The position numbers were made by a program, and so were the translations under genes. A stretch of 64,000 nt of DNA. Origin: Microgenomates group bacterium Gr01-1014_5 (GTDB lineage Bacteria; Patescibacteriota; Microgenomatia; UBA8517; UBA10165). Below the pieces are notes generated by a model that saw only the letters and a program-made list of their open reading frames with translations, made no database searches and had not been told where the DNA came from. The stretch covers positions 26,057 to 90,056 of the forward strand of contig VMGE01000003.1 in the NCBI GenBank assembly GCA_007376395.1. Reading direction: 5' to 3'. How positions within the stretch are numbered: position 1 is the stretch's first letter; each line of letters begins with the position of its first letter. This document shows positions 1-64,000 of this stretch, piece by piece.

Positions 1-588
1 CATAATATCTGAGGCACGGAAAGCGTCACGTCTATGAATTATAGTTATTTCTGAAGCATACTTGGTTAAAACCATAGCCTCTTCCATCGCACTATCACCT
101 CCACCGACAACAACGACACGCTTCTCTCTAAAAAACGGTGCGTCACAAGGAGCGCATGAAGAAATCCCTCGCCCAATTAATTTTTGCTCACTCTCTAGTC
201 CCAGCCAAATAGTGTCTGCTCCTGTAGCTATAATGACTGATTTACCCTCATATCCCATATTTCCCGCATTTACCTTAAACGGCCTTTGGGAAAAATCAAC
301 ACTTTCTACATCTTCAAGTTTAATTTCTGCGCCAAAACGGGCGGCTTGGGAACGAAACTTTTCCATTAATTCCAGTCCTTGTATTCCTTCTGGGAACCCT
401 GGATAGTTTTCAACTTCAGTTGTGAGCATTAATTGTCCACCCCACTTAGTGCCCCCTAGAATTAAAGTAGATAAAGCTCCGCGCGTTGTATAAATCCCGG
501 CAGTCAGTCCTGCAGGACCCGAGCCAATGATAATTGTGTCATAAGGAGCTCCGGTTTTTGGTTTTGGAGCAATGAAATTATCTGTCAT
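1..588 (-). CDS. trxB: Thioredoxin-disulfide reductase. The 5' end is complete with ATG at 588-586; the gene runs off the window start.
   Basis: Reverse translation gives MTDNFIAPKPKTGAPYDTIIIGSGPAGLTAGIY... with a CAPCDAPFF redox motif and a GGGDSA NADPH motif. It is not in the ORF track because it has no stop inside the window. Confidence 0.8.
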   Translation of the reverse strand, partial: MTDNFIAPKPKTGAPYDTIIIGSGPAGLTAGIYTTRGALSTLILGGTKWGGQLMLTTEVENYPGFPEGIQGLELMEKFRSQAARFGAEIKLEDVESVDFSQRPFKVNAGNMGYEGKSVIIATGADTIWLGLESEQKLIGRGISSCAPCDAPFFREKRVVVVGGGDSAMEEAMVLTKYASEITIIHRRDAFRASDIM

Positions 589-600
589 AAATAAACAGAG

Positions 601-672
601 AATTAGAGAATTAGAAATTAGAGATTAGATTGTTTTCTAATCAACTAATTAACTAATTCCCTAATTAACTAG
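601..672. repeat. AATTAG/CTAATT-rich intergenic element
   Basis: Seen directly in sequence. The same flavour of element recurs at 18731-18833 and 55168-55224. Confidence 0.5.
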
Positions 673-983
673 GCCTGACCTCCCTGTGCTGTTCCTTCGC
701 CTGCATCAGGAGCCGGCTCGCCTCGATTCGCATCGGGCGAAGCGGGTGTCGCCGGATCCGGAACCGGTGTTGGTTCTGGCGTTGGATTTACCACTTCTGT
801 AGGAGCGGGTTCACCTGCCGGAACCTCATTTAAAGGTGCTGCGGGCTCGCCTCGATTCGCATCGGGCGAAGCTGGTTCTGGTATGGTTGGCGCTGGTCCA
901 CCCATTGGAGCCGCGGGTTGCGGTCCGCCTGGTTGTGCCGGTTGTACTGGTTGTACTGGTTGATTTGGATCTGTTGGTTGCAT
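669..983 (-). CDS. Pro/Ala-rich low-complexity protein of about 104 aa with an internal repeat PASPDANRGEPA x2. It is hypothetical and could instead be a non-coding GC-rich repeat.
   Basis: ORF 669..986. A 28-nt near-perfect direct DNA repeat sits at about 709-741 and 840-872. There is no signal peptide and GC is atypically high. Confidence 0.3.
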   Translation of the reverse strand: MQPTDPNQPVQPVQPAQPGGPQPAAPMGGPAPTIPEPASPDANRGEPAAPLNEVPAGEPAPTEVVNPTPEPTPVPDPATPASPDANRGEPAPDAGEGTAQGGQA

Positions 984-989
984 CAAATA

Positions 990-1307
990 TCACCCCGCTT
1001 TCGAAATTAAATCTTCAAATGGTTTTTTACCGTTAAAGCCTACTTGCCTGCTAACTTCCTGTCCGCCTTTAAAAAGGATGGTTGTTGGGATAGAGAGTAC
1101 GCCATATTTTTGCGGAGTATTAGAGTTTTTGTCGACATCTAATTTTGCCATAACTACTTTATCTTGTGAATTTGACAGTTCTTCAAGAACCGGTTCCGCC
1201 AATTTACAAGGACCGCACCAGGTTGCAAAAAAATCTAAAAGCACTGGTTTGCCGCTTTGTAAAACCTTACTTTCAAAATCTTGGTCAGAAACTTCAATTA
1301 AAGCCAT
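990..1307 (-). CDS. trxA: Thioredoxin
   Basis: WCGPCK active-site motif; 105 aa. Confidence 0.9.
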   Translation of the reverse strand: MALIEVSDQDFESKVLQSGKPVLLDFFATWCGPCKLAEPVLEELSNSQDKVVMAKLDVDKNSNTPQKYGVLSIPTTILFKGGQEVSRQVGFNGKKPFEDLISKAG

Positions 1308-1353
1308 CGGCCTACAGACTACACAAAAGAAATATTCGGGTCAAGGGGAATTT

Positions 1354-3582
1354 TCACAATCTTGCGTTTTTCAGCCTCAAAGAGTTGGCCACAACCGAAA
1401 TAGAGCTTGCGGCCATAGCAAAAGAGGCAAGCGCTGGACTTAACAGCCAACCGGTAAGGGGATATAAAACTCCCATGGCAACAGGAATTAAAATAATATT
1501 GTAGCCAAACGCCCAAAAAAGATTTTGGCGGATTATACCCATTGTCTTTTTTGACAAATCAACTGCCCGGGCTACTGAGCGCAAATCACGATTTATCAGT
1601 GTTATGTTTCCTGCCTCAATTGCCACATCAGTTCCGGATCCCATGGCAATTCCGACGTCAGAAGCGGCAAGAGCCGGGGCGTCATTTATCCCATCCCCGA
1701 CCATCGCCACCTTTTTACCCTCTGCCTGGATTTTTCTCACTTCGGCTTCTTTATCTTGAGGTAACACTTCTGCTAATACTCTTTTTATCCCTACTTGCCC
1801 GGCGATTGCTTTGGCAGTTCGCGCGTTGTCACCGGTAATCATGACAGTTTCAATTCCCATCTTTTGCAGAGCCAAAACTCCGTCTTTGGCAGTATCTTTA
1901 ACGGTATCGGCAACTGCAACCAGTCCTATAAGTTTACCGTCAACAGCAAGCATCATTACTGTTTTCCCAGCACTCTCCAATCCTACAAGGTGAGACCTTG
2001 TAGGCTCAATATCTATCTTCTCTTTTTCCATCATCTTTCTGTTTCCCAAAAACACTTTCTGCTTACCCACCATTCCCTCCACCCCATGCCCGGGAATTGC
2101 TTTAAACCCTGTAACTTTGTATAAGGCGACCCCTTGTTCATCTGCTTTTTTCACAATCGCCTCAGCCAGAGAATGCTCTGAACCTTTTTCCAAAGATGCA
2201 GCCAGTTGTAGCAGTTTTTCTTTTGTTACTTTTGCCTTGTCACTTGTTACTATATCCGTGACGATTGGTTTTCCGTTTGTCAACGTCCCTGTTTTGTCAA
2301 AAATAACGACATTGATTTTATTCGCTATTTCCAAACTCTCAGCGTCTTTAATTAAAATTCCATGTTCCGCCCCGCGTCCTGTACCAACCATAATGGCAGT
2401 AGGCGTTGCCAATCCCATGGCGCAAGGACAAGCAATAATCAAAACCGCGATACTGTTTAGCATGGCAAATAAGAACGCGCTTTGCTGTCCAAAAACATAC
2501 CAGCTAACAAACGTGGCTATGGCCAGCATGATTACAACCGGCACAAAATAAGAAGAGATTAAGTCTGCCAAGCGCTGGATTGGAGCCTTTGAGCCCTGAG
2601 CTTCCTCAACCAGTTTTATAATTTGGGCGAGTAAGGTTTCTTGTCCAACTTTTTCTGCTTTATAAAGAAAAGAGCCGGACTTATTCATTGTCGCCCCAAT
2701 AACCTTATCTCCTCTGGTTTTATCAACAGGAATACTCTCTCCGGTAACCATCGACTCGTCAATCGACGATTCTCCTTCGGTAATTACCCCGTCTACGGGA
2801 ATCTTTTCACCCGGCCGGACACGGATTATATCCCCTATCTGTACTTGGTCAATAGAGATGTCAATTTCTTTACCCGCTCTCACAACCCGAGCAGTTTTTG
2901 CCTGCAAACCAATTAATTTTTTAATTGCCTCGCTCGTTCCCGCCTTTGCTTTTGCTTCAAAATATCGCCCCAAGAGAATTAATCCAATAATTACCGCCGT
3001 CACATCAAAGTAAGGCATTGGTTCAATTCCGGCTTGAGAGACCATTTGAGGAAAAAAAGTTACAACAGTAGAATAGATAAATGCCACAGATGTACCCAGA
3101 GCTACTAAGGTGTCCATATTGGCCGTTCTGTGGCGCAAAGCGGGAATTGTTGCCCGGTAAAACGTGAGTCCTGCCCAAAATTGAACAGGCAGGGCAAGGA
3201 GAAACTGGACAATAAAGTCTTGCAAAAAACTAGGCGAGGTCTGAATCAGTCCCGGGAAACTACCCCAGACAATCGGCGCCGCAAGCCCGAGACTTACCAG
3301 CACTTTTGTTCTTAGATCCTTTAGTTCACGAGTTTTTTGTTCTTTCTCTTCATCCAACGTCTGTTCTTGATGTCCCACCATTGCTTTGTAGCCAACATTA
3401 GCAACGGCAGAAGCCAGCTTTTCGTCAGTTACTTGTCCGCCGCAAACCACAGTAGCTTTACCGGTTGCAAGATTGACGCTTGCGCGCTCCACGCCGGGAA
3501 CTTTTCCGAGAGATTTCTCCAAAATACGCACACAAGAGGCACAATGCATTCCTTGAATAGAAAAGGTTTTAGTTTGTGCCAT
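1354..3582 (-). CDS. copA: Copper-translocating P1B-type ATPase. The likely start is MAQTKTF at 3582; the ORF track extends to 3627.
   Basis: N-terminal HMA domain GMHCASC. CPC transmembrane motif [18 protein letters not shown] phosphorylation site. GDGINDAP hinge. Confidence 0.92.
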
Positions 3583-3584
3583 AT

Positions 3585-3950
3585 TTACCTCACGATTATT
3601 TTTCCATGGTACATGTTCATACCGCATGAATAACCAAACTCACCAGATTTTTGGGGTGTAATTTCAATCGTAACTTTTTGGTTTAAAGGAAGATACTTTT
3701 TGATCTTGAAATCAGGCAGAACAACCTCTTCTAAGCACGAATTGGAATCTTTACGGATAAAGTTTATCTTTGTAGTTTTTCCTCTGGGTATAGAAATAAC
3801 TTCAGGGGAATAGCCGCCTTCTACAACAACATCTATCCCCTGCCCTCCCGTAGCTTCAGCGAAGGAGGGTTTTTTGCCCAAAAAAAACCAATAGGTAAAA
3901 ATAATACCGACAAAACCCAAACCTATAACCAATAGATCTTTTAATTCCAT
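3585..3950 (-). CDS. Membrane-anchored small protein with a cupredoxin-like C-terminal metal-binding motif ([10 protein letters not shown])
   Basis: N-terminal TM helix. C-terminal C-G-M-N-M-Y-H-G resembles the C-terminus of the ORF at 7323..8321 (YTCSMGMFTG). It is adjacent to copA. Confidence 0.5.
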
Positions 3951-3959
3951 GATTTTAAA

Positions 3960-4283
3960 TTACTTTGAGAATTTGTTGTAGAAATAAGCAATCGCATACC
4001 CGACCGTCCAGGAAAAAGCAGTTGAGGTTGCAAGGCCCCAAACAACAGTCCCCATCCCTATTTCTTTCCCGCTTCTCAAAGACTCAAGGTTCAAAGCATG
4101 AACCCAAGAGTTTGAAAGGCTTAGTAATAAATCAGGCGCAACCCAAGTTAGCACTAAGCAGACAATGTAAATAACTCCGGTAACTACTGCGGCGGCGTTC
4201 GCAAAAGCGGTTGTTTTTAACATCTTTCTCACCTCCTTTAGTGTTTGTGACCCTTCATCATAAAAATCATCATTATCGGACAA
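3960..4283 (-). CDS. Hypothetical membrane protein
   Basis: ORF track; hydrophobic segments; lies within the copper cluster. Confidence 0.4.
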   Translation of the reverse strand: MSDNDDFYDEGSQTLKEVRKMLKTTAFANAAAVVTGVIYIVCLVLTWVAPDLLLSLSNSWVHALNLESLRSGKEIGMGTVVWGLATSTAFSWTVGYAIAYFYNKFSK

Positions 4284-4386
4284 ATCAACAAAACCGCAAA
4301 AGGCAACACTGCATTAACATTGGTATTTTGCAACAAGAGCAACAGCAATAATACTCCTACAGCTGCGACCCATATTTGCCACATTG
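4238..4386 (-). CDS. Small membrane protein with a Met/His-rich C-terminus (MMIFMMKGHKH). Likely start is MWQIW at about 4386.
   Basis: One TM helix and a Met/His tail typical of Cu-binding peptides. The track ORF extends to 4453 in a region overlapping the neighbouring ORF. Confidence 0.35.
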
Positions 4387-4564
4387 TCAAATATTTTTTC
4401 ACAAAAAACACCTCCTTATTTTTTATTAATCTGTTTCCAGAGCCAAATTCCAAGCAGTGTTAAATCTACCAGTAAGACCAAAACAAAGAGCGTTCCTACG
4501 CCAAAACCTTGATACCCCATCATGTTTCCATAGTTCCATCCCATCATTTGCACTTCACCTCCTG

Positions 4565-5398
4565 TTAAACTTTTTTAAAAATATGCCCTAATAGATATAT
4601 TAACCCAACAACGAGGATTATGTTTATCAGGATATTGTTCCCTACAAACGAATCAATCAACTCTGCCGAACCGGTAATCATCTTTGTAAAACCTTCCATG
4701 TTGTCGATAGACAATTTTCCCGCCCTTTCAAGGCTAAGTATTAATACTCCTGTTACAAAGAAAATACTTGAGGCAATAAGATTGCCCAGAGTCACCACAA
4801 ACCTTCTGCCCCAAAAATTCAAGATTCCGATAGAGCGCCTTAAAACTGCCAATTTTTGGGCTTTTCCGTCCAAAAACAAAGAAATAAACAAAAGCGGCAC
4901 CACCATCCCCAAAACATACATGCCGCCAATTGCCAAAGCGCCCAAAAAGCTCGGAGATAAAAACGTTAGAGTTAATATTCCAATTAAAACCGGCGCACAG
5001 CAGGCGCTCGTTATTCCGGAAAAAACTCCAAGTGTAAAGATAGATAAAATGTCTGTTTTTTGCTGCCCGGATCTTGTTAGGTTCGGCATGGGCAATTTAA
5101 TTCCCAGGAAAGTAACGACGGCAACAACAAGCATGACTATTCCGCCGCTTAGGTAAATTTCGTTGTGATAACGGAACAGGGCTTGCGAAATAAAAGCAAC
5201 TCCCAAAACTGCCGGTAAGAGAACCACGAAAATTCCGGCGGCAAAAACTAAGGTTGCGAAAACTACTTTTTCTTTTTCTTTAAAAACAGACCCGAGGTAA
5301 GCCGGGAGCAGGAAAGTTATACAGCAGGGAGCAAATAGCGCAACCATACCCGCAACAAAGGCTGCGACTAAGGATGTTTGGAAAAGCATTTCCCCCAT
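4565..5398 (-). CDS. DsbD_2/CcdA-like thiol-disulfide membrane transporter
   Basis: Polytopic membrane protein with two Cys pairs in TM helices (FAPCCITFLLP and SACCAPVL). Confidence 0.5.
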   Translation of the reverse strand: MGEMLFQTSLVAAFVAGMVALFAPCCITFLLPAYLGSVFKEKEKVVFATLVFAAGIFVVLLPAVLGVAFISQALFRYHNEIYLSGGIVMLVVAVVTFLGIKLPMPNLTRSGQQKTDILSIFTLGVFSGITSACCAPVLIGILTLTFLSPSFLGALAIGGMYVLGMVVPLLFISLFLDGKAQKLAVLRRSIGILNFWGRRFVVTLGNLIASSIFFVTGVLILSLERAGKLSIDNMEGFTKMITGSAELIDSFVGNNILINIILVVGLIYLLGHIFKKV

Positions 5399-5401
5399 AT
5401 T

Positions 5402-6337
5402 TTAAGCTCCGCAGGATCCGCCTTTATTTTGGAAAGAGGGAATGTCCTGAACAGATTGTTTTATGCGCTGGGCACCAGTTGCAGAAGAATATTCCTGCGA
5501 CAAAGCAAGCTTTGCGTCCACTTTTTTCCAATCAATACCCTCTTTGTTAAAATATGCCGCCATTTCGACGTAAGTCTGCGGAAACCAAAAAGAGTTGAAA
5601 GCCAATAGGTCTTTATATATCTGGTCTTCGGGCAAACCTTTAGAAACCGCAAGCTGGATATATCCCAAAGCAGCCATGCCATGGTTGCAATCGGGAAAGG
5701 CTGTATTGTTGCCGCAGCAAGGCCGGTATACATTTCCGGCTATCTTTGTCACCAAGTCCTGCTGATCTTGAGTTAGAGGAATAATTACTTTTGAGGAGTA
5801 ATAACTCATTGCATCCTTTTTCCCCAGTGTCCAGCCGCCTGTTGAGGCAAAGTTTGCCGTTTGTTTCGGATCTTTCTGCATTTGACCTTTTGTCAAAACG
5901 TCGCTTTTATTAACAAGCCCCAACGCCCACAAAGTATTCACCATAAAATGCGCGTTCTTTTCGTTGATAACCATATAGTCCCCAGACTCTTCTTCTAAGT
6001 ATTTCATATAGTCTCCACCATTAGTGTTATCGGTAAATATCTTTTTGTATTTCTCTTCAGAGATAACCCCGGACTCAATCAGCTGTTTACCGATATTTCC
6101 CCAAGAAACCACTGTTCTAAAGCCGTCAGGCGGCAAAACTTCCTGTTTGAGAATGTTGACCAGCTCCTCGGGGTCTTTTGTCGACTTGGAAAGTTCAAGA
6201 AAATTTAGTTGGAGCTGTTTTTGGGAGAGATAATACTGAATTATGCCTGTATACAAAACCGAATTTAAAACAATTAAAATAACTGCCCAAAGGGGAATAG
6301 ATTTTGCGAGGATTTTTTTGATCTTTTTAAAGCTCAT
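5402..6337 (-). CDS. Membrane-anchored Cys-rich hypothetical protein
   Basis: N-terminal TM helix. Cys-rich segment PCCGNNTAFPDCNHGM and a C-terminal GGSCGA. Sits in the CsoR/CopA cluster. Confidence 0.5.
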   Translation of the reverse strand: MSFKKIKKILAKSIPLWAVILIVLNSVLYTGIIQYYLSQKQLQLNFLELSKSTKDPEELVNILKQEVLPPDGFRTVVSWGNIGKQLIESGVISEEKYKKIFTDNTNGGDYMKYLEEESGDYMVINEKNAHFMVNTLWALGLVNKSDVLTKGQMQKDPKQTANFASTGGWTLGKKDAMSYYSSKVIIPLTQDQQDLVTKIAGNVYRPCCGNNTAFPDCNHGMAALGYIQLAVSKGLPEDQIYKDLLAFNSFWFPQTYVEMAAYFNKEGIDWKKVDAKLALSQEYSSATGAQRIKQSVQDIPSFQNKGGSCGA

Positions 6338-6828
6338 TTAACTACAACTCCTTTTAAGGAAAATTCAAGTTTTGGTTTAATCTTATCATTAGTTTCTACA
6401 GAAACTAAACGCGTAATAGGGCCGACGCCGGTCGGACCATGAAAGGTCGGGTCGTAAATTACTGTCAATTGCGCCTCTTTTCCGGGAGACACCTCGCCGC
6501 TCCAGGAAGAGGTTGGGTGCATACTAAAATACGGGCTTTGTCCTTGTTCAGTTGTAATTTGCGCTTTGGTACAAGTGCACGAAGTTTTAATGTTTAGCAG
6601 TTTCAATGTTTCTGTGCCTTCATTTTTAATAACAAAGGTTTTTAGGGCGTTGCCGCCAGCATACGGTATTGTTCCCCAGTCAAAGGAAATTTCCGGCGTT
6701 ACAGCCTTTACATTGCTCGAGGATTCCAAAACAGCAGGTTTTCCGGTTAAGGCAGTTGCGAACCAAACAGCACCTGCAACTAAAGTTATTAAAGATAGTA
6801 CAAGCCAAAACACCAGTTTAAGGTTCAT
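6334..6828 (-). CDS. DUF1573-like beta-sandwich protein with an N-terminal TM anchor
   Basis: TSCTCT motif and size (164 aa) consistent with DUF1573. Has a 4-nt overlap with the downstream gene. Confidence 0.5.
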   Translation of the reverse strand: MNLKLVFWLVLSLITLVAGAVWFATALTGKPAVLESSSNVKAVTPEISFDWGTIPYAGGNALKTFVIKNEGTETLKLLNIKTSCTCTKAQITTEQGQSPYFSMHPTSSWSGEVSPGKEAQLTVIYDPTFHGPTGVGPITRLVSVETNDKIKPKLEFSLKGVVVK

Positions 6829-7154
6829 TGTTTGTTTTTAAAAATCTTTAAGATTTCTTTCAAAGATTCTTCTGTTTCCCCATTTTTTATTTGATCCGCG
6901 ACGCAGGTTTTTAAGTGGTTATCAAGAAGAACGCTGTCTGCTTCTTTTATAGCCTTTTGTACGGCACGCGATTGATGAATTACGTCTGGGCAATAATCTC
7001 CGTTATCCACCATTTGAATAACCTTGGCTAAATGTCCGCTGGCAATTTTTAAGCGGTGAAGAACCGCTTGTTTTATCGATGAATCTCTGGGAATTCCTTT
7101 TGGCATCTCGTCGTTTCCTCCACACGATGTAAACTTCTTCATTATATCCCCCAT
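6825..7154 (-). CDS. csoR: CsoR/RcnR-family copper-sensing transcriptional repressor. An alternative start is MKKF at 7142.
   Basis: YCPDVIHQ...KTC places the C-H-C ligand triad in the CsoR arrangement; about 105 aa; first gene of the copper operon. Confidence 0.85.
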   Translation of the reverse strand: MGDIMKKFTSCGGNDEMPKGIPRDSSIKQAVLHRLKIASGHLAKVIQMVDNGDYCPDVIHQSRAVQKAIKEADSVLLDNHLKTCVADQIKNGETEESLKEILKIFKNKQ

Positions 7155-7201
7155 ATGGGGATTAAGTCAAGACTACTGGTTTGTCTTTGGCAATACCGAT
7201 A

Positions 7202-7294
7202 TGACATCCTCCCCGCTCTGACGAGCGGGGTTTCCACCTCTAAAGGAGGATGACATATCAGCGTTCAATTCATCTCCCGGCTGTGAGCCGGGAG
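7202..7294. promoter_or_regulatory. Divergent promoter/operator region with a GC-rich hairpin ccccgctc-tgac-gagcgggg (about 7211-7230), flanking imperfect inverted repeat ATGACATCCTCC/GGAGGATGACAT, and a second hairpin ctcccggct-gtg-agccgggag (about 7274-7294) followed by TTTTCTT.
   Basis: Seen directly in sequence between csoR (minus) and the ORF at 7323 (plus). CsoR operators are typically C/G-tract pseudo-palindromes. Confidence 0.4.
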
Positions 7295-7322
7295 TTTTCT
7301 TGAATGCTGTTATAATAACGTT

Positions 7323-8321
7323 ATGCAAATTATCTGGCTTGCTTTTATCACCGGTTTAACCACAGGCGGGCTAACTTGTCTGGCGGTACAAGGCGGCCTT
7401 TTAGCCTCGGCTGTTGACCAGAAAAATAGAATTTCGACTAAGTATTTGGTGGGCACTTTTTTACTTACTAAACTTTTTGCCTATACCCTGCTCGGTTTTG
7501 GGCTGGGATCTCTCGGGTCTGTCTTAACTCTTTCCCCGACTACTCAAGGATGGATGCAAATCGCAGCCGGACTTTATATGCTGGCGACTGCGGCTAGACT
7601 CTTGGATTTACACCCAATTTTCCGTTATACCGCGCTCCAACCCCCTAAATGGGCGTTCTACGCCGCGCGTAAAATAACCAAAAATGAATCTCTTTTTACG
7701 CCAGGCATTTTGGGATTTATGACAGTATTTATCCCCTGCGGAGTCACACAAGCAATGATGGTTTTGGCAATCACCTCGGGCGACCCTCTAACAGGAGCCG
7801 GAATTATGTTTGCCTTTACCCTTGGTACCAGCCCGATTTTCTATGCCTTGGGAGCAGGCGCGGTCCAACTTATCCAGCGCAAGTCCTTTGCATATGCCGC
7901 CGCCTTACTGGTTGCCATACTGGGGGTAGGTTCGGTAAACAGCGGACAGGCTTTGCGCGGATCGGTGCACACCCTGCAAAACTACTGGCTGGCGGCTACA
8001 ACTGATACGCTGACGACTTATGCCCAAGGGACACGTGCAAAAATCAATTCAGAAGGTAAACAAGAGGTTACTATTAACGTTTCTGACCGCGGCTATTCTA
8101 CCCAAGTAGACACTTTAAAAGCAGGCATACCGGTTAAACTCACACTCGTTACAAACAACGTTCAGGGCTGTACACGGGCGTTCACCATCCCTTCTTTAAA
8201 CATGTCACGCGTCTTGCCGCAAACAGGAAAGGAAATGCTCGAATTTACGCCAACTCAAGCCGGCCGCCTGTCATACACTTGCAGTATGGGCATGTTTACA
8301 GGAAGCTTTCAAGTAATATGA
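7323..8321 (+). CDS. Polytopic membrane protein fused to a C-terminal cupredoxin-like soluble domain. Putative copper-related permease.
   Basis: Multiple TM helices at the N-terminus. The C-terminal roughly 90 aa end in YTCSMGMFTGSFQVI, paralogous to the end of the ORF at 3585..3950. Confidence 0.55.
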   Translation: MQIIWLAFITGLTTGGLTCLAVQGGLLASAVDQKNRISTKYLVGTFLLTKLFAYTLLGFGLGSLGSVLTLSPTTQGWMQIAAGLYMLATAARLLDLHPIFRYTALQPPKWAFYAARKITKNESLFTPGILGFMTVFIPCGVTQAMMVLAITSGDPLTGAGIMFAFTLGTSPIFYALGAGAVQLIQRKSFAYAAALLVAILGVGSVNSGQALRGSVHTLQNYWLAATTDTLTTYAQGTRAKINSEGKQEVTINVSDRGYSTQVDTLKAGIPVKLTLVTNNVQGCTRAFTIPSLNMSRVLPQTGKEMLEFTPTQAGRLSYTCSMGMFTGSFQVI

Positions 8322-8539
8322 AAAGGCTAGATTCTACAACCTACAAACTACCGACTAAAACCTTCTCCATAAAAGGTATGCATTGTTCATCTTGCGCCTC
8401 ATTGATAGAACTAGAGCTCGAAGATGTTGGAATTAAAGCCTCTTGCAGTTACCCCAAACAAGCTCTGGAAGTCGACGAGAATATTGATAAAGAGGAATTA
8501 AAAAAAGTTATCCAGCCTTTGGGATACGATGTCGAGTAA
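8318..8539 (+). CDS. copZ: Heavy-metal-associated (CopZ-like) copper chaperone. Start at MKRL overlaps the upstream stop as ATGA.
   Basis: GMHCSSC (GMxCxxC) motif; 73 aa from the ATG at 8318. The track ORF begins at 8279. Confidence 0.8.
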   Translation: MKRLDSTTYKLPTKTFSIKGMHCSSCASLIELELEDVGIKASCSYPKQALEVDENIDKEELKKVIQPLGYDVE

Positions 8540-9506
8540 TATCGTATACTCGGGTATTAGGAAGTTTGAGACCCAAGAGGTACCCGACATCCCGAAGACT
8601 AACATGGTCTGCAAGAAGATGAACCGCAAACGAGCGGCGTAGTGTATGGGTTGTAATATCTTCAGGCAATCCCACGGCTCTCACATAACCTTTAAAAATC
8701 AACCAAATACCTTGCCGGGTTAACCTTTCCTCACGGTGGCTGACAAAAAGAGCGTCTGTTTCGGCGTGCCACAAACCCGAGCGCGAGCCTTCTAGGTAAT
8801 TTTGGATTGCCTCGTGAGTTTTCAAATCAAACGGAATTTGTCTTTCACGCCCCAATCTTAAACACCGCACATAATCTACTCCTAGGTTTATGTCATCTTT
8901 ATTAAGACTTGCCATTTCCGAAACGCGCATACCGGTAGCATAGAATAACCTCAACATTGCCGAATCGCGCATTGCTTCAGGGCTTTTATTGGCTTCTGGC
9001 GCGGCCAGAAGAGCCGCAATTTCATTTTTACTCAAAACTCGAGGGAGAGCTCTGGAGGTTTTAGGTGTTTCTATATCCAGTAAGGGATTGGTTCTCATTA
9101 TCCCGTCTTCGATTTCCCAACGGAAAAAGGCTCTAGCCGAGGCAATTTTCCGTGCGATGGTTGCTGGAGCATATCTATGCTCCTCCAACGATAAGAGAAA
9201 TCCGCTCATATCTTCTTTAGTAACACTACTCCAGGTATGTGGACCCTTTCTCAGATCCAAATACCTGCCGAGTTGAGACAAATCACTGCGGTAGGCATCG
9301 ACCGTATTTCTTGGTGTCTTTATATCCTTTAGGCAATTAAGATAAGCCCTGACGCTCAGATCTGGAATTGGATACTCTGGATCTTTATAGAAAGGAAAAG
9401 AGCCGTTTGGCGCGGTGTCTCGTGGTGTTTGAAATAATTTTCGCCCGTGCTCTAACCCCATTTTAGTGTTTGAGCAGATATTAATACTAATCTGCAAGAC
9501 TTGCAA
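8508..9506 (-). CDS. Tyrosine site-specific recombinase (XerC/XerD-like)
   Basis: GMRVSEM (R box), HTLRRSFAVHLL (H-x-x-R) and a C-terminal LGLKLPNTRVYDITRH with the catalytic Tyr. Confidence 0.8.
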   Translation of the reverse strand: MQVLQISINICSNTKMGLEHGRKLFQTPRDTAPNGSFPFYKDPEYPIPDLSVRAYLNCLKDIKTPRNTVDAYRSDLSQLGRYLDLRKGPHTWSSVTKEDMSGFLLSLEEHRYAPATIARKIASARAFFRWEIEDGIMRTNPLLDIETPKTSRALPRVLSKNEIAALLAAPEANKSPEAMRDSAMLRLFYATGMRVSEMASLNKDDINLGVDYVRCLRLGRERQIPFDLKTHEAIQNYLEGSRSGLWHAETDALFVSHREERLTRQGIWLIFKGYVRAVGLPEDITTHTLRRSFAVHLLADHVSLRDVGYLLGLKLPNTRVYDITRHRIPKAG

Positions 9507-9511
9507 GCCCC

Positions 9512-10129
9512 CTACTCCTTTGTCTTTTCAGGACCTTGGTTGCGGAAAGCATCAATAAATTTTATAATCCGTTCTTCGTCAAAATCATCCAGCTTATCTA
9601 TTCTCGTCCAGGCAGTCAAAGCAATGCGCGCGTCTAAAGCAGGTCGCGGGACAACAATTAACCTGTCTTCTCCTTTTTTCTTGTAAACCCCGGCAAGTTT
9701 GGCGACTAATTCTTTACATTCCGGTAAATCCCAATCTCCTCCGGAAATTGTTGCGCTTGGCGTACTTTCAGCCGAACCTGTTGCCTCATCCTCTCCTGTG
9801 TGCGCAAGGGCTTGCGGAATAAGATTAAAGCTTTGCGGGTGCACTTCGCAGTTGTAGCTTATGATGATATAGCCGTGTTCTAGCGAGTGAATTAAATATC
9901 CATCCTCCTTAACAGCACTATAAACCCCTTTTTTAACCCAATCCGCATAATGGTTACCTGAAGTTGGCGGGTTGGAATTATAATTAACTTTTGTTCCCAG
10001 AGGGACGTGTTCACGCCCCAAATCAGCCATAACTTCTCCCGTTAACGGTTTTGAGGCTCCGTACCACATCCAACCAATACCGGCAATTACTAAAATTGCT
10101 AAAACTATCCAAACAAAACTGCCTTTCAC
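9512..10129 (-). CDS. DUF3105-like membrane-anchored protein
   Basis: N-terminal TM helix; NPPTSGNHY and HSLEHGY motifs. Confidence 0.45.
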   Translation of the reverse strand: MKGSFVWIVLAILVIAGIGWMWYGASKPLTGEVMADLGREHVPLGTKVNYNSNPPTSGNHYADWVKKGVYSAVKEDGYLIHSLEHGYIIISYNCEVHPQSFNLIPQALAHTGEDEATGSAESTPSATISGGDWDLPECKELVAKLAGVYKKKGEDRLIVVPRPALDARIALTAWTRIDKLDDFDEERIIKFIDAFRNQGPEKTKE

Positions 10130-10485
10130 GGCATCAGTTTACCTTTCTTTTTGCTTTTAAGCAACGCGTGTGGATTCTACTTGACTCCTGTGCGACAACA
10201 GTATAATTTAGGTTGTGTCTGCAGAAAATTTTAGAAAAATTATCTCTTCTACTTTCGCGCGAGCCGCATTTGCAACCAGTTCTTTAGGTGAAGTAAACAT
10301 CACAAGAACATTAGCTCGTTTCGCCAGCGCAACAGAAGCTAGGAAAAAAGCACTTCTTGTAATTGCCCATCGCGCCGCCGCCGCGAGATTAAGAGAGAAC
10401 GTGATAAGAGATACCGAAAGATTCAACGAACACAGAGTAATGGAGGCAAATCTTAGTGGAATACCTTTTCGACAACAAAGAAAAA

Positions 10486-10836
10486 TTACGGAAGATCAGC
10501 AAAACATTTCTCCAGATCAACCTCAAGATCGCTCTTAAAAACTACCCCCTCGGCTTCAAGCCTTCTTTTCTGCTCCACTGGTCCGCCGAAAGCAAATCCA
10601 GAGGCAACTCTTCCTTCTTTGTTTACCACCCTGTGGCATGGCACTTTATCTGACTTGTTTTGGTGCAGTGCCCAACCCACCATCCTTGCATCAATTTTGA
10701 CTTTTGAGTTTTGAATTTTGATTTCTCGTGCCAGCGCGCCATATGTCATCACTTTCCCTTTCGGAATTTTACACACAAAGTTGTGCACTTTTGTTATGTA
10801 ATTTTCACTTTTGACTTGTACTTTTGCCTTTTGCAT
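10486..10836 (-). CDS. MGMT-family (O6-alkylguanine-DNA alkyltransferase C-terminal domain) protein. Likely start is MQKAKV at 10836.
   Basis: PCHRVV active-site motif with the flanking DNA-binding helix. The track ORF extends N-terminally to 11013 through low-complexity sequence. Confidence 0.7.
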   Translation of the reverse strand: MQKAKVQVKSENYITKVHNFVCKIPKGKVMTYGALAREIKIQNSKVKIDARMVGWALHQNKSDKVPCHRVVNKEGRVASGFAFGGPVEQKRRLEAEGVVFKSDLEVDLEKCFADLP

Positions 10837-11116
10837 TTTGACTTTTGAGTTTAAGCTCCTCGCGGAGCTGTTTGACTTTCCACATAAAGAGCCTTGCCGG
10901 AGTTGCGGTGTTGGCGTCTTTGACAAACGAGCGGGCGCGTTCAAGAATATGGCGCGGAACGGTTTTGGCAAAGCGCATATAAATTGCCATGTGCTCCGTG
11001 TCGCGAAGTTCAAGAGCTAAGTCATATGCATATTTTTGAAACTCCCGAGAAATATACCGATCCTCAGTAGGGTCAAACTGCTTCAAAACACCTCTTACTG
11101 AATCAAAATCAGCCAT
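10805..11116 (-). CDS. Hypothetical protein
   Basis: ORF track. Its C-terminus is encoded by a dispersed A/T-rich repeat and overlaps the MGMT start by about 30 nt. Confidence 0.35.
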   Translation of the reverse strand: MADFDSVRGVLKQFDPTEDRYISREFQKYAYDLALELRDTEHMAIYMRFAKTVPRHILERARSFVKDANTATPARLFMWKVKQLREELKLKSQNAKGKSTSQK

Positions 11117-11522
11117 GGTTAGCCAAATACCTGTCTATCAACTCTATATCCTTCAAATCCTTTTCTCTCCCAAGTTTTTGCTTAAACTTTTTCAAGTAAG
11201 GTAAGTTGATAAAACATACTCCCTCAACTGCTTCTGCTGTTTGAATTAAAGTTTGAAGATCGGCAATATTTTCATCGCTAAAGACCGATCCCTTCCCTAA
11301 AATCTGGATATCTCCAAGATTAATATTTTCTATTCCTTCAGGAGTTATTTCAACTTTATAATTAGACGCCAACCTGTCCCATAATTGCTTTGTAACCAAA
11401 ACATCAAAATCATTTGCCTCTCTCATGCCCCGCGCGGCCAGAGCTCCAGATCCCACGACAACATGTTGGTCTTCTGGTAAGTTTAATTCCTTTAACTGTT
11501 TAACTAGTTTCTGAAATTCCAT
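11109..11522 (-). CDS. Hypothetical protein
   Basis: ORF track; 4-nt overlap coupling with the downstream ORF. Confidence 0.45.
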   Translation of the reverse strand: MEFQKLVKQLKELNLPEDQHVVVGSGALAARGMREANDFDVLVTKQLWDRLASNYKVEITPEGIENINLGDIQILGKGSVFSDENIADLQTLIQTAEAVEGVCFINLPYLKKFKQKLGREKDLKDIELIDRYLANHG

Positions 11523-11578
11523 ATAAATAATTATACATTAAGAGCTTCAACACACTTTTCGCTATAGCGAAAAGTGTG

Positions 11579-12061
11579 TTAGCCTGAAGATACAGAAAAA
11601 AATACTTCCTGAGAAGCTTTTTTGATAACTTCCTCAAGAATCTTATGCTCTTCAGGGGTAAAATCCTGTAAAACATATGCTTCGCCCGGAACTCTGTTTT
11701 GCGGATCACGGTTATCAACCCCAATGCGCACTCGCCAAAAGTTTATATCACTCAAAATCCCTTCAACAGAAATCAGGCCGTTGTGCACTTTCGGTCCTAC
11801 CCCTAACTGAATTTTGTACTGTCCCAAAGGGATATCTAAATCGTCATGAGCGATGTATAAATCATTTAATGAAACTTTGTAAAAATTCTTTAATCTCGAA
11901 ACCGCAATTCCAGAGTCGTTCATGAAGGTGTCGGTTTTTTTTGCCACAATCCCTTCTGGTAAACCTATCCGCTCTAAATACTCCACGACCACATACCCAG
12001 CATTGTGCCGGTTATTTCTATATTTTTCCCCTGGATTTCCGAGTCCCACTATGAGTTTCAT
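11579..12061 (-). CDS. pth: Peptidyl-tRNA hydrolase
   Basis: MKLIVGLGNPGEKYRNNRHNAGY N-terminal signature. Confidence 0.9.
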   Translation of the reverse strand: MKLIVGLGNPGEKYRNNRHNAGYVVVEYLERIGLPEGIVAKKTDTFMNDSGIAVSRLKNFYKVSLNDLYIAHDDLDIPLGQYKIQLGVGPKVHNGLISVEGILSDINFWRVRIGVDNRDPQNRVPGEAYVLQDFTPEEHKILEEVIKKASQEVFFSVSSG

Positions 12062-12693
12062 ATAATTTTTACTTCCTCTAACTTTTTTCTAACACGTTCA
12101 AAAATATACTCGTGACCTTGAGAATTTGGGTGCAAACCGTCTTCTAAACAGTCTTTACAATCAGTTCTGAATTTATCAAATGTATCTGCAAATGGTAAAC
12201 CGTTCTCTTCACAAAACTCTATCAAAATCCGATTGTATTCTTCGATTTCGCTGTTTAAATAAGCCTTTTGACGCAACAGACCCCAAGGGTTAGTTTTTGT
12301 TTCATCAACTGGAGTTAATCCAGCAAACAATAATTTCACAGAGTGTTTTTGAGCACAATCCGCAAGTTCTTTTATATTTCGGCGAAATGCTTCTTTGCTA
12401 ATACTATTTGTTTTATCTTTTGTCAAAAGAGCAGAATCATTTATTCCTACGGCGAACACAAAAACTGTCTCTTCGTTCTCATCACGTCTTGCTAAATATT
12501 CTCCTTCAAAACGCTCAAGTAAATCTTGGGTTGTATCCCCAGGAACACCCAAATTGTGAACTTCGTAGTAATTTTCTTGATTTGAAGTAATAGATCGGCT
12601 TGATAGGTCGTTTTTCAGCCTTTCTGCCCAACCGCCCTCTTTATCCCACTGGCCAAAAGTAATACTATCACCGAAGATAAAAATCTGCGACAT
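12058..12693 (-). CDS. SGNH/GDSL hydrolase. Likely start is MSQIF at 12693.
   Basis: FIFGDSITFG (block I), GINDS (block III) and DGLHPNSQGH (block V, DxxH). Confidence 0.85.
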   Translation of the reverse strand: MSQIFIFGDSITFGQWDKEGGWAERLKNDLSSRSITSNQENYYEVHNLGVPGDTTQDLLERFEGEYLARRDENEETVFVFAVGINDSALLTKDKTNSISKEAFRRNIKELADCAQKHSVKLLFAGLTPVDETKTNPWGLLRQKAYLNSEIEEYNRILIEFCEENGLPFADTFDKFRTDCKDCLEDGLHPNSQGHEYIFERVRKKLEEVKII

Positions 12694-12697
12694 GTGC

Positions 12698-14065
12698 TTA
12701 GAATATACTTTCTTGCCTAGGTTTTTCAACCTCCCTCCATATTTTGACTGTACCAAAGGTTCCGTCATATCCGGGTTTTACAAAAATATCTCCAGTCCTT
12801 ACTTTTCCTATCGCTTCCCTTAATCTTGTTCCGCCAGCCTTTTCGATGTCTTCTAAAGAAACATTAAGTAAAATTTGAAACTCTGGGGCAAGAGTCGAAG
12901 TAAGCCTTTCATATTCTGTTTGCACTTTTTTACTCCCTACCCCAACTTGCAAAACTTCAGACAAAATTTCTTGCAAAGGAACTAAGTTTACAAACGGCGG
13001 CCGGGAGCCTTTTTTGGAGTAAACCCATCGAACACTATTTTTATCCAATTTATGCTCCACGGCCTCTTCCCGCGACGAAAGGTCTTCCGTCCTCTGAAGC
13101 GCTCCGACTGTCAATTTCTTCCCGCAAACCGGACAAATCAAACCAACCTTTTTCGTCTCTGATGGCGAAAAACTCACCCCGCATTTTCTATGTCCTGTGT
13201 AGTGATACTTCCCCTCCTCCCGGTAAAATTCGAATGTGCAAGAGATTTGAGGCTGGAGACTAGAGGCTGGATTATTTTTCTTTCTAGTCTCTAACCTCTG
13301 ACCTCCAGCCTCAGGTTTGTTAACTATCGCCTCCCTAACATTCCCATACGTCAATTCCGGTACCTCAAACACCGTCGCTTCGCGGCCGATTTTTGGCAAA
13401 GAATGCGCGTCTGAAAAAGAAACAATGTTTCTATTATCAAGTTCTTTTATCCTCCAATTCATAGCTGGATCCGACCCAAGTCCCGTTTCAACCGCATAAA
13501 TGTATTTTGCATAATCTTTGAATGCATCGTCCAGAGAATCAAACCCGCCGTGTGCTCCGTAAAACCCAAACCAAGGAGTCCAGGCGTGAGCTGGAATTAA
13601 GAGACAGTTTGCGTCTATGTCTAAAACATGCGCAGTAAGATCGCGACAGGATAAATTTAGTATCGGTCGGCCATCAGATAGTAAATTTTGTCCCAACTCT
13701 TTTAATTTCTTGTTTATTTTACCAACAGTTTCTAAATTAGGAGCAAAAATTAAAATGTGAACTGCATGATACCGACCCTCCTGGTGGTAAGCACATGACA
13801 CCTCTGTTGATAACAAAAAATGTGGTTCGCTTACTTGGTCTAGCCTCTGACCTCCAGTCTCTAGCCTCAACTTAAAAATACCTTCATTCACTTCTATTAA
13901 ATTATTTTTAAGCTCTGCCAACCAAATCGGGTGTGTCCAATCCGCAGGAGTAATTAAATCTATCCCCTTTTTTTGCGCCCACTCTGCCATTTTTTCCAGC
14001 GTGATATTTTTCGACACCGCGCGCGCGTAGGGAGAATGAAGATGTAAATCAGCAATAACCTGCAT
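12698..14065 (-). CDS. PHP-domain nuclease-like protein with a C-terminal zinc ribbon (EndoQ-like architecture)
   Basis: N-terminal ADLHLHSPYA PHP motif and a C-terminal CTFEF...C / CPVCGKK zinc finger. The gene contains in-frame palindromic repeat insertions. Confidence 0.55.
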   Translation of the reverse strand: MQVIADLHLHSPYARAVSKNITLEKMAEWAQKKGIDLITPADWTHPIWLAELKNNLIEVNEGIFKLRLETGGQRLDQVSEPHFLLSTEVSCAYHQEGRYHAVHILIFAPNLETVGKINKKLKELGQNLLSDGRPILNLSCRDLTAHVLDIDANCLLIPAHAWTPWFGFYGAHGGFDSLDDAFKDYAKYIYAVETGLGSDPAMNWRIKELDNRNIVSFSDAHSLPKIGREATVFEVPELTYGNVREAIVNKPEAGGQRLETRKKNNPASSLQPQISCTFEFYREEGKYHYTGHRKCGVSFSPSETKKVGLICPVCGKKLTVGALQRTEDLSSREEAVEHKLDKNSVRWVYSKKGSRPPFVNLVPLQEILSEVLQVGVGSKKVQTEYERLTSTLAPEFQILLNVSLEDIEKAGGTRLREAIGKVRTGDIFVKPGYDGTFGTVKIWREVEKPRQESIF

Positions 14066-14121
14066 TTTATGTTGGGTATAAATAATTTACCTGCAATACG
14101 ACATATCGAATCTTTTATTCG

Positions 14122-15129
14122 CTATCTAAACAACCATACTGAAGGATTAAAGCCTGAAAGCTGAAGGTATACGAACAAAAGATAAATCCCCAGCAGTAAT
14201 CCCGACTCCAACCTCGCAATTCCCCTCTTTGTATGCGCAAAAAACCAGAAGAAAAGAATTGAAACCAAAAACATAATTGTCGTCAGCAGGTATTCCCTCC
14301 TGTACGGAATGGAAACAGGGGAAATAACCGCTACCAAACCAAGGATAAATGTCGCGTTGGCAATAATTGATCCCAGAGAATTGCCGATAAGCAAGGCCGG
14401 CTGTCCCCGCCGGATTGTCTCGTAGGAAAAAGCTAGCTCAGGCAGGGTCGTCCCCAAGGAAATAATCAGTAAACCAACGACAAAAAGCGGTATCCCCATA
14501 CTTGATGCCAAACCAGAGGAGAGCCGGACTATAAAATCTGCTGAAACTAAAAGCACGGCAGTGGAAAAGAAAAACCTGAATAATTCATGTCTAATATGTC
14601 CTGTGTCTTCCTCTATTTCGACAAAAAGTTTGTGTAGCTCGCTTTCTTTTTGATGGTGGCGGCCTACAGCTAAAAACCCGCGATGAAAAAGACCTGAGGC
14701 GTATAACCCGTATAACATTAATAAAATTAAGCCGTCGGTGCGCGATAATTCCCGATCCCAAAGCAGAATTATCGGCGCAAGGCCGGCAAACAGCGCTAAA
14801 GGAAGCTCTTGATTTAAAAATTTTTCGTCTTTAATGTTTATAGCCCCTCCAAAAAGCCCTGCCAAGCCGACGATTAGAGTAATATTGGCAATGTTAGCTC
14901 CAACTATATTTCCCAACGAAAGACTGGAAGCTCCACTCATTGCCGAGGTAACACCCACAAAAAGTTCAGGGAGAGATGTTGCCAAAGCCAGAATTAGTGC
15001 CGAGACAGCATACCCTGATAAGTTAGTGATTCTTGTCAAACGGCGTATTGCAACCACAACGCCATCTGCGGCTTTAATTAAGACTAAAGAAAGGAGAAAA
15101 ATAATTACTATCGTGACGAGAGGATTCAT
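14122..15129 (-). CDS. CaCA-family Na+/Ca2+ exchanger (YrbG-like)
   Basis: Two alpha-repeat signatures, ATSLPELFV and GTTLPELA; about 10 TM helices. Confidence 0.85.
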   Translation of the reverse strand: MNPLVTIVIIFLLSLVLIKAADGVVVAIRRLTRITNLSGYAVSALILALATSLPELFVGVTSAMSGASSLSLGNIVGANIANITLIVGLAGLFGGAINIKDEKFLNQELPLALFAGLAPIILLWDRELSRTDGLILLMLYGLYASGLFHRGFLAVGRHHQKESELHKLFVEIEEDTGHIRHELFRFFFSTAVLLVSADFIVRLSSGLASSMGIPLFVVGLLIISLGTTLPELAFSYETIRRGQPALLIGNSLGSIIANATFILGLVAVISPVSIPYRREYLLTTIMFLVSILFFWFFAHTKRGIARLESGLLLGIYLLFVYLQLSGFNPSVWLFR

Positions 15130-15240
15130 AATTAATTTTTAATTTGAAATTTGAAATTTGAAATGAAATTTAAATGATCAAATGTTTTAAACATTAAAAA
15201 ATTGAGATTTGATTAAAAATTAGAAATTGAAAATTTAAAA

Positions 15241-17001
15241 TTACTTACCGGTTTGCATTTTATAGAGTTCTTTTATTTCATGAACCGAAGTTGCCTGTTC
15301 AGGATTCTTATCATCCCTAACCCTAATAAGCCTAGGGAAGCGCAGTGAATAACCTACGGTGTGCCGCGGTGAAGGCGTTATTTCGTCTGCAAGTACCTCT
15401 AAAACAACTTTTGGGCGAACCCAAATATCAGGCTTGGTAATTTTGTCGACAGTATATTCAAACGGCTGTTTGTCAACTTTCAATTTCTCAACTATTTTGA
15501 ACATCTCCCGAAACTGTTCGTCAGTCAAACCTGTCCCTAAATTTGTCAGAGAATAATACTTTCCATCACCCCCCGGAACTCCAATTAAAACCCCGCCAAT
15601 TCCAAAAGTCGATCTTTTCCCGCGCCCTGCATAGGCTCCCATCAAAACCGTATCAATTGTATCTGTAACCTTTGACTCCTCGCCTTTAGTGTTTTCCGTA
15701 TGGCGCTTAAACTTTACCCAATGAAACCCTCTCCCTCCGGGCTGGTATGCAACGTCTAATTTTTTAACCATTGCGCCTTCTAAACCTTGTTTAAGATACT
15801 CATCAACTTTTGAGCGCAAATCCTCTGCATTACTAATTATTTCCTGATCGGTTAAAACAATCGTTCTCGTATCTGATTTACCAAGTATTTTTTCTAACTG
15901 TTTTCTCCTTTCAAAAAAGGGTCGGTCTAAAAGCGTTTCTCCGTCTAAATATAGAATGTCAAAAACAAATGACTTTAAAGGGATATCTATTACTGCCTGT
16001 TCTATCCCGTGTTTTCTTTTCCGCTGAACAGTATCTTGGAAGGGTAAAAGTTTTTGAGTTGCAGGATTATAAGCAATCGATTCTGAGTCAAAGATAGCTG
16101 ATTCAACCGGAAGTTTCTTTACCGCCGAGACAATCTCCGGGAACATATGGGTTACATTCTCAAGGTTCCTCGAGAAGATTCTGACTTCTTTACCCCGCGA
16201 AGCATTAGCGGAGTGGGGCCACAAGTGTATTTGTGTCCTAAAACCATCAAATTTAGGTTCAACGGCGAATTTACTCCCCATTTTTTCGGCTATCTTTTCT
16301 GCTGATGCCAGTCTTTCTGCTAAGGCACACCTTATAGGAATTCCCGGCTCTGCTCTAATCCTTCTAATCCCTTCTAATCCCCCCACTTTTACCTTCTGGG
16401 CTATTTTCCCTATATCTGCTGTTACGCTAAACGCTGCTTCTATTTGTTTTCTTGCGCTTTTGTCACCCTTTTCCAACACAGACAAAGCGTCCAATATCGT
16501 CATGTCGGAAAATCCGAGCCTTAATTTTCCTGTTGGAATTCTGGTTACGTATTTTGCAGAAAGTGGATCAATTCGGCTCAAAAGATTTGCCATTTTAGTC
16601 AGCTTCCTTTCCTGGCTATCCTTTCCGCTCTCCAAAGCTATCTCTTTTAAGAGCTCAAATACCTGTCCGACTGAAAGTTTTGACTTTTGAATTTTAACTT
16701 TTGAGTTTGCGAGAGCGCTTGCCACGTCTCCCAAATCTCCCGCTTTTTTATATTGTTCCGTCACTTTCTCTATGTCTACCTTGTAGGCAAGCGCAATTGC
16801 GCGCGCAACCATCTTCTCTGCTAATTGAAACTCTAACCCTTCGTAATTTGGAGCAACTCTGCCTAAAACGAGGTAGCAAATTTTATCGATTTCCCTTGCA
16901 TCGGCTTTTTTAAACAACTCAGCCAGTATTTGGGTTATTTCGTTTCTTGAAGCGGTTTTTTCTAACCGACTGAGAAATTCGGAAAATTCTTGGAAAGACA
17001 T
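15241..17001 (-). CDS. lig: ATP-dependent DNA ligase. ATG start at 17001; the track begins at a GTG at 17022.
   Basis: Motif I EPKFDGFRTQIH (KxDG) with downstream adenylation and OB-fold motifs. Confidence 0.9.
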   Translation of the reverse strand: MSFQEFSEFLSRLEKTASRNEITQILAELFKKADAREIDKICYLVLGRVAPNYEGLEFQLAEKMVARAIALAYKVDIEKVTEQYKKAGDLGDVASALANSKVKIQKSKLSVGQVFELLKEIALESGKDSQERKLTKMANLLSRIDPLSAKYVTRIPTGKLRLGFSDMTILDALSVLEKGDKSARKQIEAAFSVTADIGKIAQKVKVGGLEGIRRIRAEPGIPIRCALAERLASAEKIAEKMGSKFAVEPKFDGFRTQIHLWPHSANASRGKEVRIFSRNLENVTHMFPEIVSAVKKLPVESAIFDSESIAYNPATQKLLPFQDTVQRKRKHGIEQAVIDIPLKSFVFDILYLDGETLLDRPFFERRKQLEKILGKSDTRTIVLTDQEIISNAEDLRSKVDEYLKQGLEGAMVKKLDVAYQPGGRGFHWVKFKRHTENTKGEESKVTDTIDTVLMGAYAGRGKRSTFGIGGVLIGVPGGDGKYYSLTNLGTGLTDEQFREMFKIVEKLKVDKQPFEYTVDKITKPDIWVRPKVVLEVLADEITPSPRHTVGYSLRFPRLIRVRDDKNPEQATSVHEIKELYKMQTGK

Positions 17002-17039
17002 ATCTCGTGCTAAATATATCACAAATGAAGCTGTTTTAC

Positions 17040-17561
17040 TTACTCTTTTTCTACTCCAGAACGCGGGTTATCTTGATAGCATTTTAAGCTTTCAAAAAAA
17101 TCTCTCCCTTCCCCTTCGTCTTCTTCTTCAAGGTTTCTTAAAAAAAGTTCCATTGTCCGCTCTGCTTCAGCGTTAGTGTAAGGCATAAACTCCTGTGTTT
17201 CGGTGTTAAAACTCCCAACGATCTTGGGAAGCGACTCCGCTTCTCCGTTTTTGTTTAACGGAGAAAGCTTAAAAACAAGCACCATGGAGTTGAAATCTAA
17301 ATCAGTTAAACCAGCCATTAGCGCGCTCGCAAGAACGCTATGTTTTTCTCTTTCTAGGGTAATTTCGCCCAACTCCTTTGTCCTTGTTAATAAACCGTAA
17401 GGCTTAAGCCAATCTCTCGGTTGAGTATTCTCTGGAAGATCTAATTCGCTACCTAACAAACAATGTTCTTGTGGAGTCAAACAACCTCTATTAATACCCT
17501 CTGATCCAAACCCAATTGAGTATCTCTCTCCTGCAAATTCAAACTGTATAGGTTTTCGCAT
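17040..17561 (-). CDS. Hypothetical protein
   Basis: ORF track; acidic C-terminus; immediately upstream of the ligase on the same strand. Confidence 0.45.
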   Translation of the reverse strand: MRKPIQFEFAGERYSIGFGSEGINRGCLTPQEHCLLGSELDLPENTQPRDWLKPYGLLTRTKELGEITLEREKHSVLASALMAGLTDLDFNSMVLVFKLSPLNKNGEAESLPKIVGSFNTETQEFMPYTNAEAERTMELFLRNLEEEDEGEGRDFFESLKCYQDNPRSGVEKE

Positions 17562-17595
17562 TCAATTAATGTATCACAATATTAAGTTTTAAGCG

Positions 17596-18465
17596 TTGAG
17601 GATACTGGGCAAGTTGGCTAAAGAGTATATGTCCAAACTATATCACAATTCTGAACCTAACTTGAAATTTTTCGTATTTAAGAGTATCGTGTGTCGCATG
17701 ATAGAGTTTCCCCTCTTCGGTGAGCCATGGGATAGTAAAATTGCTAGCGAGCTGAAAGGTTTCAACACACAAGCGGCAAGCGCAGTTTCTTTTTACCACG
17801 ATTTGGCCACAACCTCCCCGACTGCAGCACTTCAAAGATTTTCTTCAGCTCTTGAAGTGGTAAGAAATGCAAACCCCAAGCGAGCACTGGTAGAAGCGAT
17901 AGCTACCGGTCCAAACCCCGACTGGACAGGACCCATACTTAAAATCATGGGGCATATTTATCCTAATTTAGATAAAGACACACGGAAAATTGCTCTTGTT
18001 AAGAGCCTTGATTTTTTAGATGGTCTAAGATGTGATGTTGCCCAAGAAAACGTTGCTCACGTCACTGAGCCATGGCTGGTTGCTGATATCATCATTAACA
18101 GATGGATTTACAACCCGGGATACGAACAGGCTGATGAGTTATTAAAAAAATACAGAACATGGGCCGACCTTTACCCGCATTTAGAATCTACTTCCCCTTT
18201 TTGGATTTGCTTTGCGATGATCTTAGAAAACCGAGCTTCTAATGAAATTAGAGCCCGTTTTTTTCAGTTATTCCCCAAACTAGCAGACAGAACGCTTGAT
18301 GCCGCAGCCGGTTTTACCGAAACTTATGCCAAAATGGATCACAAAAAACAAGGGGTTCCGCAAGAGGCAGCCAGAGAGAACTGTCTCCAAGATTACTGTT
18401 GGGAAATCCACGATCAAATTAGAAAAAAGATTAGTGAAGAAAAGTGGATAGCCCTCGAAACCTAG
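17596..18465 (+). CDS. Hypothetical protein
   Basis: ORF track; no recognisable motif. Confidence 0.45.
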   Translation: MRILGKLAKEYMSKLYHNSEPNLKFFVFKSIVCRMIEFPLFGEPWDSKIASELKGFNTQAASAVSFYHDLATTSPTAALQRFSSALEVVRNANPKRALVEAIATGPNPDWTGPILKIMGHIYPNLDKDTRKIALVKSLDFLDGLRCDVAQENVAHVTEPWLVADIIINRWIYNPGYEQADELLKKYRTWADLYPHLESTSPFWICFAMILENRASNEIRARFFQLFPKLADRTLDAAAGFTETYAKMDHKKQGVPQEAARENCLQDYCWEIHDQIRKKISEEKWIALET

Positions 18466-18659
18466 CTTTTAATCATGCTAGAAAAGAAAAAATAAGCAAA
18501 AACAACGACTCCTATAAACATCAAGCCAAAAACAATGCTCAGCCAGCCTCCTTTGTCTTCGTGCAGAATTTTAGTCAAACCCTCGCCGATTAAAGTCAAG
18601 CCAAAAAGACTGGGTAAAATCAAAATCATGTAAAGAAACTGCGGGTCGTTAGGTGTCAT
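18462..18659 (-). CDS. Small two-TM membrane protein
   Basis: ORF track. Its 5' end is duplicated about 70 nt upstream. Confidence 0.3.
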   Translation of the reverse strand: MTPNDPQFLYMILILPSLFGLTLIGEGLTKILHEDKGGWLSIVFGLMFIGVVVFAYFFFSSMIKS

Positions 18660-18730
18660 ATATTTATAAAGAGCAATTTCTTTGAAACATAAATGTTATA
18701 AAGAAACTGCGGATCAGATGCTGACATATA

Positions 18731-18833
18731 CTTAAATTTCTAATTACTAATTAACCTAATTTCTAAAAAAATCCCAAGTACCAATTTCCTAAATATTTAG
18801 GTCAATTAGAACAATTAGGGCAATTTTTACGAA
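18731..18833. repeat. AATTAG-rich intergenic element sharing about 45/60 nt with 55168-55224 (TCTAATTACTAATT...CTAAATAAATCCCA...TTAGGTCAATTAG)
   Basis: My direct comparison of the two intergenic regions. Both lie between tandem minus-strand genes and contain TTGACC on the coding strand. Confidence 0.55.
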
Positions 18834-19946
18834 TTAGGTAACTAATTCGTAATATGCCCCTTTAGTCTTTCCTTTTTTCCTAAGAATTTTCTTTTTAACC
18901 AAATCCTGCAGTTCGCGCAAAACCGTATCTTCAGAAATCATCGAAAAAACAGAACGCAAGTCAGACATTGACGCTCTTTGGTTGTCTGACAAATACTCGG
19001 CTATTCTAATTTGGCGGTCTGACAAGAGCACTTGCTGTCCGCGTTTTGTTTTAATCCGCGCGTCCACCGACAACTTTCTTACTTTGTCTCTTACTCTTAC
19101 CAATTCTATAGATAATCCATGGGTAAAATACTCTATCCAGCCGGTAAGATCCCGTTCGTTTAATTCCCGAGACTGGTTAGAAGTTTGAATTAAAGCCGTG
19201 TAATAACTTTCTGCGTCCCGGTCAAAATACTCTTCTAAGGCAAAAAGGCGTTTAATGTCATAGCCCTCGATAAACATGACTAAGGTAGCGTATGCGCGGG
19301 CTGTACGGCCGTTGCCCTCAACAAAAGGGTGGATGGCGGCCAAGGCATAATGGGCAACCGCGGCACGGATTACGGGGTGAATATCGCGAGCTTGATTGTT
19401 GTTCAGCCAAGAGAGAAAATCTTCCATCAAGTAAGGCACTTCGAGGGCTGGAGGAGGGCGGAAAGTTATTTCGTTTGTTCGCGAATCGCGCAGGACAACC
19501 TGAGTCTTTCTGTATTCACCGGCTAATTCTTCGGCGACAATTCTGTGGACTGCCTGTTTGTGCAGTTCTTTTACTTGTGCTTCTGTATATTTCAAATCTT
19601 GTCCCCTGTGATCCTGAAAAAGCTTATCGACAAGGAGCATTACTGCCCGGTAATTAATAATTTCCTGGATATCGCGCTCGCGAGCCACAACATTTACCTT
19701 TTCCGCCACCACTTCGGCCTGTGTTTCGCTCCCAGCCCCTGCCATAACTTTTCCTGCCTGATCTAGCGATAAATCATTGCCTTCGATGTGAGTTCCGTGG
19801 TGAACAGTCCGGATTAAAGCATCTTCTCTAAACTGCCGCTCGTAGCCCGGGATAATCGGCGCGTTTTCCACCACTTCGCGGCAGGCTTCTATCGTCCCGA
19901 TATTTTTCAGGATGTTATTTGTGATAGTATATTTAGGAGAATACAT
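18834..19946 (-). CDS. Fic/DOC family protein (AMPylator) with a C-terminal winged HTH
   Basis: HPFVEGNGRTAR matches the Fic motif HPFx[DE]GNGR. Confidence 0.88.
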   Translation of the reverse strand: MYSPKYTITNNILKNIGTIEACREVVENAPIIPGYERQFREDALIRTVHHGTHIEGNDLSLDQAGKVMAGAGSETQAEVVAEKVNVVARERDIQEIINYRAVMLLVDKLFQDHRGQDLKYTEAQVKELHKQAVHRIVAEELAGEYRKTQVVLRDSRTNEITFRPPPALEVPYLMEDFLSWLNNNQARDIHPVIRAAVAHYALAAIHPFVEGNGRTARAYATLVMFIEGYDIKRLFALEEYFDRDAESYYTALIQTSNQSRELNERDLTGWIEYFTHGLSIELVRVRDKVRKLSVDARIKTKRGQQVLLSDRQIRIAEYLSDNQRASMSDLRSVFSMISEDTVLRELQDLVKKKILRKKGKTKGAYYELVT

Positions 19947-20057
19947 AGTTCAGATAATCAGGTCGCCAGATTTCGGATTGCCAGACTGCCAGATCTGAAA
20001 ATCTGATCATCTGATAATCTGGGTGTCTGAATATATCTTACGGTAATATTGCGTTAA

Positions 20058-20339
20058 ATGCCAACAAAAAAAACTAAGTCGCAGACCCACAGAGGTTTCT
20101 TGGGTTCAATCACCAACGAAATGCTCAAACTCTCAACGACCGGGTTTGGCTTGGTTGCCGCCTTGGCATGGAACGAGGCTGTCAAAACTTTTATTGAGGA
20201 TTATGTTAAACCTTACACTCCAGGGTCTGGCTTAGTTTCCCAAATTATTTATGCTGTCATCATCACCCTCCTTGCTGTTACTATCACCTATCAGCTCACA
20301 GTCCTCAAACGCAAATTCACAAGCAAAAGCTCAAAGTAA
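20058..20339 (+). CDS. Small membrane protein
   Basis: ORF track; TM segments; conserved-looking. Confidence 0.45.
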   Translation: MPTKKTKSQTHRGFLGSITNEMLKLSTTGFGLVAALAWNEAVKTFIEDYVKPYTPGSGLVSQIIYAVIITLLAVTITYQLTVLKRKFTSKSSK

Positions 20340-20342
20340 CCT

Positions 20343-21542
20343 TTGACACTAAGTAGAATTTTTGACGAGCAAGCTTCAAACCTATACAATCAAGCCATGC
20401 AAGGTAAAGATTTACTCGACCGGCGCGTTGCCAATGTTTTGCCGTCAAAAGATGGTTTGGCGGATTTGATGGGTAAGAAAAAAATCCGTCTCTATCAGGG
20501 TTTTGACCCAACAGGAACAAGGCTTCATCTTGGACATTCGGTCGGCATCCGCAAACTGATGGATTTTGCGAACGCGGGTCACGAAGTCATTTTTCTTTTC
20601 GGCACAGGAACAGTACTCGCCGGCGGAGGTGACCCTTCTGGGCGCGAGACCGGACGGAAAATGATCACCCAGGAAGAAATTGACGAAAACATTAAAGGGT
20701 GGAAGGATCAAGTTGCCCCGCTTGTCGACTGGGACAAGGTCTCAATTAAACAAAACGGTGATTGGTTAGTACCATTATCTTTAAAAGATATTCTAAGTGT
20801 TGCATCCCACCTCTCGGCGGTTCAGTTGTTCAAGCGGGAAATGTTCCAGCGCAGAATAGAAAACGGCGACACCGTCTCGTTTGCCGAAACTTTCTATCCC
20901 ATGCTCCAGGGATATGATTCTGTAGTTATGGATGTTGACCTTGAAATCGGGGGCACTGATCAAGAATTTAACATGCTCATTGGGCGCGAACTAATGAGAA
21001 AAATTAAGGGTAAAGAAAAATTCGTTTTAACAACTCCTATGATCCTCGGTACCGACGGTCAACAAATGAGTAAGACGCGAGGCAATGCCGTATGGCTCGA
21101 CGACACGGCAGAAGATATGTTTGGAAAACTAATGGCTCTTCCTGATGAACATGTTGCAAGTTATATTGAGTTAGTTACCGATCTTCCAATCGATAGCACT
21201 AAAGATCTGCACCCAATGGAAGCTAAAAAAGTATTAGCTTTTGATGTTGCAAAACAATTCCACGGAGAGGAAAAAGCTCAAGAAGCGAAAAGTATATGGG
21301 AATCAACATTCCAAAAAGGCGAGGTTCCGACTGATATTCCAACCCATAAATTAAACGGAGAAGAGAATGTTGTTGATATTCTCGTCAATTCAGGAACAGT
21401 TTCAAGTAAATCAGAAGCCAGGCGCTTAATCGAACAGGGTGGAATTGAGCTAGACGGAACCAAAGTTACAGACCCGACTATAAACTTAGATGCCTCAGGC
21501 ACCCTCCGCATCGGCAAACATCGTTTCCTCAAAGTGCAGTAA
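20343..21542 (+). CDS. tyrS: Tyrosyl-tRNA synthetase
   Basis: HIGH motif (TRLHLGHSVG), KMSKS motif (QMSKTRGN) and a C-terminal S4 domain. Confidence 0.93.
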   Translation: MTLSRIFDEQASNLYNQAMQGKDLLDRRVANVLPSKDGLADLMGKKKIRLYQGFDPTGTRLHLGHSVGIRKLMDFANAGHEVIFLFGTGTVLAGGGDPSGRETGRKMITQEEIDENIKGWKDQVAPLVDWDKVSIKQNGDWLVPLSLKDILSVASHLSAVQLFKREMFQRRIENGDTVSFAETFYPMLQGYDSVVMDVDLEIGGTDQEFNMLIGRELMRKIKGKEKFVLTTPMILGTDGQQMSKTRGNAVWLDDTAEDMFGKLMALPDEHVASYIELVTDLPIDSTKDLHPMEAKKVLAFDVAKQFHGEEKAQEAKSIWESTFQKGEVPTDIPTHKLNGEENVVDILVNSGTVSSKSEARRLIEQGGIELDGTKVTDPTINLDASGTLRIGKHRFLKVQ

Positions 21543-21579
21543 AACCAGCCTCAAAAGGTGAGACCCTGCGAACCTAAAA

Positions 21580-22650
21580 TCACAACTCGATAATTTGTGC
21601 GGATTTGCGCCATTCTTCTATCGTATGCGGGTCGGCTGTCGTAATAATCGTTTGTTGTCGACCAATTGTTTTCATTACTTCTTCCCTGTGTTTGTGATCC
21701 AATTCGGAAAAAACATCATCCAGCAAAAGTACCGGGCGCGAGCCGCTTTTTCCGTCGATAAAGGCAAGCTCTGCCAATTTTAGCCATAAAACAACCATTC
21801 TTTGCTCGCCCCGTGAGCCGTATATCGCCAGGTTTCTTTTTTCCTGTGCGCTGTTCCCTATGCCCTGTGCCCTAAAACCAAAATCATCCCTATGCGGTCC
21901 AACCAATGTCGCTCCGGCCGCGACCTCTTCTGCTTCGTATTCTTTAATCCTCGCCGGAGAAATCGTACTGCGGTCATACTCCAAAGATAATTCCTCACTA
22001 TCTAAAGGCTCGGTCATATTCACAAAATCAATAAATTCTTCTCTTACATGAGTTAAATATTCGCCATTCTTAATTAAAAGCTGATCCCAAAACATTAATT
22101 GCGAACGTTTGGCTTCTCCTTCCCGAATGCGCTGTAAAAGTTTGTTTCTTTGTCTTACTCCTTTTTCGTAAGACAAAAGAGAACGGCGGTATTCGCGGTC
22201 AACCTGCGAACAAACGGAATCCAAAAATCTGCGCCTTGCAGACGGAGAGCCGGTAACCAAATCAACATCCCAAGGACCAAAAAGCACAGTTTTTAAAGTT
22301 CCGACAAAGTCATAGAAACGCTTTGGTGTTTCGTTAATCATTAATTTCTTTCTGGGGATTTTCTCGCCATTCAACTCCCCCCTTGTTACCACTACTTCCA
22401 ATCCCACTTCCCCTTCATCTCCCCCTCCAGCTTCACACATCACACGTCCCACTTCTTCGGTACTTTTAATCATCTCCGCTTCGACACTTGCCCGAAAAGA
22501 TTTCCCGGTTGAAAGTAAAGAAATTGCCTCTAAAATGTTTGTTTTCCCGGCAGTATTTGGCCCAACAATAATGGTTGTTTCTTCCGAGAACGTAAATTCT
22601 TTTTTCCCAAAACTCCTAAAGTTTTGTAATACAAGATTTTTAATTAACAT
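21580..22650 (-). CDS. recF: DNA replication and repair protein RecF
   Basis: N-terminal MLIKNLVLQNFRSF...GPNTAGKTNILEAI Walker A and a C-terminal SMC-like signature. Confidence 0.9.
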   Translation of the reverse strand: MLIKNLVLQNFRSFGKKEFTFSEETTIIVGPNTAGKTNILEAISLLSTGKSFRASVEAEMIKSTEEVGRVMCEAGGGDEGEVGLEVVVTRGELNGEKIPRKKLMINETPKRFYDFVGTLKTVLFGPWDVDLVTGSPSARRRFLDSVCSQVDREYRRSLLSYEKGVRQRNKLLQRIREGEAKRSQLMFWDQLLIKNGEYLTHVREEFIDFVNMTEPLDSEELSLEYDRSTISPARIKEYEAEEVAAGATLVGPHRDDFGFRAQGIGNSAQEKRNLAIYGSRGEQRMVVLWLKLAELAFIDGKSGSRPVLLLDDVFSELDHKHREEVMKTIGRQQTIITTADPHTIEEWRKSAQIIEL

Positions 22651-22697
22651 TTGGATTTAAAATTATACACCCCTATGTAGGAGTGTATAATACAAAG

Positions 22698-23558
22698 CTA
22701 TATCTGGCAGTGGGGGCAGAAAAAAGTACCGCGGCCGCCAATTTTCATTGTAGAAATTTTTCCACCACACCTTGAACAAGGCTTTTTGTAAAAACCATAG
22801 ACTAGAAAATATTTTTGGTATTCACCCGTTTCTCCTAGAACGTTAACGTAAGTGAATTCCGAAGATCCGCCGTATTTCAGACCTTGTTTGAGCACTTCTT
22901 CTATAGATTGATATAACTTTTTGGTTTCATTAGTTGACAGTGATTTTGCCTGCCTCCTTGGATCAATACCGGCCAAGAAAAGGGCATCGTTGGCATAAAT
23001 ATTCCCTACTCCCCCAATTCTTTTCTGATCCATTAAAAGCACTTTAATTTTTGTATTTTTCCCAGAAACGATTTGCTTAAATTTCTCCGGGGTAAGAATT
23101 TCTCTTTCTCCGTCTCTGTTTCCAATCGGGGGCTCTGGGCCGAGTTCGCGGACAAATGGCATCTGTTCCACATCAGATGTGGATATTATTTTCAGCCACC
23201 CAAACTGCCTTATATCGTTGTAATACAAACTACCCTTATCTAACTTAAAAATCACATGCGTAAACTTGTTTGGCAGTTGTCCTACTGCCTTTGATACTCT
23301 TGATACTTTTGATTCATCTGATACCCAAATTAATTGTCCCGTCATTTTGACATGTATAGCTATTGAGTAATTATTGTCTAAGTCTAAACTTAAAGCTTTT
23401 CCAAACCTTCGGATTTTTTTAAATTTAGCACCTGTTATTTTTGTAATATCTCCCTGAAGAATTTTCTTGAGGCGCACTTCAACTTCGACAATTTTCTTGC
23501 CGACGACATATCTTTCCAAACCCAGTCTAATTGTCTCAACTTCAGGTAATTCTGGCAT
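22698..23558 (-). CDS. mutM: Formamidopyrimidine-DNA glycosylase. Start at MPELPEVE (23558).
   Basis: PELPEVE N-terminus and a C-terminal zinc finger CSRCGG...CPHCQ. Confidence 0.9.
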   Translation of the reverse strand: MPELPEVETIRLGLERYVVGKKIVEVEVRLKKILQGDITKITGAKFKKIRRFGKALSLDLDNNYSIAIHVKMTGQLIWVSDESKVSRVSKAVGQLPNKFTHVIFKLDKGSLYYNDIRQFGWLKIISTSDVEQMPFVRELGPEPPIGNRDGEREILTPEKFKQIVSGKNTKIKVLLMDQKRIGGVGNIYANDALFLAGIDPRRQAKSLSTNETKKLYQSIEEVLKQGLKYGGSSEFTYVNVLGETGEYQKYFLVYGFYKKPCSRCGGKISTMKIGGRGTFFCPHCQI

Positions 23559-23666
23559 AATTAATTGTTCTTGCCACGTAAATGCGCTCTTGTGACGCGA
23601 GGATGTAAACCTCGGGAACAAGTAAGCATTTTACTGTGGTCAACTTCGGGAAGTTCAGGCATTTAA

Positions 23667-24122
23667 TTAAAATCTTAACTCTTCTAATGGGGAATTTGTT
23701 CCGATTTTCCGCCTTACCTCCTGAAGAACTAACCACGGCCAGACTGAATCTGGATTATGTTGCTTGCACCTGTTCCAAATCTCAAAATACAAAGCAAACC
23801 TTCTTAGTTTCTCTGGGTCAAGATACTTTCGAACCATTATTCTATCTCTGCCCCTTGCTGTCTCCACCAAAGGAACCATAATTCCCCAATCTACAGCTTC
23901 TTTAAAAACTCCCCTTGTTTCGCTGGAATTAGTGTGAAGAATTTTAAGAAATGCTTGATTACCAGGAAGCTGACTTATCCTCATCCGGCCATCTTTTATA
24001 TTTGAAATTACCCTCATTTCAACGCTTTCCATGACCCGGCGAAGACCGGGATCAAGAATAAAACTATAGTCTGGTCCGGAAAACACAACCACTTCTCTTT
24101 CCCGCTCTTTTGTGTTTAGCAT
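23667..24122 (-). CDS. Hypothetical protein
   Basis: ORF track. Confidence 0.4.
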   Translation of the reverse strand: MLNTKEREREVVVFSGPDYSFILDPGLRRVMESVEMRVISNIKDGRMRISQLPGNQAFLKILHTNSSETRGVFKEAVDWGIMVPLVETARGRDRIMVRKYLDPEKLRRFALYFEIWNRCKQHNPDSVWPWLVLQEVRRKIGTNSPLEELRF

Positions 24123-24132
24123 AATATTGTCT

Positions 24133-25251
24133 TTAAATTACATCACTTATCAATTTTGTAATTTTCTTCTCAAAATTTTCCCTGGAAAAACGCTTGGCAT
24201 TTTCCTGAATTTCTTCTTTTTGCCACTTAATTCTCTCAAATTTGCCGAAAGCTCTTTTTAGACCTTCTAGGCTTGTATCATCTATTAAAAGCCCCGTTGA
24301 ACCGTCAACAACCGTTTCACGGAATCCTCCGCCGTTGTAAGCGATTACAGGAGTCCCTGCGGCTTGTGCTTCGACTACCGTCATCCCAAAATCTTCGTTT
24401 CGAGCGAATGCGAGAAACCCTTTTGCACGGGCGTATAACTGGTAAAGTTCTTCATCGTTTACCCTCCCTAATAATTCCAAATTGTTTCCCCCTCTTACTC
24501 TATCTCTTACTTTGGAAAACCCAGCCGCTTCCCCCACAACTCGCAACTTAAACCCTATCTTATTTGCCGCTTCTGCCGCTTCTTCTATTCCCTTGCCGCC
24601 CACCAATCTCGAAACAAGCAAAAAGAAGTCGTCTTTCTTTGTGCGGCGTGTTGTTTCAATAATCTTTTTAACTTCAACAGGAGGATAAATAACAATTGCT
24701 TCCTTCCTATAAAATTTTTGAATTCGTGCGCGAACTTCTTCAGAATTAGCAATAAATTGATCAACCTTTTGCGCAGACCAAAAATCATACATCCGCAAAA
24801 AGTGGTTAACAATGGCCGCATACACTTTAACCGGCCAGTATTTCATGACGTTAATACTTGTTTCGTAACCATAAAGATAACGCGGCGGAGTGTGACAATA
24901 ACAAATAACTTTCGTATATTTTCCTACCTTAAAACCGCGGGTTATGTTGAAACCTTTGGTTATAAACCAACTTGATGAGGCGATAACTAAATCGTATTCT
25001 GAAAAATCAAAACTACTCCAAACAAAAGGAGCCAAAAAACGTAAAGGGCTGTAAAGTTTTCCTACCCGCAAAATTGGCGCTAAAAAACTTTCGCGGATTT
25101 CCCGGTCTGCAAAGGATTTATCCATCAGAGAACCTTTTACTTTAAACGCGATATAGATAGGAGCGTCCGGAAACATATCAGACAAAACGCGTAAAACGCG
25201 TTCTGCGCCTCCAAATTCCGAAAAATAATCGTGAACAAGCGCTATTTTCAT
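24133..25251 (-). CDS. GT4-family glycosyltransferase
   Basis: EDFGMTVVEAQAAGTPVIA (E-x7-E) GT-B C-terminal motif. Confidence 0.85.
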   Translation of the reverse strand: MKIALVHDYFSEFGGAERVLRVLSDMFPDAPIYIAFKVKGSLMDKSFADREIRESFLAPILRVGKLYSPLRFLAPFVWSSFDFSEYDLVIASSSWFITKGFNITRGFKVGKYTKVICYCHTPPRYLYGYETSINVMKYWPVKVYAAIVNHFLRMYDFWSAQKVDQFIANSEEVRARIQKFYRKEAIVIYPPVEVKKIIETTRRTKKDDFFLLVSRLVGGKGIEEAAEAANKIGFKLRVVGEAAGFSKVRDRVRGGNNLELLGRVNDEELYQLYARAKGFLAFARNEDFGMTVVEAQAAGTPVIAYNGGGFRETVVDGSTGLLIDDTSLEGLKRAFGKFERIKWQKEEIQENAKRFSRENFEKKITKLISDVI

Positions 25252-25256
25252 AAATT

Positions 25257-26219
25257 CTAAATCAATCCAATTTGACCACCACTGCCGTTACCTGCTCTGG
25301 GATTTTTCTTTACAGATTTTGAGTTAATTTCAGCAGTGGCATTGCCGGTAACTCTTACAATAAGACTGCGAAATCCCAGTTCTTTGAGCTTGTTAATTAA
25401 TCTTTTGTTCTCTTTAAATCCATTAAGTTTGGCTCGTTCTAAATCAAACTCCAACGGCACGTCGTCTCTTATTGTTGCTAATTCTTTTGACAGCACCCCG
25501 CTCTCCTGTCCTTCTACTAGTTTCTTTGCGATATTCTTGCCCAACTTCCAATCTCTAGCCTCTAACCTCTTGTAGATATTTTCCAGCGTGCCATATTCTT
25601 CAATAAGCGTAACAGCCGTCTTTGGGCCAATTCCGGGAACACCCGGGTAATTATCTGACGGATCGCCAGTTAAAGCTTTGTAATCAACTACTTGACCCGG
25701 AGTCACACCCAAATACTCCCGCACCCCCGCACTATCAAAAATACGCGTCTGGCTAATACCTTTGGCTGGCATACAAATCTTAACGCCTTCGCCAACCAGC
25801 TGCAGCATGTCCCTGTCTCCAGTAACCACAATTACCTCGTTTACATCTTTGTGCTCTATGGCTTGGCGCGCAACAGTGGCAATCACATCGTCTGCTTCAA
25901 AACCCGGGGCTGTAAAAATAGGAATGTCTGCCGCCTCTACTACTTCCTGCACTATAGATATTTGGTCTTTCATCTCAAGATCCATGGATTTTCTTTTTGC
26001 TTGATAAGCAATATAAGCCGCGTGGCGAAACGTCGGAAACGGAAGGTCGAAGGCAACCGCTAAATAGTCAGGTTTTAATTCATCTATGGTTTTTAAAAGT
26101 AAGGCGGTGAAGCCATATACTGCATTGACTAACTTGCCAGAAGGTGAAGACAGCGCAGGATATGCATAATACGCCCGGTAAACCATCGCATGGCCATCTA
26201 TTAAAACTAATCTTTTCAT
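25257..26219 (-). CDS. Standalone 5'-3' exonuclease (Pol I N-terminal/FEN-like domain)
   Basis: MKRLVLIDGHAMVYRAYYA and the H3TH motif GVPGIGPKTA; about 320 aa with no polymerase domain. Confidence 0.9.
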   Translation of the reverse strand: MKRLVLIDGHAMVYRAYYAYPALSSPSGKLVNAVYGFTALLLKTIDELKPDYLAVAFDLPFPTFRHAAYIAYQAKRKSMDLEMKDQISIVQEVVEAADIPIFTAPGFEADDVIATVARQAIEHKDVNEVIVVTGDRDMLQLVGEGVKICMPAKGISQTRIFDSAGVREYLGVTPGQVVDYKALTGDPSDNYPGVPGIGPKTAVTLIEEYGTLENIYKRLEARDWKLGKNIAKKLVEGQESGVLSKELATIRDDVPLEFDLERAKLNGFKENKRLINKLKELGFRSLIVRVTGNATAEINSKSVKKNPRAGNGSGGQIGLI

Positions 26220-26348
26220 TTAACTGAGGCTAATTGTAACACGCCTACTCTTGTGAAGTGAAAAAATTAACCTGCTATAGCGTGCAAACGCTTCAAGTTT
26301 TGCTTAATACGAGCTTGTACGAGTATCAAGCTTTGCTTATACTAACTC

Positions 26349-26801
26349 ATGTCTTCTTTTGTCCTTTTTTACTTAGTACTTCATCTATTTCTTTTTGCTC
26401 TCTCTTTTTACAAAGTCTTTAAAAGCAAAGAGAAATTGGAGTTTATTTACGCATGGGCATTTATCTTCGGAGCGTTTGTTTGGGAAGATCTTTTGGTTCT
26501 TAGCCTTTTTAACGTTTTCTTTGCTTTTGTTGTTTACATTCTTGGTGATATTAAGATAGGAATTATCTTCCTGCTTGTTTTCTTTATCGTCCGTGCGTTT
26601 GGTGAAACAATTTATTACTTTCTTCAGCAATTTAACTCGCTTCCCCCCTATCCGCACAGACTTCATGCTCATTTTAAGGCTTTGAGGAGTATCTTGGGAG
26701 ACATCTCTGACCAAAAGTGTTTTATCCTCGGCCAAGTCCTTTTCCAGTGCATAACTGTACTTTCGGCTGTTTTACTAATTCTTTTTCTCCGGGGTTCTTA
26801 A
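26349..26801 (+). CDS. Hypothetical polytopic membrane protein
   Basis: ORF track; 4-5 hydrophobic helices. Confidence 0.45.
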   Translation: MSSFVLFYLVLHLFLFALSFYKVFKSKEKLEFIYAWAFIFGAFVWEDLLVLSLFNVFFAFVVYILGDIKIGIIFLLVFFIVRAFGETIYYFLQQFNSLPPYPHRLHAHFKALRSILGDISDQKCFILGQVLFQCITVLSAVLLILFLRGS

Positions 26802-26813
26802 TATACAGAAGTG

Positions 26814-28727
26814 TCAAGCACCAACCACGGCAAGCGCCGCCTTGGCCTCTTTATTTAGACGAATTTTTTCTCCTACTATCTTCTCAAATTCATCACGGTC
26901 TAAGGTCTCGTTTTTTATCAAAGCCTCGGCAACTTCTTTCAATTTTGACCTTAGCGACTTAAGGATTTTTATTGCTTGCTTGTGGCAGGTCTCAACAATC
27001 TCAGACACTTCGCGGTCAATTTTATCCTGCATCGAAGGAGAAACATTAATTGGTTCCATAAAACGCATGCGCTCGTCAATCTGCGGACTCCAGTTAACCG
27101 GACCAAGCTTACTCATTCCTAGTTCTAAAACCATACTGCGGGCAACATCGGTTGCCTTCTGAATATCAGAAGCAGCTCCTGCCGTCATTTCGTTAAAAAC
27201 CAAGGTTTCGGCCGCTCTTCCACCCATCATTACGGTAATCATTTGCAAAAGCCGGGTTTTTGTTTCGTGGATGCGATCCATTTCTGACGGAATATAAGTG
27301 TGACCTAAGCTTTTTGAGCGGGCAACAATCGAAATTGAATGGACAGGATCAACGTGCGGCAAGACATGTGCAACCATAGCGTGTCCCGCTTCGTGGAAAG
27401 CGGTAATCTCACGGTCTTCTTTGGTCTGTAAACGGTGTTTTGCAGGCCCAAGTTTTACTTTAGTCGCCGCCTCTTCGGTATGAAGAAAACTTATTTCCTT
27501 TGCGTTCTCACGTGCGGCAAAAATTGCCGCCTCGTTAAGCATGTTTTCTAAATCCGCGCCGGAAAATCCGACAGTACGCGAAGCTATTCTTTCCCAAGAA
27601 ATGCCATGAGCAAATTTTTTACCCTTGGAATGAATCTTTAGAATAGCGAGGCGACCCTCGCGGTCCGGCATATCAAGTGTTACTTCGCGGTCAAAGCGGC
27701 CGGGACGGACAAGAGCGCTGTCTAACAGATCGCGGCGGTTAGTGGCCGCGAGAACTATGACGTTATCGTTTGGAGTAAACCCATCCATTTCAACCAAGAT
27801 TTGGTTTAAAGTTTGCTCGCGTTCGTCATGCCCCCCGGCAAGTCCGTGTCCGCGCTGGCGCCCAATAGCGTCAATTTCATCGATAAAGATAATTGAAGGA
27901 GCCGCCTTTTTGGCAGTAGAAAAGAGATCACGAACTCTTGACGCCCCAACACCCACGAGCATTTCCATAAATTCGCTCCCTGCCATGGAGAAGAAAGGGA
28001 CTGCCGCCTCTCCTGCAACGGCGCGGGACAAAAGTGTTTTTCCGGTTCCTGCCGGACCGACAAGAAGAACTCCTTTTGGCGTGCGTGCGCCGAGCGCTTT
28101 GTATTTGCCTGGATTTTTTAAGAAATCGACAATCTCTTCCAGTTCCCGCTTTGCCTCGTCCACTCCGGCAACATCTTTAAAGGTTACATTTTGTTTACCC
28201 TTGGCAAAGACTTTTGCCCCGGATTTACCAAAGGAAAAAACCGAGTCTTGTGCCCCTCGGGCTTGTCTAAAAATAAAAAGGAAGAAAAGGGCCATTAACC
28301 CTACAGGCAAAAGAATACCTAAAATATCTAACCAGACACGGGAAAGGAGCTTATCTTCTATAGCAAACGACGTGACCGAAGGGTCTATCCCTGAATTCTT
28401 AAGAATTGTAGAAAATGACTCGCCCGACTCTTTAATCGAAGTCTTCTCTCCTCCGTCTTTATATTTAACCGTCAGGCGTTCTTCAGAAATACCCACCTTT
28501 TCAACTTTGTTTTCTTTAATATCTGCCAAAACTTGAGAGAGGGGAATATTTTCTTGACCCGATCGATAACTTGAGAAAGATAAAAGAAAGGGGCCGATAA
28601 AAAGAAGAGCCAAAGAAAGCAGTAAGAGATTTTTCAAATTAAATTTGAATTTAAGCTGTAGTTTTTTCCGGGTGTTTTTCCCGTTTCCCAGAATTTTAGG
28701 TAGTTTTGGTAAGTTTTTTATGGCCAT
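26814..28727 (-). CDS. ftsH: ATP-dependent zinc metalloprotease FtsH
   Basis: Walker [15 protein letters not shown] region and an HEAGHA zinc site. Confidence 0.93.
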
Positions 28728-28794
28728 AGCAATTAATTTTTAATTTATAATTTTCAATTTTTAATCAATATTTAATGTTTTAAATTTAGATTTA

Positions 28795-29178
28795 TTAACT
28801 CAATTTATCTCCAGGATCAGACCCAACGGGCGCTTCAACAGGCAAGGGTTTATCTTCGCCACCAACCGCTAACAACATTCCTTGCGATTCTTCACCGACC
28901 ATTGGTTTCGGTTCTAGATTGTAAACAAAGACAAACAGCTTGCCGAGAAAATGTTCTGATTCATACCATTTTGCTAATCCTGTAAAAATAGTTCTTTGTT
29001 CTTCTCCGAAGTCTACACTTAGTTTTATTAGTTTGCTACTTCCACTAACCTCAGAGGTCACGGTTACTTTTCCTACCCTAAGGTCAATTTGCGCAAAATC
29101 CTCGATTCCGATTGTTGCCTTCACAGGTTCAAAGTATATCACACACTGAGGCTGTTTTGAAGTTGACGATCTACGCAC
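28795..29178 (-). CDS. tRNA-binding domain protein (CsaA/EMAP-like)
   Basis: IDLRVGKV...EPKPMVGEESQGMLLA matches the Myf/tRNA-binding domain. Confidence 0.7.
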   Translation of the reverse strand: MRRSSTSKQPQCVIYFEPVKATIGIEDFAQIDLRVGKVTVTSEVSGSSKLIKLSVDFGEEQRTIFTGLAKWYESEHFLGKLFVFVYNLEPKPMVGEESQGMLLAVGGEDKPLPVEAPVGSDPGDKLS

Positions 29179-29244
29179 ATGCTCAGGTCTACGTCCGTCT
29201 TGCTGAGGCGGAAATCCGCCGCAGCTTTAGCGTAGGCGGACTAA

Positions 29245-30231
29245 TTACCGACCCAGACCCATTGCGGTTTTTACCTCTTGGAGAGTTTGCGAGGCAACCT
29301 GACGGGCTTTTTGGGCTCCTTCAGTAATTACTTTATCAACATACTCAGGATTGGCTTCTAATTCTTTCCTTTTTTCTTGGATAGGCGTTAATTCCTCAAA
29401 AATTGCTTGTGCGAGCCCGTTTTTAAGGTCTCCGTACCTGATTCCATCTCCTGTGTATGCTTTTTCGTATTCTGCGCACTTGCCAGCACCTTGGAATAGC
29501 TCCACAAACTTCAGTAAAGTTGCTACTCCTCCTTTTGAAGGGACACTCTCACCTTGACCCGAGTCTGTAGGCGCCGCCGCCAAGCGTTTCTTAATCGTTT
29601 CTAAATCATCGTTTAGGTTGATAAAACTCCCCTCAACCGATTTGCTCATCTTACCTTCACCAACCAAAGAAGGTATGTATTCCCCTTTTGTGGCAAAACG
29701 TTGGGGTTCGGGAAAATCTAATTTAAATCTTTCGTTAAGTTTTCCGGCAATCTCTCGGGAGACCTCAAGATGCGGCTCCTGATCAACCCCAACCGGAACC
29801 AAACTAGCCTTGTAAATTAAAATGTCTGCAGCCATCAAAACCGGATAGTACAAAAGCGCCATGGAAACATTTTCAGGGTGTTGTTTTACCTTTTCTTTGA
29901 ATGTCGGCAAATGCTGCATGCGTGCAACCGTTACTGCGGTTGAAAAAAGGTAAGACAGTTCTGTGTGTTCTGGAATTTGGGATTGGATGAAAATCGTAGA
30001 TTTTTCAGGATCTATGCCTATGGCTAAATAATCAATAATCACTTCTCGGGTGTTTGAAGCCAAAGTTTTAGGATCATATGGAGTTGTTATGGCATGCAAA
30101 TCCGCCACCATATAAAAGGTTTCGTAATTCGGGTCGCTTTGCAGTTCCAGCATACCCTTCACCGCCCCAAGATAATTTCCCAAATGCAATCGTCCTGTGG
30201 CTCTGATTCCTGATAGTACTCGTTTTTGCAT
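29245..30231 (-). CDS. trpS: Tryptophanyl-tRNA synthetase. ATG start at 30231.
   Basis: ATGRLHLGNYLGA (HIGH-like) and a KMSKS motif. Confidence 0.92.
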   Translation of the reverse strand: MQKRVLSGIRATGRLHLGNYLGAVKGMLELQSDPNYETFYMVADLHAITTPYDPKTLASNTREVIIDYLAIGIDPEKSTIFIQSQIPEHTELSYLFSTAVTVARMQHLPTFKEKVKQHPENVSMALLYYPVLMAADILIYKASLVPVGVDQEPHLEVSREIAGKLNERFKLDFPEPQRFATKGEYIPSLVGEGKMSKSVEGSFINLNDDLETIKKRLAAAPTDSGQGESVPSKGGVATLLKFVELFQGAGKCAEYEKAYTGDGIRYGDLKNGLAQAIFEELTPIQEKRKELEANPEYVDKVITEGAQKARQVASQTLQEVKTAMGLGR

Positions 30232-30293
30232 ATGTGTATATTCTAACAAAAAACCACCAAAAAGGTGGCCGTTTACTCTGAACAGAGTTGAAA

Positions 30294-30370
30294 GGTGGCT
30301 AGGGTGGGAGTCGAACCCACAAACCTTCGACGTATGAAGTCGCTGCTCTAGCCAGTTGAGCTACCCAGCC
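30294..30370 (-). tRNA. tRNA with anticodon CAU (elongator Met or Ile2 type; the G1-C72 pair argues against an initiator)
   Basis: Hand-folded cloverleaf GGCTGGG-TA-GCTC-AACTGGCTA-GAGC-A-GCGAC-TTCATAC-GTCGA-AGGTT-TGTGG-TTCGACT-CCCAC-CCTAGCC-A-CC. A TATAAT box sits about 12 nt upstream. Confidence 0.8.
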
Positions 30371-30407
30371 AATAAGGTGAATTATAACATATCAACCTCT
30401 AAAGAAT

Positions 30408-31100
30408 TTAATTGTGCTGTTTTAAACCTTCAATTAATCCCATGATCTTATAATGTAGATAAGTAGTTTTTTGTGGACGAAGAGTTAATGTTCCGAAATG
30501 TTGTTCAAAATTCTCATAAAATTTATATAATTTCGAGATTTTAAAGTTTGTTTTTTGGAAATTTGATTGAGGTATTCCAGTTAATTCAGCCCAATAATCC
30601 TTAACTTTTTGTTCTCTTGAACGATGTATCTCATTAATTCCAATATAACAACTAATAAGAGTTTCGTCTATTTTGAAACACTTTTTGAGCCAATATAGGG
30701 CAAAGCTAATTAGTTTTGGGTCTGAATTACTAATTTCTAATCTACCCATTTTTTTGCTTCCTTCTCCCCAATAAAGCGCAAGTCCAGCAATCAACAACTC
30801 TCTTTCGTTTAAAGTTTTTAAACTGGATTTTCCTAAATTTTCAAATTTTTGTATAATGTCAAGCCTTTGATTTTTTAAAAATAATGAATGTATTAGATTT
30901 CCCCGTTCGCGACCTTTTATTTCTTTTTGTCTAAGTACTTCTAATTGTTCTATCGATAAAATAATGTCCCGAACCCAGATACTTGCAGTACCCTTTGAAA
31001 CAGCCAATTTAACAGCAATATCTTTAACACTTTTTCCCTGGGAACGAAGTTCTCGGGCTTTTAGTCTAAGCGCAGATTTAGCCACAACTAAGTTTCCCAA
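30408..31100 (-). CDS. Fusion of an HTH domain and a single-motif LAGLIDADG-like homing endonuclease (paralog A)
   Basis: N-terminal HTH ELRSQGKSVKDIAVKLAVSKGTASIWVR and an LAGLIDADG-like LIAGLALYWGEGSK. Paralogous to the ORFs at 41734..42423 and 48228..48908. Confidence 0.6.
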   Translation of the reverse strand: MGNLVVAKSALRLKARELRSQGKSVKDIAVKLAVSKGTASIWVRDIILSIEQLEVLRQKEIKGRERGNLIHSLFLKNQRLDIIQKFENLGKSSLKTLNERELLIAGLALYWGEGSKKMGRLEISNSDPKLISFALYWLKKCFKIDETLISCYIGINEIHRSREQKVKDYWAELTGIPQSNFQKTNFKISKLYKFYENFEQHFGTLTLRPQKTTYLHYKIMGLIEGLKQHN

Positions 31101-31136
31101 ATTTAACCCGAATTTGTCAAGATGTAACTTCGAAGC

Positions 31137-31565
31137 TCAATCTAAGTTTGCTACGACTAACTTGAATCCCTCTTTAGAATACCAACTGTCAAATGAGAAA
31201 ATATACTCTGCTCCAAGCTCAACTGCTGTTTCAGCAACAATTGCATCAAAAATGGTGTTTTTCTTAGAATTTGTACGACTAAACCTTTGACTAGCTAATT
31301 TTTGTATTTTTTCATCTATATACTCAATACTTAAAGTCCCTTGCAAGTAACGTGTATTAACAAGTTCGGCTTTGTCAGGTAAATTTAAAGCTCTTTTTAG
31401 AGTTGTGATTGTTTCTAAAATAGCGGTGTTTGGATAAACAACCTCATACCCCTGAGAAAGTAGCCATTTACTAATATTTTTAGCTTTAATATGGTTAGCA
31501 TCCTCTTTACACACTAAAGCGATGAGGGAGTCCGTATCACCGACTGCTATTTTACTTTTTGCCAT
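31137..31565 (-). CDS. PIN-domain toxin (VapC-like). Start at MAKSKIAV.
   Basis: Conserved acidic residues (IAVGDTDSLIAL...FDA...FSFD); overlaps the upstream RHH gene. Confidence 0.65.
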   Translation of the reverse strand: MAKSKIAVGDTDSLIALVCKEDANHIKAKNISKWLLSQGYEVVYPNTAILETITTLKRALNLPDKAELVNTRYLQGTLSIEYIDEKIQKLASQRFSRTNSKKNTIFDAIVAETAVELGAEYIFSFDSWYSKEGFKLVVANLD

Positions 31566-31827
31566 TACTCCTCTTTTCCCCACCCCAAGCATAATAGTCA
31601 TGATTTTCAGATATATCACTTGGAGTATTGGAGTTAGACGGCAATTTCTCTGCAAAGCTCGCAAGTTCAACTAAAGCTTTTACAGAACTAGATTTAGGGT
31701 AAATGACATCCAGACCGGTATTTAGAGCTTCCCGGATTAACTCGGATTCAATTTTTCGCTTGGCTTTTGCAGCTAGGTCAATCCTTTGCTTAGTTTCATC
31801 AGAAATATGTACGCTTATTCTTTGCAT
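31552..31827 (-). CDS. Ribbon-helix-helix (CopG/VapB-like) antitoxin
   Basis: ISVHISDETKQRIDLAAKAKRKIESELIREALN is a typical RHH fold. It overlaps the PIN gene. Confidence 0.65.
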   Translation of the reverse strand: MQRISVHISDETKQRIDLAAKAKRKIESELIREALNTGLDVIYPKSSSVKALVELASFAEKLPSNSNTPSDISENHDYYAWGGEKRSNGKK

Positions 31828-31990
31828 ATCTCTATATTATCATACGTATTACGTATGTCAAGCGATAAAAAGGCTACGCTTATTTCGAGCTTGCGAGAAA
31901 CAAGGTTCGCTTATACCAGATTGAAGGTAGATTGTTTATTAAACTCGCATTCGATTGGAAAATTAAGCAATTCAGGCTTATAATATTCTT

Positions 31991-32926
31991 ATGGACGAGT
32001 TAGTAAACTCCAACGAAGCCTCTCGTCAAGTTCTAGATGCCTATAAAAAGGCGGAAAATTTATTGGGTGGTTTTGAATCTGGTAGGTTTGAAACAGAGAT
32101 TCCTGGACAAGCCGAGGTAAGAAGTTTTGAAATTACCCAACGTTATTCTGGAAAGAAACAAACACCCCTTATTGTCAAACTTCCTGAGGCCGATTTCTAC
32201 CTAGACCCTAGAAACCCTTTTATTGTCACTATGCATGACAAAACTCCACAACCTGAGCTAAGTTTTTGGGACAAGTTGAAAGGCAAAACACACACCCCTC
32301 GAACAAAAGCTACTACCAAAGAAATAGGCATGCTTTCAGAACTTATTGCGAATGCAAAACCAACTCAAAAAGAACAAAATCGCAGAAAAATAACAAACGA
32401 TTCACGAGAGGTGTTTTCGTCTAATACAGAAAGAGAGGTAAAAGGTTTACTGGAAAAATTAAAACAAAAAGGAGAAAAGACTGTTTTGGTATTCATTATC
32501 GACAACTCAATCGAAAAGACACACTATATTAAAAGTGATTTTGTCGAAAAACATGCCCAAAAAAGCGGTTTCGGTTATGTTGTAGGTTATAAATATGATG
32601 GGGAAGAAGCAATACAATTCTTCAAAGCATTCAAACAACAGGCTCCAGTTGACCTTCCAATCGTTGTTTATTTAGATAACAACCTTGTTAATGGTGGAGA
32701 TCACAATCCTAAATACAGAATTGGTATGGATGTAATAAAGCGAATTGATGAATTGTGTAAAGAAAATGGTTGGACTATGCCTTACTTAATTGGTGGTTCT
32801 TCAGACAAGGAGCCAAACGAAGCCTTAAAAGAAGCGTACCCCGACCTTTATGTTGGTAGAATTTATGATTTTAGTACTCTCAAAGACCCTCTAGAAAATT
32901 TAGAAGAAAGATTAGCTTCCAAATAA
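31991..32926 (+). CDS. Hypothetical protein with a possible C-terminal receiver-like (REC) domain
   Basis: VLVFIIDNS ... VVYLDNNLVNGGD ... PYLIGGSSDKE resembles the acidic pocket, phospho-acceptor Asp and S/T-K positions of a REC domain. The N-terminal 150 aa are unknown. Confidence 0.4.
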   Translation: MDELVNSNEASRQVLDAYKKAENLLGGFESGRFETEIPGQAEVRSFEITQRYSGKKQTPLIVKLPEADFYLDPRNPFIVTMHDKTPQPELSFWDKLKGKTHTPRTKATTKEIGMLSELIANAKPTQKEQNRRKITNDSREVFSSNTEREVKGLLEKLKQKGEKTVLVFIIDNSIEKTHYIKSDFVEKHAQKSGFGYVVGYKYDGEEAIQFFKAFKQQAPVDLPIVVYLDNNLVNGGDHNPKYRIGMDVIKRIDELCKENGWTMPYLIGGSSDKEPNEALKEAYPDLYVGRIYDFSTLKDPLENLEERLASK

Positions 32927-32954
32927 TTTTTTCCTAGCCTCGCCAGACCTTAAA

Positions 32955-33224
32955 TTAATCAGATTTGATTTTGAGAAGAAAGTATTTGAGTTGTTTTTTT
33001 AAAACCCGTTTCCCCATTGAAGTTTTTAGGTATTTTTCTCTTGCTTCAGTATCTTTCTTCAATAGATAAGCTTCATAGTAAATAAGTTTTAGGGGTTTGT
33101 AGGGAGCAGTCGAGAAATTATTTCCTGCATTATGTTCTTTTACCCTTTTCCTAAGATCAGAAGTTGAACCTTTATAAAACCATCCCGTCTTTTTCAAAGA
33201 TTGTAAAACATAAACATAGTACAC
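32955..33224 (-). CDS. Small GIY-YIG nuclease-domain protein
   Basis: YYVYVL...WFYKGSTSDLRKRVKEHN (GIY-YIG plus a conserved Arg and Glu); 89 aa. Confidence 0.75.
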   Translation of the reverse strand: MYYVYVLQSLKKTGWFYKGSTSDLRKRVKEHNAGNNFSTAPYKPLKLIYYEAYLLKKDTEAREKYLKTSMGKRVLKKQLKYFLLKIKSD

Positions 33225-33239
33225 TCAATTGATTTTATA

Positions 33240-33400
33240 CCCTTAGGGGTATTATGTCAGGGTGGTGTGCACAAAGTGCACATAATATCCCGACACCACC
33301 CCCACGAGGTCGGAAGAAAAAAGGCCCTGTTGGGGTTATTATGTGAACTTCGTTCACACCAACCCCATGAGGGTGGAATGAAAAAAGCCACCCTACCGGT
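33240..33400. repeat. Two tandem ~70-bp hairpin-forming units (GGG-TATTATGT...GTGCAC-aaa-GTGCAC-ATAATA...CCC, followed by CCCCA(C/T)GAGG(T/G)(C/T)GGAA(G/T)GAAAAAAG)
   Basis: Seen directly in sequence. The predicted ORF 33257..33439 merely translates this repeat (AFFIPPSWGWCE / AFFLPTSWGWCRD). Confidence 0.55.
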
Positions 33401-33425
33401 GGCTTTTGAATTTGATACCCTCAGT
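33386..33425. terminator. Bidirectional rho-independent terminator AAAAAAGCCACC-ctacc-GGTGGCTTTTGAATTT
   Basis: Perfect 8-bp GC-rich stem with an A-run before and a T-run after; downstream of the minus-strand gene 33538..34068. Confidence 0.55.
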
Positions 33426-33537
33426 TGCGAGGGATACAAGAAATAAGAACCTACTTCCTAGCCTCGCCTGACCCTGTATTTATACCAGATTTACGCTGAT
33501 TTTACCAGGGATTAGTTGACTGTGTTGGAACTTATTA

Positions 33538-34068
33538 CTACTGTCCATGACTTGCCATATAACTTACGATATCAGTAATGGCTTTGTTGTTTTTATTTAC
33601 CAAGTCATCCAGTGTACTTAACTCTACATTTGTAATTGCTTTCGAGAAGTCGAAATAATGCCCTCTTGAATATCCGCGCCTAACATTAATTTTTTGAGTT
33701 GATGGAGGAATACCCTCCTCGATATTGCCATACTGGATAAACCACTGTGAATGTGCTACGTCATTTCTTCCTTCTATGCACTCTTTGACCAAATTATAAG
33801 TGGGCAAGAATCTTTTTTGTGATTCTACCCCAATTCTTTGTACAATAAGATCACGTACTAAATCTAATTTTTCTAAAAATTCCATATTTTTTGCAATGGA
33901 ATTAGTAACATTTTGCTTTACTATTGATTCACCTTCTGGATTAATAAGATCTCCCATAAAAAATTCAAGGATCGATTCTAAATGTCGCGATAGTACAACC
34001 ACTTCACCAATTTTAGAAAGAAACTCTTTTGTTTTTGGATCAGAAGTATCTAAAAGAGTGGCATTCAT
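33538..34068 (-). CDS. Hypothetical protein, possibly HEPN-like (Rx4H: GRNDVAH)
   Basis: Alpha-helical 176-aa protein with a single R-x4-H motif. The call is weak. Confidence 0.35.
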   Translation of the reverse strand: MNATLLDTSDPKTKEFLSKIGEVVVLSRHLESILEFFMGDLINPEGESIVKQNVTNSIAKNMEFLEKLDLVRDLIVQRIGVESQKRFLPTYNLVKECIEGRNDVAHSQWFIQYGNIEEGIPPSTQKINVRRGYSRGHYFDFSKAITNVELSTLDDLVNKNNKAITDIVSYMASHGQ

Positions 34069-34145
34069 AAGTATATTTTATCATATTTGAAGCTAGTGGC
34101 TTTGCACACAGAAGCATGTATTTAACGCACCCCATAGAAATATTC

Positions 34146-34751
34146 TTAATAGAAGCCATTATATTTTTTTGTTAAATTAGAAACAGTTTCTAGTCGATCT
34201 TTTCTATAATAATATTTGTCAATTTTGTATTCGCTTGGGGAGATCTTTACAAGCTCAAAGATTAAATCATCTATACTTGCAAAATAGTCAGGAGTAGAAT
34301 TGTCGCGTGCTGTTCTTAACTCTTTAACTAGTACAACATAAACATCGGCTTTTTTTGTTATGTCGATAACATAGTACCAATTGAGTTTGAAGTCTAGACC
34401 TGCAGTTCCATACATTCGCAGAGATGTCGGTTGAGTTAAGTCTTTTCCTGTTAAAAAGTTGTATCCCTGTTGTTCTTTGTCGCTTGAAGGAGCCGTAAAC
34501 ATATTAAGAACTTCCTTACCATCTCTTTTAGCTTGGTATATTTCGAACGTCCTAATGGTTGATAATATAGAGATTGCCTCAGCTTCGCTCACAAAAGTTT
34601 TTGAGTATTCAAACTGAAGTTCCAAGTCTAGCTTCGATATTTCTTCAGACTTTGTCGCTTGCTCAGGTTGAACCTGTTGGTTATTAGTGGGCAAATAGTT
34701 TGCTACCAAAAAACCGATGATAATACCGGTCACAAGAATCAGAAGCCTCAT
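34146..34751 (-). CDS. Membrane-anchored hypothetical protein
   Basis: N-terminal TM helix then a soluble domain. Confidence 0.45.
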   Translation of the reverse strand: MRLLILVTGIIIGFLVANYLPTNNQQVQPEQATKSEEISKLDLELQFEYSKTFVSEAEAISILSTIRTFEIYQAKRDGKEVLNMFTAPSSDKEQQGYNFLTGKDLTQPTSLRMYGTAGLDFKLNWYYVIDITKKADVYVVLVKELRTARDNSTPDYFASIDDLIFELVKISPSEYKIDKYYYRKDRLETVSNLTKKYNGFY

Positions 34752-34884
34752 GATATATATTCATTCTACTATATACATAATTTGGTAAAATAAGAGTAGG
34801 TCTATTAGGCTTGGAAGATATAATAACAACTAGAAATATTCATTTTAGAGACAATTATAACGAGGGTACACCTATAACTAAGTT

Positions 34885-35091
34885 ATGAATAAAGCACAAA
34901 TCAAGCAACTCAATAAAAAAATTAACCAGTTACTTGAGCGCAGAAAAGCAACGGAAGATCGTGTCATACCGATCCTTACGGCAATAAAGTATGGTATCAA
35001 CTATACTACTAAATATAGTGAGCTTAAGGAAGAAGATTTAGATCGAATGATTAATGGTGAAAGTAGCAATAGAGATATAATTGCGCAATGA
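34885..35091 (+). CDS. Small hypothetical protein
   Basis: ORF track; 4-nt overlap with the next ORF. Confidence 0.35.
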   Translation: MNKAQIKQLNKKINQLLERRKATEDRVIPILTAIKYGINYTTKYSELKEEDLDRMINGESSNRDIIAQ

Positions 35092-35456
35092 AAAAATCAT
35101 GTTTGTTTATCAGAACTAACGGTTTACCATGCAAGGCTAAAACATTAATAAATGGAAACTTATGCTTCAGGCATGATCCAGACAAGGTAAGCATGGCACT
35201 TAATGCATCACGCAAAGGTGGAGAAAATAGAGCACTACAAGGGGTTTATGGTGAACCTATTACACTGAAAAACCCAGATGATGTTAAAAGATTTTTAGGA
35301 CAAGTTATAAATGCTGTTTGGTCAGAGGGTGTGCCGGTACAAGTAGGTAGCTCGATGGGCTTTTTAACAAGATGCTGGTTAGATGCTTATGAGGCTTCGG
35401 ATGTAATTAAAAGGTTAGATGAAATAGAAGAAAAATTAGACCTCATAAATCCCTAG
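35088..35456 (+). CDS. Hypothetical protein with an N-terminal C-x9-C-x9-C-x2-H cluster
   Basis: CLFIRTNGLPCKAKTLINGNLCFRH is a possible zinc ribbon. Confidence 0.4.
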   Translation: MKKSCLFIRTNGLPCKAKTLINGNLCFRHDPDKVSMALNASRKGGENRALQGVYGEPITLKNPDDVKRFLGQVINAVWSEGVPVQVGSSMGFLTRCWLDAYEASDVIKRLDEIEEKLDLINP

Positions 35457-35713
35457 TACTTATATTTTTTAGGAGTTATTTTAAAAGGATTAACAGTTCC
35501 CTTTTTACCGGTGAAAGGATTTATATTCCCTTTCGCAGAAAAATTATCAAACTTCGATTTATTTGGTGATGATTTATAGTGAGGTGCAACGTAAGTACCA
35601 CTCTTTTTTGTGTAGCCTCCTACTCTTTGTAGTGCTTCAGCTTTTGAAGCTGTAGCTAGAGAAAATGAGAATATCAAGAACAAAGCAACTAAACTAAAAA
35701 TAATCTTTTTCAC
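35453..35713 (-). CDS. Small secreted Lys-rich protein
   Basis: Signal-peptide-like N-terminus MKKIIFSLVALFLIFSFSLATASKA. Confidence 0.45.
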   Translation of the reverse strand: MKKIIFSLVALFLIFSFSLATASKAEALQRVGGYTKKSGTYVAPHYKSSPNKSKFDNFSAKGNINPFTGKKGTVNPFKITPKKYKY

Positions 35714-35769
35714 GGTCTGATTATATCACGGAAGTATCCTACATAATAATCCCGTGCAGAAACTATTTA

Positions 35770-36156
35770 TTACTCATTATCGTCAACATATGATTGCATG
35801 CCTTCCATGAAGGAATTGGAATTACCTGAATAGTTGTCAACATCGTCTTGTGTTATGCCACGTTCTTCTGCCCATTTATATCCCGCTTCGTGTCCACTAC
35901 AATCAACAGTGCAGGGGTACCCATTAAATAGTGGTGGGTCAGAATTTATATTAACATCTTCTTCTGCTTGATTGAGTTCAATATTTTCATTAGAAGAAGT
36001 AGTGGAATCAACTATAGGGGTGGCTGACCTATCATTTGTTGTGGTGCCAGAATTTGACGAGGAATTAAATAAAGAAAAAATTAAAAGAAAAAAAGCAGCA
36101 ATTCCTATAACCCATAAAACTTTCTTAACAGAAATATCGCTCATATTACTTTTCAC
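35770..36156 (-). CDS. Membrane-anchored protein with a Cys/His motif GYPCTVDCSGHEAGYKW
   Basis: TM anchor, Ser/Thr-rich linker and a small C-terminal domain. Confidence 0.45.
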   Translation of the reverse strand: MKSNMSDISVKKVLWVIGIAAFFLLIFSLFNSSSNSGTTTNDRSATPIVDSTTSSNENIELNQAEEDVNINSDPPLFNGYPCTVDCSGHEAGYKWAEERGITQDDVDNYSGNSNSFMEGMQSYVDDNE

Positions 36157-36204
36157 ACGAGAAACTGAACCATTTAGGATCTTAAAATTGGCTTTGTCTA
36201 GAAT

Positions 36205-36867
36205 TTATCGACAATACTTATCAAGTAAGCCATTTAAGCTATTTGTAGCATTTGATGAGCCAATTTCACACACTTGTCGTCCTAATTTAGCAAGATCGCC
36301 GTTATAACATTTATCAATACAATCTAGTGACTCTTGTCCTCTTCTTGTTACACAATCATCATAGCTTGAATAACCATACGAGGTTCTTGTCATTTCGTAA
36401 TTGCAAATATCTAGAGTGATATTTTTACAACCATTGACGCAATTTTGAGTATTGGCCTGTTGGCTATCTTGGCATTGAATATAGTCATTTGTTGAGCTCT
36501 TTACAGCAGTAGAAGCGTCCTTTACAGATTGAACTACTGAAGGATCGCAATAATAAGTGAGCCCATTATGAGATAACACTACCGGTACTTTTTGTGGGGT
36601 AACCGGTTGCGGTGTTGATTTGGAGGTAGGAATATCAATAGTTTTAGAACCTTGAGGATTTTTTATAGAGGTGGGTATTGTAGTTGGAATTAGAGTTGGT
36701 GACGGCGTAGATGTTACGTCAACTTTTTGAATTAAAGGTTGATTACCACTCAAGTTAATTTTTACAACACCATTTTTTACAGCAGCAGTTCCGACAAATA
36801 AAAGAATAACAGTCCAAATTAAGATAGGTATAAAAGCAATACCTTTTTGATTAGTCATTATGGTCAA
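36205..36867 (-). CDS. Membrane-anchored cysteine-rich secreted-type protein
   Basis: TM anchor, Pro/Thr-rich linker and about 12 Cys in the C-terminal 120 aa. Confidence 0.5.
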   Translation of the reverse strand: MTIMTNQKGIAFIPILIWTVILLFVGTAAVKNGVVKINLSGNQPLIQKVDVTSTPSPTLIPTTIPTSIKNPQGSKTIDIPTSKSTPQPVTPQKVPVVLSHNGLTYYCDPSVVQSVKDASTAVKSSTNDYIQCQDSQQANTQNCVNGCKNITLDICNYEMTRTSYGYSSYDDCVTRRGQESLDCIDKCYNGDLAKLGRQVCEIGSSNATNSLNGLLDKYCR

Positions 36868-36890
36868 TTATACTCTTAATTATCTTCGGT

Positions 36891-37238
36891 TCAGTCAGAA
36901 CGCTCAGGTAAAGATTCGCAGGCAATACCATCAGAATCACGATCAAGTCCAAATTTATCATAACCGAAGCAATCTATCTCTGCCTTGTAGAATCCTTTAG
37001 CAGTATCTTTATCGGGAAAATCAGAGCAATCCATGTCTTCTTCATCCTGAACCATAAGGCAATTGAGTTTATTGAGTTCTATCTTCCTTTCGGGGGTCAT
37101 TGGTGGCGGTGTAACAATCTTTACAGTCTCCTGCGAATTTTGATAATCATTATTTGAAAACTGATTATTCAAATTTCTATTTAGAAATAAAATCCCTATT
37201 AGTACCACAACAACCGTTATAAATAAATATTTACTCAT
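36891..37238 (-). CDS. Excalibur calcium-binding domain protein
   Basis: C-terminal DRDSDGIACE matches the Excalibur DxDxDGxxCE motif; N-terminal TM anchor. Confidence 0.6.
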   Translation of the reverse strand: MSKYLFITVVVVLIGILFLNRNLNNQFSNNDYQNSQETVKIVTPPPMTPERKIELNKLNCLMVQDEEDMDCSDFPDKDTAKGFYKAEIDCFGYDKFGLDRDSDGIACESLPERSD

Positions 37239-37329
37239 AGTTCTGATCTAAATATAGCTCAAAAAGATATAAAATGCTAGTTATTGTCTGTAGAGCTATT
37301 GACTACATTTAGCTACAGTTTTAGCTACT

Positions 37330-37542
37330 ATGTTAGCCACTCCTACAAGAAAACAGCTCGGTAAAAAGTTAAGAGAGTTAAGAAAGAAGGCGGGTTTATC
37401 ACAGGAAGAACTTGGATTCCGTGCAGGACTACACAGGACATACATTGGGGCTATTGAAAGAAGCGAACAAAATGTATCGGTTGATAATGTTCATAAGCTG
37501 GCTAAAGCACTTAAAATTCTTGTAAAAGAGCTGTTTGGATAG
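37330..37542 (+). CDS. XRE-family (Cro/C1-type) HTH transcriptional regulator
   Basis: LRELRKKAGLSQEELGFRAGLHRTYIGAIERSEQNVSVDNVHKLAKAL. Confidence 0.8.
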   Translation: MLATPTRKQLGKKLRELRKKAGLSQEELGFRAGLHRTYIGAIERSEQNVSVDNVHKLAKALKILVKELFG

Positions 37543-37807
37543 TATTTCCCCCACTGAGCCAAAATTAGGAGTGTTGACAAATACCCCAAATATGTTTTAT
37601 ACTACATCTATGCTAACAGTAGATCAGGTAGCCGAAAAACTAAATGTTCATAGAAATACAGTTATTAATCTTATAAAGCAAGGAAAAATTCGAGCTATTA
37701 GGATTGGCGATCAGTACAGGATACCAGAGGAGACGTATAGTCAGTTTATTACCGCTTCTGAAGTAAGGCCAGATAATGTGGTCGCAGGGAGCAAAGTTTT
37801 AGGTTAA
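37535..37807 (+). CDS. Excisionase/MerR-type HTH DNA-binding protein
   Basis: LTVDQVAEKLNVHRNTVINLIKQGKIRAIRIGDQYRIPEE is an Xis-family HTH. It overlaps the XRE gene. Confidence 0.65.
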   Translation: MDSISPTEPKLGVLTNTPNMFYTTSMLTVDQVAEKLNVHRNTVINLIKQGKIRAIRIGDQYRIPEETYSQFITASEVRPDNVVAGSKVLG

Positions 37808-37834
37808 TTAGGTTTATATTTAGGTATTTTTAGG

Positions 37835-39376
37835 TTGTCCGGAGTAACCCCGTATTTACGGAAGGTATGCCGCCAAGCGAACAGAAACAGTCGCTGGGCG
37901 GTTTTTTTGTGGCTTTTTTCTGGATGGGAGTTAAAAGCCCTCGTTAGGGTCTCTACCCAGGACGAGAGTTTTTATTTAGAAAAAATGGACAATAAAACTA
38001 ATAAGGAAATCAAAAGATGGTTCGATAGGAACCCGATAACCGAGACGCAAACTCCACAGTGTACTTCGCTTGAAGAAGCGCTGGAAGCTGTCGAGAGAGC
38101 GTTACCAGGTAAGAGAGATATGGCTCTTTTGGCAATGGCTGTTTATATAAGTCGCTTGGTTGATCTGAAAACCCCTTTATGGCTTATGTTCGTTGGTGTT
38201 CCCTCAAGTGCAAAAACAGAAATTGCTCGCATGCTTACTTATGCTCTCTGTATATATTTTCTTGATAGCTTAACCGAAAATGCTTTTGTTAGTGGCTCTA
38301 AAACTAAAACTGGCGAAGAGCCCAAAGATTTATTACCACTTTTAGATGATAAGTGCTTTGTTATTAAAGACTTCACTACAACTTTGTCCCAGAGAGAAGA
38401 GTCTGTAAGGAAGATACTTGGCGATTTAACCTCAATATACGATGATTCTTTTGCTAAACATTCACCTGTAAGAGGCACGATAGAATACCACGCTTTCTTC
38501 TCCCTTTTGTGTTGCGTAACACCGCAGGCTCTAAATCGTCATCAAAGGTATATGAATCAGATTGGCCCAAGATTTTTGTTTTACAGAGTACCGGCCAGTA
38601 TAGAGGAGGAGGTAAATAAAGGATTGGAAGTTTTGTGGTCTTCAGAAGATAGCCGGTCTAGAGTCCGCGAGGCACAAGAGAAAGTCTCCTCTTATTGTAA
38701 CTATATTGAAGAATCGGTTTCAGAGAAACGGCTAGAAAAGGAGAGCAAAGAAGTTATTAGCTACTTGAATAATCTTGCCAAATTTATAGCAAGAGCTAGA
38801 GGGATGGTTTTAACCAGAAATGCAGAGTTTGTAAATAAAGAAGGCGAGACGATTTCTTTTTATGAGCCGGTAGAGATACAGATTGAAGACCCATATAGAG
38901 CGTTGTTGCAATTAAGAGTTTTGGCCAGGTCGTTAGCTACGGTTAAAGGTAAGAGCTCTGTAGCGTTCTCTGAGATGGATTTGGTTAAACAGGTGGCTCT
39001 ATCTTCCATGCCAGCAGACCGCTCACTGCTACTTTCTGTTATTGCCAGAGAAAACAAAGACTGGACTGCTAAGGAAATTGCAGATAACTTGGGTATTTCT
39101 CATAAGACGGCACTCCGGCAACTAGACGAGTTAGTTTCCCTCAAGGTAGTAGTTAAGAGCGAGGGAGGGCTGGGATTAGCTCATATATATAGAATTAAGC
39201 CTGTCTTTGAATCCTTACTTTATAGCAGTACGGAGTTTATGTCCCACCCACCAACCGAGACACAAACTCCACAAGAGACAGTTGTTTCCTCCAATAAAAC
39301 TTCTGACCAGTTAACAGACGGAGAATTACTGAAAATCTTTCTGGGAGCAACGATTAAGGAGTCGATCCATGATTAG
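37835..39376 (+). CDS. Putative replication/primase-associated P-loop ATPase with a C-terminal winged HTH (mobile-element replication protein)
   Basis: Variant Walker A FVGVPSSAKTE, a C-terminal HTH (KEIADNLGISHKTALRQLDEL), and context between Xis and the serine recombinase. Confidence 0.45.
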   Translation: MSGVTPYLRKVCRQANRNSRWAVFLWLFSGWELKALVRVSTQDESFYLEKMDNKTNKEIKRWFDRNPITETQTPQCTSLEEALEAVERALPGKRDMALLAMAVYISRLVDLKTPLWLMFVGVPSSAKTEIARMLTYALCIYFLDSLTENAFVSGSKTKTGEEPKDLLPLLDDKCFVIKDFTTTLSQREESVRKILGDLTSIYDDSFAKHSPVRGTIEYHAFFSLLCCVTPQALNRHQRYMNQIGPRFLFYRVPASIEEEVNKGLEVLWSSEDSRSRVREAQEKVSSYCNYIEESVSEKRLEKESKEVISYLNNLAKFIARARGMVLTRNAEFVNKEGETISFYEPVEIQIEDPYRALLQLRVLARSLATVKGKSSVAFSEMDLVKQVALSSMPADRSLLLSVIARENKDWTAKEIADNLGISHKTALRQLDELVSLKVVVKSEGGLGLAHIYRIKPVFESLLYSSTEFMSHPPTETQTPQETVVSSNKTSDQLTDGELLKIFLGATIKESIHD

Positions 39377-39554
39377 TCAGGAAGCCATTGTGGAATTCAA
39401 AGAGTTGTATTTTCAGGAGTACAAAGTAAAACTTACTGACGAGCAGGCACTTGATTATGGAACAAGGCTTGTAGGACTAGTAAAAGCTGTTTATGGCAAG
39501 AATTTGCCAAAAGTGAATTTTATTGACAAGGATAACAAGAAAGAGAATAATTAA
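39369..39554 (+). CDS. Small hypothetical protein
   Basis: ORF track; 8-nt overlap with the upstream gene. Confidence 0.3.
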   Translation: MISQEAIVEFKELYFQEYKVKLTDEQALDYGTRLVGLVKAVYGKNLPKVNFIDKDNKKENN

Positions 39555-39558
39555 AGGG

Positions 39559-39625
39559 TACTCAAACGGCTGATTGCTTTTTTTGATGGCCGTCTTGGAC
39601 AACCTGAGCAATCAGTTTGAGTACA
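39559..39625. promoter_or_regulatory. Imperfect inverted repeat GTACTCAAACGGCTGATTGCT ... AGCAATCAGTTTGAGTAC (about 28-nt spacer) upstream of the serine recombinase. It is a candidate attP-like site or operator.
   Basis: Seen directly in sequence; 18/21 matched arms. Coordinates are within ±2 nt. Confidence 0.4.
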
Positions 39626-41386
39626 ACCAGGGCGGCCTTTAAAGATTTTATGGAAGAAAAACAAATCTATCTTCGCTATTTGGGGTATGTTCGCAAGAGT
39701 TCAGAAGATAACAAGGAGCGACAAGCCGCTTCCCTCCCCGAGCAGTTATATGTACTCGAAGGAATTAAAGCAAAACACAACTTAACTCTCGTTGATACTC
39801 TCCAAGAATCAAAATCGGCACACAAGCCTGGGCGGGAAATCTTTAACAATATGCTTGCCCGAATAGAGAGCAGTGAAGCAAACGCAATTTTAACCTGGCA
39901 CCCCAACAGGCTTTGCCGTAACGCACTTGATGCTGGACAACTTCTTTATCTCATGGACGAAGATAAATTAGTCGAAATTCGCACACCTTCGCGGACATAT
40001 CGAAATACCCCAGAAGACAAATTTATGTTGACCCTTGAATTTGGTATGTCCAAAAAAGACTCGGACGATAAAAGCATTGTTGTTGAAAGAGGTTTGGAAA
40101 AGAAAGCAAGGGACGGCTGGAGGCCAGGTGTTGCTCCACAAGGATACTTGAATGATAAAACAACAGAGAGTGGCTTTAGAAAGATACTGACTGACCCTGA
40201 AAGGTTGTCCTTTATTAAGAAAATCTTTGAGCTTTTTTCCAATGGAACTTCTGTAGTTGAAATCCACAGAATTGCCAAAGACGAATGGAAATTTCTCTCA
40301 AGACAAAAGAAACGAAGCGGTGGTATACCGCTTTCTTTGAGCATGATTTATAAGATGTTGACTAACCCTTTTTATTGCGGAAAGTTTGAGTATCCAGAAG
40401 GAAGCGGCAAATGGTACGAAGGCGCACACGAACCAGCAGTAGACCAAAAGATATTTGACGAAATACAGGTCAAATTAGGCCGCAGAAGCCAATACAAGCT
40501 CCAACATCACAACTTTGCCTATACAGGTAGTATGGTTCGCTGTGGTTCGTGTAATTCAAGCATAGTAGCCGAGCAAAAATGGCAGTGTATTTGTACCAAG
40601 TGCAAGCTAAAATTCTCGCTTACCAAGAAAAATAAAGAAAGGTGTACTGGTTGTGGGACTCTTATCAAGAATATGTCCGACCCAACTATTCTCCACTATG
40701 TCTATTATCGTTGCGGACGGAAAAAGAATCCGAATTGTAGGGAGCGTGCAGAAAGAGTTGATAGGCTTGAGAAGCAAATTGATGAAAAACTCTCTCAAAT
40801 TGAAATCTCACCCTTGTTTATGGACTGGGCAATACGCCAAATCCACAAGATGAATGATAGTAATAAAGATTTTACAGAAGAAGCCATAGAGAGCATTAAA
40901 CGAGCCCATGACGGATGCAGGGCAAAGCTTACTAACTTACTGCAACTTAAAATTTCACCTGCAAATAGCGATGGTGGCCTTATCAGCGACGAGAAATACA
41001 AGGAAGAAAAGGATAAATTAGAAATAGAGTTAAAAGGAGTAGAAAAACAACTTGTTAATACTGACGACAGAATGTTGCAGGCAAATGAAGAGACTGTAAA
41101 AGCGTTTACTTTTGTTGCCAGAGCAAAAGAAAGGTTTGCAACTGATGATTTGAAAATAAAACGAGATATTTTTTTGGGACTTGGGTCGCACCTAACTTTG
41201 CAAAATAAAACAGTCGGAATTATAGCACCAAAATACATTTATACGATCGAAAAAATGAAAGAAGCTGAGCCGATTATCGCAGAACGGGTCGCACCTGGAA
41301 ATCAGCCTGAATATACGCACCAAATGGAGACATATTTTGCCTCCAATCCTACTCTGTTGCGGGGCCGGGAGTCGCGCCCGGCCTAG
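39617..41386 (+). CDS. Large serine recombinase (phage-integrase type)
   Basis: N-terminal resolvase catalytic domain YLGYVRKSSEDNKERQAASLPEQ with the catalytic Ser. A recombinase domain, a Cys-rich zinc ribbon (CGSCNS...CTKCK...CTGCG) and a coiled-coil follow. Confidence 0.88.
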   Translation: MSTTRAAFKDFMEEKQIYLRYLGYVRKSSEDNKERQAASLPEQLYVLEGIKAKHNLTLVDTLQESKSAHKPGREIFNNMLARIESSEANAILTWHPNRLCRNALDAGQLLYLMDEDKLVEIRTPSRTYRNTPEDKFMLTLEFGMSKKDSDDKSIVVERGLEKKARDGWRPGVAPQGYLNDKTTESGFRKILTDPERLSFIKKIFELFSNGTSVVEIHRIAKDEWKFLSRQKKRSGGIPLSLSMIYKMLTNPFYCGKFEYPEGSGKWYEGAHEPAVDQKIFDEIQVKLGRRSQYKLQHHNFAYTGSMVRCGSCNSSIVAEQKWQCICTKCKLKFSLTKKNKERCTGCGTLIKNMSDPTILHYVYYRCGRKKNPNCRERAERVDRLEKQIDEKLSQIEISPLFMDWAIRQIHKMNDSNKDFTEEAIESIKRAHDGCRAKLTNLLQLKISPANSDGGLISDEKYKEEKDKLEIELKGVEKQLVNTDDRMLQANEETVKAFTFVARAKERFATDDLKIKRDIFLGLGSHLTLQNKTVGIIAPKYIYTIEKMKEAEPIIAERVAPGNQPEYTHQMETYFASNPTLLRGRESRPA

Positions 41387-41733
41387 GAGATTATGCATCT
41401 GTAATCTCTAATTACTCAGAGTGTCGGACTATATCTTCACCCCGATTAAATCGGGGGCTCGGCGTGTAGTCTCTACGGTGTCCCTCCGAAACTTTAGTGA
41501 AGGAGGGTTCCCTCGGTATTACCCTCTATAAGAGTAGGGTTTCACCGATATAGCCAAGTTATCAAGAAACATTACTGTTAAATGTGCCCAATTTGAGCCT
41601 CCTGTGCAACTCTACACTACCCCGCATGTCTCTTACCAACTGAATTATAACAGATGCAGGCTCGAATTAAAAGCCTCTTGACTACCAATAGAATAGCTGT
41701 TATGGTGATAGTTAAACCACATAACTTTATACA
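41387..41733 (+). other. Highly structured ~345-nt non-coding region with several perfect hairpins. Candidate ncRNA or attachment-site region.
   Basis: Hairpins CCCCGATT-taaa-ATCGGGG, CCCTCC-gaaactttagtga-GGAGGG and CTCT-ata-AGAG; no ORF; GC is higher than in surrounding intergenic DNA. Confidence 0.3.
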
Positions 41734-42423
41734 TTGATCAGGAAACCCCTAGAAAAACAAAAAGCTCAAGAGCTACGAAAGCAAGGCAAGAGTATCGGAG
41801 AAATAGCACAAGAACTTGGAATTTCAACCTCAACAGTTAGCTTGTGGGTAAGAAATATTACTTTAACAACTGAGCAGAAAAAACGGCTTGAAAATAAGGT
41901 GTTTACTACCCTACAGAAAGGTAGGATTATCGCCCAGGAGGTTCAAAAACAATTAAGAGACAATCTCAAAAGAGAAATCTCTGCCGAAGCCGTACTACAA
42001 CTCGGAAAACTCTCAAAAAGAGACCTTTTTATTGCCGGAATTATCCTATATTGGACAGAGGGTTTTAAAAAAGATAATCGGTTAGGATTTGCAAATTCCG
42101 ACCCACAAATGGTCAAGTTATTCTTAAAATGGCTTTATACCTTGGGAGTACCAAAAAATAGTATCCGTTTAAGAGTTGGGATAAATATTAGCCACAAAAA
42201 GAGAGTTAAGGTTATAGAAAAATATTGGTCTAAACAAACCAACATCCCCCTTTCTCAATTTCAGAAGCCCTTTTTTCAAAAATTTATATGGAAAAAAGAA
42301 TTTCCTGATCCAAACTTATACCATGGAGTTATAAGAGTGCGTGCCATAAACCAAGGCAGATTGTTCATAAAAATACTTAAATGGATAGCATTGGTAAGAA
42401 CTTCAAATAATACTTTGCTATAA
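41734..42423 (+). CDS. HTH plus LAGLIDADG-like homing endonuclease fusion (paralog B; TTG start)
   Basis: ELRKQGKSIGEIAQELGISTSTVSLWVR HTH; FIAGIILYWTEGFKK. Confidence 0.6.
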   Translation: MIRKPLEKQKAQELRKQGKSIGEIAQELGISTSTVSLWVRNITLTTEQKKRLENKVFTTLQKGRIIAQEVQKQLRDNLKREISAEAVLQLGKLSKRDLFIAGIILYWTEGFKKDNRLGFANSDPQMVKLFLKWLYTLGVPKNSIRLRVGINISHKKRVKVIEKYWSKQTNIPLSQFQKPFFQKFIWKKEFPDPNLYHGVIRVRAINQGRLFIKILKWIALVRTSNNTLL

Positions 42424-42429
42424 TAAAGT

Positions 42430-42780
42430 GTGGCTCTGGTTCTAATAGCTCTCTTCTGGTTTTGGCCAATACTTCTTTCCTTTGCCACAATTTTTATTTA
42501 CGGATTACTGACCCAAAAAATCGGGAACGAAAGGTTTGTATATTTGGTAATTATTAGCTTGGTTTTGGCACCAATTGCGCTATCTGCACAAGCCTTCTAT
42601 GTTTGCGGGTTGGATATTGACTATTACCATAATTGTAGCTTGAGCGAACGCTTAAACGAGGTTAGTAAATTTCTTCCTTCGATTATTAGAGGTTCAACTT
42701 TTTTATTAAGCGGTGTTTACTTTTCAATTTTTTACCTCGCAATACTTGCTAAACACTTAAAAAACAAGTACTTGCATTAA
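42430..42780 (+). CDS. Hypothetical membrane protein
   Basis: ORF track; 3 TM helices. Confidence 0.4.
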   Translation: MALVLIALFWFWPILLSFATIFIYGLLTQKIGNERFVYLVIISLVLAPIALSAQAFYVCGLDIDYYHNCSLSERLNEVSKFLPSIIRGSTFLLSGVYFSIFYLAILAKHLKNKYLH

Positions 42781-43130
42781 AAAAATAGTCTCATCCAGCG
42801 TTGGTATATTGGCTCTTCTTCAGCAAAATGCTCCTGGTCAAACTCCGGAGCAAGACGCCGCAAAACCTCATCTGCCGGCAAAACCACAACCACTTCCCCG
42901 GGTTTGGCTAAGCCTAGCTTCTCCCGAGCCTCTTTTTCCATAAATTCTTGGGATTCTACTTGTTCTTTAACTTCCAAAAGACGAGCCTGTTCTGCCTCTA
43001 ACTCGCGGACTCTAACTTCAGCCTCTTTAGTCGCGTCACCCCGCCCCAAGAGCTGAAATGTCGAACGCCCCATAGAAACTATCAAAAAGAGCGATAATGC
43101 CAAAACTATCCAATGTGTATATTTCTTCAT
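42777..43130 (-). CDS. ftsB: Septum formation initiator FtsB/DivIC-like
   Basis: N-terminal TM helix, a coiled coil and the conserved EKEAREKLGLAKPGEVVVVL C-terminal motif. Confidence 0.7.
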   Translation of the reverse strand: MKKYTHWIVLALSLFLIVSMGRSTFQLLGRGDATKEAEVRVRELEAEQARLLEVKEQVESQEFMEKEAREKLGLAKPGEVVVVLPADEVLRRLAPEFDQEHFAEEEPIYQRWMRLFF

Positions 43131-43227
43131 CTATCTTCAAATACCCCTTGCAGTCATGTCTATTTTTTGATAATATAGGTTATCCTAAAGGATAACCAAT
43201 TCCTAAAAGGAATTTAGGCTACTAATT

Positions 43228-44094
43228 ATGGCTACAACTAAAACATTAACCGATTTAAAACTGGACTTTGTTCGTAATCTTGAAAATACAGGACGTGCCT
43301 CAGCTACCATTCTAGCTTACAGAAAAGACCTTGAGCAACTTATTGAGTATTTAGAAAAACAAGGGAAAAACACCATTGAGCCTATCAGACCTCTCGACAT
43401 CGAGGCTTTTCGTGATTCCTTAAGGAGCCAAAATTATACTGACAAATCAGTCTCCCGCAAGCTAAACGCGGTCAAAACTTTCTTTGGCTGGCTGGTAACC
43501 CAGAAAATTTTAGAAAATGACCCAGCAGCGCCCGTTGCCCACCCCCGCTACGAGAATCCACCCCCAAGAATTCTTACCCGCATGGAGTACAGGGCTTTGC
43601 GTGACGCCGCCCGCGGAGATTTGCGCATTAGCGCTATTATCGAGTCAATGCTGCAAACCGGAATCCGTATTGGCGAGGTTTCCAATCTAAGACTAGAGGA
43701 CGTCCAAGGAGATAAAATTTTAATCAAGGCGTATGAATCTCAACCAGAACGCGAGATTCCCTTAAACGAGCCGGCAAAACAAGCTTTACATCAATACTTA
43801 GCAATCCGCCCCAAGGCACAAACTACTCACGTCTTTGTGACTAAAACAGGCCGTCCGCTACTCGTCCGCAACATAAGGAGTGCTATTGACCGCTATTTTA
43901 AAGAAGCCGGCATAGAAGACGCCAAAGTAAACGACATGCGCAACACCTTTATCGCCCACCAACTAAAGTCGGGTGTCGATATTGTCACGGTCTCCAAAAT
44001 TGCCGGGCACAGAAGACTCTCAACCACAGAGCACTATCTTCAGTTTGTTGAAAGAAAAGAGTCCCGCCGCGGAGCAAAACTAGACGAGCTCTAA
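43228..44094 (+). CDS. Tyrosine recombinase (XerC/XerD-like)
   Basis: R...H-x-x-R...Y pattern: GIRIGEVSNLRL, ...HQLKSG..., and C-terminal IAGHRRLSTTEHYLQ. Confidence 0.85.
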   Translation: MATTKTLTDLKLDFVRNLENTGRASATILAYRKDLEQLIEYLEKQGKNTIEPIRPLDIEAFRDSLRSQNYTDKSVSRKLNAVKTFFGWLVTQKILENDPAAPVAHPRYENPPPRILTRMEYRALRDAARGDLRISAIIESMLQTGIRIGEVSNLRLEDVQGDKILIKAYESQPEREIPLNEPAKQALHQYLAIRPKAQTTHVFVTKTGRPLLVRNIRSAIDRYFKEAGIEDAKVNDMRNTFIAHQLKSGVDIVTVSKIAGHRRLSTTEHYLQFVERKESRRGAKLDEL

Positions 44095-45881
44095 ATAATT
44101 CCGCATAGATATAGCGCTCTTCTTTGGTTTTGGCTATATTGATCCATATTACCCCAAATAAATGATTTTTCAATTGACCGAACTTCTTCTTTAGAATAAG
44201 TCTGCCCTCCCATAGAATAACCATTAGAATACATGTACCGAATCCCATGATCTTCCGCCCTATTAGTGGGGTGATCGGTATGATTTCCCGAGCGAGTTCC
44301 CAACTCAATTGCTAATTTAACAGTTTGCCATGTAGCCTCCCAACTATCTCTATCCCAAGCCCACATCCCTCCCGTGTGGATTCGAAAACCTAACCTCTTT
44401 AATGTATCCACAACTGCAACATCTCGAACTTTTGAAGCAAGAACCTCCCTGATAGATTGCAAACCGTTATTAAACTCAGTCGCACTAACAACCCCTGCAG
44501 GAAAAAGACTGTAAGCCTCTGACGCTAAATCCTGAATTGTATGGTTCTTAAAGTACTCTTGAAGGTCTATTCCCTCCCAAAGATTCCATATGCTTTCCCA
44601 GAGAGCATTATTTTTTGTGTCGTATACCTCAAGACCTTTTTGATATCTTATTCGATCAAACAATCCATCTCCTATTTCCCTCTTCATGTATTGCACAAAA
44701 CTAGACTTGTCGTCTTTAACTCTTTCAAATAGCTGATTAATCGTCACCGGTGAAAGAGACTGGTCATACTTAATTCTGGTTATTCTCTCTTCTTGTAATT
44801 CCTCTCCTTGTAAACTTTGAGTTTTTCCACCTTCAACAAATACGCTTCCTTCTGGCATTTCAAAACTTCCACCAACGGGCAGTTCCCAAAAGGAATCAAC
44901 TGTATTAAGCTGGGTTGGTTTACCGTTGGCTTCCAAAGCTGACTTAAAAGGGATAATAACAGCATATCCAGCTCCTTCCCAGGAACCATACATATGAGAC
45001 ACAACCGGGTGGTTCATTGAAAAATGTAGTGTTGTGCGAGGAGATAAACCTCTTGTTGAATCAAAGGTAGAGCGAATTTCATATCGCCCAGTTTCAGGAT
45101 TCATTACTGGTTTAAACCTTGTCAAGTGCACACAAACCAACTCCTCTACTTTTAAGGCTTCCTGGGTGACTGGAAAATTTTTGGAGTGCTCGAGAAGTTT
45201 TTCATTTGCTTGGGCGTCTCTTTCTTGGTCATGTTTTTCTAGCTGAGCCAACTTTTCAGAAGATAAAGTTTTCGCAGCTTCATCACCTATTAACAAAAGC
45301 ACTGCTAAAACCTCGCCTTCTCTTTTGTTTTCCTTATTAGCCGCAACTCCGTTTGTATCAACAATATTTCCAGCTACTACCCTATCAATTAAATCTCTAA
45401 CTTGCGGGGTAAACTTCCAATTAACCACTGTTAATTTTCTTGCTTCTCTAATTTGAGAATCATTCCCGCCCAAATGGAAATATAAATCCAGTAAACCCTG
45501 AGGGCTTGATTCAACAAGAAAAGTCGCTTTTCCGTCGTTTAAAGCTTTTTGGTATTCAGGACCGCTCGATCCGCTTGTTTGTTCGCTTTTAATTATTCTG
45601 GCAGCTTGGGGTACTTTTTCTTGTCCTTCACGGGTTTTTAAGCTTCCTACGGGTACAACCAATCTATCTTTTACCAAATCCCCGCCACTGGTCGGTTCAC
45701 CGCGGCTAAAAAATATAGCTTCGACTTTTTGCCCCTGTTTCGTTGTAAATTCGTAAGCATAAATCGCTCTTCCCTCCTCGTCAACCCCTTCTCTTCTTTG
45801 GAAAGGATATTCTTTCGGAGGTTCTGACGGCTTAATTAATTCACTTTGTGAAGCAGTTAATGTTTCAGCTACTTCTGGCAT
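44091..45881 (-). CDS. Large hypothetical cytoplasmic protein (596 aa)
   Basis: ORF track; no TM helices; no motif I can recognise. Confidence 0.5.
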   Translation of the reverse strand: MPEVAETLTASQSELIKPSEPPKEYPFQRREGVDEEGRAIYAYEFTTKQGQKVEAIFFSRGEPTSGGDLVKDRLVVPVGSLKTREGQEKVPQAARIIKSEQTSGSSGPEYQKALNDGKATFLVESSPQGLLDLYFHLGGNDSQIREARKLTVVNWKFTPQVRDLIDRVVAGNIVDTNGVAANKENKREGEVLAVLLLIGDEAAKTLSSEKLAQLEKHDQERDAQANEKLLEHSKNFPVTQEALKVEELVCVHLTRFKPVMNPETGRYEIRSTFDSTRGLSPRTTLHFSMNHPVVSHMYGSWEGAGYAVIIPFKSALEANGKPTQLNTVDSFWELPVGGSFEMPEGSVFVEGGKTQSLQGEELQEERITRIKYDQSLSPVTINQLFERVKDDKSSFVQYMKREIGDGLFDRIRYQKGLEVYDTKNNALWESIWNLWEGIDLQEYFKNHTIQDLASEAYSLFPAGVVSATEFNNGLQSIREVLASKVRDVAVVDTLKRLGFRIHTGGMWAWDRDSWEATWQTVKLAIELGTRSGNHTDHPTNRAEDHGIRYMYSNGYSMGGQTYSKEEVRSIEKSFIWGNMDQYSQNQRRALYLCGII

Positions 45882-45933
45882 AAGACAGTAGACTAGTTTA
45901 CCATCAATTAAAAGCGGCGCAAAGCTCGACGAA

Positions 45934-47844
45934 TTATTCCGTTCTCTTTTGGCTTACTGCTCCGGGGATTTTTTCCCAATCGCGATTCTTCCTTACTTTT
46001 AAGTTCTTGTTCCAAATAGACTCAAATACAGATAAATCCACTTGTAAAGCTCGAGCTAAGCCCAAAAAACCAACAAGGTCTTTAGGAAAACAGTTATGGA
46101 CAACTGCATCTGCTAAGACGTATGTGTGATTTTTACTAACCTCAAAGTTATAAACTTTTCCTTCATAATCAACCTCAGTAATTTCTTTAATAGGTATAAA
46201 AAAGAAGTCTTTCTCGAAAAAAGAAGTCTTACGTAGAAGTTTAAGGTCTTTTTCTAGTTTGTCGTCGATAATCTGACTAAATTTCTGAATATCGGAATAA
46301 TTCCTAATCCTAATAAAGTAGGCTGTCTTATGATTTACTCCATCCCTACCTGTTCTCTCTTGTGCGATCCTGGTAGAAAAACCAATTTCCAAGCTTAGTA
46401 AAATCAATTTTAATTGATAAAATAAATCCTGAGAAATAGTCGCCATACTATAAACTCCGGTTGATTTGCTACCGTCACCTCTAAAATAACCTTTCATAAA
46501 CTCAGTTAAACCCTTTCTGTTTGATGATAAAATTTTTACACTTAGACGTTTTTTCGCACTCATTTTACCGCAATTTTCCTCAAGTAAGTTAGCTAGTTTC
46601 TGTGAACTACACCGTAGATTAAGTGCATTTCCTACCCCTCTTCTGTGTGTAACTAAGCTGAAATTCAGCTTCAATATTTTCTCAATATCCTCTACATAAG
46701 TAGATTCGTTTTTGTGGAACCCAAATGTTATTCTGTTTTTCACACCTATGTGTCCCTCTGCTACATAATATCCAAAGAGCCGCATAACACTATTATTAAA
46801 ATTTTTCGTACCATTTTTAACTTTAGGTAAAACTATAAAATCTCCTTTTTGTAATTCTCGAGCTGGTACCCACTCTAAATTAAGATTGCCGTTATAATTA
46901 GTAAGCTTTTGTCTTTTAATTCCATTATATTTTCTTCCGGTTTTTACAGCATATACAGGATGTTCACTTGTAAGGGTAAATCCCTGCAACCCCTGTCCTC
47001 TTATAAAAATAAGTTTCTCATTTACCTCTCTTTCGTGCCTTTCTAAAACTTTTTGACAACTTCCATCTATTGTTAGAACAGAATCGCCAAATTCTACTTC
47101 TCGAACGAATTTTATTCCTCCGTTTACATAGACTTTTGTTTCAGGATGTAAACATTTCCCGCCAAATCCCATATCCCCGTCCGGGCCGGGAACTTTCAAA
47201 TGCCCTCCAATTCTCGGGTCTGCCTGTACCATTTCGCGGACATCGTCATAATTTACTTTTAATTTATCTGCTAAACCATGTATTTCATTTGCCAAAATAA
47301 TTTTGGCGGACAATAGCGCGTTGGAAGCAAATTTTGCAAGTTCAACAGTCGTTGGATCACTTAAGAAATATTTCGCGTCCTGGGGGTAAATTGCCTCGTA
47401 TAAAGCCTTGATTCTTTCAGCGATACTTTTATCAAGAGCTCCTATCAAGGTTCTGTCTGGGTGTAAAAAGTCATTTTCTGGCTGTTTTTCAGTTAAAAAT
47501 TCGGGGTTGAAGGCAAAATTTACATTAGAATATTTTTCGCTGAAACTTTTAGTTGTTCCGGGGATAACTGTTGATTTGATAATTAATACTTTTTCCGTAT
47601 TAACCAAAAGTGGAGCAAAATTACTGACTGCCTCCTCTACTACAGAAATATCTGTTCCGGAATAATCAGAAAACATAGGTGTGGGGACACAGACAAATAG
47701 AAAATCTGAAGCCTCGACCAATTCTTCGACACTTAGCCCGCCTTCTTTATATGGGTCGTGCCACGCAACCTCGTGTGAGCTTTGAAAACCCTTACCTGTT
47801 GCTTGTCCTACAACTCCCCAACCAATAATACCAACCTTTGCCAT
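45934..47844 (-). CDS. Nucleotide-sugar (UDP-glucose/GDP-mannose) dehydrogenase-family protein interrupted by an intein. The C-terminal extein is unusually short (52 aa).
   Basis: N-terminal Rossmann GIIGWGVVG, and a catalytic-site GFGGK-[C...VVHN]-CFPKD split by the intein. Confidence 0.8.
   Translation of the reverse strand: MAKVGIIGWGVVGQATGKGFQSSHEVAWHDPYKEGGLSVEELVEASDFLFVCVPTPMFSDYSGTDISVVEEAVSNFAPLLVNTEKVLIIKSTVIPGTTKSFSEKYSNVNFAFNPEFLTEKQPENDFLHPDRTLIGALDKSIAERIKALYEAIYPQDAKYFLSDPTTVELAKFASNALLSAKIILANEIHGLADKLKVNYDDVREMVQADPRIGGHLKVPGPDGDMGFGGKCLHPETKVYVNGGIKFVREVEFGDSVLTIDGSCQKVLERHEREVNEKLIFIRGQGLQGFTLTSEHPVYAVKTGRKYNGIKRQKLTNYNGNLNLEWVPARELQKGDFIVLPKVKNGTKNFNNSVMRLFGYYVAEGHIGVKNRITFGFHKNESTYVEDIEKILKLNFSLVTHRRGVGNALNLRCSSQKLANLLEENCGKMSAKKRLSVKILSSNRKGLTEFMKGYFRGDGSKSTGVYSMATISQDLFYQLKLILLSLEIGFSTRIAQERTGRDGVNHKTAYFIRIRNYSDIQKFSQIIDDKLEKDLKLLRKTSFFEKDFFFIPIKEITEVDYEGKVYNFEVSKNHTYVLADAVVHNCFPKDLVGFLGLARALQVDLSVFESIWNKNLKVRKNRDWEKIPGAVSQKRTE
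46093..47154 (-). mobile_element. Intein (354 aa) with a LAGLIDADG homing-endonuclease domain, inserted at the catalytic Cys of the dehydrogenase
   Basis: Begins with Cys (CLHPE...) and ends ...VVHN followed by a +1 Cys. Contains LAGLIDADG-like LFGYYVAEGHIG. Confidence 0.75.
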
Positions 47845-48101
47845 TATTTTTGTGTCCTTAATGAGGTTATCTCCTCGTCTAATGTATGTATATATCCTTC
47901 CAAAACCTTAATCTGTGAGTATTTTATTTCAGAAGATGCGTTTTCGTGCCTGACGCCATGAAAATACTTGTAACGCTCTGTGAGTTCTGCCTCAGCTTCC
48001 ACTCTTTTCTTTTCAAGCTCCTTAATTCTTTTACCCGGCGCCATTTTACGCAAAGCTATAATTTCCTTAATTGTTGTTCTCTTGGGACGATAATTAGGCA
48101 T
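47844..48101 (-). CDS. Small hypothetical protein
   Basis: ORF track. Confidence 0.4.
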   Translation of the reverse strand: MPNYRPKRTTIKEIIALRKMAPGKRIKELEKKRVEAEAELTERYKYFHGVRHENASSEIKYSQIKVLEGYIHTLDEEITSLRTQK

Positions 48102-48125
48102 AGTTTACCCTGAGTGAAACCGAAA

Positions 48126-48203
48126 GGTGGGCCCAGTTGGACTCGAACCAACAAAACCTTCTAGGTATAAGCTAGACGCTCTGGCCAATTGAGCTATGGG
48201 CCC
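48126..48203 (-). tRNA. tRNA with apparent anticodon UAU (Ile, AUA-decoding type) and an atypical 7-nt variable region
   Basis: Hand fold GGGCCCA-TA-GCTC-AATTGGCCA-GAGC-G-TCTAG-CTTATAC-CTAGA-AGGTTTT-GTTGG-TTCGAGT-CCAAC-TGGGCCC-A-CC. A TAAAAT box sits about 13 nt upstream. Confidence 0.7.
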
Positions 48204-48227
48204 CAACCATGGCTATTTTATCATATT

Positions 48228-48908
48228 TCAAGTCCGAAGTCTCCTGACATATTCGTCAGATACAACCTCTATGCTCATTAAAATCTTCTCGATCAGATCC
48301 CTGCCGTTTACTATCAAATTACAAGTGCCGTGACCGATACCCTTATAAGTTAAGCCTCGTAGTGTTGTTTCTTTTATATAAGGTTTTATAAATTTGCCCT
48401 CAGGAATCCTTAGCTCCTTACTCCAAAATGCAATTTCCATCTTTTGATCCATATCTTTATATAGATGCAACCTAATAGTTATTTTATCTTTTGGAACTTT
48501 AAGAATTTTAATTAGCCAGTAAAGAAAAAATTTTACTACTTTAGGATTAGTGTTACTCAAACTCGTTGCAAATGGCGTAGTCTTTGCTCCCTCACCCCAA
48601 TAAAGAAATAGTCCTGCAATTAACAGTTCTCGCTTCGTTAAGGGCAGTAATAATTTCTTTTGGTGGTCATATACAGCTTTCCGTCTAGTAGTAGTTTTTA
48701 TTCTCCATGTCTCTCTAAATCTCTCAATACGTTTTTCGCTATTTGCCCTCAGTTTATTTATTTGCTCTCTACTTAGAGGATATCCGCGAAGCCACAAACT
48801 AAGACTGCTTTTACTTACTTGAAGTTGTTCTTTTATATATGAATAGCTAAAACCTTGCTTCCTTAATTCTAAGGCTTGAAGTCTCTTCTCAGTCAGTGGA
48901 GCAACCAT
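48228..48908 (-). CDS. HTH plus LAGLIDADG-like homing endonuclease fusion (paralog C)
   Basis: ELRKQGFSYSYIKEQLQVSKSSLSLWLR HTH; LIAGLFLYWGEGAK. Confidence 0.6.
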   Translation of the reverse strand: MVAPLTEKRLQALELRKQGFSYSYIKEQLQVSKSSLSLWLRGYPLSREQINKLRANSEKRIERFRETWRIKTTTRRKAVYDHQKKLLLPLTKRELLIAGLFLYWGEGAKTTPFATSLSNTNPKVVKFFLYWLIKILKVPKDKITIRLHLYKDMDQKMEIAFWSKELRIPEGKFIKPYIKETTLRGLTYKGIGHGTCNLIVNGRDLIEKILMSIEVVSDEYVRRLRT

Positions 48909-48967
48909 ATAAACCAGTAAATACTAAATAAGAAACTACTAATTTAGTGTACGAATAATTGGGGGTA

Positions 48968-49011
48968 ATGTCAATTAGAGCTTCGCGCTACCACCACTGA
49001 GCTACGGGCCC
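48968..49011 (-). pseudogene. tRNA-like 5' fragment (GGGCCCGTAGCTCAGTGGTGGTAGCGCG...) resembling the 5' half of the adjacent intact tRNA
   Basis: About 23/28 identity to the 5' end of tRNA 48126..48203. No convincing anticodon or T arm follows. Confidence 0.45.
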
Positions 49012-49026
49012 GTGCCTGCAATTATA

Positions 49027-49434
49027 TCACTCCATGCCATTAGATTCTAGCTTCGCAAAGGCTTTCTGAAGTTTTTCATCGAATGTTGCAAATTTATCTG
49101 CATTGTTTTTCTTTGCATAAAAAAGATTGAAGGAATCTGGTAAATTAAATCTTGTTGTAGAATAGTGCTCAACAGCCAGAGTTAGTGACTCTCTATAATC
49201 AAGTTGAATAAACTTTAGGTCTAAAATTTGTCTCAATTCTTTCACTAATTCCCTTCTGTCTTTTTTATAGACGCTTTTCAACACCCAATAAACTTCAAAA
49301 ATTACAATAACAGAAGTAAAAAGTTTAACTTCTTCTTTCGCCCCCCTTAAAAGAAGTTTTTCTGCTTGTTTATGTTGAGAAAGATTATCTTTTAGAAGAA
49401 AGCGCAAGAATAAATTAGTATCAATAAAGATCAT
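49027..49434 (-). CDS. PIN-domain toxin (VapC-like)
   Basis: MIFIDTNLF... first-strand Asp and downstream acidic residues; overlaps the antitoxin gene by 4 nt. Confidence 0.75.
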   Translation of the reverse strand: MIFIDTNLFLRFLLKDNLSQHKQAEKLLLRGAKEEVKLFTSVIVIFEVYWVLKSVYKKDRRELVKELRQILDLKFIQLDYRESLTLAVEHYSTTRFNLPDSFNLFYAKKNNADKFATFDEKLQKAFAKLESNGME

Positions 49435-49709
49435 TTTTCGTATTTTGCAGAATAATGTTCTTTAATTGCCAATTCTATAATCTCATCATCGCTCATTCCT
49501 CTAAATCTCTTTGGCTTCTTTACAGACCCTGCAAGACGTTTAACTAAAGCAACCGCAGACTCGACTTTTAAAATTCCATTGTCTTCATTGACTACAACTC
49601 TATCCCCCACTTTAAGCCCTGCTTTTCTGAAGACTTTTACAGGAATTGTAAGTTGTCTTTTACTGGTAATAGTAGCCATTGACATTGTAAGGAAATTATA
49701 TAAAAACAA
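49431..49709 (-). CDS. AbrB/MazE/SpoVT-type antitoxin
   Basis: SKRQLTIPVKVFRKAGLKVGDRVVV swapped-hairpin motif. Confidence 0.7.
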   Translation of the reverse strand: MFLYNFLTMSMATITSKRQLTIPVKVFRKAGLKVGDRVVVNEDNGILKVESAVALVKRLAGSVKKPKRFRGMSDDEIIELAIKEHYSAKYEK

Positions 49710-49763
49710 GGAAATATTGTCAAGGTAAGGAAAATTTTGAGTCTAATATATAATGAAAACTTT

Positions 49764-52700
49764 TTAAGAAAGTAAAGTTCCTGTTTGTTTGCTTAAGATT
49801 ACTGCGTTTAAGTCATGATATCCGCCAAACCAACTCATTAAACCCCCCAAAGTATCGCTGTATTCAGAAGTATTGTTGCTTGGCGGCAAATATACGCTTA
49901 CCGTACGCTTGTCGGAATTAAACCCTGCTTTTGCCGCTTCTTGGGGGAGAAGTGAAACCGTCTTTGAACTGTCTGCGCCGGTGGCGACAACTATTTCACT
50001 TCCTACAACCAACACAGCGCCAATTGCTTCTGCTTTTTCCAAAGCAAGGCGAATTATAGCACGGTAAATATCTGGCGTCTCGGAAGCGGTGTAGACCGGC
50101 TCAAGCAAGATTGCCGGTTGTTTTTGCCCATCATTTGTTTGAATGTGAGTCAATTTGGCCATTGCACGACCCAGCACCTCTCTTCTCTCGTTTTCCACAT
50201 TAAAAACGCGCTTATTGGCGTCCACCACATAAGCCGGCAAGCAATAGTTGAATGCTCCACCCCGCCAAGACTGACATGTTTCCCGAGGCTCAATTCCCGC
50301 TTTCAATAAAGCTACCGGGTCGTCCGAATCGTATGCCCGCAAGACAGCAACAGTCTCTAATTTTGCTTGGGTAGTAAACACTTTTTCTATTTGATCCAAA
50401 TCCCGCATGGGCTGTTCCAGACCGGACAGTACACCCATAGCGCTCTTTGTTTTTGCCGCGATTGATAAAATATCTTGAGGTTTAAGCGAATCAGGGCTTG
50501 CCGATTCAAGCTGAATAAACCCTTCAATTAAGCGCAGTTCGGCGTCAACAGACCGCTTTCTTACACCTAGTTCTCTTTTCTCATCCTCTTGGGAATTTGC
50601 TTTTATCTCTCTGATCAGGGTTTTTTGCATTTCTCCAAGCTGACGAGCCCTGTCCGGCGAAAAGTCTACTTTATATATATCCTGAACATGAGCCCGCGCT
50701 TCACCAACAATGCGTTTTATAGCGTCAACCGTGGCTTGGCGCGCCTCCGCTCCTTTTTGCGCCTGAACACTCAAGACTACCTCTGGTACCGGTTCGAGCC
50801 AAGCATTCCTCTTGTCTTCTGCTAAAATACTAAGCTGTTCTTTAGACGCCTCAAGGCCCTCTCTCCACGCCTTAAAATCTCCAAAGACAATATGCCTGCC
50901 TATTTCCCGCACCACCCCTTCTTCACTTGAACGGGATAACTTACTCATTTGAGATAGAAGACTGGGTATTATTTCAACAATATTGCTCTCGACTAAATAA
51001 GGAAGTTTCTCATTAACTAAAGCTTTCTCAGCTTCTCCCAACTCCATCTTTTCTGCAACAACGGCAACAACTTTTTCTTTAAGATCGGCAATTGTTTCCT
51101 GAAGCGTAGCTTTGGGGTCGTAAGAAAATTTACCCAATCCGTCTAACGTTTGTAACAGCCGGAAAACTTCCCTTACTCTGGCCGAATCTTCCCTAGCACC
51201 TGTGACAAAACCCAAAACAGACTCTGCAATTTCCCTACCGTTTTCTTTTCCGCTCAACATCAACAGACCCTCAGACATGGCGTTTCTGGCCATTATGCCC
51301 ACTTTCAAGTCCCGTGTATTATAAAGTTCGCGCAACTTAGCAATTAAGGCTTCGTCTAATTTAATTCCTTCGCGAGCAACAATTTCAGGAAACCAAGCGT
51401 AATTGCCATTTTCAGGGTGAACAAGAGCTTTAAAAATGTCAGGTGTGTTAATTCTCCAATCCGCAACACCGCTGGCTGCAACTACCGGCGCAACGCTCTC
51501 GATATTTTGTATTAATAAGTCTTCTACTTTATTAGTAGTGTCTGCCCAACCACCAGCAAAGAAAAATGCGCGCAATTCAGTATCAGTTAAATCTACCCCT
51601 TGTTGTTTACCAATAGTTTTGGCAATTTGGGTCATTTTTTCCAGCGCGAGATATTTTGGAGCTTGCGAGAGAAGACCTGACATACCATAACCATCAAATT
51701 GCTGATAAACACTGTCGCGATTCAGCAACCACTCGGTTATAATCCGTTTATCAAGAGGAGAAGAAGCTTCTATGACTTTATGTAAATCTTCTTGTGTAAG
51801 CGGGTTTTGAGCTATTTTATCTATTGTATAGGCAACTGAATTACTTGTATGCCCACCCGGAAAACGCCGAAGATATTCTATCAAGTGCGGTATTGCGCGA
51901 GGGTCGCGCATAAGATAAAAACAATGACTTGCACTCGTTCCGTCCCAACTTTCTGCTCTCCCATTAAAGAGATCTTGTAAGAACTTTATGTGAACAACAT
52001 CATATAAAGCTCTTGTTTGTTCAGGAGTTGGATTAATCGCTTCCCATTCTTCTTTCTGAAAATCTTTCATCACCCTATATATTGCTTCACCTTTAGCATG
52101 AAACGAATCGGGTAAAAGTTGTGTAAAGTAAGTAAACTGGTTCGACTTATTTTCATAATCTGTCTGTAGTTTTGTAATTTGCTCGAATGTTGCTTGATAA
52201 GCTTTTTTGGTGTCATCGTCTGAAACTGCCGTTGCTAATATTTTGATTGATTCTGCCATTTTCAAACCTTCTTTGTAAGGAAACTTACCTACAATATCCT
52301 TGCCAAACAAATCGCGACCGTATCTTCCTAAAGCTTCAAGACAAATTTCCTGAAGTTCCACTTTTACTTGCTCCATGCGTTGATATAATTCAGAATTTTC
52401 TTCCCGGCGTTTTGGCGAAAACAAAAAGTGCTGTGTCATTGCAACTGCTCTAAATGCCTGAAGGGTGCTTTTGTATGCTTCTTCCGGATTTTCCACTCCA
52501 TCCCTATCAAATTTATGCCGCCTTGACCATATTTCTTCATTTTGTTTGTCTAAAAATAATTGCAGTTTCTCGGTATTTACAGGATCTCCCTGAACCGGCA
52601 TAAACTCAGCACTTGCTACCCCGAAAGGAGACAGCGCAAGGTCAACATCTTCTCGAACAATATTTCCCGGTTTAAGTACAAATCTTAATAAAGGGTTTTT

Positions 52701-52817
52701 AACTCTTGTTTCAACCGCCGCTTTATAATTAGCAACCGCGTTTTTAAGAAGTTTTAAGTTTGGAGATTCAGGCTTTTCAAGCTCTCGATTTTCAATTGGG
52801 GCAGTAGAAACTTCCAT
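49764..52817 (-). CDS. Giant hypothetical protein (1017 aa) with no recognisable domain. Last gene of the ATPase operon.
   Basis: ORF track; 3-nt gap to the upstream ATPase gene; no TM helices or signal peptide. Confidence 0.6.
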   Translation of the reverse strand: MEVSTAPIENRELEKPESPNLKLLKNAVANYKAAVETRVKNPLLRFVLKPGNIVREDVDLALSPFGVASAEFMPVQGDPVNTEKLQLFLDKQNEEIWSRRHKFDRDGVENPEEAYKSTLQAFRAVAMTQHFLFSPKRREENSELYQRMEQVKVELQEICLEALGRYGRDLFGKDIVGKFPYKEGLKMAESIKILATAVSDDDTKKAYQATFEQITKLQTDYENKSNQFTYFTQLLPDSFHAKGEAIYRVMKDFQKEEWEAINPTPEQTRALYDVVHIKFLQDLFNGRAESWDGTSASHCFYLMRDPRAIPHLIEYLRRFPGGHTSNSVAYTIDKIAQNPLTQEDLHKVIEASSPLDKRIITEWLLNRDSVYQQFDGYGMSGLLSQAPKYLALEKMTQIAKTIGKQQGVDLTDTELRAFFFAGGWADTTNKVEDLLIQNIESVAPVVAASGVADWRINTPDIFKALVHPENGNYAWFPEIVAREGIKLDEALIAKLRELYNTRDLKVGIMARNAMSEGLLMLSGKENGREIAESVLGFVTGAREDSARVREVFRLLQTLDGLGKFSYDPKATLQETIADLKEKVVAVVAEKMELGEAEKALVNEKLPYLVESNIVEIIPSLLSQMSKLSRSSEEGVVREIGRHIVFGDFKAWREGLEASKEQLSILAEDKRNAWLEPVPEVVLSVQAQKGAEARQATVDAIKRIVGEARAHVQDIYKVDFSPDRARQLGEMQKTLIREIKANSQEDEKRELGVRKRSVDAELRLIEGFIQLESASPDSLKPQDILSIAAKTKSAMGVLSGLEQPMRDLDQIEKVFTTQAKLETVAVLRAYDSDDPVALLKAGIEPRETCQSWRGGAFNYCLPAYVVDANKRVFNVENERREVLGRAMAKLTHIQTNDGQKQPAILLEPVYTASETPDIYRAIIRLALEKAEAIGAVLVVGSEIVVATGADSSKTVSLLPQEAAKAGFNSDKRTVSVYLPPSNNTSEYSDTLGGLMSWFGGYHDLNAVILSKQTGTLLS

Positions 52818-52820
52818 TTT

Positions 52821-55166
52821 TTATAGTTTTGCCCGTCTTCCAATTTCTGCCTCAACCAAAGCCTTATCTCGGCCGTACTTGAGGCGGGACATTTCTTTGA
52901 TAATTTGGGCTACCCGGTCATTTTTACTTGCATTCACCTGAACCATGTCGCGCGTTAGATCGACTGAGAATGGAGGAACAGGCTCGTTATTCACAATTGT
53001 CTTCGTGTAGACATTGAAGCGCTCGATATTTAAGAGATCGTCTTCGTCAAAAACCGGCTGGAATTCGCGAGCCAAATAATTAGCGTCTGTCACACCCACA
53101 CGGAAAGCCATTAATGTTCCGACATTGCCGAAGACTGCGTTTTTGACCTCCTCGTCCATCTGTCCTATAAATTGGTTGGCAACACAAAGTGAAAGTCTAA
53201 ATTTGCGCGCCTCAGAAAGAATTTGGGCAAAGTCAGGCGTCGCAAAGTTTTGGAACTCGTCAACATACATGTAAAAATCTGTACGCTGATTCTCGGGAAC
53301 GTCAGCGCGCGACAAGGCAGCCATTAAAATTCTAGGAATAAGAATTAGTCCCAAGAAACTTGAGTTTTCCTCCCCCAAGCGCCCTTTGGAAAGATTAATC
53401 AAAAGAATTTTTCTGTTGTCCATTACTTCGCGCAGATTGAGCGTGGAGGTGCTTTGACCAATGATATTTCTAATTAATTTATTGGTAACAAAGCGTCCGA
53501 ATTTAGAAACGATATAGTCCAAAACCTCGGATTTGTGGAACTCTGCAGTTTGGGCAATCTGGTCTGTCCAATAGCGGCGGATCATCGGGTCTTTTAGCTT
53601 GGGAATAAGCTCTTGAACAAAGGCCGGATCGGTTAAAATGCGGACGACCTCGACAAAGGTTGCCCCCGGCACTTCGTATGCGGTCAACATCGCGTTGCGG
53701 ACTGAATGCTCAAAACGCGGACCGATAATGCCAGTTTTATACGGATCGTAAAGTTTATACATCAAGTTGATGATGGCGGACGACACAAAGTGCATCTGCT
53801 GTTCACTTACTGCCTCCAGAAGGTTTAGACCTATTGGCCGCTCTTCATCAGCCGGGTCAAAGTAGATAACATCTTCTGCGCGTTCTGGCGGAATCATTTT
53901 CAAGATGTCTTCTATGGCGTCGCCGTGTGGATCCATAAAGCAAAGTCCGCGCCCTCCTCTAATATCTTGCATAATTAAATCCTTCAAAAGCTCTGTCTTG
54001 CCAGTTCCTGTTTTACCGATAATGTACATATGACGGCGCCTGTCGTCGTCCTCGATATAAACCGGGCGCTCTACTCCCCGATACGCACTCTGGCCGATAT
54101 AAAGACCGCTTGTTGCAATCTGCGCCGGAGCCGGAGCGCGCTTGGCATTAAGCCAATAAATGTGCGGGGTTGTAATTTGTTTATTAGGGAGATGGAAAAC
54201 CGTGGCCAACTCCTCTGAATTTAAGACCATCTTTTGGTTGCCAAAAAAGTGCACCATCGGGTGGTAGCGGTAAAGGAAATCAGAAACAAAAGCACCTTTG
54301 TTGCGGATTTTTCTGCCTTTAAATCCATTTAATTCTCCTGAAAACTGTTCAAAAGCAGATTTTATATTAGCTAAATGTGTTTTTGCGGCCGACTCGTCGC
54401 GGGCAACGACAACCGTCCTAATTGTCACTTCAAACCCGGGCTTGGAAAGCTTGTTGTTAATCGCTTCCATTGTTTTTGCGTCGACTTTATAAGAAGCTTT
54501 TTCCGGGTCTGCTTCTGACTTTTTAACCCGGGAGAGATACCCCTTACCTTCTTTTTTCCAATCGCTGTCGGCTGGCGAAAGTAGAATCTGGATGCCAACT
54601 GCTTCCCCCTCCCCCATTTTGGCCAAAGACGAAGTTAAGGAAGAAAGCGGATCAGTGGCTAAATCTTTATAGATTTTGATCGGGTTGAAGCTGGGACTTC
54701 TTAATTGCACAGTCGAGTAGGCAACCTTGCCGTTTTCAGTAAACAGGTTATACTCCGGAACCTCAATGATTTCCGCGTCGGTGTATGCCCCGTAAATTTG
54801 TTTTTCAACTAAATCGTGCAGACGGCGCGGGCACCAAACATAAAAACGGATATCTTCGGATCTGGCGACAATCTCAAAAGAGATTGTTTCTTGGGTATCA
54901 AACCTTTGCTTCCAACCGCCCTTTTTTATTGAATAAAGAGCCGCGAACATTTGTTCTGCCGCGTCAATTTTTACTTCACTGTCGCGCGGAACAGCAATTT
55001 GCAAAAGAATTGAGTCTAAAGACCTTGATTCTCTTTTTCTGTGTTTGAAGATTGTCAAAACCCAGTAAGCTAAGATCGACAAGACTAGGCTTAAAAGGCC
55101 AAAGACGATCAAAACCATGAAGGCGCTAATTACTAATTCTGTCAGTCTGGTGGTAACATCATCCAT
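52821..55166 (-). CDS. Membrane-anchored FtsK/HerA/TraD/VirD4-like P-loop ATPase (coupling-protein-like)
   Basis: N-terminal TM helices. Walker A IIGKTGTGKTE, Walker B FYMYVDEFQNFAT and a downstream ARKFRLSLCVANQ. Architecture is like T4SS coupling proteins. Confidence 0.7.
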   Translation of the reverse strand: MDDVTTRLTELVISAFMVLIVFGLLSLVLSILAYWVLTIFKHRKRESRSLDSILLQIAVPRDSEVKIDAAEQMFAALYSIKKGGWKQRFDTQETISFEIVARSEDIRFYVWCPRRLHDLVEKQIYGAYTDAEIIEVPEYNLFTENGKVAYSTVQLRSPSFNPIKIYKDLATDPLSSLTSSLAKMGEGEAVGIQILLSPADSDWKKEGKGYLSRVKKSEADPEKASYKVDAKTMEAINNKLSKPGFEVTIRTVVVARDESAAKTHLANIKSAFEQFSGELNGFKGRKIRNKGAFVSDFLYRYHPMVHFFGNQKMVLNSEELATVFHLPNKQITTPHIYWLNAKRAPAPAQIATSGLYIGQSAYRGVERPVYIEDDDRRRHMYIIGKTGTGKTELLKDLIMQDIRGGRGLCFMDPHGDAIEDILKMIPPERAEDVIYFDPADEERPIGLNLLEAVSEQQMHFVSSAIINLMYKLYDPYKTGIIGPRFEHSVRNAMLTAYEVPGATFVEVVRILTDPAFVQELIPKLKDPMIRRYWTDQIAQTAEFHKSEVLDYIVSKFGRFVTNKLIRNIIGQSTSTLNLREVMDNRKILLINLSKGRLGEENSSFLGLILIPRILMAALSRADVPENQRTDFYMYVDEFQNFATPDFAQILSEARKFRLSLCVANQFIGQMDEEVKNAVFGNVGTLMAFRVGVTDANYLAREFQPVFDEDDLLNIERFNVYTKTIVNNEPVPPFSVDLTRDMVQVNASKNDRVAQIIKEMSRLKYGRDKALVEAEIGRRAKL

Positions 55167-55167
55167 C

Positions 55168-55224
55168 TTTTGAGAATTTCTAATATCTAATTACTAATTT
55201 CTAAATAAATCCCAATTAGGTCAA
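55168..55224. repeat. AATTAG-rich intergenic element (copy 2), immediately upstream of the membrane ATPase gene
   Basis: See the 18731-18833 entry. Confidence 0.55.
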
Positions 55225-55584
55225 TTAGGAATTATTTTTGTAGATAACTTTTACTCCTGCCAACGCCGCTTTTTTTGCAATTCTTACACACCACGCCGCT
55301 AGCCAGTAAATTGCGTCGACTATCTTGTGGTGCAAACCATGTTTAATTTCATCTTCAGCCAAAGGCAAGGTGATGGTTACCTGCTGACTACCCGAAGGGG
55401 TTAAAACGACTTGCCCAGAGTCATCGGTTACCGGTTCACTTCCGGGATCGCGCTCTATTTTGTCCAAATACCCCTCAATCGCCTGCTCTTGGTCTTCAAT
55501 CCGCGCCGCCTCGCCAGGTTCTCTTAGTTTTTCTTCAATTAACGGATGTCCTTCTTTTTCCGGAGCAGAAACCATACAAATCAA
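55225..55584 (-). CDS. Small acidic hypothetical protein
   Basis: ORF track; first gene of the operon. Confidence 0.4.
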   Translation of the reverse strand: MICMVSAPEKEGHPLIEEKLREPGEAARIEDQEQAIEGYLDKIERDPGSEPVTDDSGQVVLTPSGSQQVTITLPLAEDEIKHGLHHKIVDAIYWLAAWCVRIAKKAALAGVKVIYKNNS

Positions 55585-55610
55585 TTATAACGCATTTATA
55601 CAGCAGAAGA

Positions 55611-56180
55611 TTACTTAGCTTTCCATATTTCCTCTTTCTTTTTCTCTAGCCTATTTACTTCTCTGGCAAGCATGAAAAGAGTGTCTGAGAGACGGTTAAT
55701 ATAAATCAAAATATTTGGTTCGACTTTTTCTTTTTCTGCAAGTTTGACTACTTCCCGTTCTGCGCGCCGAGTCACTGAACGGGCAACATGCAGAGCCGCT
55801 CCCGATCTGGAACCTCCGGGAAAGATGAAATTTGCCAAAGCTGGCAAAGATCCTTCAAGGCCATCGATTATCTTTTCTAATCGACGCACCCGATCTAAAC
55901 CAATTTCAAAGGGAAGTTTGTTTCCAGGCAGAGTTGCTAAACACGCGGCTATTTCGAAGAGGTCGCTCTGGATTTGGGTTATTTCTGCTCTGATTCCAAC
56001 AAATCTGGCTTGCTTCGATCCTCGTCCAGAGGCGAGAAGACTAGAAACGAAACCCAGGTGTGAATTGAGTTCGTCAATTGACCCAAGAGCGATGATTCGC
56101 TGGTCAGACTTTGATCTCGCGACTTTTTCTCCATATAAATGCGTAGTGCCGCGATCCCCTTTTTTGGTATAAACAGCCAT
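55611..56180 (-). CDS. pduO: PduO-type ATP:cob(I)alamin adenosyltransferase
   Basis: MAVYTKKGDRGTTHL N-terminus (xYTxxGDxGxTxL) and size. Confidence 0.75.
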   Translation of the reverse strand: MAVYTKKGDRGTTHLYGEKVARSKSDQRIIALGSIDELNSHLGFVSSLLASGRGSKQARFVGIRAEITQIQSDLFEIAACLATLPGNKLPFEIGLDRVRRLEKIIDGLEGSLPALANFIFPGGSRSGAALHVARSVTRRAEREVVKLAEKEKVEPNILIYINRLSDTLFMLAREVNRLEKKKEEIWKAK

Positions 56181-56294
56181 AGTTTGGGATAAGTATATCG
56201 TAGTGGGTAGTAAGAAGAAAAAAGGTGTATTACTTCATGCACCCCAGGGCAGGCGTACATTCCTAACTACTCACAACTCACTACTTATCCCTTC

Positions 56295-59200
56295 CTAGCA
56301 TTCTGAGTGTCCACAGCCGTAGCATTTTGAACAACCTTCTTCGTGAACAAATGCGGCTGCGCCGCACATCGGACAAAGGTCGGCTGCGGTTTTTTTAAAG
56401 TCAGCAGCTGGGGCCGGCGTGGGGTCAGGGTTGTGCGCCGCCATGACAGCCCCAGCTTGCAAATTAGGTGTCGATTCAGAGAAGCCATTTTTCTCTGAAA
56501 CCGAGTCAGACTCGGTGGTGTGTTTCCCGTTCAGCCCGAAATGGCGCGAAAGCGCGAGGGCGATGGCGTCTGGAACCGAGCGCACCCGATTAGGTCCAAA
56601 CCCAATTGAGTTGCGTCCTCCAATTCCCGATAACTGGTGAATAATCTCGTGTACTTTACCTAAAGGCTTACTGTTGCCGCGAATCCTAAAAGTCATCGAG
56701 AGTAATCTGCCAAACGCTTCTGCCATGGCGTTAACGTCAGAACCAGCTTTGCCGATATTGATAAAAACTTCGACCGGGTTGCCGGTAGGGTCTGTATTGA
56801 TCGTTATAAACGCACTGCCCAGAGGAGTCGCCATGCGGTAGGTTACGCCTTCTAACTTTTCCGGTCTTTGCACTAAAAGCTCATGTGATTCAACCGCCGC
56901 AGCCGGCGTAAGAGTAAGTTGCTGAGTTAAACCTCCCTCTTCTGCCGTAGCTTGAGCTTCGGTTTTTACAGGTTCCTCTTTGGAAAGCACACCGGGACGA
57001 CTGCCGTCTCTAAAGAAAGTTATCCCTTTGCATCCCAAGTCGTAAGCCATCATGTAAAGTTTTTTGACGTCGTCTACTGTATATTCATTTGGCGCATTCA
57101 CGGTTTTAGAGATTGAGGCGTCAACATAACGCTGAACAGCCGCCTGTACTTTAACGTGGTCTTCAGGAATTAGGTCACTCGATGAAACAAAATAATTTGG
57201 AATCTCTTCTCCTGGGTGCGCTTCTTTCCACGCTTGGAATAACGGGTGATAAATGTTGTGCTCCCCAATTCTGTCGCGTCGGACAAATGAAAACTCATAT
57301 ACCGGCTCAATACCCGAAGTTACCTCTGACATCAGAGAAGTTGAACCAGTTGGCGCCTGCATTAAAAGAACCGAGTTTCTGATCCCCTGTTTTTTAATCA
57401 TTGCCTGGATTCTTTCTGGTAATTGGCGGATAAATAATCCTTGAGCATATTTTTCGCGGTCAAATTTAGGGAAAGATCCTTTTTCGCGGCCAATTTCTGA
57501 AGACTCCTCAAAGGCCGCGTCACGGATTAATTTATAGATTTTCTCGACTACTTCAATTGATTCGTCAGACCCGTAACGAATCCCCATTTTAATTAATGCG
57601 TCTCCCAGCCCCATGGTTCCAAGACCAATTCTTCTTTCCCCGTCCAATTGCGTCTTGCGGATTCCGTCGAAGATATAGATATCTCCATCAATAACATTGT
57701 CTAAAAACCGCGTCGCAACTTTAGCGTGTTCTTCCAAGGATTTGTAATCCATAACACCTGTTTCATTGACAAAAACAGCCAAGTTTAAAGAGCCTAAGTT
57801 GCAAACTCCGTACGGCGGCAACGGTTCCTCACCGCAATTTGAAATAATAAGACCGTTAGCTGCAAACTGGTGAATTTCTGCTACGGTAATATCAAACACC
57901 TCTTCTACCCTATCTTTCTCTAAGCTCTCAAATGTTGCTTCAAAAGTATTTTTATAAGGCCCTTTTTTGTAAAGCGCCAAACTTGTACGTAATTTTTCCT
58001 GCTTTTCTTCTTGCAAAAAGCCAATAAATGCGGCAAAGCTGGCAACTCCCTCTCCAGAAATTACTAAATCGTGATACGCTTGGGTTGGATAAAGTTTTTT
58101 ACCTCCTTTACCGTCGGGCATCATCCGGTCCTGAGCCAGCCTGCGGTTTTTATAAATTCGGCTAACAATTCCAAAGTTTATTAATAATCTCTGGACATTT
58201 ACCAAAAGCTCTTCGCTCACCGATGTTAGTCTTACGCTTACTCCTTTTTCCGGGGTTCCTGCAACGTGTCCGTCACTTGAGAAAATACCCTGCAAAAATC
58301 CTCTCTGCAGGGCCTCTGACCCGCCAAAAATAGCGTCCGGAACGATAAGTTTCGCGCCGTGAGCAAAGCCCAAAGACTGAGCAAGTTTTAATAATCTTTC
58401 TGATTTAACAACTGCCTTGTTTTCTTTTTGAACATAGATTGGAGAAACTGTATATGCTCTGCCATTAACTCCCGTGTCCCCTACCATTGCTTGTACTGCC
58501 GCAGCAAACTGAGGTGCAAGTTCTGTTTTTTCTTGCTGATAAAAGAAAAGTTCCGCTCTTTCTTTTTTTACCGAACCGTCACCTACAAGCCAGCCCCAAA
58601 CTCTTCCTTCTTCAACCGTACCCACACTTCCAAAAGCGCCATATTTATTAAGTAAAATTTTATCACCTGTTTTAAGTTTTCCTGCTTCTACTTTTCCGGC
58701 AGGAGTATAAACTTTATGGTCCTGGGTTAGTCGAAGGCGATAACCTTCTTTAGTTTGCAATTTATATACTTGTTTAACTCCGGTTAGAAAAGGTTGCGAA
58801 GAAAGATACTCTTTGCCGCCGACCACTGCTTTGAAAGGCTTGCCTGCCTCATAAAGCTTACGCATCGGGAAAATTCCTTGGCTTGTGGTAATCAGCGTGT
58901 CTCCTGTAACACAAGGATTAGTGCAATTCAGATAATTGAAGTAATAGTTGGAAGAAAGCTTGTTTGTCCTTTCCATAAAATGAAGTCCAGGCTCTGCAGA
59001 TTGCCAAGCCGCCTCACAAATAAGATCCCAGAGCTCGCGAGCTTTAATAGTTTTGTAAATTTTTACCTTACCGCCTGATTTAATCCAGTTATCAAGAATG
59101 CCGTCCCATGCCGTGTCATAAAGCGGGTCATCTAAATCCGGAAAGAGTAATGGCCAATCTTCGTCTTTTTTAACTGCCTCCATTAAACGGTCAGAAACAC

Positions 59201-60020
59201 AAATGGATAAATTTGCCCCCTTAATTCGGGCAAGATCGCGCTTGACTGTTATAAATTCTTCAATATCCGGATGCCAATCCCAAAGCATGAGCATAAGGGC
59301 GCCGCGGCGCGTTCCGCCTTGCTGAATAACGTCATGGGTTGCCACAGAATACATTTCCGCCCAATTCATAGGTCCTGAAGAAAATCCGTTAACCTTTTTA
59401 ACCCGGGAACCACCTGGGCGTAGAGAAGAAAGGTTAACCCCTACCCCACCGCCGCGTGCCATGATATCGATCATCTCAGTTAGGTTTTCCATAATTCCGT
59501 GACGAGAGTCGCCGGGTGAAGGTAGAACATAGCAGTTGTAATAGGTCACCTGATAACCAGTACCGGCTCCAGACAAAATTCTTCCACCGGGAACAAATTT
59601 AAATTCTTCCATCGCCTGATAAAACTTATCTTCCCATTCTTTTTGTTTTTCATTTGTCTTTTCAACACGGGCAATAGCGCGTGCAACTCTGCGCCACATT
59701 TGTTCCGGGTGTTGTTCAAGAGGGTTGCCTAGTTCGTCTTTTAACGAATAGCGGTCAAGAAAAACTTTTTGACTAACACCTTCCAGCACAGTTCCGTTTG
59801 TTAAAGGTTCGGGGTCAACTCTAATCAAGGTTGGGTTAAGAAGATTTGGGGTTTCTGTCTTAAATTTAACTCCTGCTTGTCTGGCCAGTTCGAGACGGGC
59901 GTGTCCATTACCATTTACAACATGGCCATTGCTGTGACCATTAGAATGCCCGTTAGACTGACGGCCTACGCGGCTTTTATTCTTTTTCTTAAGCTCTGTT
60001 GTGATTGCAGTTTGTGCCAT
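56295..60020 (-). CDS. nrdJ: Class II (adenosylcobalamin-dependent) ribonucleotide reductase NrdJ containing an intein. Likely start is MAQTAI at 60020.
   Basis: Active site ...LNCTNP-[intein]-CGEEP..., a C-terminal zinc ribbon CPMCG...CSKCYGCGHSEC, and an N-terminal His/Asn/Gly low-complexity tract. Confidence 0.9.
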   Translation of the reverse strand: MAQTAITTELKKKNKSRVGRQSNGHSNGHSNGHVVNGNGHARLELARQAGVKFKTETPNLLNPTLIRVDPEPLTNGTVLEGVSQKVFLDRYSLKDELGNPLEQHPEQMWRRVARAIARVEKTNEKQKEWEDKFYQAMEEFKFVPGGRILSGAGTGYQVTYYNCYVLPSPGDSRHGIMENLTEMIDIMARGGGVGVNLSSLRPGGSRVKKVNGFSSGPMNWAEMYSVATHDVIQQGGTRRGALMLMLWDWHPDIEEFITVKRDLARIKGANLSICVSDRLMEAVKKDEDWPLLFPDLDDPLYDTAWDGILDNWIKSGGKVKIYKTIKARELWDLICEAAWQSAEPGLHFMERTNKLSSNYYFNYLNCTNPCVTGDTLITTSQGIFPMRKLYEAGKPFKAVVGGKEYLSSQPFLTGVKQVYKLQTKEGYRLRLTQDHKVYTPAGKVEAGKLKTGDKILLNKYGAFGSVGTVEEGRVWGWLVGDGSVKKERAELFFYQQEKTELAPQFAAAVQAMVGDTGVNGRAYTVSPIYVQKENKAVVKSERLLKLAQSLGFAHGAKLIVPDAIFGGSEALQRGFLQGIFSSDGHVAGTPEKGVSVRLTSVSEELLVNVQRLLINFGIVSRIYKNRRLAQDRMMPDGKGGKKLYPTQAYHDLVISGEGVASFAAFIGFLQEEKQEKLRTSLALYKKGPYKNTFEATFESLEKDRVEEVFDITVAEIHQFAANGLIISNCGEEPLPPYGVCNLGSLNLAVFVNETGVMDYKSLEEHAKVATRFLDNVIDGDIYIFDGIRKTQLDGERRIGLGTMGLGDALIKMGIRYGSDESIEVVEKIYKLIRDAAFEESSEIGREKGSFPKFDREKYAQGLFIRQLPERIQAMIKKQGIRNSVLLMQAPTGSTSLMSEVTSGIEPVYEFSFVRRDRIGEHNIYHPLFQAWKEAHPGEEIPNYFVSSSDLIPEDHVKVQAAVQRYVDASISKTVNAPNEYTVDDVKKLYMMAYDLGCKGITFFRDGSRPGVLSKEEPVKTEAQATAEEGGLTQQLTLTPAAAVESHELLVQRPEKLEGVTYRMATPLGSAFITINTDPTGNPVEVFINIGKAGSDVNAMAEAFGRLLSMTFRIRGNSKPLGKVHEIIHQLSGIGGRNSIGFGPNRVRSVPDAIALALSRHFGLNGKHTTESDSVSEKNGFSESTPNLQAGAVMAAHNPDPTPAPAADFKKTAADLCPMCGAAAFVHEEGCSKCYGCGHSEC
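57837..58913 (-). mobile_element. Intein (359 aa) with a double LAGLIDADG homing-endonuclease domain at the NrdJ catalytic Cys
   Basis: Starts CVTGDTLITT and ends GLIISN followed by +1 CGEEP. Contains WGWLVGDGSV and FLQGIFSSDGHV. Confidence 0.8.
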
Positions 60021-60259
60021 ACAAAAACTCGAGGATCGAGAAATCTCTTCGTCATATTCTAATAACACATGATATGTAGTCAACTGGTAACTTCTGTATC
60101 AAATAGCTTCATTTATACGGCTAGGCTGAGTAGAAACAGCTTTAAAAAACTTTAGAAAAAATGGCCGCTAAACCGTGTTTTTTCTTCACCTTAAAAATTA
60201 GGGGTTAAAAAAGAAGCAAGAAAATACCCAAACATTAACTTACTGAAGTATTTTTTGAC

Positions 60260-60877
60260 TCATTCTCGAGTTGTTGTTGAGGGAACATCTATCCCTTTTC
60301 TAATTAGTTCACGTACCGTATCTTCATAAAGCGTTTTAGGGGTATTTAATGTTTCAACAATTACAGACTTGGCGTCGTTCGGAGCAGTATTTTTAAATTC
60401 TTCTAGCATTTCCCTGTGTTTTAAAGAGGCTCGGGTAAGTTTTTGCAAAAAATCAGCCGTATCCATCCCTAATTTTTCTGCTTCTTGGTACTGAATAAAT
60501 GATTCTTTAAGATATTGTTCTGCTTTAACTGCCGTTGACACTCCGAGCTCCCCTTCTCTGTTTTGGAGCAATTCCTGAGCCATACTAATGCGCTTGTCTG
60601 CAAACAAAAGCAGAAGTTGTGCGCGTTTTATCGGATCGCGCGTTAGTTGAACCCAAACTTTGTCACGTAGCGCCTTGATAGGCCAAAAAGGGTGATCGGG
60701 CAAAAGCCCATGATGCGGCAGGTAATATTCAACAGGAGAAACAAATCCTTTTTGAGAATAAGTGTCGCTTGACTGATAGAAAATAAAATCTGGAGTAGAA
60801 GTACGCAATAATGAGATTCCTAAAATGCTAAAAGCAAAGATCAACGAACCGAGAATGTATATAACACTGCGTAACAT
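60260..60877 (-). CDS. Membrane-anchored hypothetical protein
   Basis: ORF track; N-terminal TM helix. Confidence 0.45.
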   Translation of the reverse strand: MLRSVIYILGSLIFAFSILGISLLRTSTPDFIFYQSSDTYSQKGFVSPVEYYLPHHGLLPDHPFWPIKALRDKVWVQLTRDPIKRAQLLLLFADKRISMAQELLQNREGELGVSTAVKAEQYLKESFIQYQEAEKLGMDTADFLQKLTRASLKHREMLEEFKNTAPNDAKSVIVETLNTPKTLYEDTVRELIRKGIDVPSTTTRE

Positions 60878-61072
60878 GCGGTAACATACATTTTAATACA
60901 TTCGGTCAATGTCGGGTGGTCGGAAAGCTCAGCAAACCAGGGTGTCAGTAGTCAGCACTCCTGTAATTCAGTGAGTCAGCACGTCTGACACAACCGACAA
61001 ACCGACTTTCTGATAATACTGGCTTACAGAGTATTCTGATTAACTGAAGTACCGAGTTCTCTGACCCCCTGA

Positions 61073-61735
61073 TTATCTAAATAAAATTATCGGCCAACTC
61101 CAAAAAACGTTTAAGAGAACAGGTGCCAGAATGTTACCTGTCCGTCCATAGACAAAACCTGCTCCAAGGCTAAAAACAAAACTCAAGAGAGCGCGTGCCG
61201 GTAACTCGCTAAGCGACAAATCATACACGAAAAACAAAACCGGTAAATGAATTATCACCCAGCCGAAACTCACCAGAATATTTGCAGACCACTCGCTTTT
61301 TAAAGCTTTAACCGCCCGGGAGAAAAAATATCCGCGGAAGACTGTCTCTTCTGAAATTGCAGTGATAAAGGAAAGGGAAAGTCCTCCCAAAAGCGAATTG
61401 GCAGTAAAACCAAAGTCTGCAAGAGCAATTGACTCGTATTTAAAAATATTACTGATAAGACCGACAACGGCAAATACCATACCTAAACCAACTCCGAGAT
61501 AAATACTGTTAAAGAGATTTTTTGCTGTCCAGCCGACCGAGGCGAATCCGCCCGCTGACCCAGCCTTCTCTTTTTGTAAAAACCAATATAAAGCTCCCAG
61601 CCAAAGCAGGGGTTTGAAAACCAGCTCTTCGATATAGTCTGGAAGTTTAAAAAGGATGCGGTAAAATCCCCAAACCAGCAAGAGGATAACGTAGAGTTTA
61701 ATTACATTCTGAAGTTTGGTCGTTTTGACAACCAT
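61073..61735 (-). CDS. CPBP-family (CAAX/Abi) intramembrane metalloprotease
   Basis: ISEETVFRGYFF (EExxxR) and SFGWVIIH (FxxxH) motifs. Confidence 0.75.
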   Translation of the reverse strand: MVVKTTKLQNVIKLYVILLLVWGFYRILFKLPDYIEELVFKPLLWLGALYWFLQKEKAGSAGGFASVGWTAKNLFNSIYLGVGLGMVFAVVGLISNIFKYESIALADFGFTANSLLGGLSLSFITAISEETVFRGYFFSRAVKALKSEWSANILVSFGWVIIHLPVLFFVYDLSLSELPARALLSFVFSLGAGFVYGRTGNILAPVLLNVFWSWPIILFR

Positions 61736-61962
61736 ACCCTAGTATAACTTAATTATTAATTTTTAATTCTCAATTTTCAATGAAGCTTCACAGCTTTACA
61801 GCCGTGGTATCTTCAGCTTCATACCGAATCGCACTCGCTTTGCTCGTACTCTCGGTATGCACTTCGCGCAACGCTTCATCCTCGGACTGACGTCCGAGGT
61901 TTTCGCGATTCGCTATAAATGAAACAATGTGACATTGAAAATTTAAAATTGCAAATTGAAAA

Positions 61963-62454
61963 CTATTGCATCTTGCATTCCAACAGTGATTTTTCAATCG
62001 CCTCAAGAATCATTTGCTGTCTTTTTTTTGCCTCGACCAGGGTCACAAAGTTTTTGTGGCGCGGAAACCAGTGAAAGACTAAATTGCGGGACCGCCGCCA
62101 AGTATCCCAAAGCATGTTTGGAGTTTCTCTGTTGCAGTAAGTACTCAGGCGGTCATAGACCCAATCGTGCCCACGAAACTTAATCGGTAAATCTGGATTT
62201 AAAGCCCGACCCACACGAAAGTGATTACTGTTGTATTGTTCGCGGGTTATAATTCCTAAGTCGTAGAACAGTTTTTTTAAAAAACCTTCGTAGGCTTTGG
62301 CTGCAGGAAAAAGCGCAAAGGCGTAATCGTGGAAATGGTCTCTGCCGTATTTTTCCTCCCGCTCCAGAAGAATTTGCGACTGCGAGAGAAGATCACGCTG
62401 GTTTTCAGTTAAATAATTCCACCAGACCTTATTGGTTAGATTGTTACCAGCCAT
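61963..62454 (-). CDS. Hypothetical protein
   Basis: ORF track; alpha-helical, basic. Confidence 0.45.
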   Translation of the reverse strand: MAGNNLTNKVWWNYLTENQRDLLSQSQILLEREEKYGRDHFHDYAFALFPAAKAYEGFLKKLFYDLGIITREQYNSNHFRVGRALNPDLPIKFRGHDWVYDRLSTYCNRETPNMLWDTWRRSRNLVFHWFPRHKNFVTLVEAKKRQQMILEAIEKSLLECKMQ

Positions 62455-62462
62455 ACATTTAA

Positions 62463-62861
62463 TCAGCTTACCCGCAAAGCGGGTAATATTTCAATAACGC
62501 GCTTTCTGTAACTCAGTTTAACATCAAAATGATCAAAGAAGCCCTTAGTGCCTAAAATCCCTTGGCTAACATCAACCGTATCTACAAAAAGCGCCTTAAT
62601 TTTGTAACTTTTTCCCGCCACTTTAATTATCAGTGCTCCCCATTTGCCATTTACCAGCTCACTGCCTATACCTTTGATAGTTCTACTTTTAGAGGACAAC
62701 CCAACACTAAGTATCTTCGCTGTTTGTGTATTAAAAACACAACAATCAGATCCTGAATCTATCAAAGCAGAGCCTAGTATGAATTTTTGTCGAGATTTTA
62801 AAATAATAGGGATTACTGGCCTGCCAAGCTGTGAAGTTACTCTTCGATAAGTGAAGATCAT
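62463..62861 (-). CDS. Retropepsin-like (clan AA) aspartic protease domain protein
   Basis: ALIDSGSD matches the D-S/T-G-S/A active-site motif; about 130 aa. Confidence 0.65.
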   Translation of the reverse strand: MIFTYRRVTSQLGRPVIPIILKSRQKFILGSALIDSGSDCCVFNTQTAKILSVGLSSKSRTIKGIGSELVNGKWGALIIKVAGKSYKIKALFVDTVDVSQGILGTKGFFDHFDVKLSYRKRVIEILPALRVS

Positions 62862-63079
62862 TTAACCAAATGGAAACCACCAACAAAAGGTATAATCTCT
62901 CTTGGTATCCGATCTACGAGCGGGTGTTCATATCCCTTCTTTGCGGCTCTATCAAGCACCTCTTGAAGTGTCTTCCCAGAGGCAACAACGACTGGCACTG
63001 TTTGGTCAGTGTCAGGGTCAACTGCGACCCACTTCCCTTTATAGTTTTTATAAACCTTTGTCCAGTCAGCAGCTTTCAT
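62858..63079 (-). CDS. Small hypothetical protein, translationally coupled (ATGA) to the retropepsin-like gene
   Basis: ORF track; 4-nt overlap. Confidence 0.45.
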   Translation of the reverse strand: MKAADWTKVYKNYKGKWVAVDPDTDQTVPVVVASGKTLQEVLDRAAKKGYEHPLVDRIPREIIPFVGGFHLVK

Positions 63080-63087
63080 ACTTTTAT

Positions 63088-63190
63088 TTTATCACGTAGT
63101 GACAAACTTGTTTATCACGTAGTGACAAACTTGTTTATCACGTAGTGACAAACTTGTTTATCACGTAGTGACAAACTTGTTTATCACAAA
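63088..63190. repeat. Tandem array of 4 perfect copies plus 1 degenerate copy of a 23-bp unit TTTATCACGTAGTGACAAACTTG (iteron-like)
   Basis: Seen directly in sequence in the divergent intergenic region between 62858..63079 (minus) and the PBP gene (plus). Each unit contains TCAC..GTGA. Confidence 0.85.
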
Positions 63191-63272
63191 CAAAGTTGAC
63201 AAGCGTGCTAATATAGTCCTTTGTAAACTGGGAACGCCAACCAGGTAACTCCAAGTCTGGTAAAATATATTC

Positions 63273-64000
63273 ATGATGCAAAGTTTGACTAATGCCGCAA
63301 GACGTTTTTTTGGTCTTTTAGAAAAGCCCAGAGAGTATATTTTCCGAATTCCAGGATTACGCAGATTGCCTGAGAGGGCTCAGCGCGTTGTATATTTTTC
63401 CCTATCTCCCGCAATAATCTTGCTCTGGCTCTTACTCTATCTTTATTGGGGTCTACCCTTTCCTAATCAGATCACCTCTGAATTAAGAAATCCTGTTTCC
63501 ACTCAACTCTTAGACCGTAACGGTAAATTAATCTATGAAATTTTTGAGGAAAAGCGGCGCTCTCCTATTAAACTTGAAGACCTGCCGCCTTATGTTGCCC
63601 AGGCAACAATCGCGATTGAAGATAAAGACTTTTATAATCATTACGGCCTCTCCCTAACCGGAATTTTGCGCGCATTCTTCAAAACCACTACCGGCCAACA
63701 ACTACAAGGAGGGTCAACCATTACCCAACAACTAGTTAAAACCACACTTCTGTCCCCTGAACGAACTTTACGCCGCAAAATAAGAGAGGTTACTTTAACT
63801 TTAGTTATTGAAATTATTTATTCTAAAGACCGCATTTTGGAGATGTATTTAAATAACATTCCCTATGGCGGAACAGCCTGGGGAATAGAGGCTGCGGCCC
63901 AAGCTTATTTTGATAAACCTGCACGCGAGCTGACTCTTTCTGAAGCCTCTTTGCTTGCAGGTCTGCCGCAGCGTCCAACTTCATACTCCCCATTCGGAAC
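63273..64000 (+). CDS. Penicillin-binding protein 1A-type peptidoglycan glycosyltransferase (GT51). 5' part only; continues beyond the window.
   Basis: My translation from the ATG at 63273 gives an N-terminal TM helix, then EDKDFYNHYG and GGSTITQQL GT51 motifs. It is absent from the ORF track because it has no stop. Confidence 0.85.
   Translation, partial: MMQSLTNAARRFFGLLEKPREYIFRIPGLRRLPERAQRVVYFSLSPAIILLWLLLYLYWGLPFPNQITSELRNPVSTQLLDRNGKLIYEIFEEKRRSPIKLEDLPPYVAQATIAIEDKDFYNHYGLSLTGILRAFFKTTTGQQLQGGSTITQQLVKTTLLSPERTLRRKIREVTLTLVIEIIYSKDRILEMYLNNIPYGGTAWGIEAAAQAYFDKPARELTLSEASLLAGLPQRPTSYSPFG

Follow-up and report, generated by a model that had tools for sequence, protein, structure and literature searches.

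A putative large serine recombinase element at the 3' end of a tRNA(CAU) gene in a Microgenomates group bacterium

The integrative element and its ends

In the 64,000-nucleotide stretch analyzed here (the window; Microgenomates group bacterium Gr01-1014_5, contig VMGE01000003.1), positions 33424-41355 very likely (probability about 0.85) constitute a 7.9-kb integrative element, inserted by a large serine recombinase (LSR) at the 3' end of a tRNA(CAU) gene and belonging to a family found in Patescibacteria. A preliminary description of the window had proposed that four genes form the core of a serine-recombinase-mobilised element, and this is supported by element-free sites, conserved ends and the family-wide context. 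All of its ORFs were found at the coordinates given, but the genes said to be four consecutive ones on the plus strand are five, as a 61-aa ORF had been missed. The claim that the boundaries could not be set from sequence failed, because near-identical metagenome contigs contain the site without the window element. The ends are as follows.

33424..41355, + strand, whole integrative element; 7,932 bp separate the two cores (three-way comparison of attL, attR and element-free attB)
33424..33432, + strand, attL core, GTTGCGAGG
33425..33499, + strand, P arm; encodes the LSR C-terminal tail LRG-IQEIRTYFLASPDPVFIPDLR and a stop codon once the element circularises
41313..41355, + strand, P' arm, within the LSR C-terminal codons
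41356..41364, + strand, attR core, GTTGCGGGG; complements the tRNA 3' acceptor strand and discriminator base

The comparison with a related genome lacking the element, which had been suggested as a check, gave both attL and attR. Contig L103, 95% identical to the window at the nucleotide level in the DivIC-Xer flank, lacks the element and reads ...TTGAATTTGATACCCTCT-GTTGCGGGG-tRNA; in the window the same left flank instead runs into the P arm at 33424, and the tRNA abuts the LSR end at 41356. In L095 and L109 (89-95% nucleotide identity), TrpRS-tRNA-Met is followed by tRNA-fMet and DivIC with nothing between. Sequence comparison thus shows both the element ends and the insertion polymorphism. 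The two cores share the 6 bp GTTGCG and differ by a single mismatch, A for G, outside it. We infer that the crossover lies inside GTTGCG, with the exact dinucleotide unresolved.

At least 18 related elements of 4-9 kb have the core flanked alike by P' arm and P arm while their cargo is mostly unrelated, and the left-end P arm is kept in more than 18. A full P-arm match occurs once in the window, where none is expected by chance. The GC content is 0.34-0.37 over 33-38 kb as against ~0.42 in the flanks, a further point in favour of the element. No excised circle or attP junction of the window element was found; L111 contains tandem junctions of a relative, and no circle. Since LSR-less cassettes bounded by P arms are present at many sites without an LSR element, the flank B' (33235-33423, with GIY-YIG) is possibly an older cassette and not native DNA.

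The target tRNA gene and its intron

The target is a previously unannotated tRNA gene on the minus strand, identified with ARAGORN using its intron search.

41356..41626, - strand, initiator-type tRNA(CAU), the target
41596-41626, - strand, exon 1
41396-41595, - strand, group I intron of 200 nt (Rfam RF00028, 68 bits against a threshold of 50)
41356-41395, - strand, exon 2
41734-42423, ORF with HTH and LAGLIDADG-like parts

The preliminary description had treated 41387-41733 as intergenic, missing both the intron inside this tRNA gene and the overlap of the LSR ORF with it. The HE-like gene it placed downstream is a real ORF (41734-42423), but it lies outside the element, beyond the target tRNA. 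The intron is inferred to interrupt the gene between U33 and C34; the alleles in L005 and L103 are intronless. By appearance the target is likely an initiator-type tRNA: its acceptor stem matches that of E. coli tRNA-fMet, and its other initiator features are A73 and, in orthologues, C1xA72. Substitutions in the T-stem among orthologues are compensatory.

In the proposed mechanism, the LSR would recombine attP with the 3' end of this host gene, the crossover falling within GTTGCG, the complement of ...CGCAAC (acceptor end plus discriminator). The tRNA gene would stay intact because the element side supplies the same nucleotides and a terminator hairpin. On the tRNA strand the P' arm indeed contains a hairpin (41326-41344) followed by a T-run, for which a role as tRNA terminator is inferred.

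It could be argued that tRNA(CAU) and its intron are cargo of the element and not its chromosomal target. The tRNA always adjoins the LSR, the two are inverted together relative to the flanks in L001, both the T-loop and the D-loop of the tRNA are atypical, and the Rfam tRNA model fails to recognise it. Against this, element-free contigs retain the identical tRNA in the same position beside DivIC-Xer, elsewhere in the family Phe, Asn or Ser tRNA genes serve as targets, and the 64-kb window contains no other tRNA with initiator features. The cargo explanation is all but excluded, and we regard the tRNA gene as the target.

The large serine recombinase

39650..41386, + strand, LSR with Resolvase (2.4e-14) and Recombinase (3.8e-11) domains

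The mechanically called ORF spans 39617-41386 with a TTG start at 39617; ATG 39650 is the likely start. The catalytic R-x-S-S motif and eight Cys are invariant, and the nearest solved relative is SprA of SPbeta; catalysis itself is inferred. Sequence comparison shows that the LSR ORF overlaps tRNA(CAU) by 31 nt and terminates in the tRNA 3' end, its final nine codons and stop being antisense to the tRNA. About 25 homologous LSRs of Patescibacteria overlap a tRNA 3' end likewise, mostly that of tRNA-fMet and otherwise of Phe, Asn or Ser tRNAs. ARAGORN detects the convergent tRNA(CAU) overlapped by the LSR 3' end in 16 close homologues; most of the remainder have an identical tRNA 3'-exon sequence adjoining the LSR end. 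An LSR of 67% identity is located on tRNA-Phe, where the core is GTGCCG and matches that tRNA, and LSRs of 32-36% identity are found on tRNA-Asn or tRNA-Ser.

The closest relative, in L005, has an LSR 94% identical to that of the window, yet the gene directly upstream is unrelated. This makes the modules mosaic, and joint function of the four genes remains undemonstrated. Of the 80 species genomes that the scan returned, only ~25 have a close homologue (at least 49% identity), a count restricted to those genomes, as no LSR-negative genome set was surveyed.

These data bear on the alternative that the LSR and its neighbours are fixed and vertically inherited (a domesticated recombinase), with the upstream variation reflecting ordinary island turnover that has no relation to the LSR. 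In its favour, the same tRNA and DivIC-Xer adjoin the LSR in L003, L004, L005 and L007, LSR identity drops roughly with taxonomic distance, and the divergence between the window and L005 LSRs resembles that of the flanks. It is largely refuted by near-identical genomes with the same tRNA and no LSR. Further points against it are the limited occurrence among the scanned genomes, the homologue on tRNA-Phe with its core changed to match, the inversion of the whole unit relative to the flanks in L001, and the presence of two conserved element ends with a tail coding sequence that makes sense only upon circularisation. The check for conserved synteny, which would have marked these as core genes, did not refute the mobile element: the LSR has the same place in several relatives, but other close relatives lack it, and the cargo differs. 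We consider domestication all but excluded and retain the mobile element.

A deduced exchange of the C-terminal tail

The LSR frame is deduced to cross attP, in the circular form, into a conserved 21-aa tail (...EIRTYFL...FIPDLR, then stop) with the consensus LRG-(L/I)(E/Q)EIRTYFL-x5-FIPDLR-stop, and integration therefore swaps the LSR tail; the integrated gene terminates in tRNA-antisense codons, RESRPA and stop. Put mechanistically, attP would sit in the 3' end of the LSR gene, the ORF of a circle or tandem junction would read through the core into the P arm, and integration would move the tail codons to the far end of the element (33425-33499). Sequence comparison shows that the tail is under coding constraint: the entropy at codon positions 1, 2 and 3 is 0.51, 0.41 and 1.13, the variation thus sitting in the third position, Arg (AGA/AGG/CGA/CGC) and Leu codons are swapped synonymously, and 8 of the 10 elements with FIP-type tails share the codon position of the stop. 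One database ORF with a complete tail, P0033 in L111, lies at a tandem-element junction. Any functional effect of the swap is only inferred.

Alternatively, the P arm might be conserved merely as recombinase-binding DNA, with the natural LSR stop inside the tRNA and no alternative tail. Protein binding would by itself be expected to conserve the P arms of LSR attP sites, and the long LSR form is without any protein evidence. However, the P-arm variation has three-nucleotide periodicity, synonymous changes span codon families, three different stop codons occupy one codon position, and the ~70 nt conserved are longer than a typical half-site. In addition, the tails of integrated forms range from 0 to >60 aa, and distant homologues have a similar motif (LLRG-xNDVRTxWF) uninterrupted in the ORF. 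Binding alone is very unlikely as the explanation, and the coding tail is preferred.

Promoter-like site and leader of the LSR gene

39523..39551, + strand, promoter-like site for the LSR gene, TTGACA-17-AATAAT (11 of 12 consensus positions)
39558..39649, + strand, pseudoknotted 5' leader of the LSR mRNA (covariation and folding)
39558-64/39618-24, + strand, leader helix S1
39570-78/39607-15, + strand, leader helix S2
39588-98/39627-37, + strand, leader pseudoknot helix

The LSR would be expressed from its own promoter via this leader. The promoter-like site is embedded in the 3' end of the 61-aa ORF, and homologous elements have a conserved TTGACA at an equal distance. An inverted repeat at 39559-39625 had been put forward as a candidate attP core. 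The repeat is real (39558-39624, its 10-nt and 9-nt arms being perfect), but the attP reading is rejected in favour of a covarying, pseudoknotted LSR mRNA leader. Covariation is shown by sequence comparison, as 98.7% of cells pair and 10 of 18 pairs are altered on both sides; none of 500 shuffles reached the observed value, and slid controls pair at ~40%. S1 and S2 fold in all 17 homologues despite differing S2 sequences. No Rfam family matched the leader. Its 3' helix overlies the expected position of the ribosome-binding site, and a functional effect, if any, is inferred from sequence alone.

Other genes of the element and its cargo

37330..37542, + strand, XRE/Cro-CI type HTH regulator, 70 aa (HTH_3, E=1.7e-15)
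37535..37807, + strand, HTH_17/excisionase-family DNA-binding protein, 90 aa from TTG (HTH_17 PF12728, 1.1e-13; TIGR01764, 8.8e-15)
37835..39376, + strand, MCM-like AAA+ replicative helicase, 513 aa (C-terminal winged helix; P-loop invariant)
39369..39554, + strand, conserved 61-aa ORF between the ATPase and LSR genes, directly upstream of the latter
33538..37238, mixed strands, cargo of eight small ORFs without assigned function (ORF list):
33538-34068, - strand
34146-34751, - strand
34885-35091, + strand
35088-35456, + strand
35453-35713, - strand, N-terminus signal-peptide-like
35770-36156, - strand
36205-36867, - strand, Cys-rich
36891-37238, - strand, Excalibur-like

The XRE and HTH_17 proteins would be regulators. 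Homologues of the former occur in 12 of 20 elements, while the latter has none in the other 19. Its description as Xis-like held as a family match; an excisionase role is possible but unproven. The overlap reported between the two genes (8 nt) holds only if TTG 37535 is the true start.

The ATPase has invariant GxPSSxKT and hhhKD motifs and is predicted to adopt an MCM-like AAA+ fold (AF2 model, pLDDT 75; Foldseek matches to MCM2-7 subunits, E down to 7e-9). Its homologues carry fusions to Prim-Pol/PriCT_1 or Toprim domains, and sister elements encode Toprim plus AAA_25 in place of the MCM-like helicase. The window protein lacks the primase domain that many homologues have, and autonomous replication may therefore be impaired. 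The element is nevertheless likely to be replication-competent, an inference in which the excised circle would be replicated with support of the helicase.

No other LSR partner is as conserved across related elements as the 61-aa ORF (cluster c0), which is present in 15 of 20. Family searches gave no match; by inference this protein is the strongest candidate for an accessory or directionality factor. The upstream run of small secreted or Cys-rich ORFs noted in the preliminary description was confirmed and includes membrane ORFs. Searches of the eight cargo ORFs against Pfam, PHROGs and PADLOC matched next to nothing, and just three of them have homologues in other elements.

This gene content could also suggest a phage satellite or cryptic prophage remnant (PICI-like) packaged by a helper phage, as opposed to a plasmid-like integrative element. 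The element combines an integrase, regulators, a primase/helicase-type replication gene and few small genes, and the order of regulators, replication helicase and integrase is that of satellites. The 86-aa secreted protein of the cargo matches phrog_29674 (5e-20), a sister element contains DUF669, a phage-associated family, and some tycheposons are PICI-like. However, Pfam and PHROGs revealed no capsid, terminase, portal or packaging genes in the element, close-family LSRs are absent from IMG/VR, and the elements measure just 4-9 kb. A satellite is thus unlikely, and the plasmid-like integrative element is favoured.

Comparison with known systems

By analogy, the closest overall likeness is to SCC elements and tycheposons. 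SCC elements of staphylococci (SCCmec; CcrA/B or CcrC LSRs) likewise insert at the extreme 3' end of a conserved housekeeping gene that is not inactivated, have an MCM-like helicase gene directly upstream of the recombinase (Cch is the MCM-like helicase of SCC), build up in tandem at one site, coexist with recombinase-less pseudo-elements bounded by the same repeats and carry variable cargo. NCBIfam gave weak CcrA and CcrB matches (50 bits against cut-offs of 700-900). The SCC target is rlmH, whereas that of the window element is a tRNA gene; the latter also differs in its single LSR, its attP within the LSR ORF so that integration alters the C-terminus, its CPR host, the much smaller size of its family's members (4-9 kb) and its pseudoknotted leader.

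Tycheposons of Prochlorococcus are similarly small and tRNA-targeted, with integrase, excisionase or regulator, primase/helicase, variable cargo and tandem junctions (Hackl et al., bioRxiv 10.1101/2020.12.28.424599). LSRs are in the minority there (27 of 937); most use tyrosine recombinases and duplicate a tRNA fragment, whereas the core of the window element is just 6-9 bp, its recombinase gene spans attP, and lineage and target tRNA are different.

An attachment site in the integrase ORF and a tRNA target, with partitioning of the integrase gene on integration, are known from archaeal tyrosine integrases of the SSV1 type (PMC8371274). Integration divides that archaeal-virus gene into two large pieces that are presumably inactive, whereas the window LSR, a serine recombinase, is shortened by just the 21-aa tail, with every domain retained. 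In the mycobacteriophages BPs and Brujita, attP lies in a coding region and integration alters the C-terminus, stability and activity of the protein. That integration-dependent immunity acts on the repressor gene and uses a tyrosine recombinase as integrase, whereas here it is the LSR itself that changes, and no degradation tag is evident in its tail.

Group I introns are known in cyanobacterial tRNA-fMet and tRNA-Leu and in Azoarcus tRNA-Ile. The intron described here is also of the self-splicing type, located in the anticodon loop of tRNA(CAU) and sporadic among close relatives, but it differs in its CPR host, in its inferred position between U33 and C34, and in that the tRNA gene doubles as the attB of an LSR.

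Element ends and element-free sites

To delimit the element, the 3' exon of the target tRNA was used as query against metagenome contigs. This gave 24 contigs, most of them without a large serine recombinase (LSR) gene after the tRNA. Contig L103 from a close relative, in which the DivIC-Xer region is 95% nucleotide-identical to that of the window, reads ...CTTTTTGAATTTGATACCCTCT-GTTGCGGGG-CCGGGAGTCGCG (tRNA). At position 33424 the window has the same left flank as L103, followed by GTTGCGAGG-GATACAAGAAATAAGAACC..., and at 41356 the tRNA is joined to ...CCTCCAATCCTACTCT, the end of the LSR gene. A second contig, L107, is arranged as L103 and lacks the window's element, while L095 and L109 (89-95% identity) contain TrpRS, tRNA-Met, tRNA-fMet, and DivIC with nothing in between. 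These element-free sites, together with the window junctions, define the element as 33424-41355 (7,932 bp). The insertion polymorphism, the element ends with their core, and the overlap with the tRNA are thus shown by sequence comparison. The preliminary description had interpreted 37330-41733 as an integrative-element module and proposed comparison with relatives lacking it; that comparison supports and substantially sharpens the interpretation, with attL and attR set at 33424 and 41356, respectively.

Relative to the element-free attB, attL has the structure B'-core-P and attR P'-core-B, where B' is the left flank, P the element side at attL, and P' the element side at attR, within the 3' codons of the LSR gene. 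The core common to the att sites is 6-9 bp, with the crossover within the shared GTTGCG. Dyad symmetry does not narrow this to a crossover dinucleotide, since GT, GC, or CG is obtained depending on the choice of motif. The tRNA is intact at attR, and the far end of the element repeats only its last 6-9 nt. With a shared core of only 9 nt, the att sites escaped a direct-repeat search of 29-44.5 kb, which did yield a repeat designated D1. The P arm, to the right of the left core, is kept in at least 18 related elements with otherwise unrelated cargo, and its consensus pattern has exactly one match in the window. The GC content is 0.34-0.37 across 30-38 kb compared with ~0.42 elsewhere, and 30376-41354 is entirely extra DNA relative to L095.

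The target tRNA and its group I intron

With the intron search on, ARAGORN predicted a tRNA spanning 41356-41626, and a group I intron was identified by Rfam (RF00028) on the minus strand at 41405-41605 (68.2 bits, threshold 50). Splice sites were placed using the intronless alleles of relatives and the requirement of group I introns for a terminal U in the 5' exon and a terminal G in the intron, which left one solution:

Structure of the tRNA(CAU) gene (ARAGORN and intronless alleles)
41596-41626, minus strand: exon 1
41396-41595, minus strand: intron, splicing inferred from sequence
41356-41395, minus strand: exon 2

The anticodon loop, CUCAUAA, gives the anticodon CAU. Many orthologous tRNAs start with CGCGGGG and end with CCCCGCAA, resulting in a C1xA72 mismatch, A73, and an acceptor stem like that of E. 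coli tRNA-fMet. The window tRNA itself has U1-A72, A73, and CAU; the three G:C pairs of the anticodon stem are absent (GGAGG/UCUCC) and the T-loop is atypical. Substitutions in the T-stem are compensatory across genomes, and a canonical tRNA-fMet is found at the equivalent site in contig L030. Based on the CAU anticodon, the C1xA72 mismatch in orthologues, A73, and the compensatory T-stem changes, the gene most likely encodes a functional initiator-type tRNA, as inferred from sequence and despite the atypical T-loop and the missing G:C pairs. The LSR reading frame, on the opposite strand, shares 31 nt with the 3' end of this gene.

The intron is polymorphic among near-identical genomes, being present in the window, L095, L109, and L107 and absent in L005, L096, and L103, and its presence is independent of that of the LSR element. 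A tRNA-Ile(TAT) gene at 48126-48203 (minus strand) is kept in L003 and L005; such reading of AUA is uncommon and suggests that no lysidine-containing tRNA-Ile2 is needed.

The large serine recombinase and its family

The recombinase gene described at 39617-41386 was confirmed, with Resolvase and Recombinase domains. The catalytic domain (PF00239, E=2.4e-14) has Y24, R26, S28, S29, and Q36 invariant in 20 homologues, and the Recombinase domain (PF07508, E=3.8e-11) comes after it. With respect to a zinc ribbon, eight cysteines between positions 309 and 374 are invariant, and PF13408 is recorded in some homologues, with no match in the window protein. Residues 20-335 align to SprA of SPbeta. Most homologues have their N-terminus at the position of ATG 39650. 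An exact look-up of the 589-aa product in the protein collection gave no identical entry, the nearest being P0001, also 589 aa and 94% identical.

More than 110 full-length homologues share 49-94% identity, and nearly all those with named sources belong to Microgenomates or other Patescibacteria. In close homologues with flanking sequence, the LSR gene ends in a convergent tRNA(CAU) gene, with or without intron, wherever the contig reaches that far. The exception is L011, in which the LSR (67% identical) overlaps tRNA-Phe. More distant LSRs, 32-36% identical, overlap genes for tRNA-Asn or tRNA-Ser. Of the 20 aligned homologues, nearly all have the C-terminal LRG, the L and R being invariant. 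This overlap geometry is as expected for a recombinase gene at the very edge of an element inserted at a tRNA 3' end.

Related elements are 4-9 kb in size. The LSR and a 61-aa ORF are their conserved genes, often joined by one for an XRE protein. Candidate directionality factors, on position and linkage only, are this 61-aa ORF and the HTH_17 protein, their function being inferred. The serine recombinase is the only recombinase inside the element; the Xer gene (43228-44094) lies outside and is present at element-free sites.

The predicted attP and the deduced exchange of the recombinase tail

The right end of each element was joined to its own left end, mimicking circularization, and the LSR frame was then read on. 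In the joined form, the frame crosses the core into the P arm and encodes LRG-(L/I)(E/Q)EIRTYFL-x5-(F/I)IPDL(R) followed by a stop, which falls at the same codon in eight of ten elements with FIP-type tails. In the integrated form, the tail is dictated by the tRNA antisense strand and its length varies between 0 and more than 60 residues; the last residues of the window LSR, L-R-G-RESRPA and stop, are read from the strand antisense to the acceptor and T-arm.

Predicted attP and the two forms of the recombinase
...CCAATCCTACTCT-GTTGCG-AGGGATACAAGAAATAAG...: predicted attP junction, deduced by joining the element ends
33425-33499: tail codons in the window
Long LSR form: 578 aa from ATG 39650 + tail IQEIRTYFLASPDPVFIPDLR; the short form ends in RESRPA

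Across 21 junctions, variation in the tail is mostly at third codon positions (entropy 0.51, 0.41, and 1.13 at positions 1, 2, and 3). Arginine is encoded by AGA, AGG, CGA, or CGC and leucine by TTG, CTA, CTC, or CTG, and three different stop codons occur at one common position. Third-position variation, exchange of Arg and Leu codons, and three stops at one position demonstrate by sequence comparison that the tail is under protein-coding constraint.

One database protein with the full tail was identified, P0033. It is encoded on contig L111, where two attP-type junctions with a tRNA-Phe-type core, GTGCCG, lie 6.2 kb apart and represent head-to-tail elements. A profile search for database ORFs with the long tail gave only nine short fragments, two of which (the short ORFs P0217 and P0218) are relics of attP-type junctions, and no circular contig was recovered.

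A structured leader upstream of the recombinase

An inverted repeat at 39558-39624, noted in the preliminary description as a candidate attP core, does exist. As attP it was rejected, because the real element ends are elsewhere and the repeat covaries as RNA structure. It is located between a conserved promoter-like TTGACA-17-AATAAT (39523-39551) and ATG 39650, and the following layout is common to 17 divergent elements:

Helices of the leader RNA
39558-64 with 39618-24: helix S1
Helix S2: sequence different in almost every element
Hairpin loop 39588-98 with 39627-37, the latter just upstream of the start codon: pseudoknot helix, 11 bp

All 17 leader sequences fold S1 and S2. In S1 and the pseudoknot helix, 98.7% of the cells pair and 10 of 18 pairs are changed on both sides, values reached by none of 500 shuffles and compared with ~40% in slid controls. 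The covariation is hence shown by sequence comparison. Rfam contained no family for this leader, even at a permissive threshold. The leader is a putative cis-regulatory element occluding the ribosome-binding region, a function which is inferred.

Neighbouring genes and replication modules

All ORFs of the preliminary description were present and its family assignments held, including the small membrane, secreted, or Cys-rich ORFs upstream and the homing endonuclease-like gene downstream, where an HTH and LAGLIDADG-like ORF was found. The statement that the module consists of four consecutive genes was incomplete, as a fifth lies between the 513-aa protein and the recombinase:

Genes of the module upstream of the recombinase
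37330-37542: XRE/HTH_3 protein
37535-37807: excisionase-type HTH protein, with HTH_17 and 'excisionase family' TIGR01764 matches
37835-39376, plus strand: 513-aa protein, described as replication ATPase
39369-39554: 61-aa ORF

The replication ATPase is more precisely an MCM-like AAA+ helicase. In Pfam, only a C-terminal winged helix was recognized (HTH_11, residues 402-447), without a sequence-level MCM match, and a sequence search of the PDB gave nothing. The family has invariant GxPSSxKT and hhhKD motifs (Walker A and B), and homologues are often fused to Prim-Pol/PriCT_1 or Toprim domains. An AlphaFold2 model (pLDDT 75, pTM 0.72) was used for a Foldseek search of the PDB, where the best 50 hits were almost all MCM2-7 subunits (E 7e-9 to 4e-5). 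The protein is therefore predicted from its modelled fold to be an MCM-like AAA+ helicase without the primase domain of many relatives; helicase activity is inferred.

The replication module is interchangeable among elements, the 513-aa type being found in the window, L012, and L015, a Toprim and AAA_25 module in L007, L021, and L005, and other types elsewhere. A C-terminal helicase peptide (NKTSDQLTDGELL.IF.GATI) is nearly identical between the MCM-like protein of the window (39290-39376) and the AAA_25 protein of L007 (~9680-9760), although the helicases are otherwise unrelated. This common peptide is the mark of a mosaic recombination joint immediately 5' of the 61-aa ORF.

Arrays and recombinase-less cassettes

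Two or three copies of the core plus P arm were found at several loci (L012, L020, and L021), and in L001 (GCA_016196685.1) two such copies flank a GIY-YIG gene. In several contigs without LSR, cargo genes lie between the tRNA and a P arm 0.8-2 kb downstream of it. The multiple copies and the P arms without LSR show that the site accumulates elements and recombinase-less cassettes. The window flank at 32931-33423, with a GIY-YIG gene, a terminator, and a repeated motif, could be an older cassette. The direct repeat D1 (32931-32959; 32931/33455), to the left of the GIY-YIG gene, is relic P-arm tail-coding DNA (FLASPD).

A small GIY-YIG gene (81-89 aa) lies between P-arm repeats both in the window (32931-33423) and in L001 (5364-5815), and the unit has the appearance of a recombinase-less cassette of the same LSR system. 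Other P-arm-bounded cassettes without LSR were observed in L087, L089, L100, and L105. Downstream of the tRNA site, at 33235-33418, the window has a terminator hairpin with compensatory stem changes among the window, L103, and L107. Two copies of a conserved TTCCACCCTCATGGGGTTGGTGTGAACGAAGTTCACA-like motif come next, and this motif also occurs in L099, L103, and L107. In L092 (3910-3973), only ~21 nt of the LSR-side P' arm separate tRNA-fMet from unrelated DNA, an arrangement resembling the scar of a deleted element.

Proposed mechanism and relation to known systems

We propose that the LSR would catalyze attP x attB recombination at the tRNA 3' end, with the element restoring the last tRNA nucleotides and supplying a putative terminator hairpin (41326-41344, tRNA strand). 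The excised circle would replicate with the helicase, and the 61-aa protein may serve as an accessory or directionality factor. Tail exchange on integration, and likewise the leader, may modulate the activity or level of the LSR. A bolder reading, which is no more than possible as a whole, combines an intragenic attP acting as a state switch, a leader gating translation, and a cassette-capture platform at the initiator tRNA in one recombinase family. In the excised or tandem form, the LSR would be produced with the 21-aa tail and might be integration-competent, integration-biased, or differently stable; in the integrated form, it would be a tail-less enzyme with arbitrary tRNA-antisense residues, so that directionality or expression would be hard-wired to element topology. 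An undescribed pseudoknotted leader RNA would in addition gate translation and, with the LSR-less cassettes, the initiator-tRNA gene of the candidate phyla radiation (CPR) would be a cassette-capture platform of one recombinase family.

A prophage was rejected, since no capsid, portal, terminase, tail, or lysis genes were found in Pfam or PHROGs for any element ORF and IMG/VR contained no close-family LSR. An ICE or IME was rejected because no relaxase was found among the 13 ORFs of the element, nor was type IV secretion or a coupling protein; a TraG-like ATPase (52821-55166) is encoded outside the element and kept in relatives. A defence island had no support from PADLOC, where only wHTH look-alikes in the helicase C-terminus appeared. 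In the manner of an Islander-type tRNA island, the mobile serine recombinase element has a regenerated tRNA and a displaced fragment, but its integrase is a serine and not a tyrosine enzyme. In architecture, and in that respect only, it is closest to the staphylococcal SCC elements. In both, the gene of an MCM-like helicase directly precedes that of the LSR, a conserved gene is targeted at its 3' end, and tandem composites with recombinase-less pseudo-elements occur. However, the target here is a tRNA and not rlmH, and similarity to Ccr is far below the NCBIfam family cut-offs (CcrA 50 bits, cut-off 700; CcrB 49, cut-off 900). Tycheposons share the tRNA targets, primase/helicase genes, and tandem junctions, and a minority of them have an LSR.

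To our knowledge, serine integrases targeting tRNA genes are uncommon, and none with attP inside its own ORF is on record. Archaeal SSV-type tyrosine integrases are known to have the attachment site within their own gene (PMC8371274), and keyword searches of an open-access library found attP in such a position only for tyrosine integrases, mainly of this type. Mobile elements of CPR/Patescibacteria are poorly characterized, and this locus provides a precisely delimited, family-wide case with deducible attP, attB, attL, and attR. Of interest, besides the CPR context, are the attP inside a gene with exchange of the tail, the specificity for tRNA ends that can be retargeted, and the new leader RNA. 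Should the exchange of the tail affect activity, directionality would be controlled by a new and simple logic, relevant to serine-integrase engineering. The family is a natural series of recombinases retargeted to the 3' ends of fMet, Phe, Asn, and Ser tRNAs, with core codons changed to match, and the leader adds a new RNA motif with strong covariation in a clear genetic context. At this locus an essential gene, that of the initiator tRNA, carries a group I intron and is an integration hotspot as well.

Other insertions and rearrangements near the locus

In L001, the island, LSR, and tRNA-fMet are inverted between the same flanks (DivIC on one side and TrpRS-FtsH on the other), which implies inversion of the whole segment in one lineage. 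Three paralogues of ~228 aa, 32-34% identical, are encoded at 30408-31100 (minus strand), 41734-42423 (plus strand), and 48228-48908 (minus strand), where they adjoin tRNA-Met, tRNA-fMet, and tRNA-Ile(TAT), respectively. They have an N-terminal HTH_23 and a LAGLIDADG-like motif, IAGLxLYWGEG, and their profile weakly matches I-DmoI (E=0.03). The paralogue at 41734 and a 116-aa membrane ORF (together 41630-42780) are absent from the close relatives L095, L103, and L005, which makes 41630-42780 an independent insertion adjacent to the 5' end of the tRNA. UDP-glucose dehydrogenase (45934-47844, minus strand) and ribonucleotide reductase (56295-60083, minus strand) each contain one intein with a LAGLIDADG domain; L005 has a dehydrogenase without intein and also lacks a 596-aa ORF (44091-45881). 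Between FtsH and TrpRS, a 127-aa tRNA_bind-domain gene (28795-29178, minus strand) is missing in the otherwise collinear L095 and L109.

Follow-up and report, generated by a model that had tools for sequence, protein, structure and literature searches.

The precursor gene described here lies on the minus strand of the window (the whole 64,000-nucleotide stretch of Microgenomates group bacterium Gr01-1014_5 that was analysed) and most probably encodes an intact intein within a bona fide, naturally short member of a dehydrogenase family that is under purifying selection, a reading to which we give a probability of about 80%. Judged by its sequence, the intein is an intact class 1 element with a LAGLIDADG endonuclease, seated in the active site of the dehydrogenase. 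As such it is an ordinary case of an intact intein in an active site. The more interesting by-product is the host family, a large group of short relatives of UDP-glucose dehydrogenase (UGDH), here called mini-UGDHs, to which an architecture of two domains and a conserved 20-aa basic/aromatic tail is ancestral, with no truncation involved.

The precursor ORF (45934..47844, minus strand; GenBank TSC90028.1) comprises 636 aa and a TAA stop, and its parts all lie on the same strand. The N-extein (47155..47844, aa 1-230) consists of a Rossmann domain for NAD binding, here shortened, together with most of the central domain, and ends in GFGGK. The intein (46093..47154) follows with 354 aa, and the C-extein (45937..46092) adds 52 aa counting the catalytic Cys, or 51 residues beyond it, with the last central-domain helices and a family-specific tail (WNKNLKVRKNRDWEKIPGA, 45958-46014). 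The original prediction of an intein at the catalytic Cys, in the form GFGGK-CLHPE...354 aa...VVHN-CFPKD, holds up: the junctions GFGGK/CLHPE and VVHN/CFPKD are exact, the insertion falls precisely at the catalytic Cys (codon at 46090-46092, CFPKD at 46078-46092), the motif LFGYYVAEGHIG is present, and Pfam matches lie above their cut-offs. With the intein removed, the two exteins give a product of 282 aa (230 plus 52) that aligns without gaps across GFGGK-CFPKD to 117 intein-free homologues.

The spliced extein matches PF03721 (E 9e-23) and PF00984 (E 1e-19), and neither these domain matches nor those of the intein are due to chance. The N-extein contains the GxGxxG of the NAD-binding domain as GIIGWGVVG (47806-47832), followed by KSTVIPGTT (47551-47577), NPEFLTE (47488-47508) and, in the central domain, ELAKFASN with K171 and N175 (47299-47343), all on the minus strand. 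Residues 37-147 align only to positions 68-186 of the 187 in the PF03721 profile, so the N-terminal domain is about 30 aa below canonical length, a shortening that had previously been overlooked. The C-terminal UDP-binding domain PF03720 was absent from the protein in a Pfam scan, and against TIGR03026 the extein scores 171.1 bits, under the cut-off of 189.8. The count of 52 aa from the catalytic Cys to the stop was confirmed on the ORF, and the canonical figure of about 130-170 aa set against it is roughly right, the longer intein-bearing hosts found here having C-exteins of 111-174 aa. The gene terminates at a domain boundary with a clean TAA stop. A read-through or frameshift masking a C-domain was considered and rejected, as the three frames past the stop hold only stops or the next, unrelated ORF of 596 aa. 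On the other side, an 85-aa coiled-coil ORF (47844..48101, minus strand) precedes the dehydrogenase, and its TAA stop shares one base with the ATG of the latter (TAATG), which makes co-translation of the two probable. The intein-free relative L001 is arranged likewise. For the 85-aa and the 596-aa neighbour, scans against Pfam and PHROG returned nothing informative.

The C-extein had been described as truncated, a description overturned by the conservation of the same short C-terminus among relatives; the second option of the original prediction, a minimal dehydrogenase variant, is the one borne out by hundreds of homologues with an equally short C-terminus. Lengths of the top 120 homologues all fall within 261-350 aa; identity to the window protein is 52-91%, with 89-100% of the query aligned (99% in most cases), and PF03721 and PF00984 are the only domains present. 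In an alignment of 118 sequences, G8/G10/G13, E115, K171, N175, C231, K234 and D235 are invariant, as are W257, N260, R264 and W269 of the tail. Most members, by contrast, have Gln in place of the second Glu of NPEFLxE (position 119). The tail of the window protein, WNKNLKVRKNRDW, fits the signature W-x-x-N-x-x-x-R-x-x-x-D-W, of which the fuller form is W-x-x-N-x-x-x-R-x-x-x-D-W-x-x-[IL]-x-G. On this basis the family is defined by a length of about 260-310 aa, PF03721 and PF00984 as the only domains, about 40-60 aa past the catalytic Cys and the C-terminal signature, and the spliced product, with 282 aa, 52 aa from the Cys on and the tail signature, falls within it.

The family is widespread. 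A genome scan confirmed at least 550 relatives, with members in Patescibacteria, DPANN archaea, Marinimicrobia, SAR86, Bacteroidetes and others, and a viral scan confirmed at least 573. In the best 80 genome loci the uninterrupted ORFs measure 266-306 aa with 38-68 aa (mostly 41-59) from Cys to stop, and most of them, DPANN and marine bacterial members included, have the tail motif. These 266-306-aa ORFs lie inside long contigs, which excludes assembly or gene-calling artefacts as the source of the short homologues. Members are currently labelled "UDP-glucose dehydrogenase" or "hypothetical". No biochemical characterisation of any two-domain member was found in the literature searched, which, as regards such short proteins or inteins of CPR genomes in this gene, yielded only general statements on UDP-glucose dehydrogenase as an intein host and one phage paper naming a short homologue. 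Against the closest intein-free allele, dN/dS is 0.10 overall and likewise 0.10 in the N-extein and in the C-extein, so that the check for decay of the exteins proposed with the original prediction speaks for constraint on both. An AlphaFold model is confident throughout, tail included (pLDDT 95.6, pTM 0.91), and its best PDB matches are UGDH structures, with a TM-score of 0.80 over the query and about 0.5 over the targets.

The intein shows the expected succession of motifs, all on the minus strand: Block A (CLHPE, 47140-47154), Block B (LTSEHPV, aa 291-297, 46954-46974), the first LAGLIDADG motif (LFGYYVAEGHIG, aa 356-367, 46744-46779) and the second (FMKGYFRGDGSKS, 46462-46500), Block F (VYNFEVSKNHTYV, 46117-46155) and Block G (AVVHN, 46093-46107). 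Its C-terminus, AVVHN followed by C, supplies His-Asn with Cys at +1. The Pfam profiles Intein_splicing (42.2 bits, cut-off 35.8) and LAGLIDADG_3 (PF14528; 37.4 bits, cut-off 22.5) match clearly, and TIGR01443 (intein_Cterm) is borderline at 15.3 against a cut-off of 15.6. The Block A Cys (Cys231) and the TxxH of Block B are both kept in five aligned relatives, and Cys1 is present in all 29 relatives inserted at the same site. Acidic residues are retained in both LAGLIDADG motifs (YYVAEG, FRGDG), and relatives keep both motifs along with the endonuclease region. The intein has a GC content of 33.3%, lower than the 38-41% of the exteins.

Splicing and endonuclease activity are both predicted from these motifs. 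The 636-aa precursor would be translated in an inactive form because the intein splits the GGxCxxKD loop. Cys1 of the intein would then undergo an N-S acyl shift, and the +1 Cys, which is also the catalytic nucleophile of the enzyme, would attack the resulting thioester. Cyclisation at the His-Asn terminus would release the intein, and an S-N shift would restore GFGGK-CFPKD and yield the 282-aa enzyme. The endonuclease, for its part, would cut intein-free alleles at the conserved active-site codons, upon which the intein would be copied in. Such homing at conserved codons would account for the presence of related inteins at one and the same Cys in short as well as longer divergent hosts, phage genes included.

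The distribution of the intein bears on whether it is still mobile. Protein clusters with a related intein at this Cys number 17 for short hosts and 12 for longer hosts. Among the longer hosts, PF03720 scores above its cut-off in P0224 and P0223, and with P0224 as query further three-domain hosts with an intein emerged (795-848 aa, including one from Nitrososphaerota); no intein-bearing proteins of M. jannaschii or halobacteria were among the matches of that search. The nearest inteins are found in phage contigs and are 52-53% identical to the window intein, and their exteins are 34-37% identical. At closer range, the intein is present in one and absent from the other of two alleles that are 91% identical in protein, and dS against the intein-free allele is 0.28 over codons 1-170, 1.9 over codons 171-230 and 0.71 in the C-extein. 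At the site the two closest intein-free alleles read CLVKD, and their two codons past the Cys show five base changes. This variant is rare, Pro being found at +3 in 116 of 118 family members. The fused site reads GGATTTGGCGGGAAA joined to TGTTTTCCTAAAGACCTT, the CLVKD variant GGGTTTGGCGGAAAA joined to TGCCTCGTAAAAGATTTA, and imprecise intein excision was rejected as its source, as it is not derivable by joining intein and extein ends. Point substitutions are the more likely origin, and selection for resistance to the endonuclease could perhaps have favoured them. The low GC of the intein, the high-dS tract around its site and CLVKD in the intein-free allele are together consistent with homing.

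Alternatively, the intein could be a dead relic that may still splice but whose endonuclease is inactive and which is inherited only vertically. It is carried by only a few genomes or contigs among hundreds, the endonuclease activity is putative and deduced from motifs, and the nearest relatives are only 52-53% identical, so that no recent transfer is documented. We nevertheless consider this reading somewhat unlikely, as the acidic residues of both LAGLIDADG motifs are kept, relatives share a conserved endonuclease region, conservation is higher in the intein than in its hosts, its GC is foreign, and its presence or absence between 91%-identical alleles coincides with the high-dS tract around the site.

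As to function, the likely reaction of the mature enzyme is the oxidation of C6 in a nucleotide sugar, probably of UDP-glucose to UDP-glucuronate, which would use the conserved Thr/Glu/Lys/Asn/Cys/Asp set. Genomic context in other lineages points the same way. At locus L033 the short gene overlaps an orthologue of UDP-glucuronate decarboxylase (UXS), which matches PDB 4gll at E 9e-107, with the next family at only 132 bits; NCBIfam gave generic SDR matches only for this gene, and its identity came from the PDB sequence search. UXS-like neighbours also occur in L039, L059 and L076, a neighbour in L043 resembles a UDP-GlcA 4-epimerase, and an extended SDR lies within 3 kb in 22 of 80 loci. In phage contigs the short gene sits among genes for TupA-like ATP-grasp proteins, GT2 enzymes and methyltransferases. 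A UXS orthologue abutting the short gene in other lineages suggests that the latter probably is a real nucleotide-sugar 6-dehydrogenase. No glycan or UDP-GlcA-using gene was found nearby in the window or in Microgenomates loci L012-L031, so for these genomes the contextual argument is borrowed from other lineages, and at L061 it is weakened by a separate canonical dehydrogenase that adjoins a TviC-like epimerase. Likewise, the canonical UDP-binding domain gives substrate contacts in solved UGDHs (1DLI, 2Q3E), so nucleotide-sugar binding by the short form stays a putative function. Probably the family-specific tail replaces part of the role of the missing domain. The wider proposal, to which we give roughly even odds, is that a mini class of about 280 aa in Patescibacteria, DPANN, streamlined marine bacteria and many phages carries out UGDH chemistry without the UDP-binding domain, that the WxxNxxxRxxxDW tail, possibly reaching across a dimer, holds the nucleotide, and that the shared active-site codons serve as the homing site for one intein lineage moving between phage and cellular alleles.

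It is also conceivable, if unlikely, that the short protein is a genuine enzyme outside nucleotide-sugar chemistry which oxidises a free sugar, a sugar phosphate, a polyol, a lipid-linked sugar or another substrate of cell-envelope or nucleotide metabolism in Microgenomates. The missing UDP-binding domain and the shortened N-domain would fit this reading, and dehydrogenases that combine a Rossmann domain with a second domain of the 6-phosphogluconate-dehydrogenase C-terminal-like superfamily and act on small substrates are generally common. The surroundings could be read in the same way: the Microgenomates gene has no glycan neighbours and lies near genes for RNR, a MazG-like protein, a TraG-like ATPase, XerC and DivIC, and in Campylobacter phage CP220 the short gene sits between radical-SAM/QueE-like genes. 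Against this stand the conserved Cys, Lys, Asn, Asp, Glu and Thr set suited to a two-step, four-electron oxidation by way of a thiohemiacetal and a thioester, the intact GFGG-C-FPKD loop that contacts the UDP-sugar in solved UGDHs, and the operon-like association with UXS, a user of UDP-GlcA, and with other nucleotide-sugar enzymes in archaea, marine bacteria and phages.

Very unlikely is a UDP-binding domain supplied in trans by a separate polypeptide, be it from a split gene or as a partner subunit. Multidomain enzymes are often split in reduced genomes, and the translationally coupled 85-aa ORF upstream could be taken for such a partner, but it is a coiled coil without similarity to PF03720 and is kept only in close relatives. 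A search for the missing domain as a separate ORF, as proposed with the original prediction, found none: ten canonical C-domains, used as tblastn queries and to build an HMM, gave nothing significant in the 64-kb window, and the HMM, which recovered the canonical Bellamy gp227 at E 1e-16 as a positive control, detected no C-domain beside the short gene in about 160-170 related loci, apart from the separate full-length canonical gene in L061.

That the host is a truncated, decaying pseudogene persisting only as the carrier of a selfish intein, as originally suggested, can be dismissed as extremely improbable: the short C-extein, the absence of PF03720 and the TIGR03026 score below cut-off would be expected of it, but hundreds of homologues stop at the same place with invariant tail residues, every catalytic residue is kept, both exteins are under the constraint given above, the predicted fold is confident to the end of the tail, the stop is clean and at a domain boundary, and the gene keeps its synteny in the core genome across Microgenomates (XerC, DivIC, an aminoacyl-tRNA synthetase, FtsH).

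Taken as posed, the finding of an intein changes very little. As a rule, inteins sit at catalytic residues of conserved enzymes, and catalogues have listed those of UDP-glucose dehydrogenase ever since the first archaeal genomes. The lesson for annotation is that in CPR or DPANN genomes a length below that of the textbook enzyme is no evidence of decay. If the family truly makes UDP-uronic acids, it would be the smallest known architecture for such chemistry, would call for a new definition of the UGDH parts that nucleotide-sugar recognition requires, and would bear on glycan synthesis in ultra-small cells and on phage-encoded glycosylation. In addition, one intein insertion site common to phage and cell is a neat case in which to follow how genes move between CPR bacteria and their viruses.

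Among known systems, canonical UGDH/Ugd/HasB (PDB 3vtf, 3gg2, 1dli, 2q3e; TIGR03026) shares with the window protein the NAD-binding and central domains, the GFGGxCFPKD loop and the active-site Thr, Glu, Lys, Asn and Asp, with E-values down to 4e-30 and a TM-score of 0.80 over the query, whereas the window protein lacks the PF03720 domain and about 30 aa of the N-domain and has the conserved tail instead. Closer in architecture are the short genes of cultured phages (Campylobacter phages CP220, CP21 and IBB_35, gene 2-32 in the latter, and Phage C48C1), which likewise combine a Rossmann with a 6PGDH-C-like domain in 256-319 aa, from 256 aa in CP220 gp019 to 319 aa in the C48C1 homologue. They are annotated by similarity only, a short homologue having been called "UDP-glucose dehydrogenase" in a phage paper (PMC3322345), and no biochemical characterisation was given in the papers found. 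They differ from the window protein in their neighbours and in lacking an intein, and are 28-31% identical to it. On the side of the intein, the nearest solved structure by sequence is PI-PkoII, the DNA polymerase intein of Thermococcus kodakarensis (PDB 2cw7; E 6e-11), which has the HINT and LAGLIDADG organisation and the similarity in blocks F and G in common with the window intein, but resides in another host protein at another insertion site and shows little similarity beyond the endonuclease core. UDP-glucose dehydrogenase itself is a known intein host (PMC2874743, PMC4071816), and its 'udp' allele, listed in InBase as 'Mja UDP GD' for Methanocaldococcus jannaschii, is reported from Halobacteria, Methanococci, Dictyoglomus and others (PMC4071816, PMC2874743). 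This classical allele is likewise a LAGLIDADG intein in a gene of the UDP-glucose/GDP-mannose-dehydrogenase family. In the longer hosts found here (three-domain and others, 734-859 aa), the catalytic Cys stands at +1 of related inteins (30-35% identity), and by analogy with these hosts, rather than from the named proteins, the window intein would appear to share the insertion point of the classical allele. The two nevertheless differ in that the classical host has three domains while the window host is a two-domain short form, and in that the closest relatives of the window intein, unlike the classical allele, reside in short hosts of phages and Patescibacteria.

The intein-bearing dehydrogenase is encoded by a 636-aa precursor ORF on the minus strand (45934..47844), identical to GenBank TSC90028.1, a protein of the MAG "Microgenomates group bacterium Gr01-1014_5". 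Its translation divides into 230 aa of N-extein up to GFGGK, an insert of 354 aa (CLHPE...VVHN; 46093..47154), and a C-extein of 52 aa beginning with CFPKD and closed by a TAA stop; LFGYYVAEGHIG occupies aa 356-367 of the precursor. The insert scores above the cut-offs of both Intein_splicing and LAGLIDADG_3. The spliced 282-aa extein matches the NAD-binding domain (PF03721; E 9e-23, covering only profile positions 68-186 of 187) and the central domain (PF00984; E 1e-19) of the UDP-glucose 6-dehydrogenase (UGDH) family, and the closest solved structures by sequence search are UDP-glucose dehydrogenases (top 3vtf, E 4e-30). The C-terminal UDP-binding domain (PF03720) was absent in the domain profile search, and the TIGR03026 score (171 bits, model positions 70-296 of 413) lies below the cut-off of 189.8, placing the host outside the three-domain definition of UDP-glucose/GDP-mannose dehydrogenases. 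It nevertheless has the fold and active site of that family and probably works like it. These matches bear out the original prediction of an intein in a dehydrogenase, including its junctions and the length of the C-extein, to which a shorter N-domain, also about 30 residues below canonical length, has to be added.

The C-extein had been described as truncated, with a minimal dehydrogenase variant as one reading of the host. The latter is supported and the former refuted, as homologues in relatives share the short C-terminus and invariant tail residues. Queried with the spliced extein, a set of 5.8 billion proteins gave 4,519 matches at E ≤ 1e-5, and the best 120 of these (261-350 aa, 52-91% identity, query coverage 89-100%, mostly 99%) contain PF03721 and PF00984 and nothing else, with Microgenomates, Blackburnbacteria or Patescibacteria as named sources. 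Invariant in a 118-sequence alignment are the Rossmann glycines, E115 (NPEF), K171 and N175 of the long helix, C231, K234 and D235, as well as W257, N260, R264 and W269 in the tail, where K259, L261, K262, K265, D268 and A275 are kept at 90% or more; the tail is thus as strongly conserved as the active site. Among genomes sampled at one per GTDB species, at least 550 relatives were confirmed. The uninterrupted ORFs at the best 80 loci measure 266-306 aa, the distance between Cys and stop being 38-68 aa (mostly 41-59), and most have the motif W..N...R...DW..[IL].G. These loci come from bacteria (Daviesbacteria, Paceibacterota, Saccharibacteria, Marinimicrobia, SAR86, Bacteroidetes, a Pelagibacter MAG, Legionellales, Vermiphilus) and archaea (Woese-, Pace- and Nanoarchaeota, Parvarchaeum). 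IMG/VR viral contigs added at least 573 relatives, nearly all of the short type, and short forms labelled "UDP-glucose dehydrogenase" are known from cultured phages as well (Campylobacter phage CP220 gp019, 256 aa; Phage C48C1, 319 aa). An AlphaFold2 model built with the 118-sequence alignment (pLDDT 95.6, pTM 0.91; tail 86-93) overlays UGDH structures in Foldseek with a TM score of 0.80 normalised to the query but about 0.5 normalised to the targets, indicating that the predicted fold matches only the first two UGDH domains.

The catalytic set of UGDH, with residue roles as described for the S. pyogenes and human enzymes, is kept, namely Thr (STVxPGT), Glu (NPEF), the long-helix Lys and Asn, and Cys and Asp (GGxCxxKD). 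Most aligned family members have Gln in place of the second Glu of NPEFLxE. The genes found nearby in other lineages suggest a role with uronic-acid nucleotide sugars. At L033, an archaeal locus, the short dehydrogenase gene overlaps the first part of a UDP-glucuronate decarboxylase (UXS) orthologue (E 9e-107 and 360 bits to human UXS1, 4gll; next family 132 bits), and UXS-like genes flank it at three further loci (L039, L059, L076). At L043 it is followed by a gene resembling B. cereus UDP-GlcA 4-epimerase (6zl6, E 6e-61) and, further downstream, a putative Wzx-like flippase recognised by eye only. An extended SDR lies within 3 kb of the short gene in 22 of 80 loci, and neighbours on phage contigs include a TupA-like ATP-grasp protein, GT2 glycosyltransferases, methyltransferases and a cytidylyltransferase. 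The context at L061 is ambiguous because a canonical dehydrogenase is present too, and such context is absent in the window and the Microgenomates loci. With the catalytic set and the context elsewhere on one side and none at the window on the other, the short enzyme would be a nucleotide-sugar 6-dehydrogenase with a probability of about 0.6-0.7. Alternatively, it could act on a non-nucleotide substrate, an improbable reading given the same catalytic set and context, though one that the absence of such neighbours in the window leaves some room for; we place little weight on the remaining functional options. In some longer proteins (P0303, P0314, P0325, P0392, P0394; ~770-814 aa) a full canonical UGDH is joined to an epimerase/dehydratase domain of the extended-SDR type (PF01370, PF16363). 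They appear to be natural fusions of UGDH with UXS or an epimerase and support the functional link behind the context argument. The gene for CP220 gp019, a two-domain protein (L009, record 14033-14803), has QueE-like and other radical-SAM genes as neighbours and no sugar genes, a hint that part of the short family may work in another pathway.

The short C-extein had also raised the idea of a decaying pseudogene kept as an intein carrier. The gene is not decaying: comparison with the closest intein-free allele (P0001 at locus L001, 91% identical in protein) gives a Nei-Gojobori dN/dS of 0.10, both overall and in each extein, and the gene position is conserved in several Microgenomates genomes with only 54-62% identity in the short dehydrogenase. 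In the shared order, which the window follows, a TraG-like or DUF8128 ATPase and then variable genes precede the short dehydrogenase; next come XerC, on the opposite strand, DivIC, a class-I aminoacyl-tRNA synthetase, FtsH and a 5'-3' exonuclease. A split gene, with the missing C-terminal domain as a separate ORF, is unlikely and was rejected, as tblastn and an HMM from ten canonical C-domains found none in the 64-kb window. In 170 loci the HMM, which detected the canonical Bellamy phage enzyme used as a control at E 1e-16, found none beside the short gene either, apart from L061 with its separate full-length canonical gene. No frame downstream of the stop continues the dehydrogenase before the next gene, an unrelated 596-aa ORF.

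That ORF (44091..45881, minus strand) is a singleton 90% cluster without Pfam or PHROG match; dehydrogenase and XerC are adjacent in L001, L002 and L005, and L004 has a different 263-aa ORF between them. Where L002, L004 and L005 have only 1-5 kb between DivIC and the genes for the aminoacyl-tRNA synthetase and FtsH, the window has a roughly 12-kb stretch (~30400..42700; DivIC at 42777..43130) that is probably an integrated mobile element. It includes a low-GC part (35-37% at 30-38 kb vs 40-46% elsewhere), a large serine recombinase (39617..41386, Resolvase and Recombinase) and HTH proteins. Two paralogues share 34% identity (E 5e-27), one of 226 aa (48228..48908, minus) and one of 229 aa (41734..42423, plus). 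Each has HTH_23 at its N-terminus and, further in, a segment L-x-I-A-G-[LI]-x-L-Y-W-x-E-G reminiscent of LAGLIDADG; they may be free-standing homing-endonuclease-like or DNA-binding genes, and one is located two genes upstream of the dehydrogenase. An overlapping pair (49027..49709, minus; 92 and 135 aa) resembles by eye an AbrB/SpoVT-type antitoxin and a PIN-domain (VapC) toxin; PhdYeFM/PIN and ParE pairs are found in similar places in related loci.

Several signs of mobility surround the intein. The closest inteins are 52-53% identical while their host exteins are only 34-37% identical to the window host, and two of them lie on phage contigs with portal, Mu-F, capsid, tail-tube and tape-measure genes. 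GC is 33.3% (GC3 25%) in the intein vs 38-41% (GC3 34%) in the exteins. In the comparison with the intein-free allele, dS climbs from 0.28 in codons 1-170 to 1.9 in the last 60 codons ahead of the site and is 0.71 beyond it, with dN/dS remaining low, as expected from co-conversion of flanking extein during homing or from other local recombination. The closest intein-free alleles (P0001, P0002) read GGK-CLVKD vs GGK-CFPKD in the window, five base changes within two codons after Cys, and Pro at +3 is found in 116 of 118 family members; an endonuclease-resistant homing-site variant would be an attractive explanation for CLVKD. Intein presence differs between close relatives at other loci too. FtsH is intein-free in the window (26814..28727, minus; 637 aa) and intein-bearing in L001 (3953-7106, >1069 aa, Intein_splicing and LAGLIDADG_3), where the dehydrogenase lacks its intein, so that presence is reciprocal. 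A second intein of the window, again with a LAGLIDADG domain, lies at about aa 435-749 of its class II ribonucleotide reductase (56295..60083, minus; 1262 aa; Ribonuc_red_lgN/lgC and TSCPD); homologues in Microgenomates loci L002 and L004 (782-849 aa) are intein-free. On phage contigs L006 (7001-10275) and L007 (7001-15860) the intein-bearing short dehydrogenase sits in or beside the structural module, near TupA-like ATP-grasp, rhamnosyltransferase-like, GT2 glycosyltransferase, methyltransferase, cytidylyltransferase and polysaccharide deacetylase genes, a set that looks like a phage-encoded glycan-synthesis cassette; the Mu-F-like head protein of L006 also bears an intein.

The real novelty potential lies in the two-domain family only and is not specific to the window; the family is widespread and annotated generically, and no characterisation was found in the literature searched. 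That it forms a genuine mini-UGDH class, with the tail replacing the UDP-binding domain, together with intein traffic between phages and cells, stands at even odds. The element itself is typical of class-1 inteins, carrying a LAGLIDADG endonuclease and sitting at the catalytic nucleophile. Its splicing blocks are complete (Cys1; TSEH, block B; VYNFEV..H, block F; VVHN, block G, then Cys+1), both LAGLIDADG motifs keep their acidic residues (YYVAEG, FRGDG), and the nearest solved intein is PI-PkoII (2cw7, E 6e-11). With the intein as query, a full HMMER search of 1.84 billion representatives gave 95 matches at E ≤ 1e-30. Pooled with the earlier homologue-search matches and parsed, those fetched yielded same-position inteins in 17 short-host clusters (C-extein 35-52 aa) and 12 longer-host clusters (111-174 aa), all with the junction G-G-x / C...HN / C-x-P-[KR]-[DE]. 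PF03720 is above cut-off in longer hosts P0224 and P0223 and sub-threshold in two others, and a P0224 search found about 17 three-domain intein-bearing relatives (795-848 aa) and intein-free UGDHs of ~450 aa, 60-65% identical in the exteins. Further inteins occur at the same Cys in L011 and a Daviesbacteria genome (L017), and match lengths suggest them in viral contigs L091 and L092. From this shared junction in short, longer and three-domain hosts, the insertion point is common to the superfamily. This agrees, at the level of the host gene, with the literature (PMC2874743; PMC4071816), where UDP-glucose dehydrogenase counts among the classical hosts of inteins and its "udp" allele is described as old and widely dispersed; the site in the named archaeal proteins may be this Cys too. 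The host family is already known for inteins, and the window intein adds one more example.

Follow-up and report, generated by a model that had tools for sequence, protein, structure and literature searches.

Results

Organization of the ORF C locus

The locus lies in a 64-kb stretch of DNA that was analysed as a whole and is called here the window. Read along the minus strand, it begins at position 49011 with a tRNA-like 5' piece starting GGGCCCGTAGCTCAGTGGTGGTAGCGCG, located just after a VapBC (MazE/PIN) module. Next comes ORF C (48228..48908, minus strand), which encodes a protein of 226 amino acids and is the sole gene of this segment between the piece and a complete tRNA-Ile(UAU) gene (48126..48203, minus strand), identified by ARAGORN and by the Rfam tRNA model (66.1 bits). 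Both genes had been placed correctly by an earlier note made from the sequence. The anticodon arm of the complete tRNA reads TCTAG-CTTATAC-CTAGA (TCTAGCTTATACCTAGA arm), and the gene is preceded at a distance of 11 nt by its extended -10 promoter TGATAAAAT (48215..48223, minus strand); a TAAAAT box is found at the same place in loci L003, L009 and L013. ORF C has a sigma-70-type promoter of its own (48946..48974, minus strand; TTGACA, 17 nt, TACACT; 10/12 matches). This promoter and the leader that follows are conserved upstream of ORF C relatives, and the conserved region contains repeated TTAGTA boxes.

The earlier note had delimited the tRNA-like fragment as 48968..49011. We found that the fragment is real but that only 49011..48979 is tRNA, the remaining nucleotides (48978..48968) including the -35 box of ORF C. 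The tRNA portion (48979..49011, minus strand; sequence GGGCCCGTAGCTCAGTGGTGGTAGCGCGAAGCT) is the beginning of a resident tRNA-Ile(UAU) gene, from nucleotide 1 to U33 (33 nt), and is referred to below as the orphan. It scored 14.4 bits against a profile of tRNA 5' halves, a value that none of 200 dinucleotide shuffles of the window attained (best, 13.4). The Rfam tRNA model did not call the orphan, even with the search range ending at the end of the fragment. Its promoter is still in place: the extended -10 sequence TGATATAAT (49021..49029, minus strand) lies 9 nt upstream and overlaps the TGA stop of the PIN/VapC gene. The corresponding element, TGNTAWAAT, was counted 22 times where 8.9 are expected, and each of the three tRNA genes of the window has one 9-17 nt upstream.

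The fragment had been taken for a duplicate of the adjacent tRNA. The two are alike over the first 14 nt (13/14), but the whole 5' half matches at 24/34 positions only. Average matches of the orphan in the comparison set were 23.8 for tRNA-Ile, 24 for Met, 24.5 for Ala and 23.1 for Val, and blastn-short returned an E-value of 3.7 for the orphan against the adjacent tRNA. Since 24/34 is background identity, we rejected the idea that the orphan is a copy of its neighbour. The orphan is likewise unable to pair with the intact tRNA's 3' half, the two anticodon stems being CGAAG and CTAGA. A search of the 64-kb window for exact CGGGCCC returned the fragment itself only, and a profile of tRNA 3' halves identified no orphan 3' half in it.

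We also looked for an intron. No RF00028 match was obtained in 47800..49400 at E <= 10, whereas the same library detected a group I intron elsewhere in the window (41405..41605), which bears out the earlier opinion that such an intron is unlikely here. Neither a ribozyme core nor a 3' exon able to complete the tRNA was found at the ORF C locus, and an intron-containing tRNA was rejected because no Rfam match appeared at E <= 10 and a search range ending at the end of the fragment gave no truncated tRNA. The CUAAUUG that follows U33 resembles the CAAAUUG of the window intron and was considered as what is left of the 5' end of a group I intron; this was dropped because a 4-nt joint and the conserved -35 box upstream of ORF C together account for CUAAUUG.

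Empty and occupied alleles in sister strains

An identical PIN protein is encoded on eight contigs, three of which are occupied like the window while five, from three data sources (L110 type, L111 and L112), carry an intact tRNA-Ile(UAU) gene without ORF C. The sister-strain contig L106 has the empty allele with an intact tRNA-Ile(UAU), so that presence and absence are polymorphic at one chromosomal site among close relatives. The L106-type tRNA gene reads GGGCCCG...CGAAGCTTATATCTTCG and the p85 start codon lies 14 nt after the intact tRNA in L106 and L110-L112; in L110-L112 the gene is preceded by the same TGATATAAT promoter sequence. All 33 nucleotides of the orphan are identical to the start of the intact gene in L106 and L110-L112 (33/33).

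Collinear homology between L106 (483-6672) and the window (55166-48979) ends at U33, which places the break exactly between U33 and nucleotide 34 of the resident tRNA. The flank is 100% identical over 857 nt, and comparison of the window with L106 shows a patchwork of tracts, some at 88-92% and others at 100% identity. Nucleotides 34-74 of the resident tRNA, its 3' part, are gone from the window. In their place stands a cassette of about 0.87 kb (48102..48978, minus strand) absent from L106 and L110-L112, which comprises, in order, the 4-nt joint (CTAA), the ORF C promoter, directly abutting the break, with its leader, ORF C, the tRNA promoter, tRNA-Ile(UAU) and a spacer (48102..48125, minus strand). 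The spacer contains a TTCGG..CTCAGGG motif common to L003 and L107 and missing in the empty allele L106; it holds the right-hand joint, and the right edge of the cassette therefore lies somewhere within 48102..48125.

The tRNA of the cassette is a different gene from the one that was broken. Its 3' half, TATACCTAGAAGGTTTTGTTGGTTCGAGTCCAACTGGGCCCA, and that of the resident gene, TATATCTTCGAGGTCGATGGTCCGAGTCCATCCGGGCCCA, differ all along their length, in the anticodon stem, the variable loop, the T stem and at nt 66, and the cassette half pairs and co-varies with the 5' half of its own gene. The cassette tRNA as a whole shares 87% identity with the one in L003, the companion of the closest ORF C relative. 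No source for the cassette was found in the databases, the best protein identity to ORF C being 75-76%. The cassette tRNA is thus a foreign, complete and distinct allele that arrived with ORF C, the cassette replaced the 3' part of the resident gene, and the cell retains one working AUA-decoding tRNA. The orphan is the scar of the resident gene. The p1017-VapBC block was considered as the carrier of the fragment and rejected, since the empty allele has the same block together with the intact tRNA.

The comparison with ORF-less orthologous loci proposed in the earlier note thus confirms its main suggestion, namely that a mobile cassette landed in a tRNA gene, the undisrupted form of which is present in the sister contigs. 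It does not sustain the partial target-site duplication, as the downstream tRNA is a different complete allele, nor the reconstitution of an intact tRNA from the target, whose 3' half is not the one found there.

Linkage of ORF C and tRNA-Ile(UAU) across the CPR

ORF C relatives are nearly always accompanied by the same tRNA throughout the candidate phyla radiation (CPR). An adjoining tRNA-Ile(UAU) called by ARAGORN was found for 77 loci in 80 Patescibacteria species, on the same strand in 76; for two further relatives a tRNA-Ile(UAU) is visible but cut by a run of N or by the contig end. The ORF is thus linked to a copy of the tRNA that travels with it, and in the window this allele came in with the ORF. 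The same ORF-tRNA pair is present in each of the 16 metagenome loci whose sequence continues beyond the ORF, and a metagenome scan with the single ORF C protein yielded one partial locus, L097. Literature searches returned nothing relevant on the ORF C-tRNA-Ile(UAU) pair or on split tRNAs in CPR bacteria.

Two other loci bear comparable scars. L027 has, at the same place, an orphan 5' half with a promoter (best match tRNA-Ile, 29/33), and L030 keeps the 5' half of a tRNA that is intact in its sister L071, followed by a different complete tRNA-Ile. In both, the break falls at nucleotides 33-35. Only three cases of insertion at one defined position of the target gene are known (the window, L027 and L030), and breakage at nucleotides 33-35 is recurrent. 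L077 carries an orphan 3' half right after its tRNA. A Val-like orphan tRNA half was found near such clusters (L075), which indicates that some tRNA-gene breakage in the CPR occurs without an ORF C protein.

In 12 Microgenomates loci the identity of ORF C tracks that of the neighbouring DUF8128 gene (Spearman 0.65). This correlation points to mostly vertical descent or transfer between close relatives rather than free hopping.

Two paralogues of ORF C and a group I intron

The window encodes two paralogues of ORF C, both beside tRNA genes with a CAU anticodon. Paralogue B (41734..42423, plus strand; about 34% identity) is divergent from a gene designated tRNA(CAU)* and lies within a 1151-nt insert (42780..41630) missing in the sister strain. 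The tRNA(CAU)* gene is interrupted between U33 and C34 by a 200-nt group I intron (41396..41595, minus strand; RF00028, 68.2 bits), and its exons (41626..41596 and 41395..41352, minus strand) are 100% identical to the intronless gene of L106 (9194-9268). ORF B and the intron are both absent from L106, and L009 likewise has an intronless, ORF-less site. The intron occupies the same U33/34 position as the break at the ORF C locus. Paralogue A (30411..31085, minus strand; about 35% identity) is followed by tRNA-Met(CAU) at 30294..30370, and its relatives in five other genomes lie between a group I intron on the upstream side and the same tRNA-Met on the downstream side.

The ORF C protein

The ORF C protein consists of an HTH_23-like HTH at the N-terminus, a long helix and, at the C-terminus, an alpha/beta domain with a LIAGLFLYWGEGAK motif; it is putatively a site-specific endonuclease or a DNA-binding protein. 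With Pfam, HTH_23 was the only match, at 21.6 bits and below the cut-off. A profile search of the PDB gave HTH matches only (E >= 0.1), NCBIfam and PHROGs gave matches at the HTH level and no nuclease family, and Foldseek searches of the PDB and BFVD were uninformative. LAGLIDADG profiles gave no significant match; hhalign returned a probability of 0.2% against I-CreI.

The LIAGLFLYWGEGAK motif is two residues longer than canonical LAGLIDADG, and E106, G107 and K109 are invariant in 19 sequences covering the three paralogue types. In the structural model, residues 92-104 are predicted to form a helix followed by a strand at 114-119. The predicted topology of the C-terminal domain (a-b-a-b-a-b-b-a) is not the textbook LAGLIDADG order (alpha-beta-beta-alpha-beta-beta-alpha), and the domain can be called LAGLIDADG-like only in a weak sense. 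WhiA is among the best structural neighbours.

Discussion

A probable homing-type element that may bring its own replacement tRNA

A resident tRNA-Ile(UAU) gene has been broken in the anticodon loop, between U33 and nucleotide 34, and has lost its 3' part. A self-contained unit took the place of all DNA 3' of the break: ORF C with its promoter, and a second, complete copy of tRNA-Ile(UAU) that differs in sequence and has a promoter of its own. We consider it probable (about 0.6) that the agent was a homing-type element of the free-standing kind, one that targets tRNA(NAU) genes for cleavage in the anticodon loop and supplies a substitute tRNA. According to this scenario, ORF C would be a free-standing homing endonuclease with a specific DNA site, built from an HTH and a weakly LAGLIDADG-like domain, that cuts ORF-less tRNA-Ile(UAU) genes in the anticodon-loop region. 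Repair of the break would then copy ORF C together with the linked, presumably uncuttable, tRNA allele, proceeding by homology on the p85 side and by end-joining at the break on the other. The spare tRNA would thereby play the role that the self-splicing intron plays for intron-borne endonucleases, a solution that paralogue B of the same genome would have adopted at the same tRNA position. The structural event itself is shown by the sequences compared; the nuclease activity, the cut site, the resistance of the companion tRNA and the repair route are inferred.

Several observations go against this reading. No nuclease family is recognised in ORF C by sequence, and the predicted topology of its C-terminal domain departs from the LAGLIDADG order. 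The correlation with DUF8128 speaks against free hopping, the Val-like orphan of L075 points to tRNA breakage without this protein, and the databases contain no donor of the cassette. Classical homing, moreover, leaves no scar, so that an imprecise, one-sided repair has to be assumed.

The same event could also have taken place with no dedicated nuclease, foreign DNA acquired by these naturally recombining populations having been integrated homologously on one side and illegitimately on the other. ORF C would in that case be a passenger and act as a WhiA-like, DNA-binding regulator of its companion tRNA. We regard this as unlikely, yet as an account to be taken seriously. The mosaic of 88-92% and 100% identical tracts implies frequent recombination, ORF C mostly follows the DUF8128 phylogeny, and a regulator would fit the resemblance to the transcription factor WhiA, the failure to detect a nuclease family and the conserved promoter and leader, in which the TTAGTA boxes could be an operator. 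However, three independent orphan 5' halves break within the same 1-3 nt (U33 to A35), and this is also the site of the paralogue-linked group I intron, whereas random illegitimate joints would scatter. ORF B and its intron were moreover gained or lost together, as expected for an endonuclease-intron partnership. Finally, ORF C and its paralogues keep the acidic residue of their LAGLIDADG-like motif without exception, unlike WhiA, which has lost its catalytic residues.

Anticodon loops are known integrase targets, and a Phage_integrase/Xer-like gene is conserved a few kilobases downstream in Microgenomates loci (43228..44094 in the window). Integration of the cassette by such a tyrosine recombinase, with the anticodon loop as att site, is nevertheless improbable. 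The recombinase gene is not part of the inserted segment, and the empty allele has it too, at 96% identity; there is no integrase inside the cassette and no att-like direct repeat flanks it, the orphan and the intact tRNA sharing 24/34 positions. Integrase elements furthermore supply the 3' part of a tRNA and not a whole second gene, and the displaced 3' fragment that they are expected to leave is absent here.

Even less probable is a functional orphan, whether it supplies the 5' half for a split tRNA assembled in trans or is expressed from the retained promoter as a tRNA-like leader or small RNA. Its extended -10 promoter is intact and correctly spaced, and the L027 orphan with its promoter is comparable. 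Against this, the sister strains carry the same 33 nt within an ordinary contiguous tRNA, no matching 3' half exists in the 64-kb window, the leader RNA shows no unusual fold (z = 0.56) and the closest ORF C relatives lack any orphan tRNA piece. The literal model of the earlier note, an element carrying a 5' tRNA segment only, with the intact tRNA rebuilt on the 3' part of the target (a variant would place ORF C within a group I intron), has the 13/14 match in its favour but is refuted by the empty allele, as the 3' half of the intact tRNA is not the resident one and co-varies with its own 5' half, the 5'-half identity is background and there is no ribozyme core.

Relation to known systems

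Phage T4 SegB, encoded in a tRNA gene cluster, is a free-standing homing endonuclease that promotes intronless homing (PMC2330249; PMC3984707). Like ORF C, it is encoded beside and not inside its presumed target region in a tRNA-gene setting, it is polymorphic for presence and absence in close relatives and it is co-inherited with adjacent genes, here the linked tRNA allele. SegB is however a GIY-YIG phage enzyme of demonstrated activity that achieves clean conversion, whereas ORF C is an unclassified, HTH plus weakly LAGLIDADG-like protein of CPR chromosomes with putative activity, its element always carries one specific complete tRNA, and the event described here left a truncated target. Paralogue B and the relatives of paralogue A, which stand beside tRNA(CAU) with an ORF-less intron at U33/C34, resemble known endonuclease-intron partnerships. 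ORF C differs from these in having no intron, a second complete tRNA apparently protecting or compensating in its stead, and in its CPR hosts and tRNA-gene targets.

Genomic islands and prophages integrate into tRNA genes, with integrase att sites in the anticodon or T loops. The ORF C cassette shares with these islands a tRNA landing site, a fragment at the boundary and a break in the anticodon loop. It differs from them in having neither integrase nor att repeats, in leaving an orphan 5' part and not a displaced 3' part, and in bringing a whole tRNA gene and not a matching 3' segment.

WhiA is a bacterial transcription factor that combines degenerate LAGLIDADG domains with an HTH (PMC3240954, PMC11701221). 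It has two LAGLIDADG-like domains and a C-terminal HTH, whereas ORF C has a single domain, an N-terminal HTH and an invariant acidic residue. Unlike ORF C, WhiA is not known to show insertion polymorphism. The rRNA genes of CPR bacteria contain introns bearing homing endonucleases (PMC9297842), and RNA genes of the same organisms are thus invaded by endonuclease-associated mobile DNA in both cases. Those introns reside inside rRNA genes and encode recognisable endonuclease families, while the ORF C element is intron-less, tied to a tRNA and encodes an unclassified protein.

Implications

We suggest tentatively, aware that the odds are somewhat against so broad a statement, that ORF C and its paralogues could form a previously unrecognised, CPR-wide family of tRNA-gene endonucleases cutting AUN-decoding tRNA genes (Ile-UAU, Met/CAU) at U33/34. 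Two self-protection devices would then operate side by side in one genome, one of them a linked replacement copy of an essential tRNA, which might be called 'bring-your-own-target' homing.

The homing-type reading accounts for a pattern unreported in the literature searched, an HTH family almost always followed by tRNA-Ile(UAU), the AUA decoder. It also implies that the orphan halves of tRNA genes seen in CPR bacteria can be interpreted as scars, in preference to split tRNAs or assembly noise. An active ORF C protein would be a candidate for a new sequence-specific nuclease scaffold. More generally, an essential single-copy RNA gene may be open to invasion by an intron-less selfish element that carries a spare of the gene it destroys. 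The polymorphism against the sister strain makes the origin of endonuclease-intron partnerships testable in one system and, if the wider family reading above is true, these loci would represent a living series of intermediates in the partnering of endonucleases with introns.

A resident tRNA-Ile gene is replaced in part by a cassette carrying ORF C

On the minus strand of this CPR bacterium, Microgenomates group bacterium Gr01-1014_5, a PIN/VapC gene (49434..49027; Pfam PIN, E = 3e-13) is followed by a tRNA-like 5' piece starting at 49011, ORF C (48908..48228, 226 aa), a complete tRNA-Ile(UAU) (48203..48126; ARAGORN, Rfam 66.1 bits) and p85, an 85-aa ORF. The orphan piece has a TGATATAAT box 9 nt upstream. 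The TGNTAWAAT motif is enriched in the window (22 occurrences versus 8.9 expected) and is present 9-17 nt upstream of every genuine tRNA gene there; at the ORF C locus the tRNA promoter is overlapped by the PIN stop codon. Against a profile of tRNA starts (the first 36 nt of each tRNA from the loci collected up to that point), the orphan scored 14.4 bits; when the window was dinucleotide-shuffled 200 times, no shuffle matched this value (best 13.4). It was not called as a tRNA by Rfam, and no 3' half complementary to it was found within the window. The earlier note, whose quoted sequences were correct on re-reading, had taken this piece for a duplicate of the neighbouring tRNA. The fragment is real, but the match, 13/14 at the start, is 24/34 over the 5' half, the same level as the mean match of the orphan to unrelated tRNA-Ile, Met, Ala and Val genes, and local BLAST gave E = 3.7, which rules out a copy of the adjacent tRNA. 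A group I intron, rightly judged unlikely in the same note, can be set aside since Rfam detected no intron core in 47800..49400.

A relative (P0241) of the adjacent DUF8128 gene, 98% identical to it, lies on contig ORJL010722605.1 of a sister strain (L106). The gene order there is DUF8128, a 1018-aa protein, MazE, PIN, 102 nt and p85, and ORF C is absent. These 102 nt hold an intact tRNA-Ile(UAU), GGGCCCGTAGCTCAGTGGTGGTAGCGCGAAGCT up to nt 33 and TATATCTTCGAGGTCGATGGTCCGAGTCCATCCGGGCCCA after it; the window fragment is identical to nt 1-33 of this tRNA. Positions 483-6672 of L106 are collinear with 55166-48979 of the window, and homology stops exactly at U33 (BLAST). Searching for the identical PIN protein gave 8 contigs, of which 3 are occupied like the window and 5 are empty (L110 type, L111 and L112, from an NCBI assembly, JGI metagenome 3300027819 and run ERR2108714). 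The same intact tRNA is found in all 5 empty contigs, so that the undisrupted gene expected in ORF-less relatives does exist. L107 (DUF8128 89% identical) is a second relative without the ORF. The occupied form is present in independent assemblies and hence is not a chimera. The 3' half of the resident tRNA pairs with the orphan through the acceptor (GGGCCCG/CGGGCCC) and anticodon (CGAAG/CTTCG) stems. Because the occupied allele lacks this 3' half, the empty allele is not derivable from it, and the direction of change is clearly from empty to occupied. The CGAAG/CTTCG stem is shared by the ORF-less alleles of L106 (6640..6713) and L107 (10092..10169), and ORF-linked alleles have various other anticodon stems; these two ORF-less cases give a hint of target specificity.

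In the window, U33 is followed by CTAA, a promoter (TTGACA-17 nt-TACACT), a leader and ORF C, beyond which come TGATAAAAT, the complete tRNA-Ile(UAU), a 24-nt spacer and the p85 start codon. The 3' half of the cassette tRNA is unlike the resident one in the anticodon stem, variable loop, T stem and nt 66. This tRNA is 87% identical to that beside the nearest ORF C relative (L003; ORF 75%), and the promoter, leader and spacer motif (TTCGG..CTCAGGG) are also common to ORF C relatives. In contrast, p85 is a resident gene, with 93% nucleotide identity to L106 versus about 56% protein identity to L003. In the resident tRNA, nt 34-74 have therefore given way to a unit of about 0.87 kb, with an exact left joint (48979/48978) and a right joint somewhere in 48102..48125. 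We are nearly certain of this structure: a cassette was inserted in a tRNA gene, as the earlier note proposed, but with neither the target-site duplication nor the tRNA reconstitution that it had suggested.

Past the ORF C promoter, a conserved 5' leader (48909..48945) contains repeated TTAGTA/TAGTA-like boxes. Equivalent leaders are present in L003, L009, L018, L027, L030, L071, L077 and L081, with TGAATT frequent right after the -10 box. The leader could serve the HTH domain as an operator for autoregulation.

Divergence between the window and L106 averages 8-12% (background identity 88-92%), but the two share 100% identical tracts at 52326..51727 and 49835..48979, the second of which, 857 nt long, stops at the tRNA break. 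These tracts point to recent recombination between the two lineages and, lying amid such divergence, show populations that recombine actively. The 857-nt tract may mark the age of the event or may have been refreshed afterwards.

Other tRNA scars end at the same position

In L027 (Shapirobacteria) a 5' half that went uncalled, and that has a TGGTATAAT box of its own, lies between DUF8128 and the ORF promoter, at the same place as the window orphan; tRNA-Ile(UAU) genes match it best (29/33), with divergence past CTCT(TA). The 5' half in L030 is that of the tRNA intact in its sister L071 (28/33). Past nt 33/34 come a spacer of 12 nt and then a complete tRNA-Ile of another sequence, which shares 89% identity with the one in the more distant L081, and the downstream flank is unchanged. 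In L077 an orphan 3' half sits right behind an intact tRNA. That the ends of three independent 5' orphans all fall at nt 33-35 favours a site-specific break as their origin; the chance of such a coincidence is roughly estimated at 0.002, with detection biased to fragments in which about 27 nt or more of the 5' half survive.

Two further loci carry Val-type pieces. In L075 (2221..2431) a tRNA-Ile is followed by an orphan 3' half, then by a 5' half of Val-like type, a complete tRNA-Val(GAC) and finally another 3' half. That final piece (...ATCGCCCA) pairs with the 5' half (GGGCGAT...), and the whole tRNA-Val gene is bracketed by an 11-bp helix (UCCCGCCCUUU/AAAGGGCGGGA); the locus represents one tRNA gene lying within another, or else a tRNA that is split and rearranged. 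In L024 a tRNA-Val-like 5' portion with no recognisable T arm (2333..2363) lies between two tRNA-Val(GAC) genes.

Paralogues of ORF C and a group I intron

Two paralogues of ORF C (about 35% identity) are encoded in the window, A (30411..31085) upstream of tRNA-Met(CAU) and B (41734..42423, plus strand) divergent from tRNA(CAU)*. The latter tRNA gene (41352..41626, minus strand) is missed by ARAGORN and is unusual: its D arm is short, its T-loop reads CGCGACU and U1 pairs with A72. Its intron (41396..41595) is a group I intron of 200 nt with no ORF of its own (Rfam 68.2 bits), placed between U33 and C34, the site at which the tRNA-Ile scars break. Five other genomes have a single A-type ORF with an intron-containing tRNA(CAU)* upstream and tRNA-Met at the 3' end. 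In L009 an intronless tRNA(CAU)* and tRNA-Met are only 50 nt apart with an ORF-free gap. In L106 tRNA(CAU)* is also intronless, its exons matching those of the window at 100% identity, and only 37 nt separate DivIC from the tRNA(CAU)* promoter in place of a 1151-nt block (41630..42780) that holds paralogue B and a 116-aa ORF (42430..42780, plus strand). These patterns indicate that ORF and intron were gained or lost together, an arrangement described as collaborative homing (PMC3984707, PMC6083498).

Compared with the sister strain, five insertions distinguish the window haplotype over a stretch of about 14 kb. The UDP-glucose/GDP-mannose dehydrogenase gene (ORF 45934..47844, minus strand, 636 aa) contains an intein (about 46045..47150) with a LAGLIDADG_3-type domain, and its sister-strain counterpart (284 aa) is intein-free. 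A 596-aa ORF with no family match (44091..45881, minus strand), between the dehydrogenase and Xer-like genes, is absent from L106. A PIN-domain (VapC-type) gene is found directly upstream of both paralogue A (31137..31670, minus strand) and the ORF C locus (49027..49434, minus strand). Some VapC toxins cut tRNAs, and this juxtaposition may or may not be meaningful.

ORF C relatives are linked to tRNA-Ile(UAU) across Patescibacteria

ORF C has at least 938 relatives. In all 16 metagenome loci reaching past the ORF, a tRNA-Ile(UAU) lies no more than about 30 nt from the stop codon of the ORF. We also surveyed 80 species-representative Patescibacteria genomes (Microgenomates, Parcubacteria, Berkelbacteria, Doudnabacteria and others) with ARAGORN and found this tRNA adjoining the ORF in 77 species, on the same strand in 76; L073 (2187..2262) is the sole locus where it was called on the opposite strand. 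Among the remaining three, the tRNA is cut by an N-run or contig end in L019 and L052, and the sequence of L078 stops at the ORF. The ancestral Microgenomates neighbourhood consists of DUF8128, tRNA-Ile and a Xer-like gene on the opposite strand, which explains the location of the cassette. ORF identity correlates with DUF8128 identity (Spearman 0.65, p = 3e-9), and tRNA identity correlates with neither.

A putative homing mechanism

The AlphaFold model of ORF C (pLDDT 83) comprises an HTH of three helices followed by one long helix and an alpha/beta domain, and the E, G and K of a LYWGEGxK motif are invariant across all three paralogue types. Sequence methods (including Pfam, NCBIfam and PHROGs) recognised no nuclease family, and a Foldseek search with the model gave no informative match. 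Homing endonuclease is consequently a working hypothesis and not a family assignment.

We propose, with a probability of about 0.55-0.6, a mechanism in which ORF C encodes a nuclease. The protein would recognise the quasi-palindromic anticodon-arm DNA of an ORF-less tRNA-Ile(UAU) and cut near U33/34, and cassette-bearing DNA would serve as the repair template. With homology on one side only, the other end would be joined at the break, leaving an orphan 5' or 3' half. AUA decoding is kept by the incoming complete tRNA. Such a mechanism places every ORF copy beside a tRNA-Ile(UAU) by construction, which would explain the 77/80 linkage. The main rival, in which nuclease-independent recombination produced the same structure and ORF C is a WhiA-like regulator, seems to us less likely, as the clustering of junctions at nt 33-35 and the co-polymorphism of ORF B and the intron weigh against it. 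For the proposed nuclease the closest precedent is T4 SegB in a phage tRNA cluster (PMC2330249). Our working hypothesis is that the ORF C cassette represents a new variant of free-standing homing, mediated by an uncharacterised, CPR-wide protein family.
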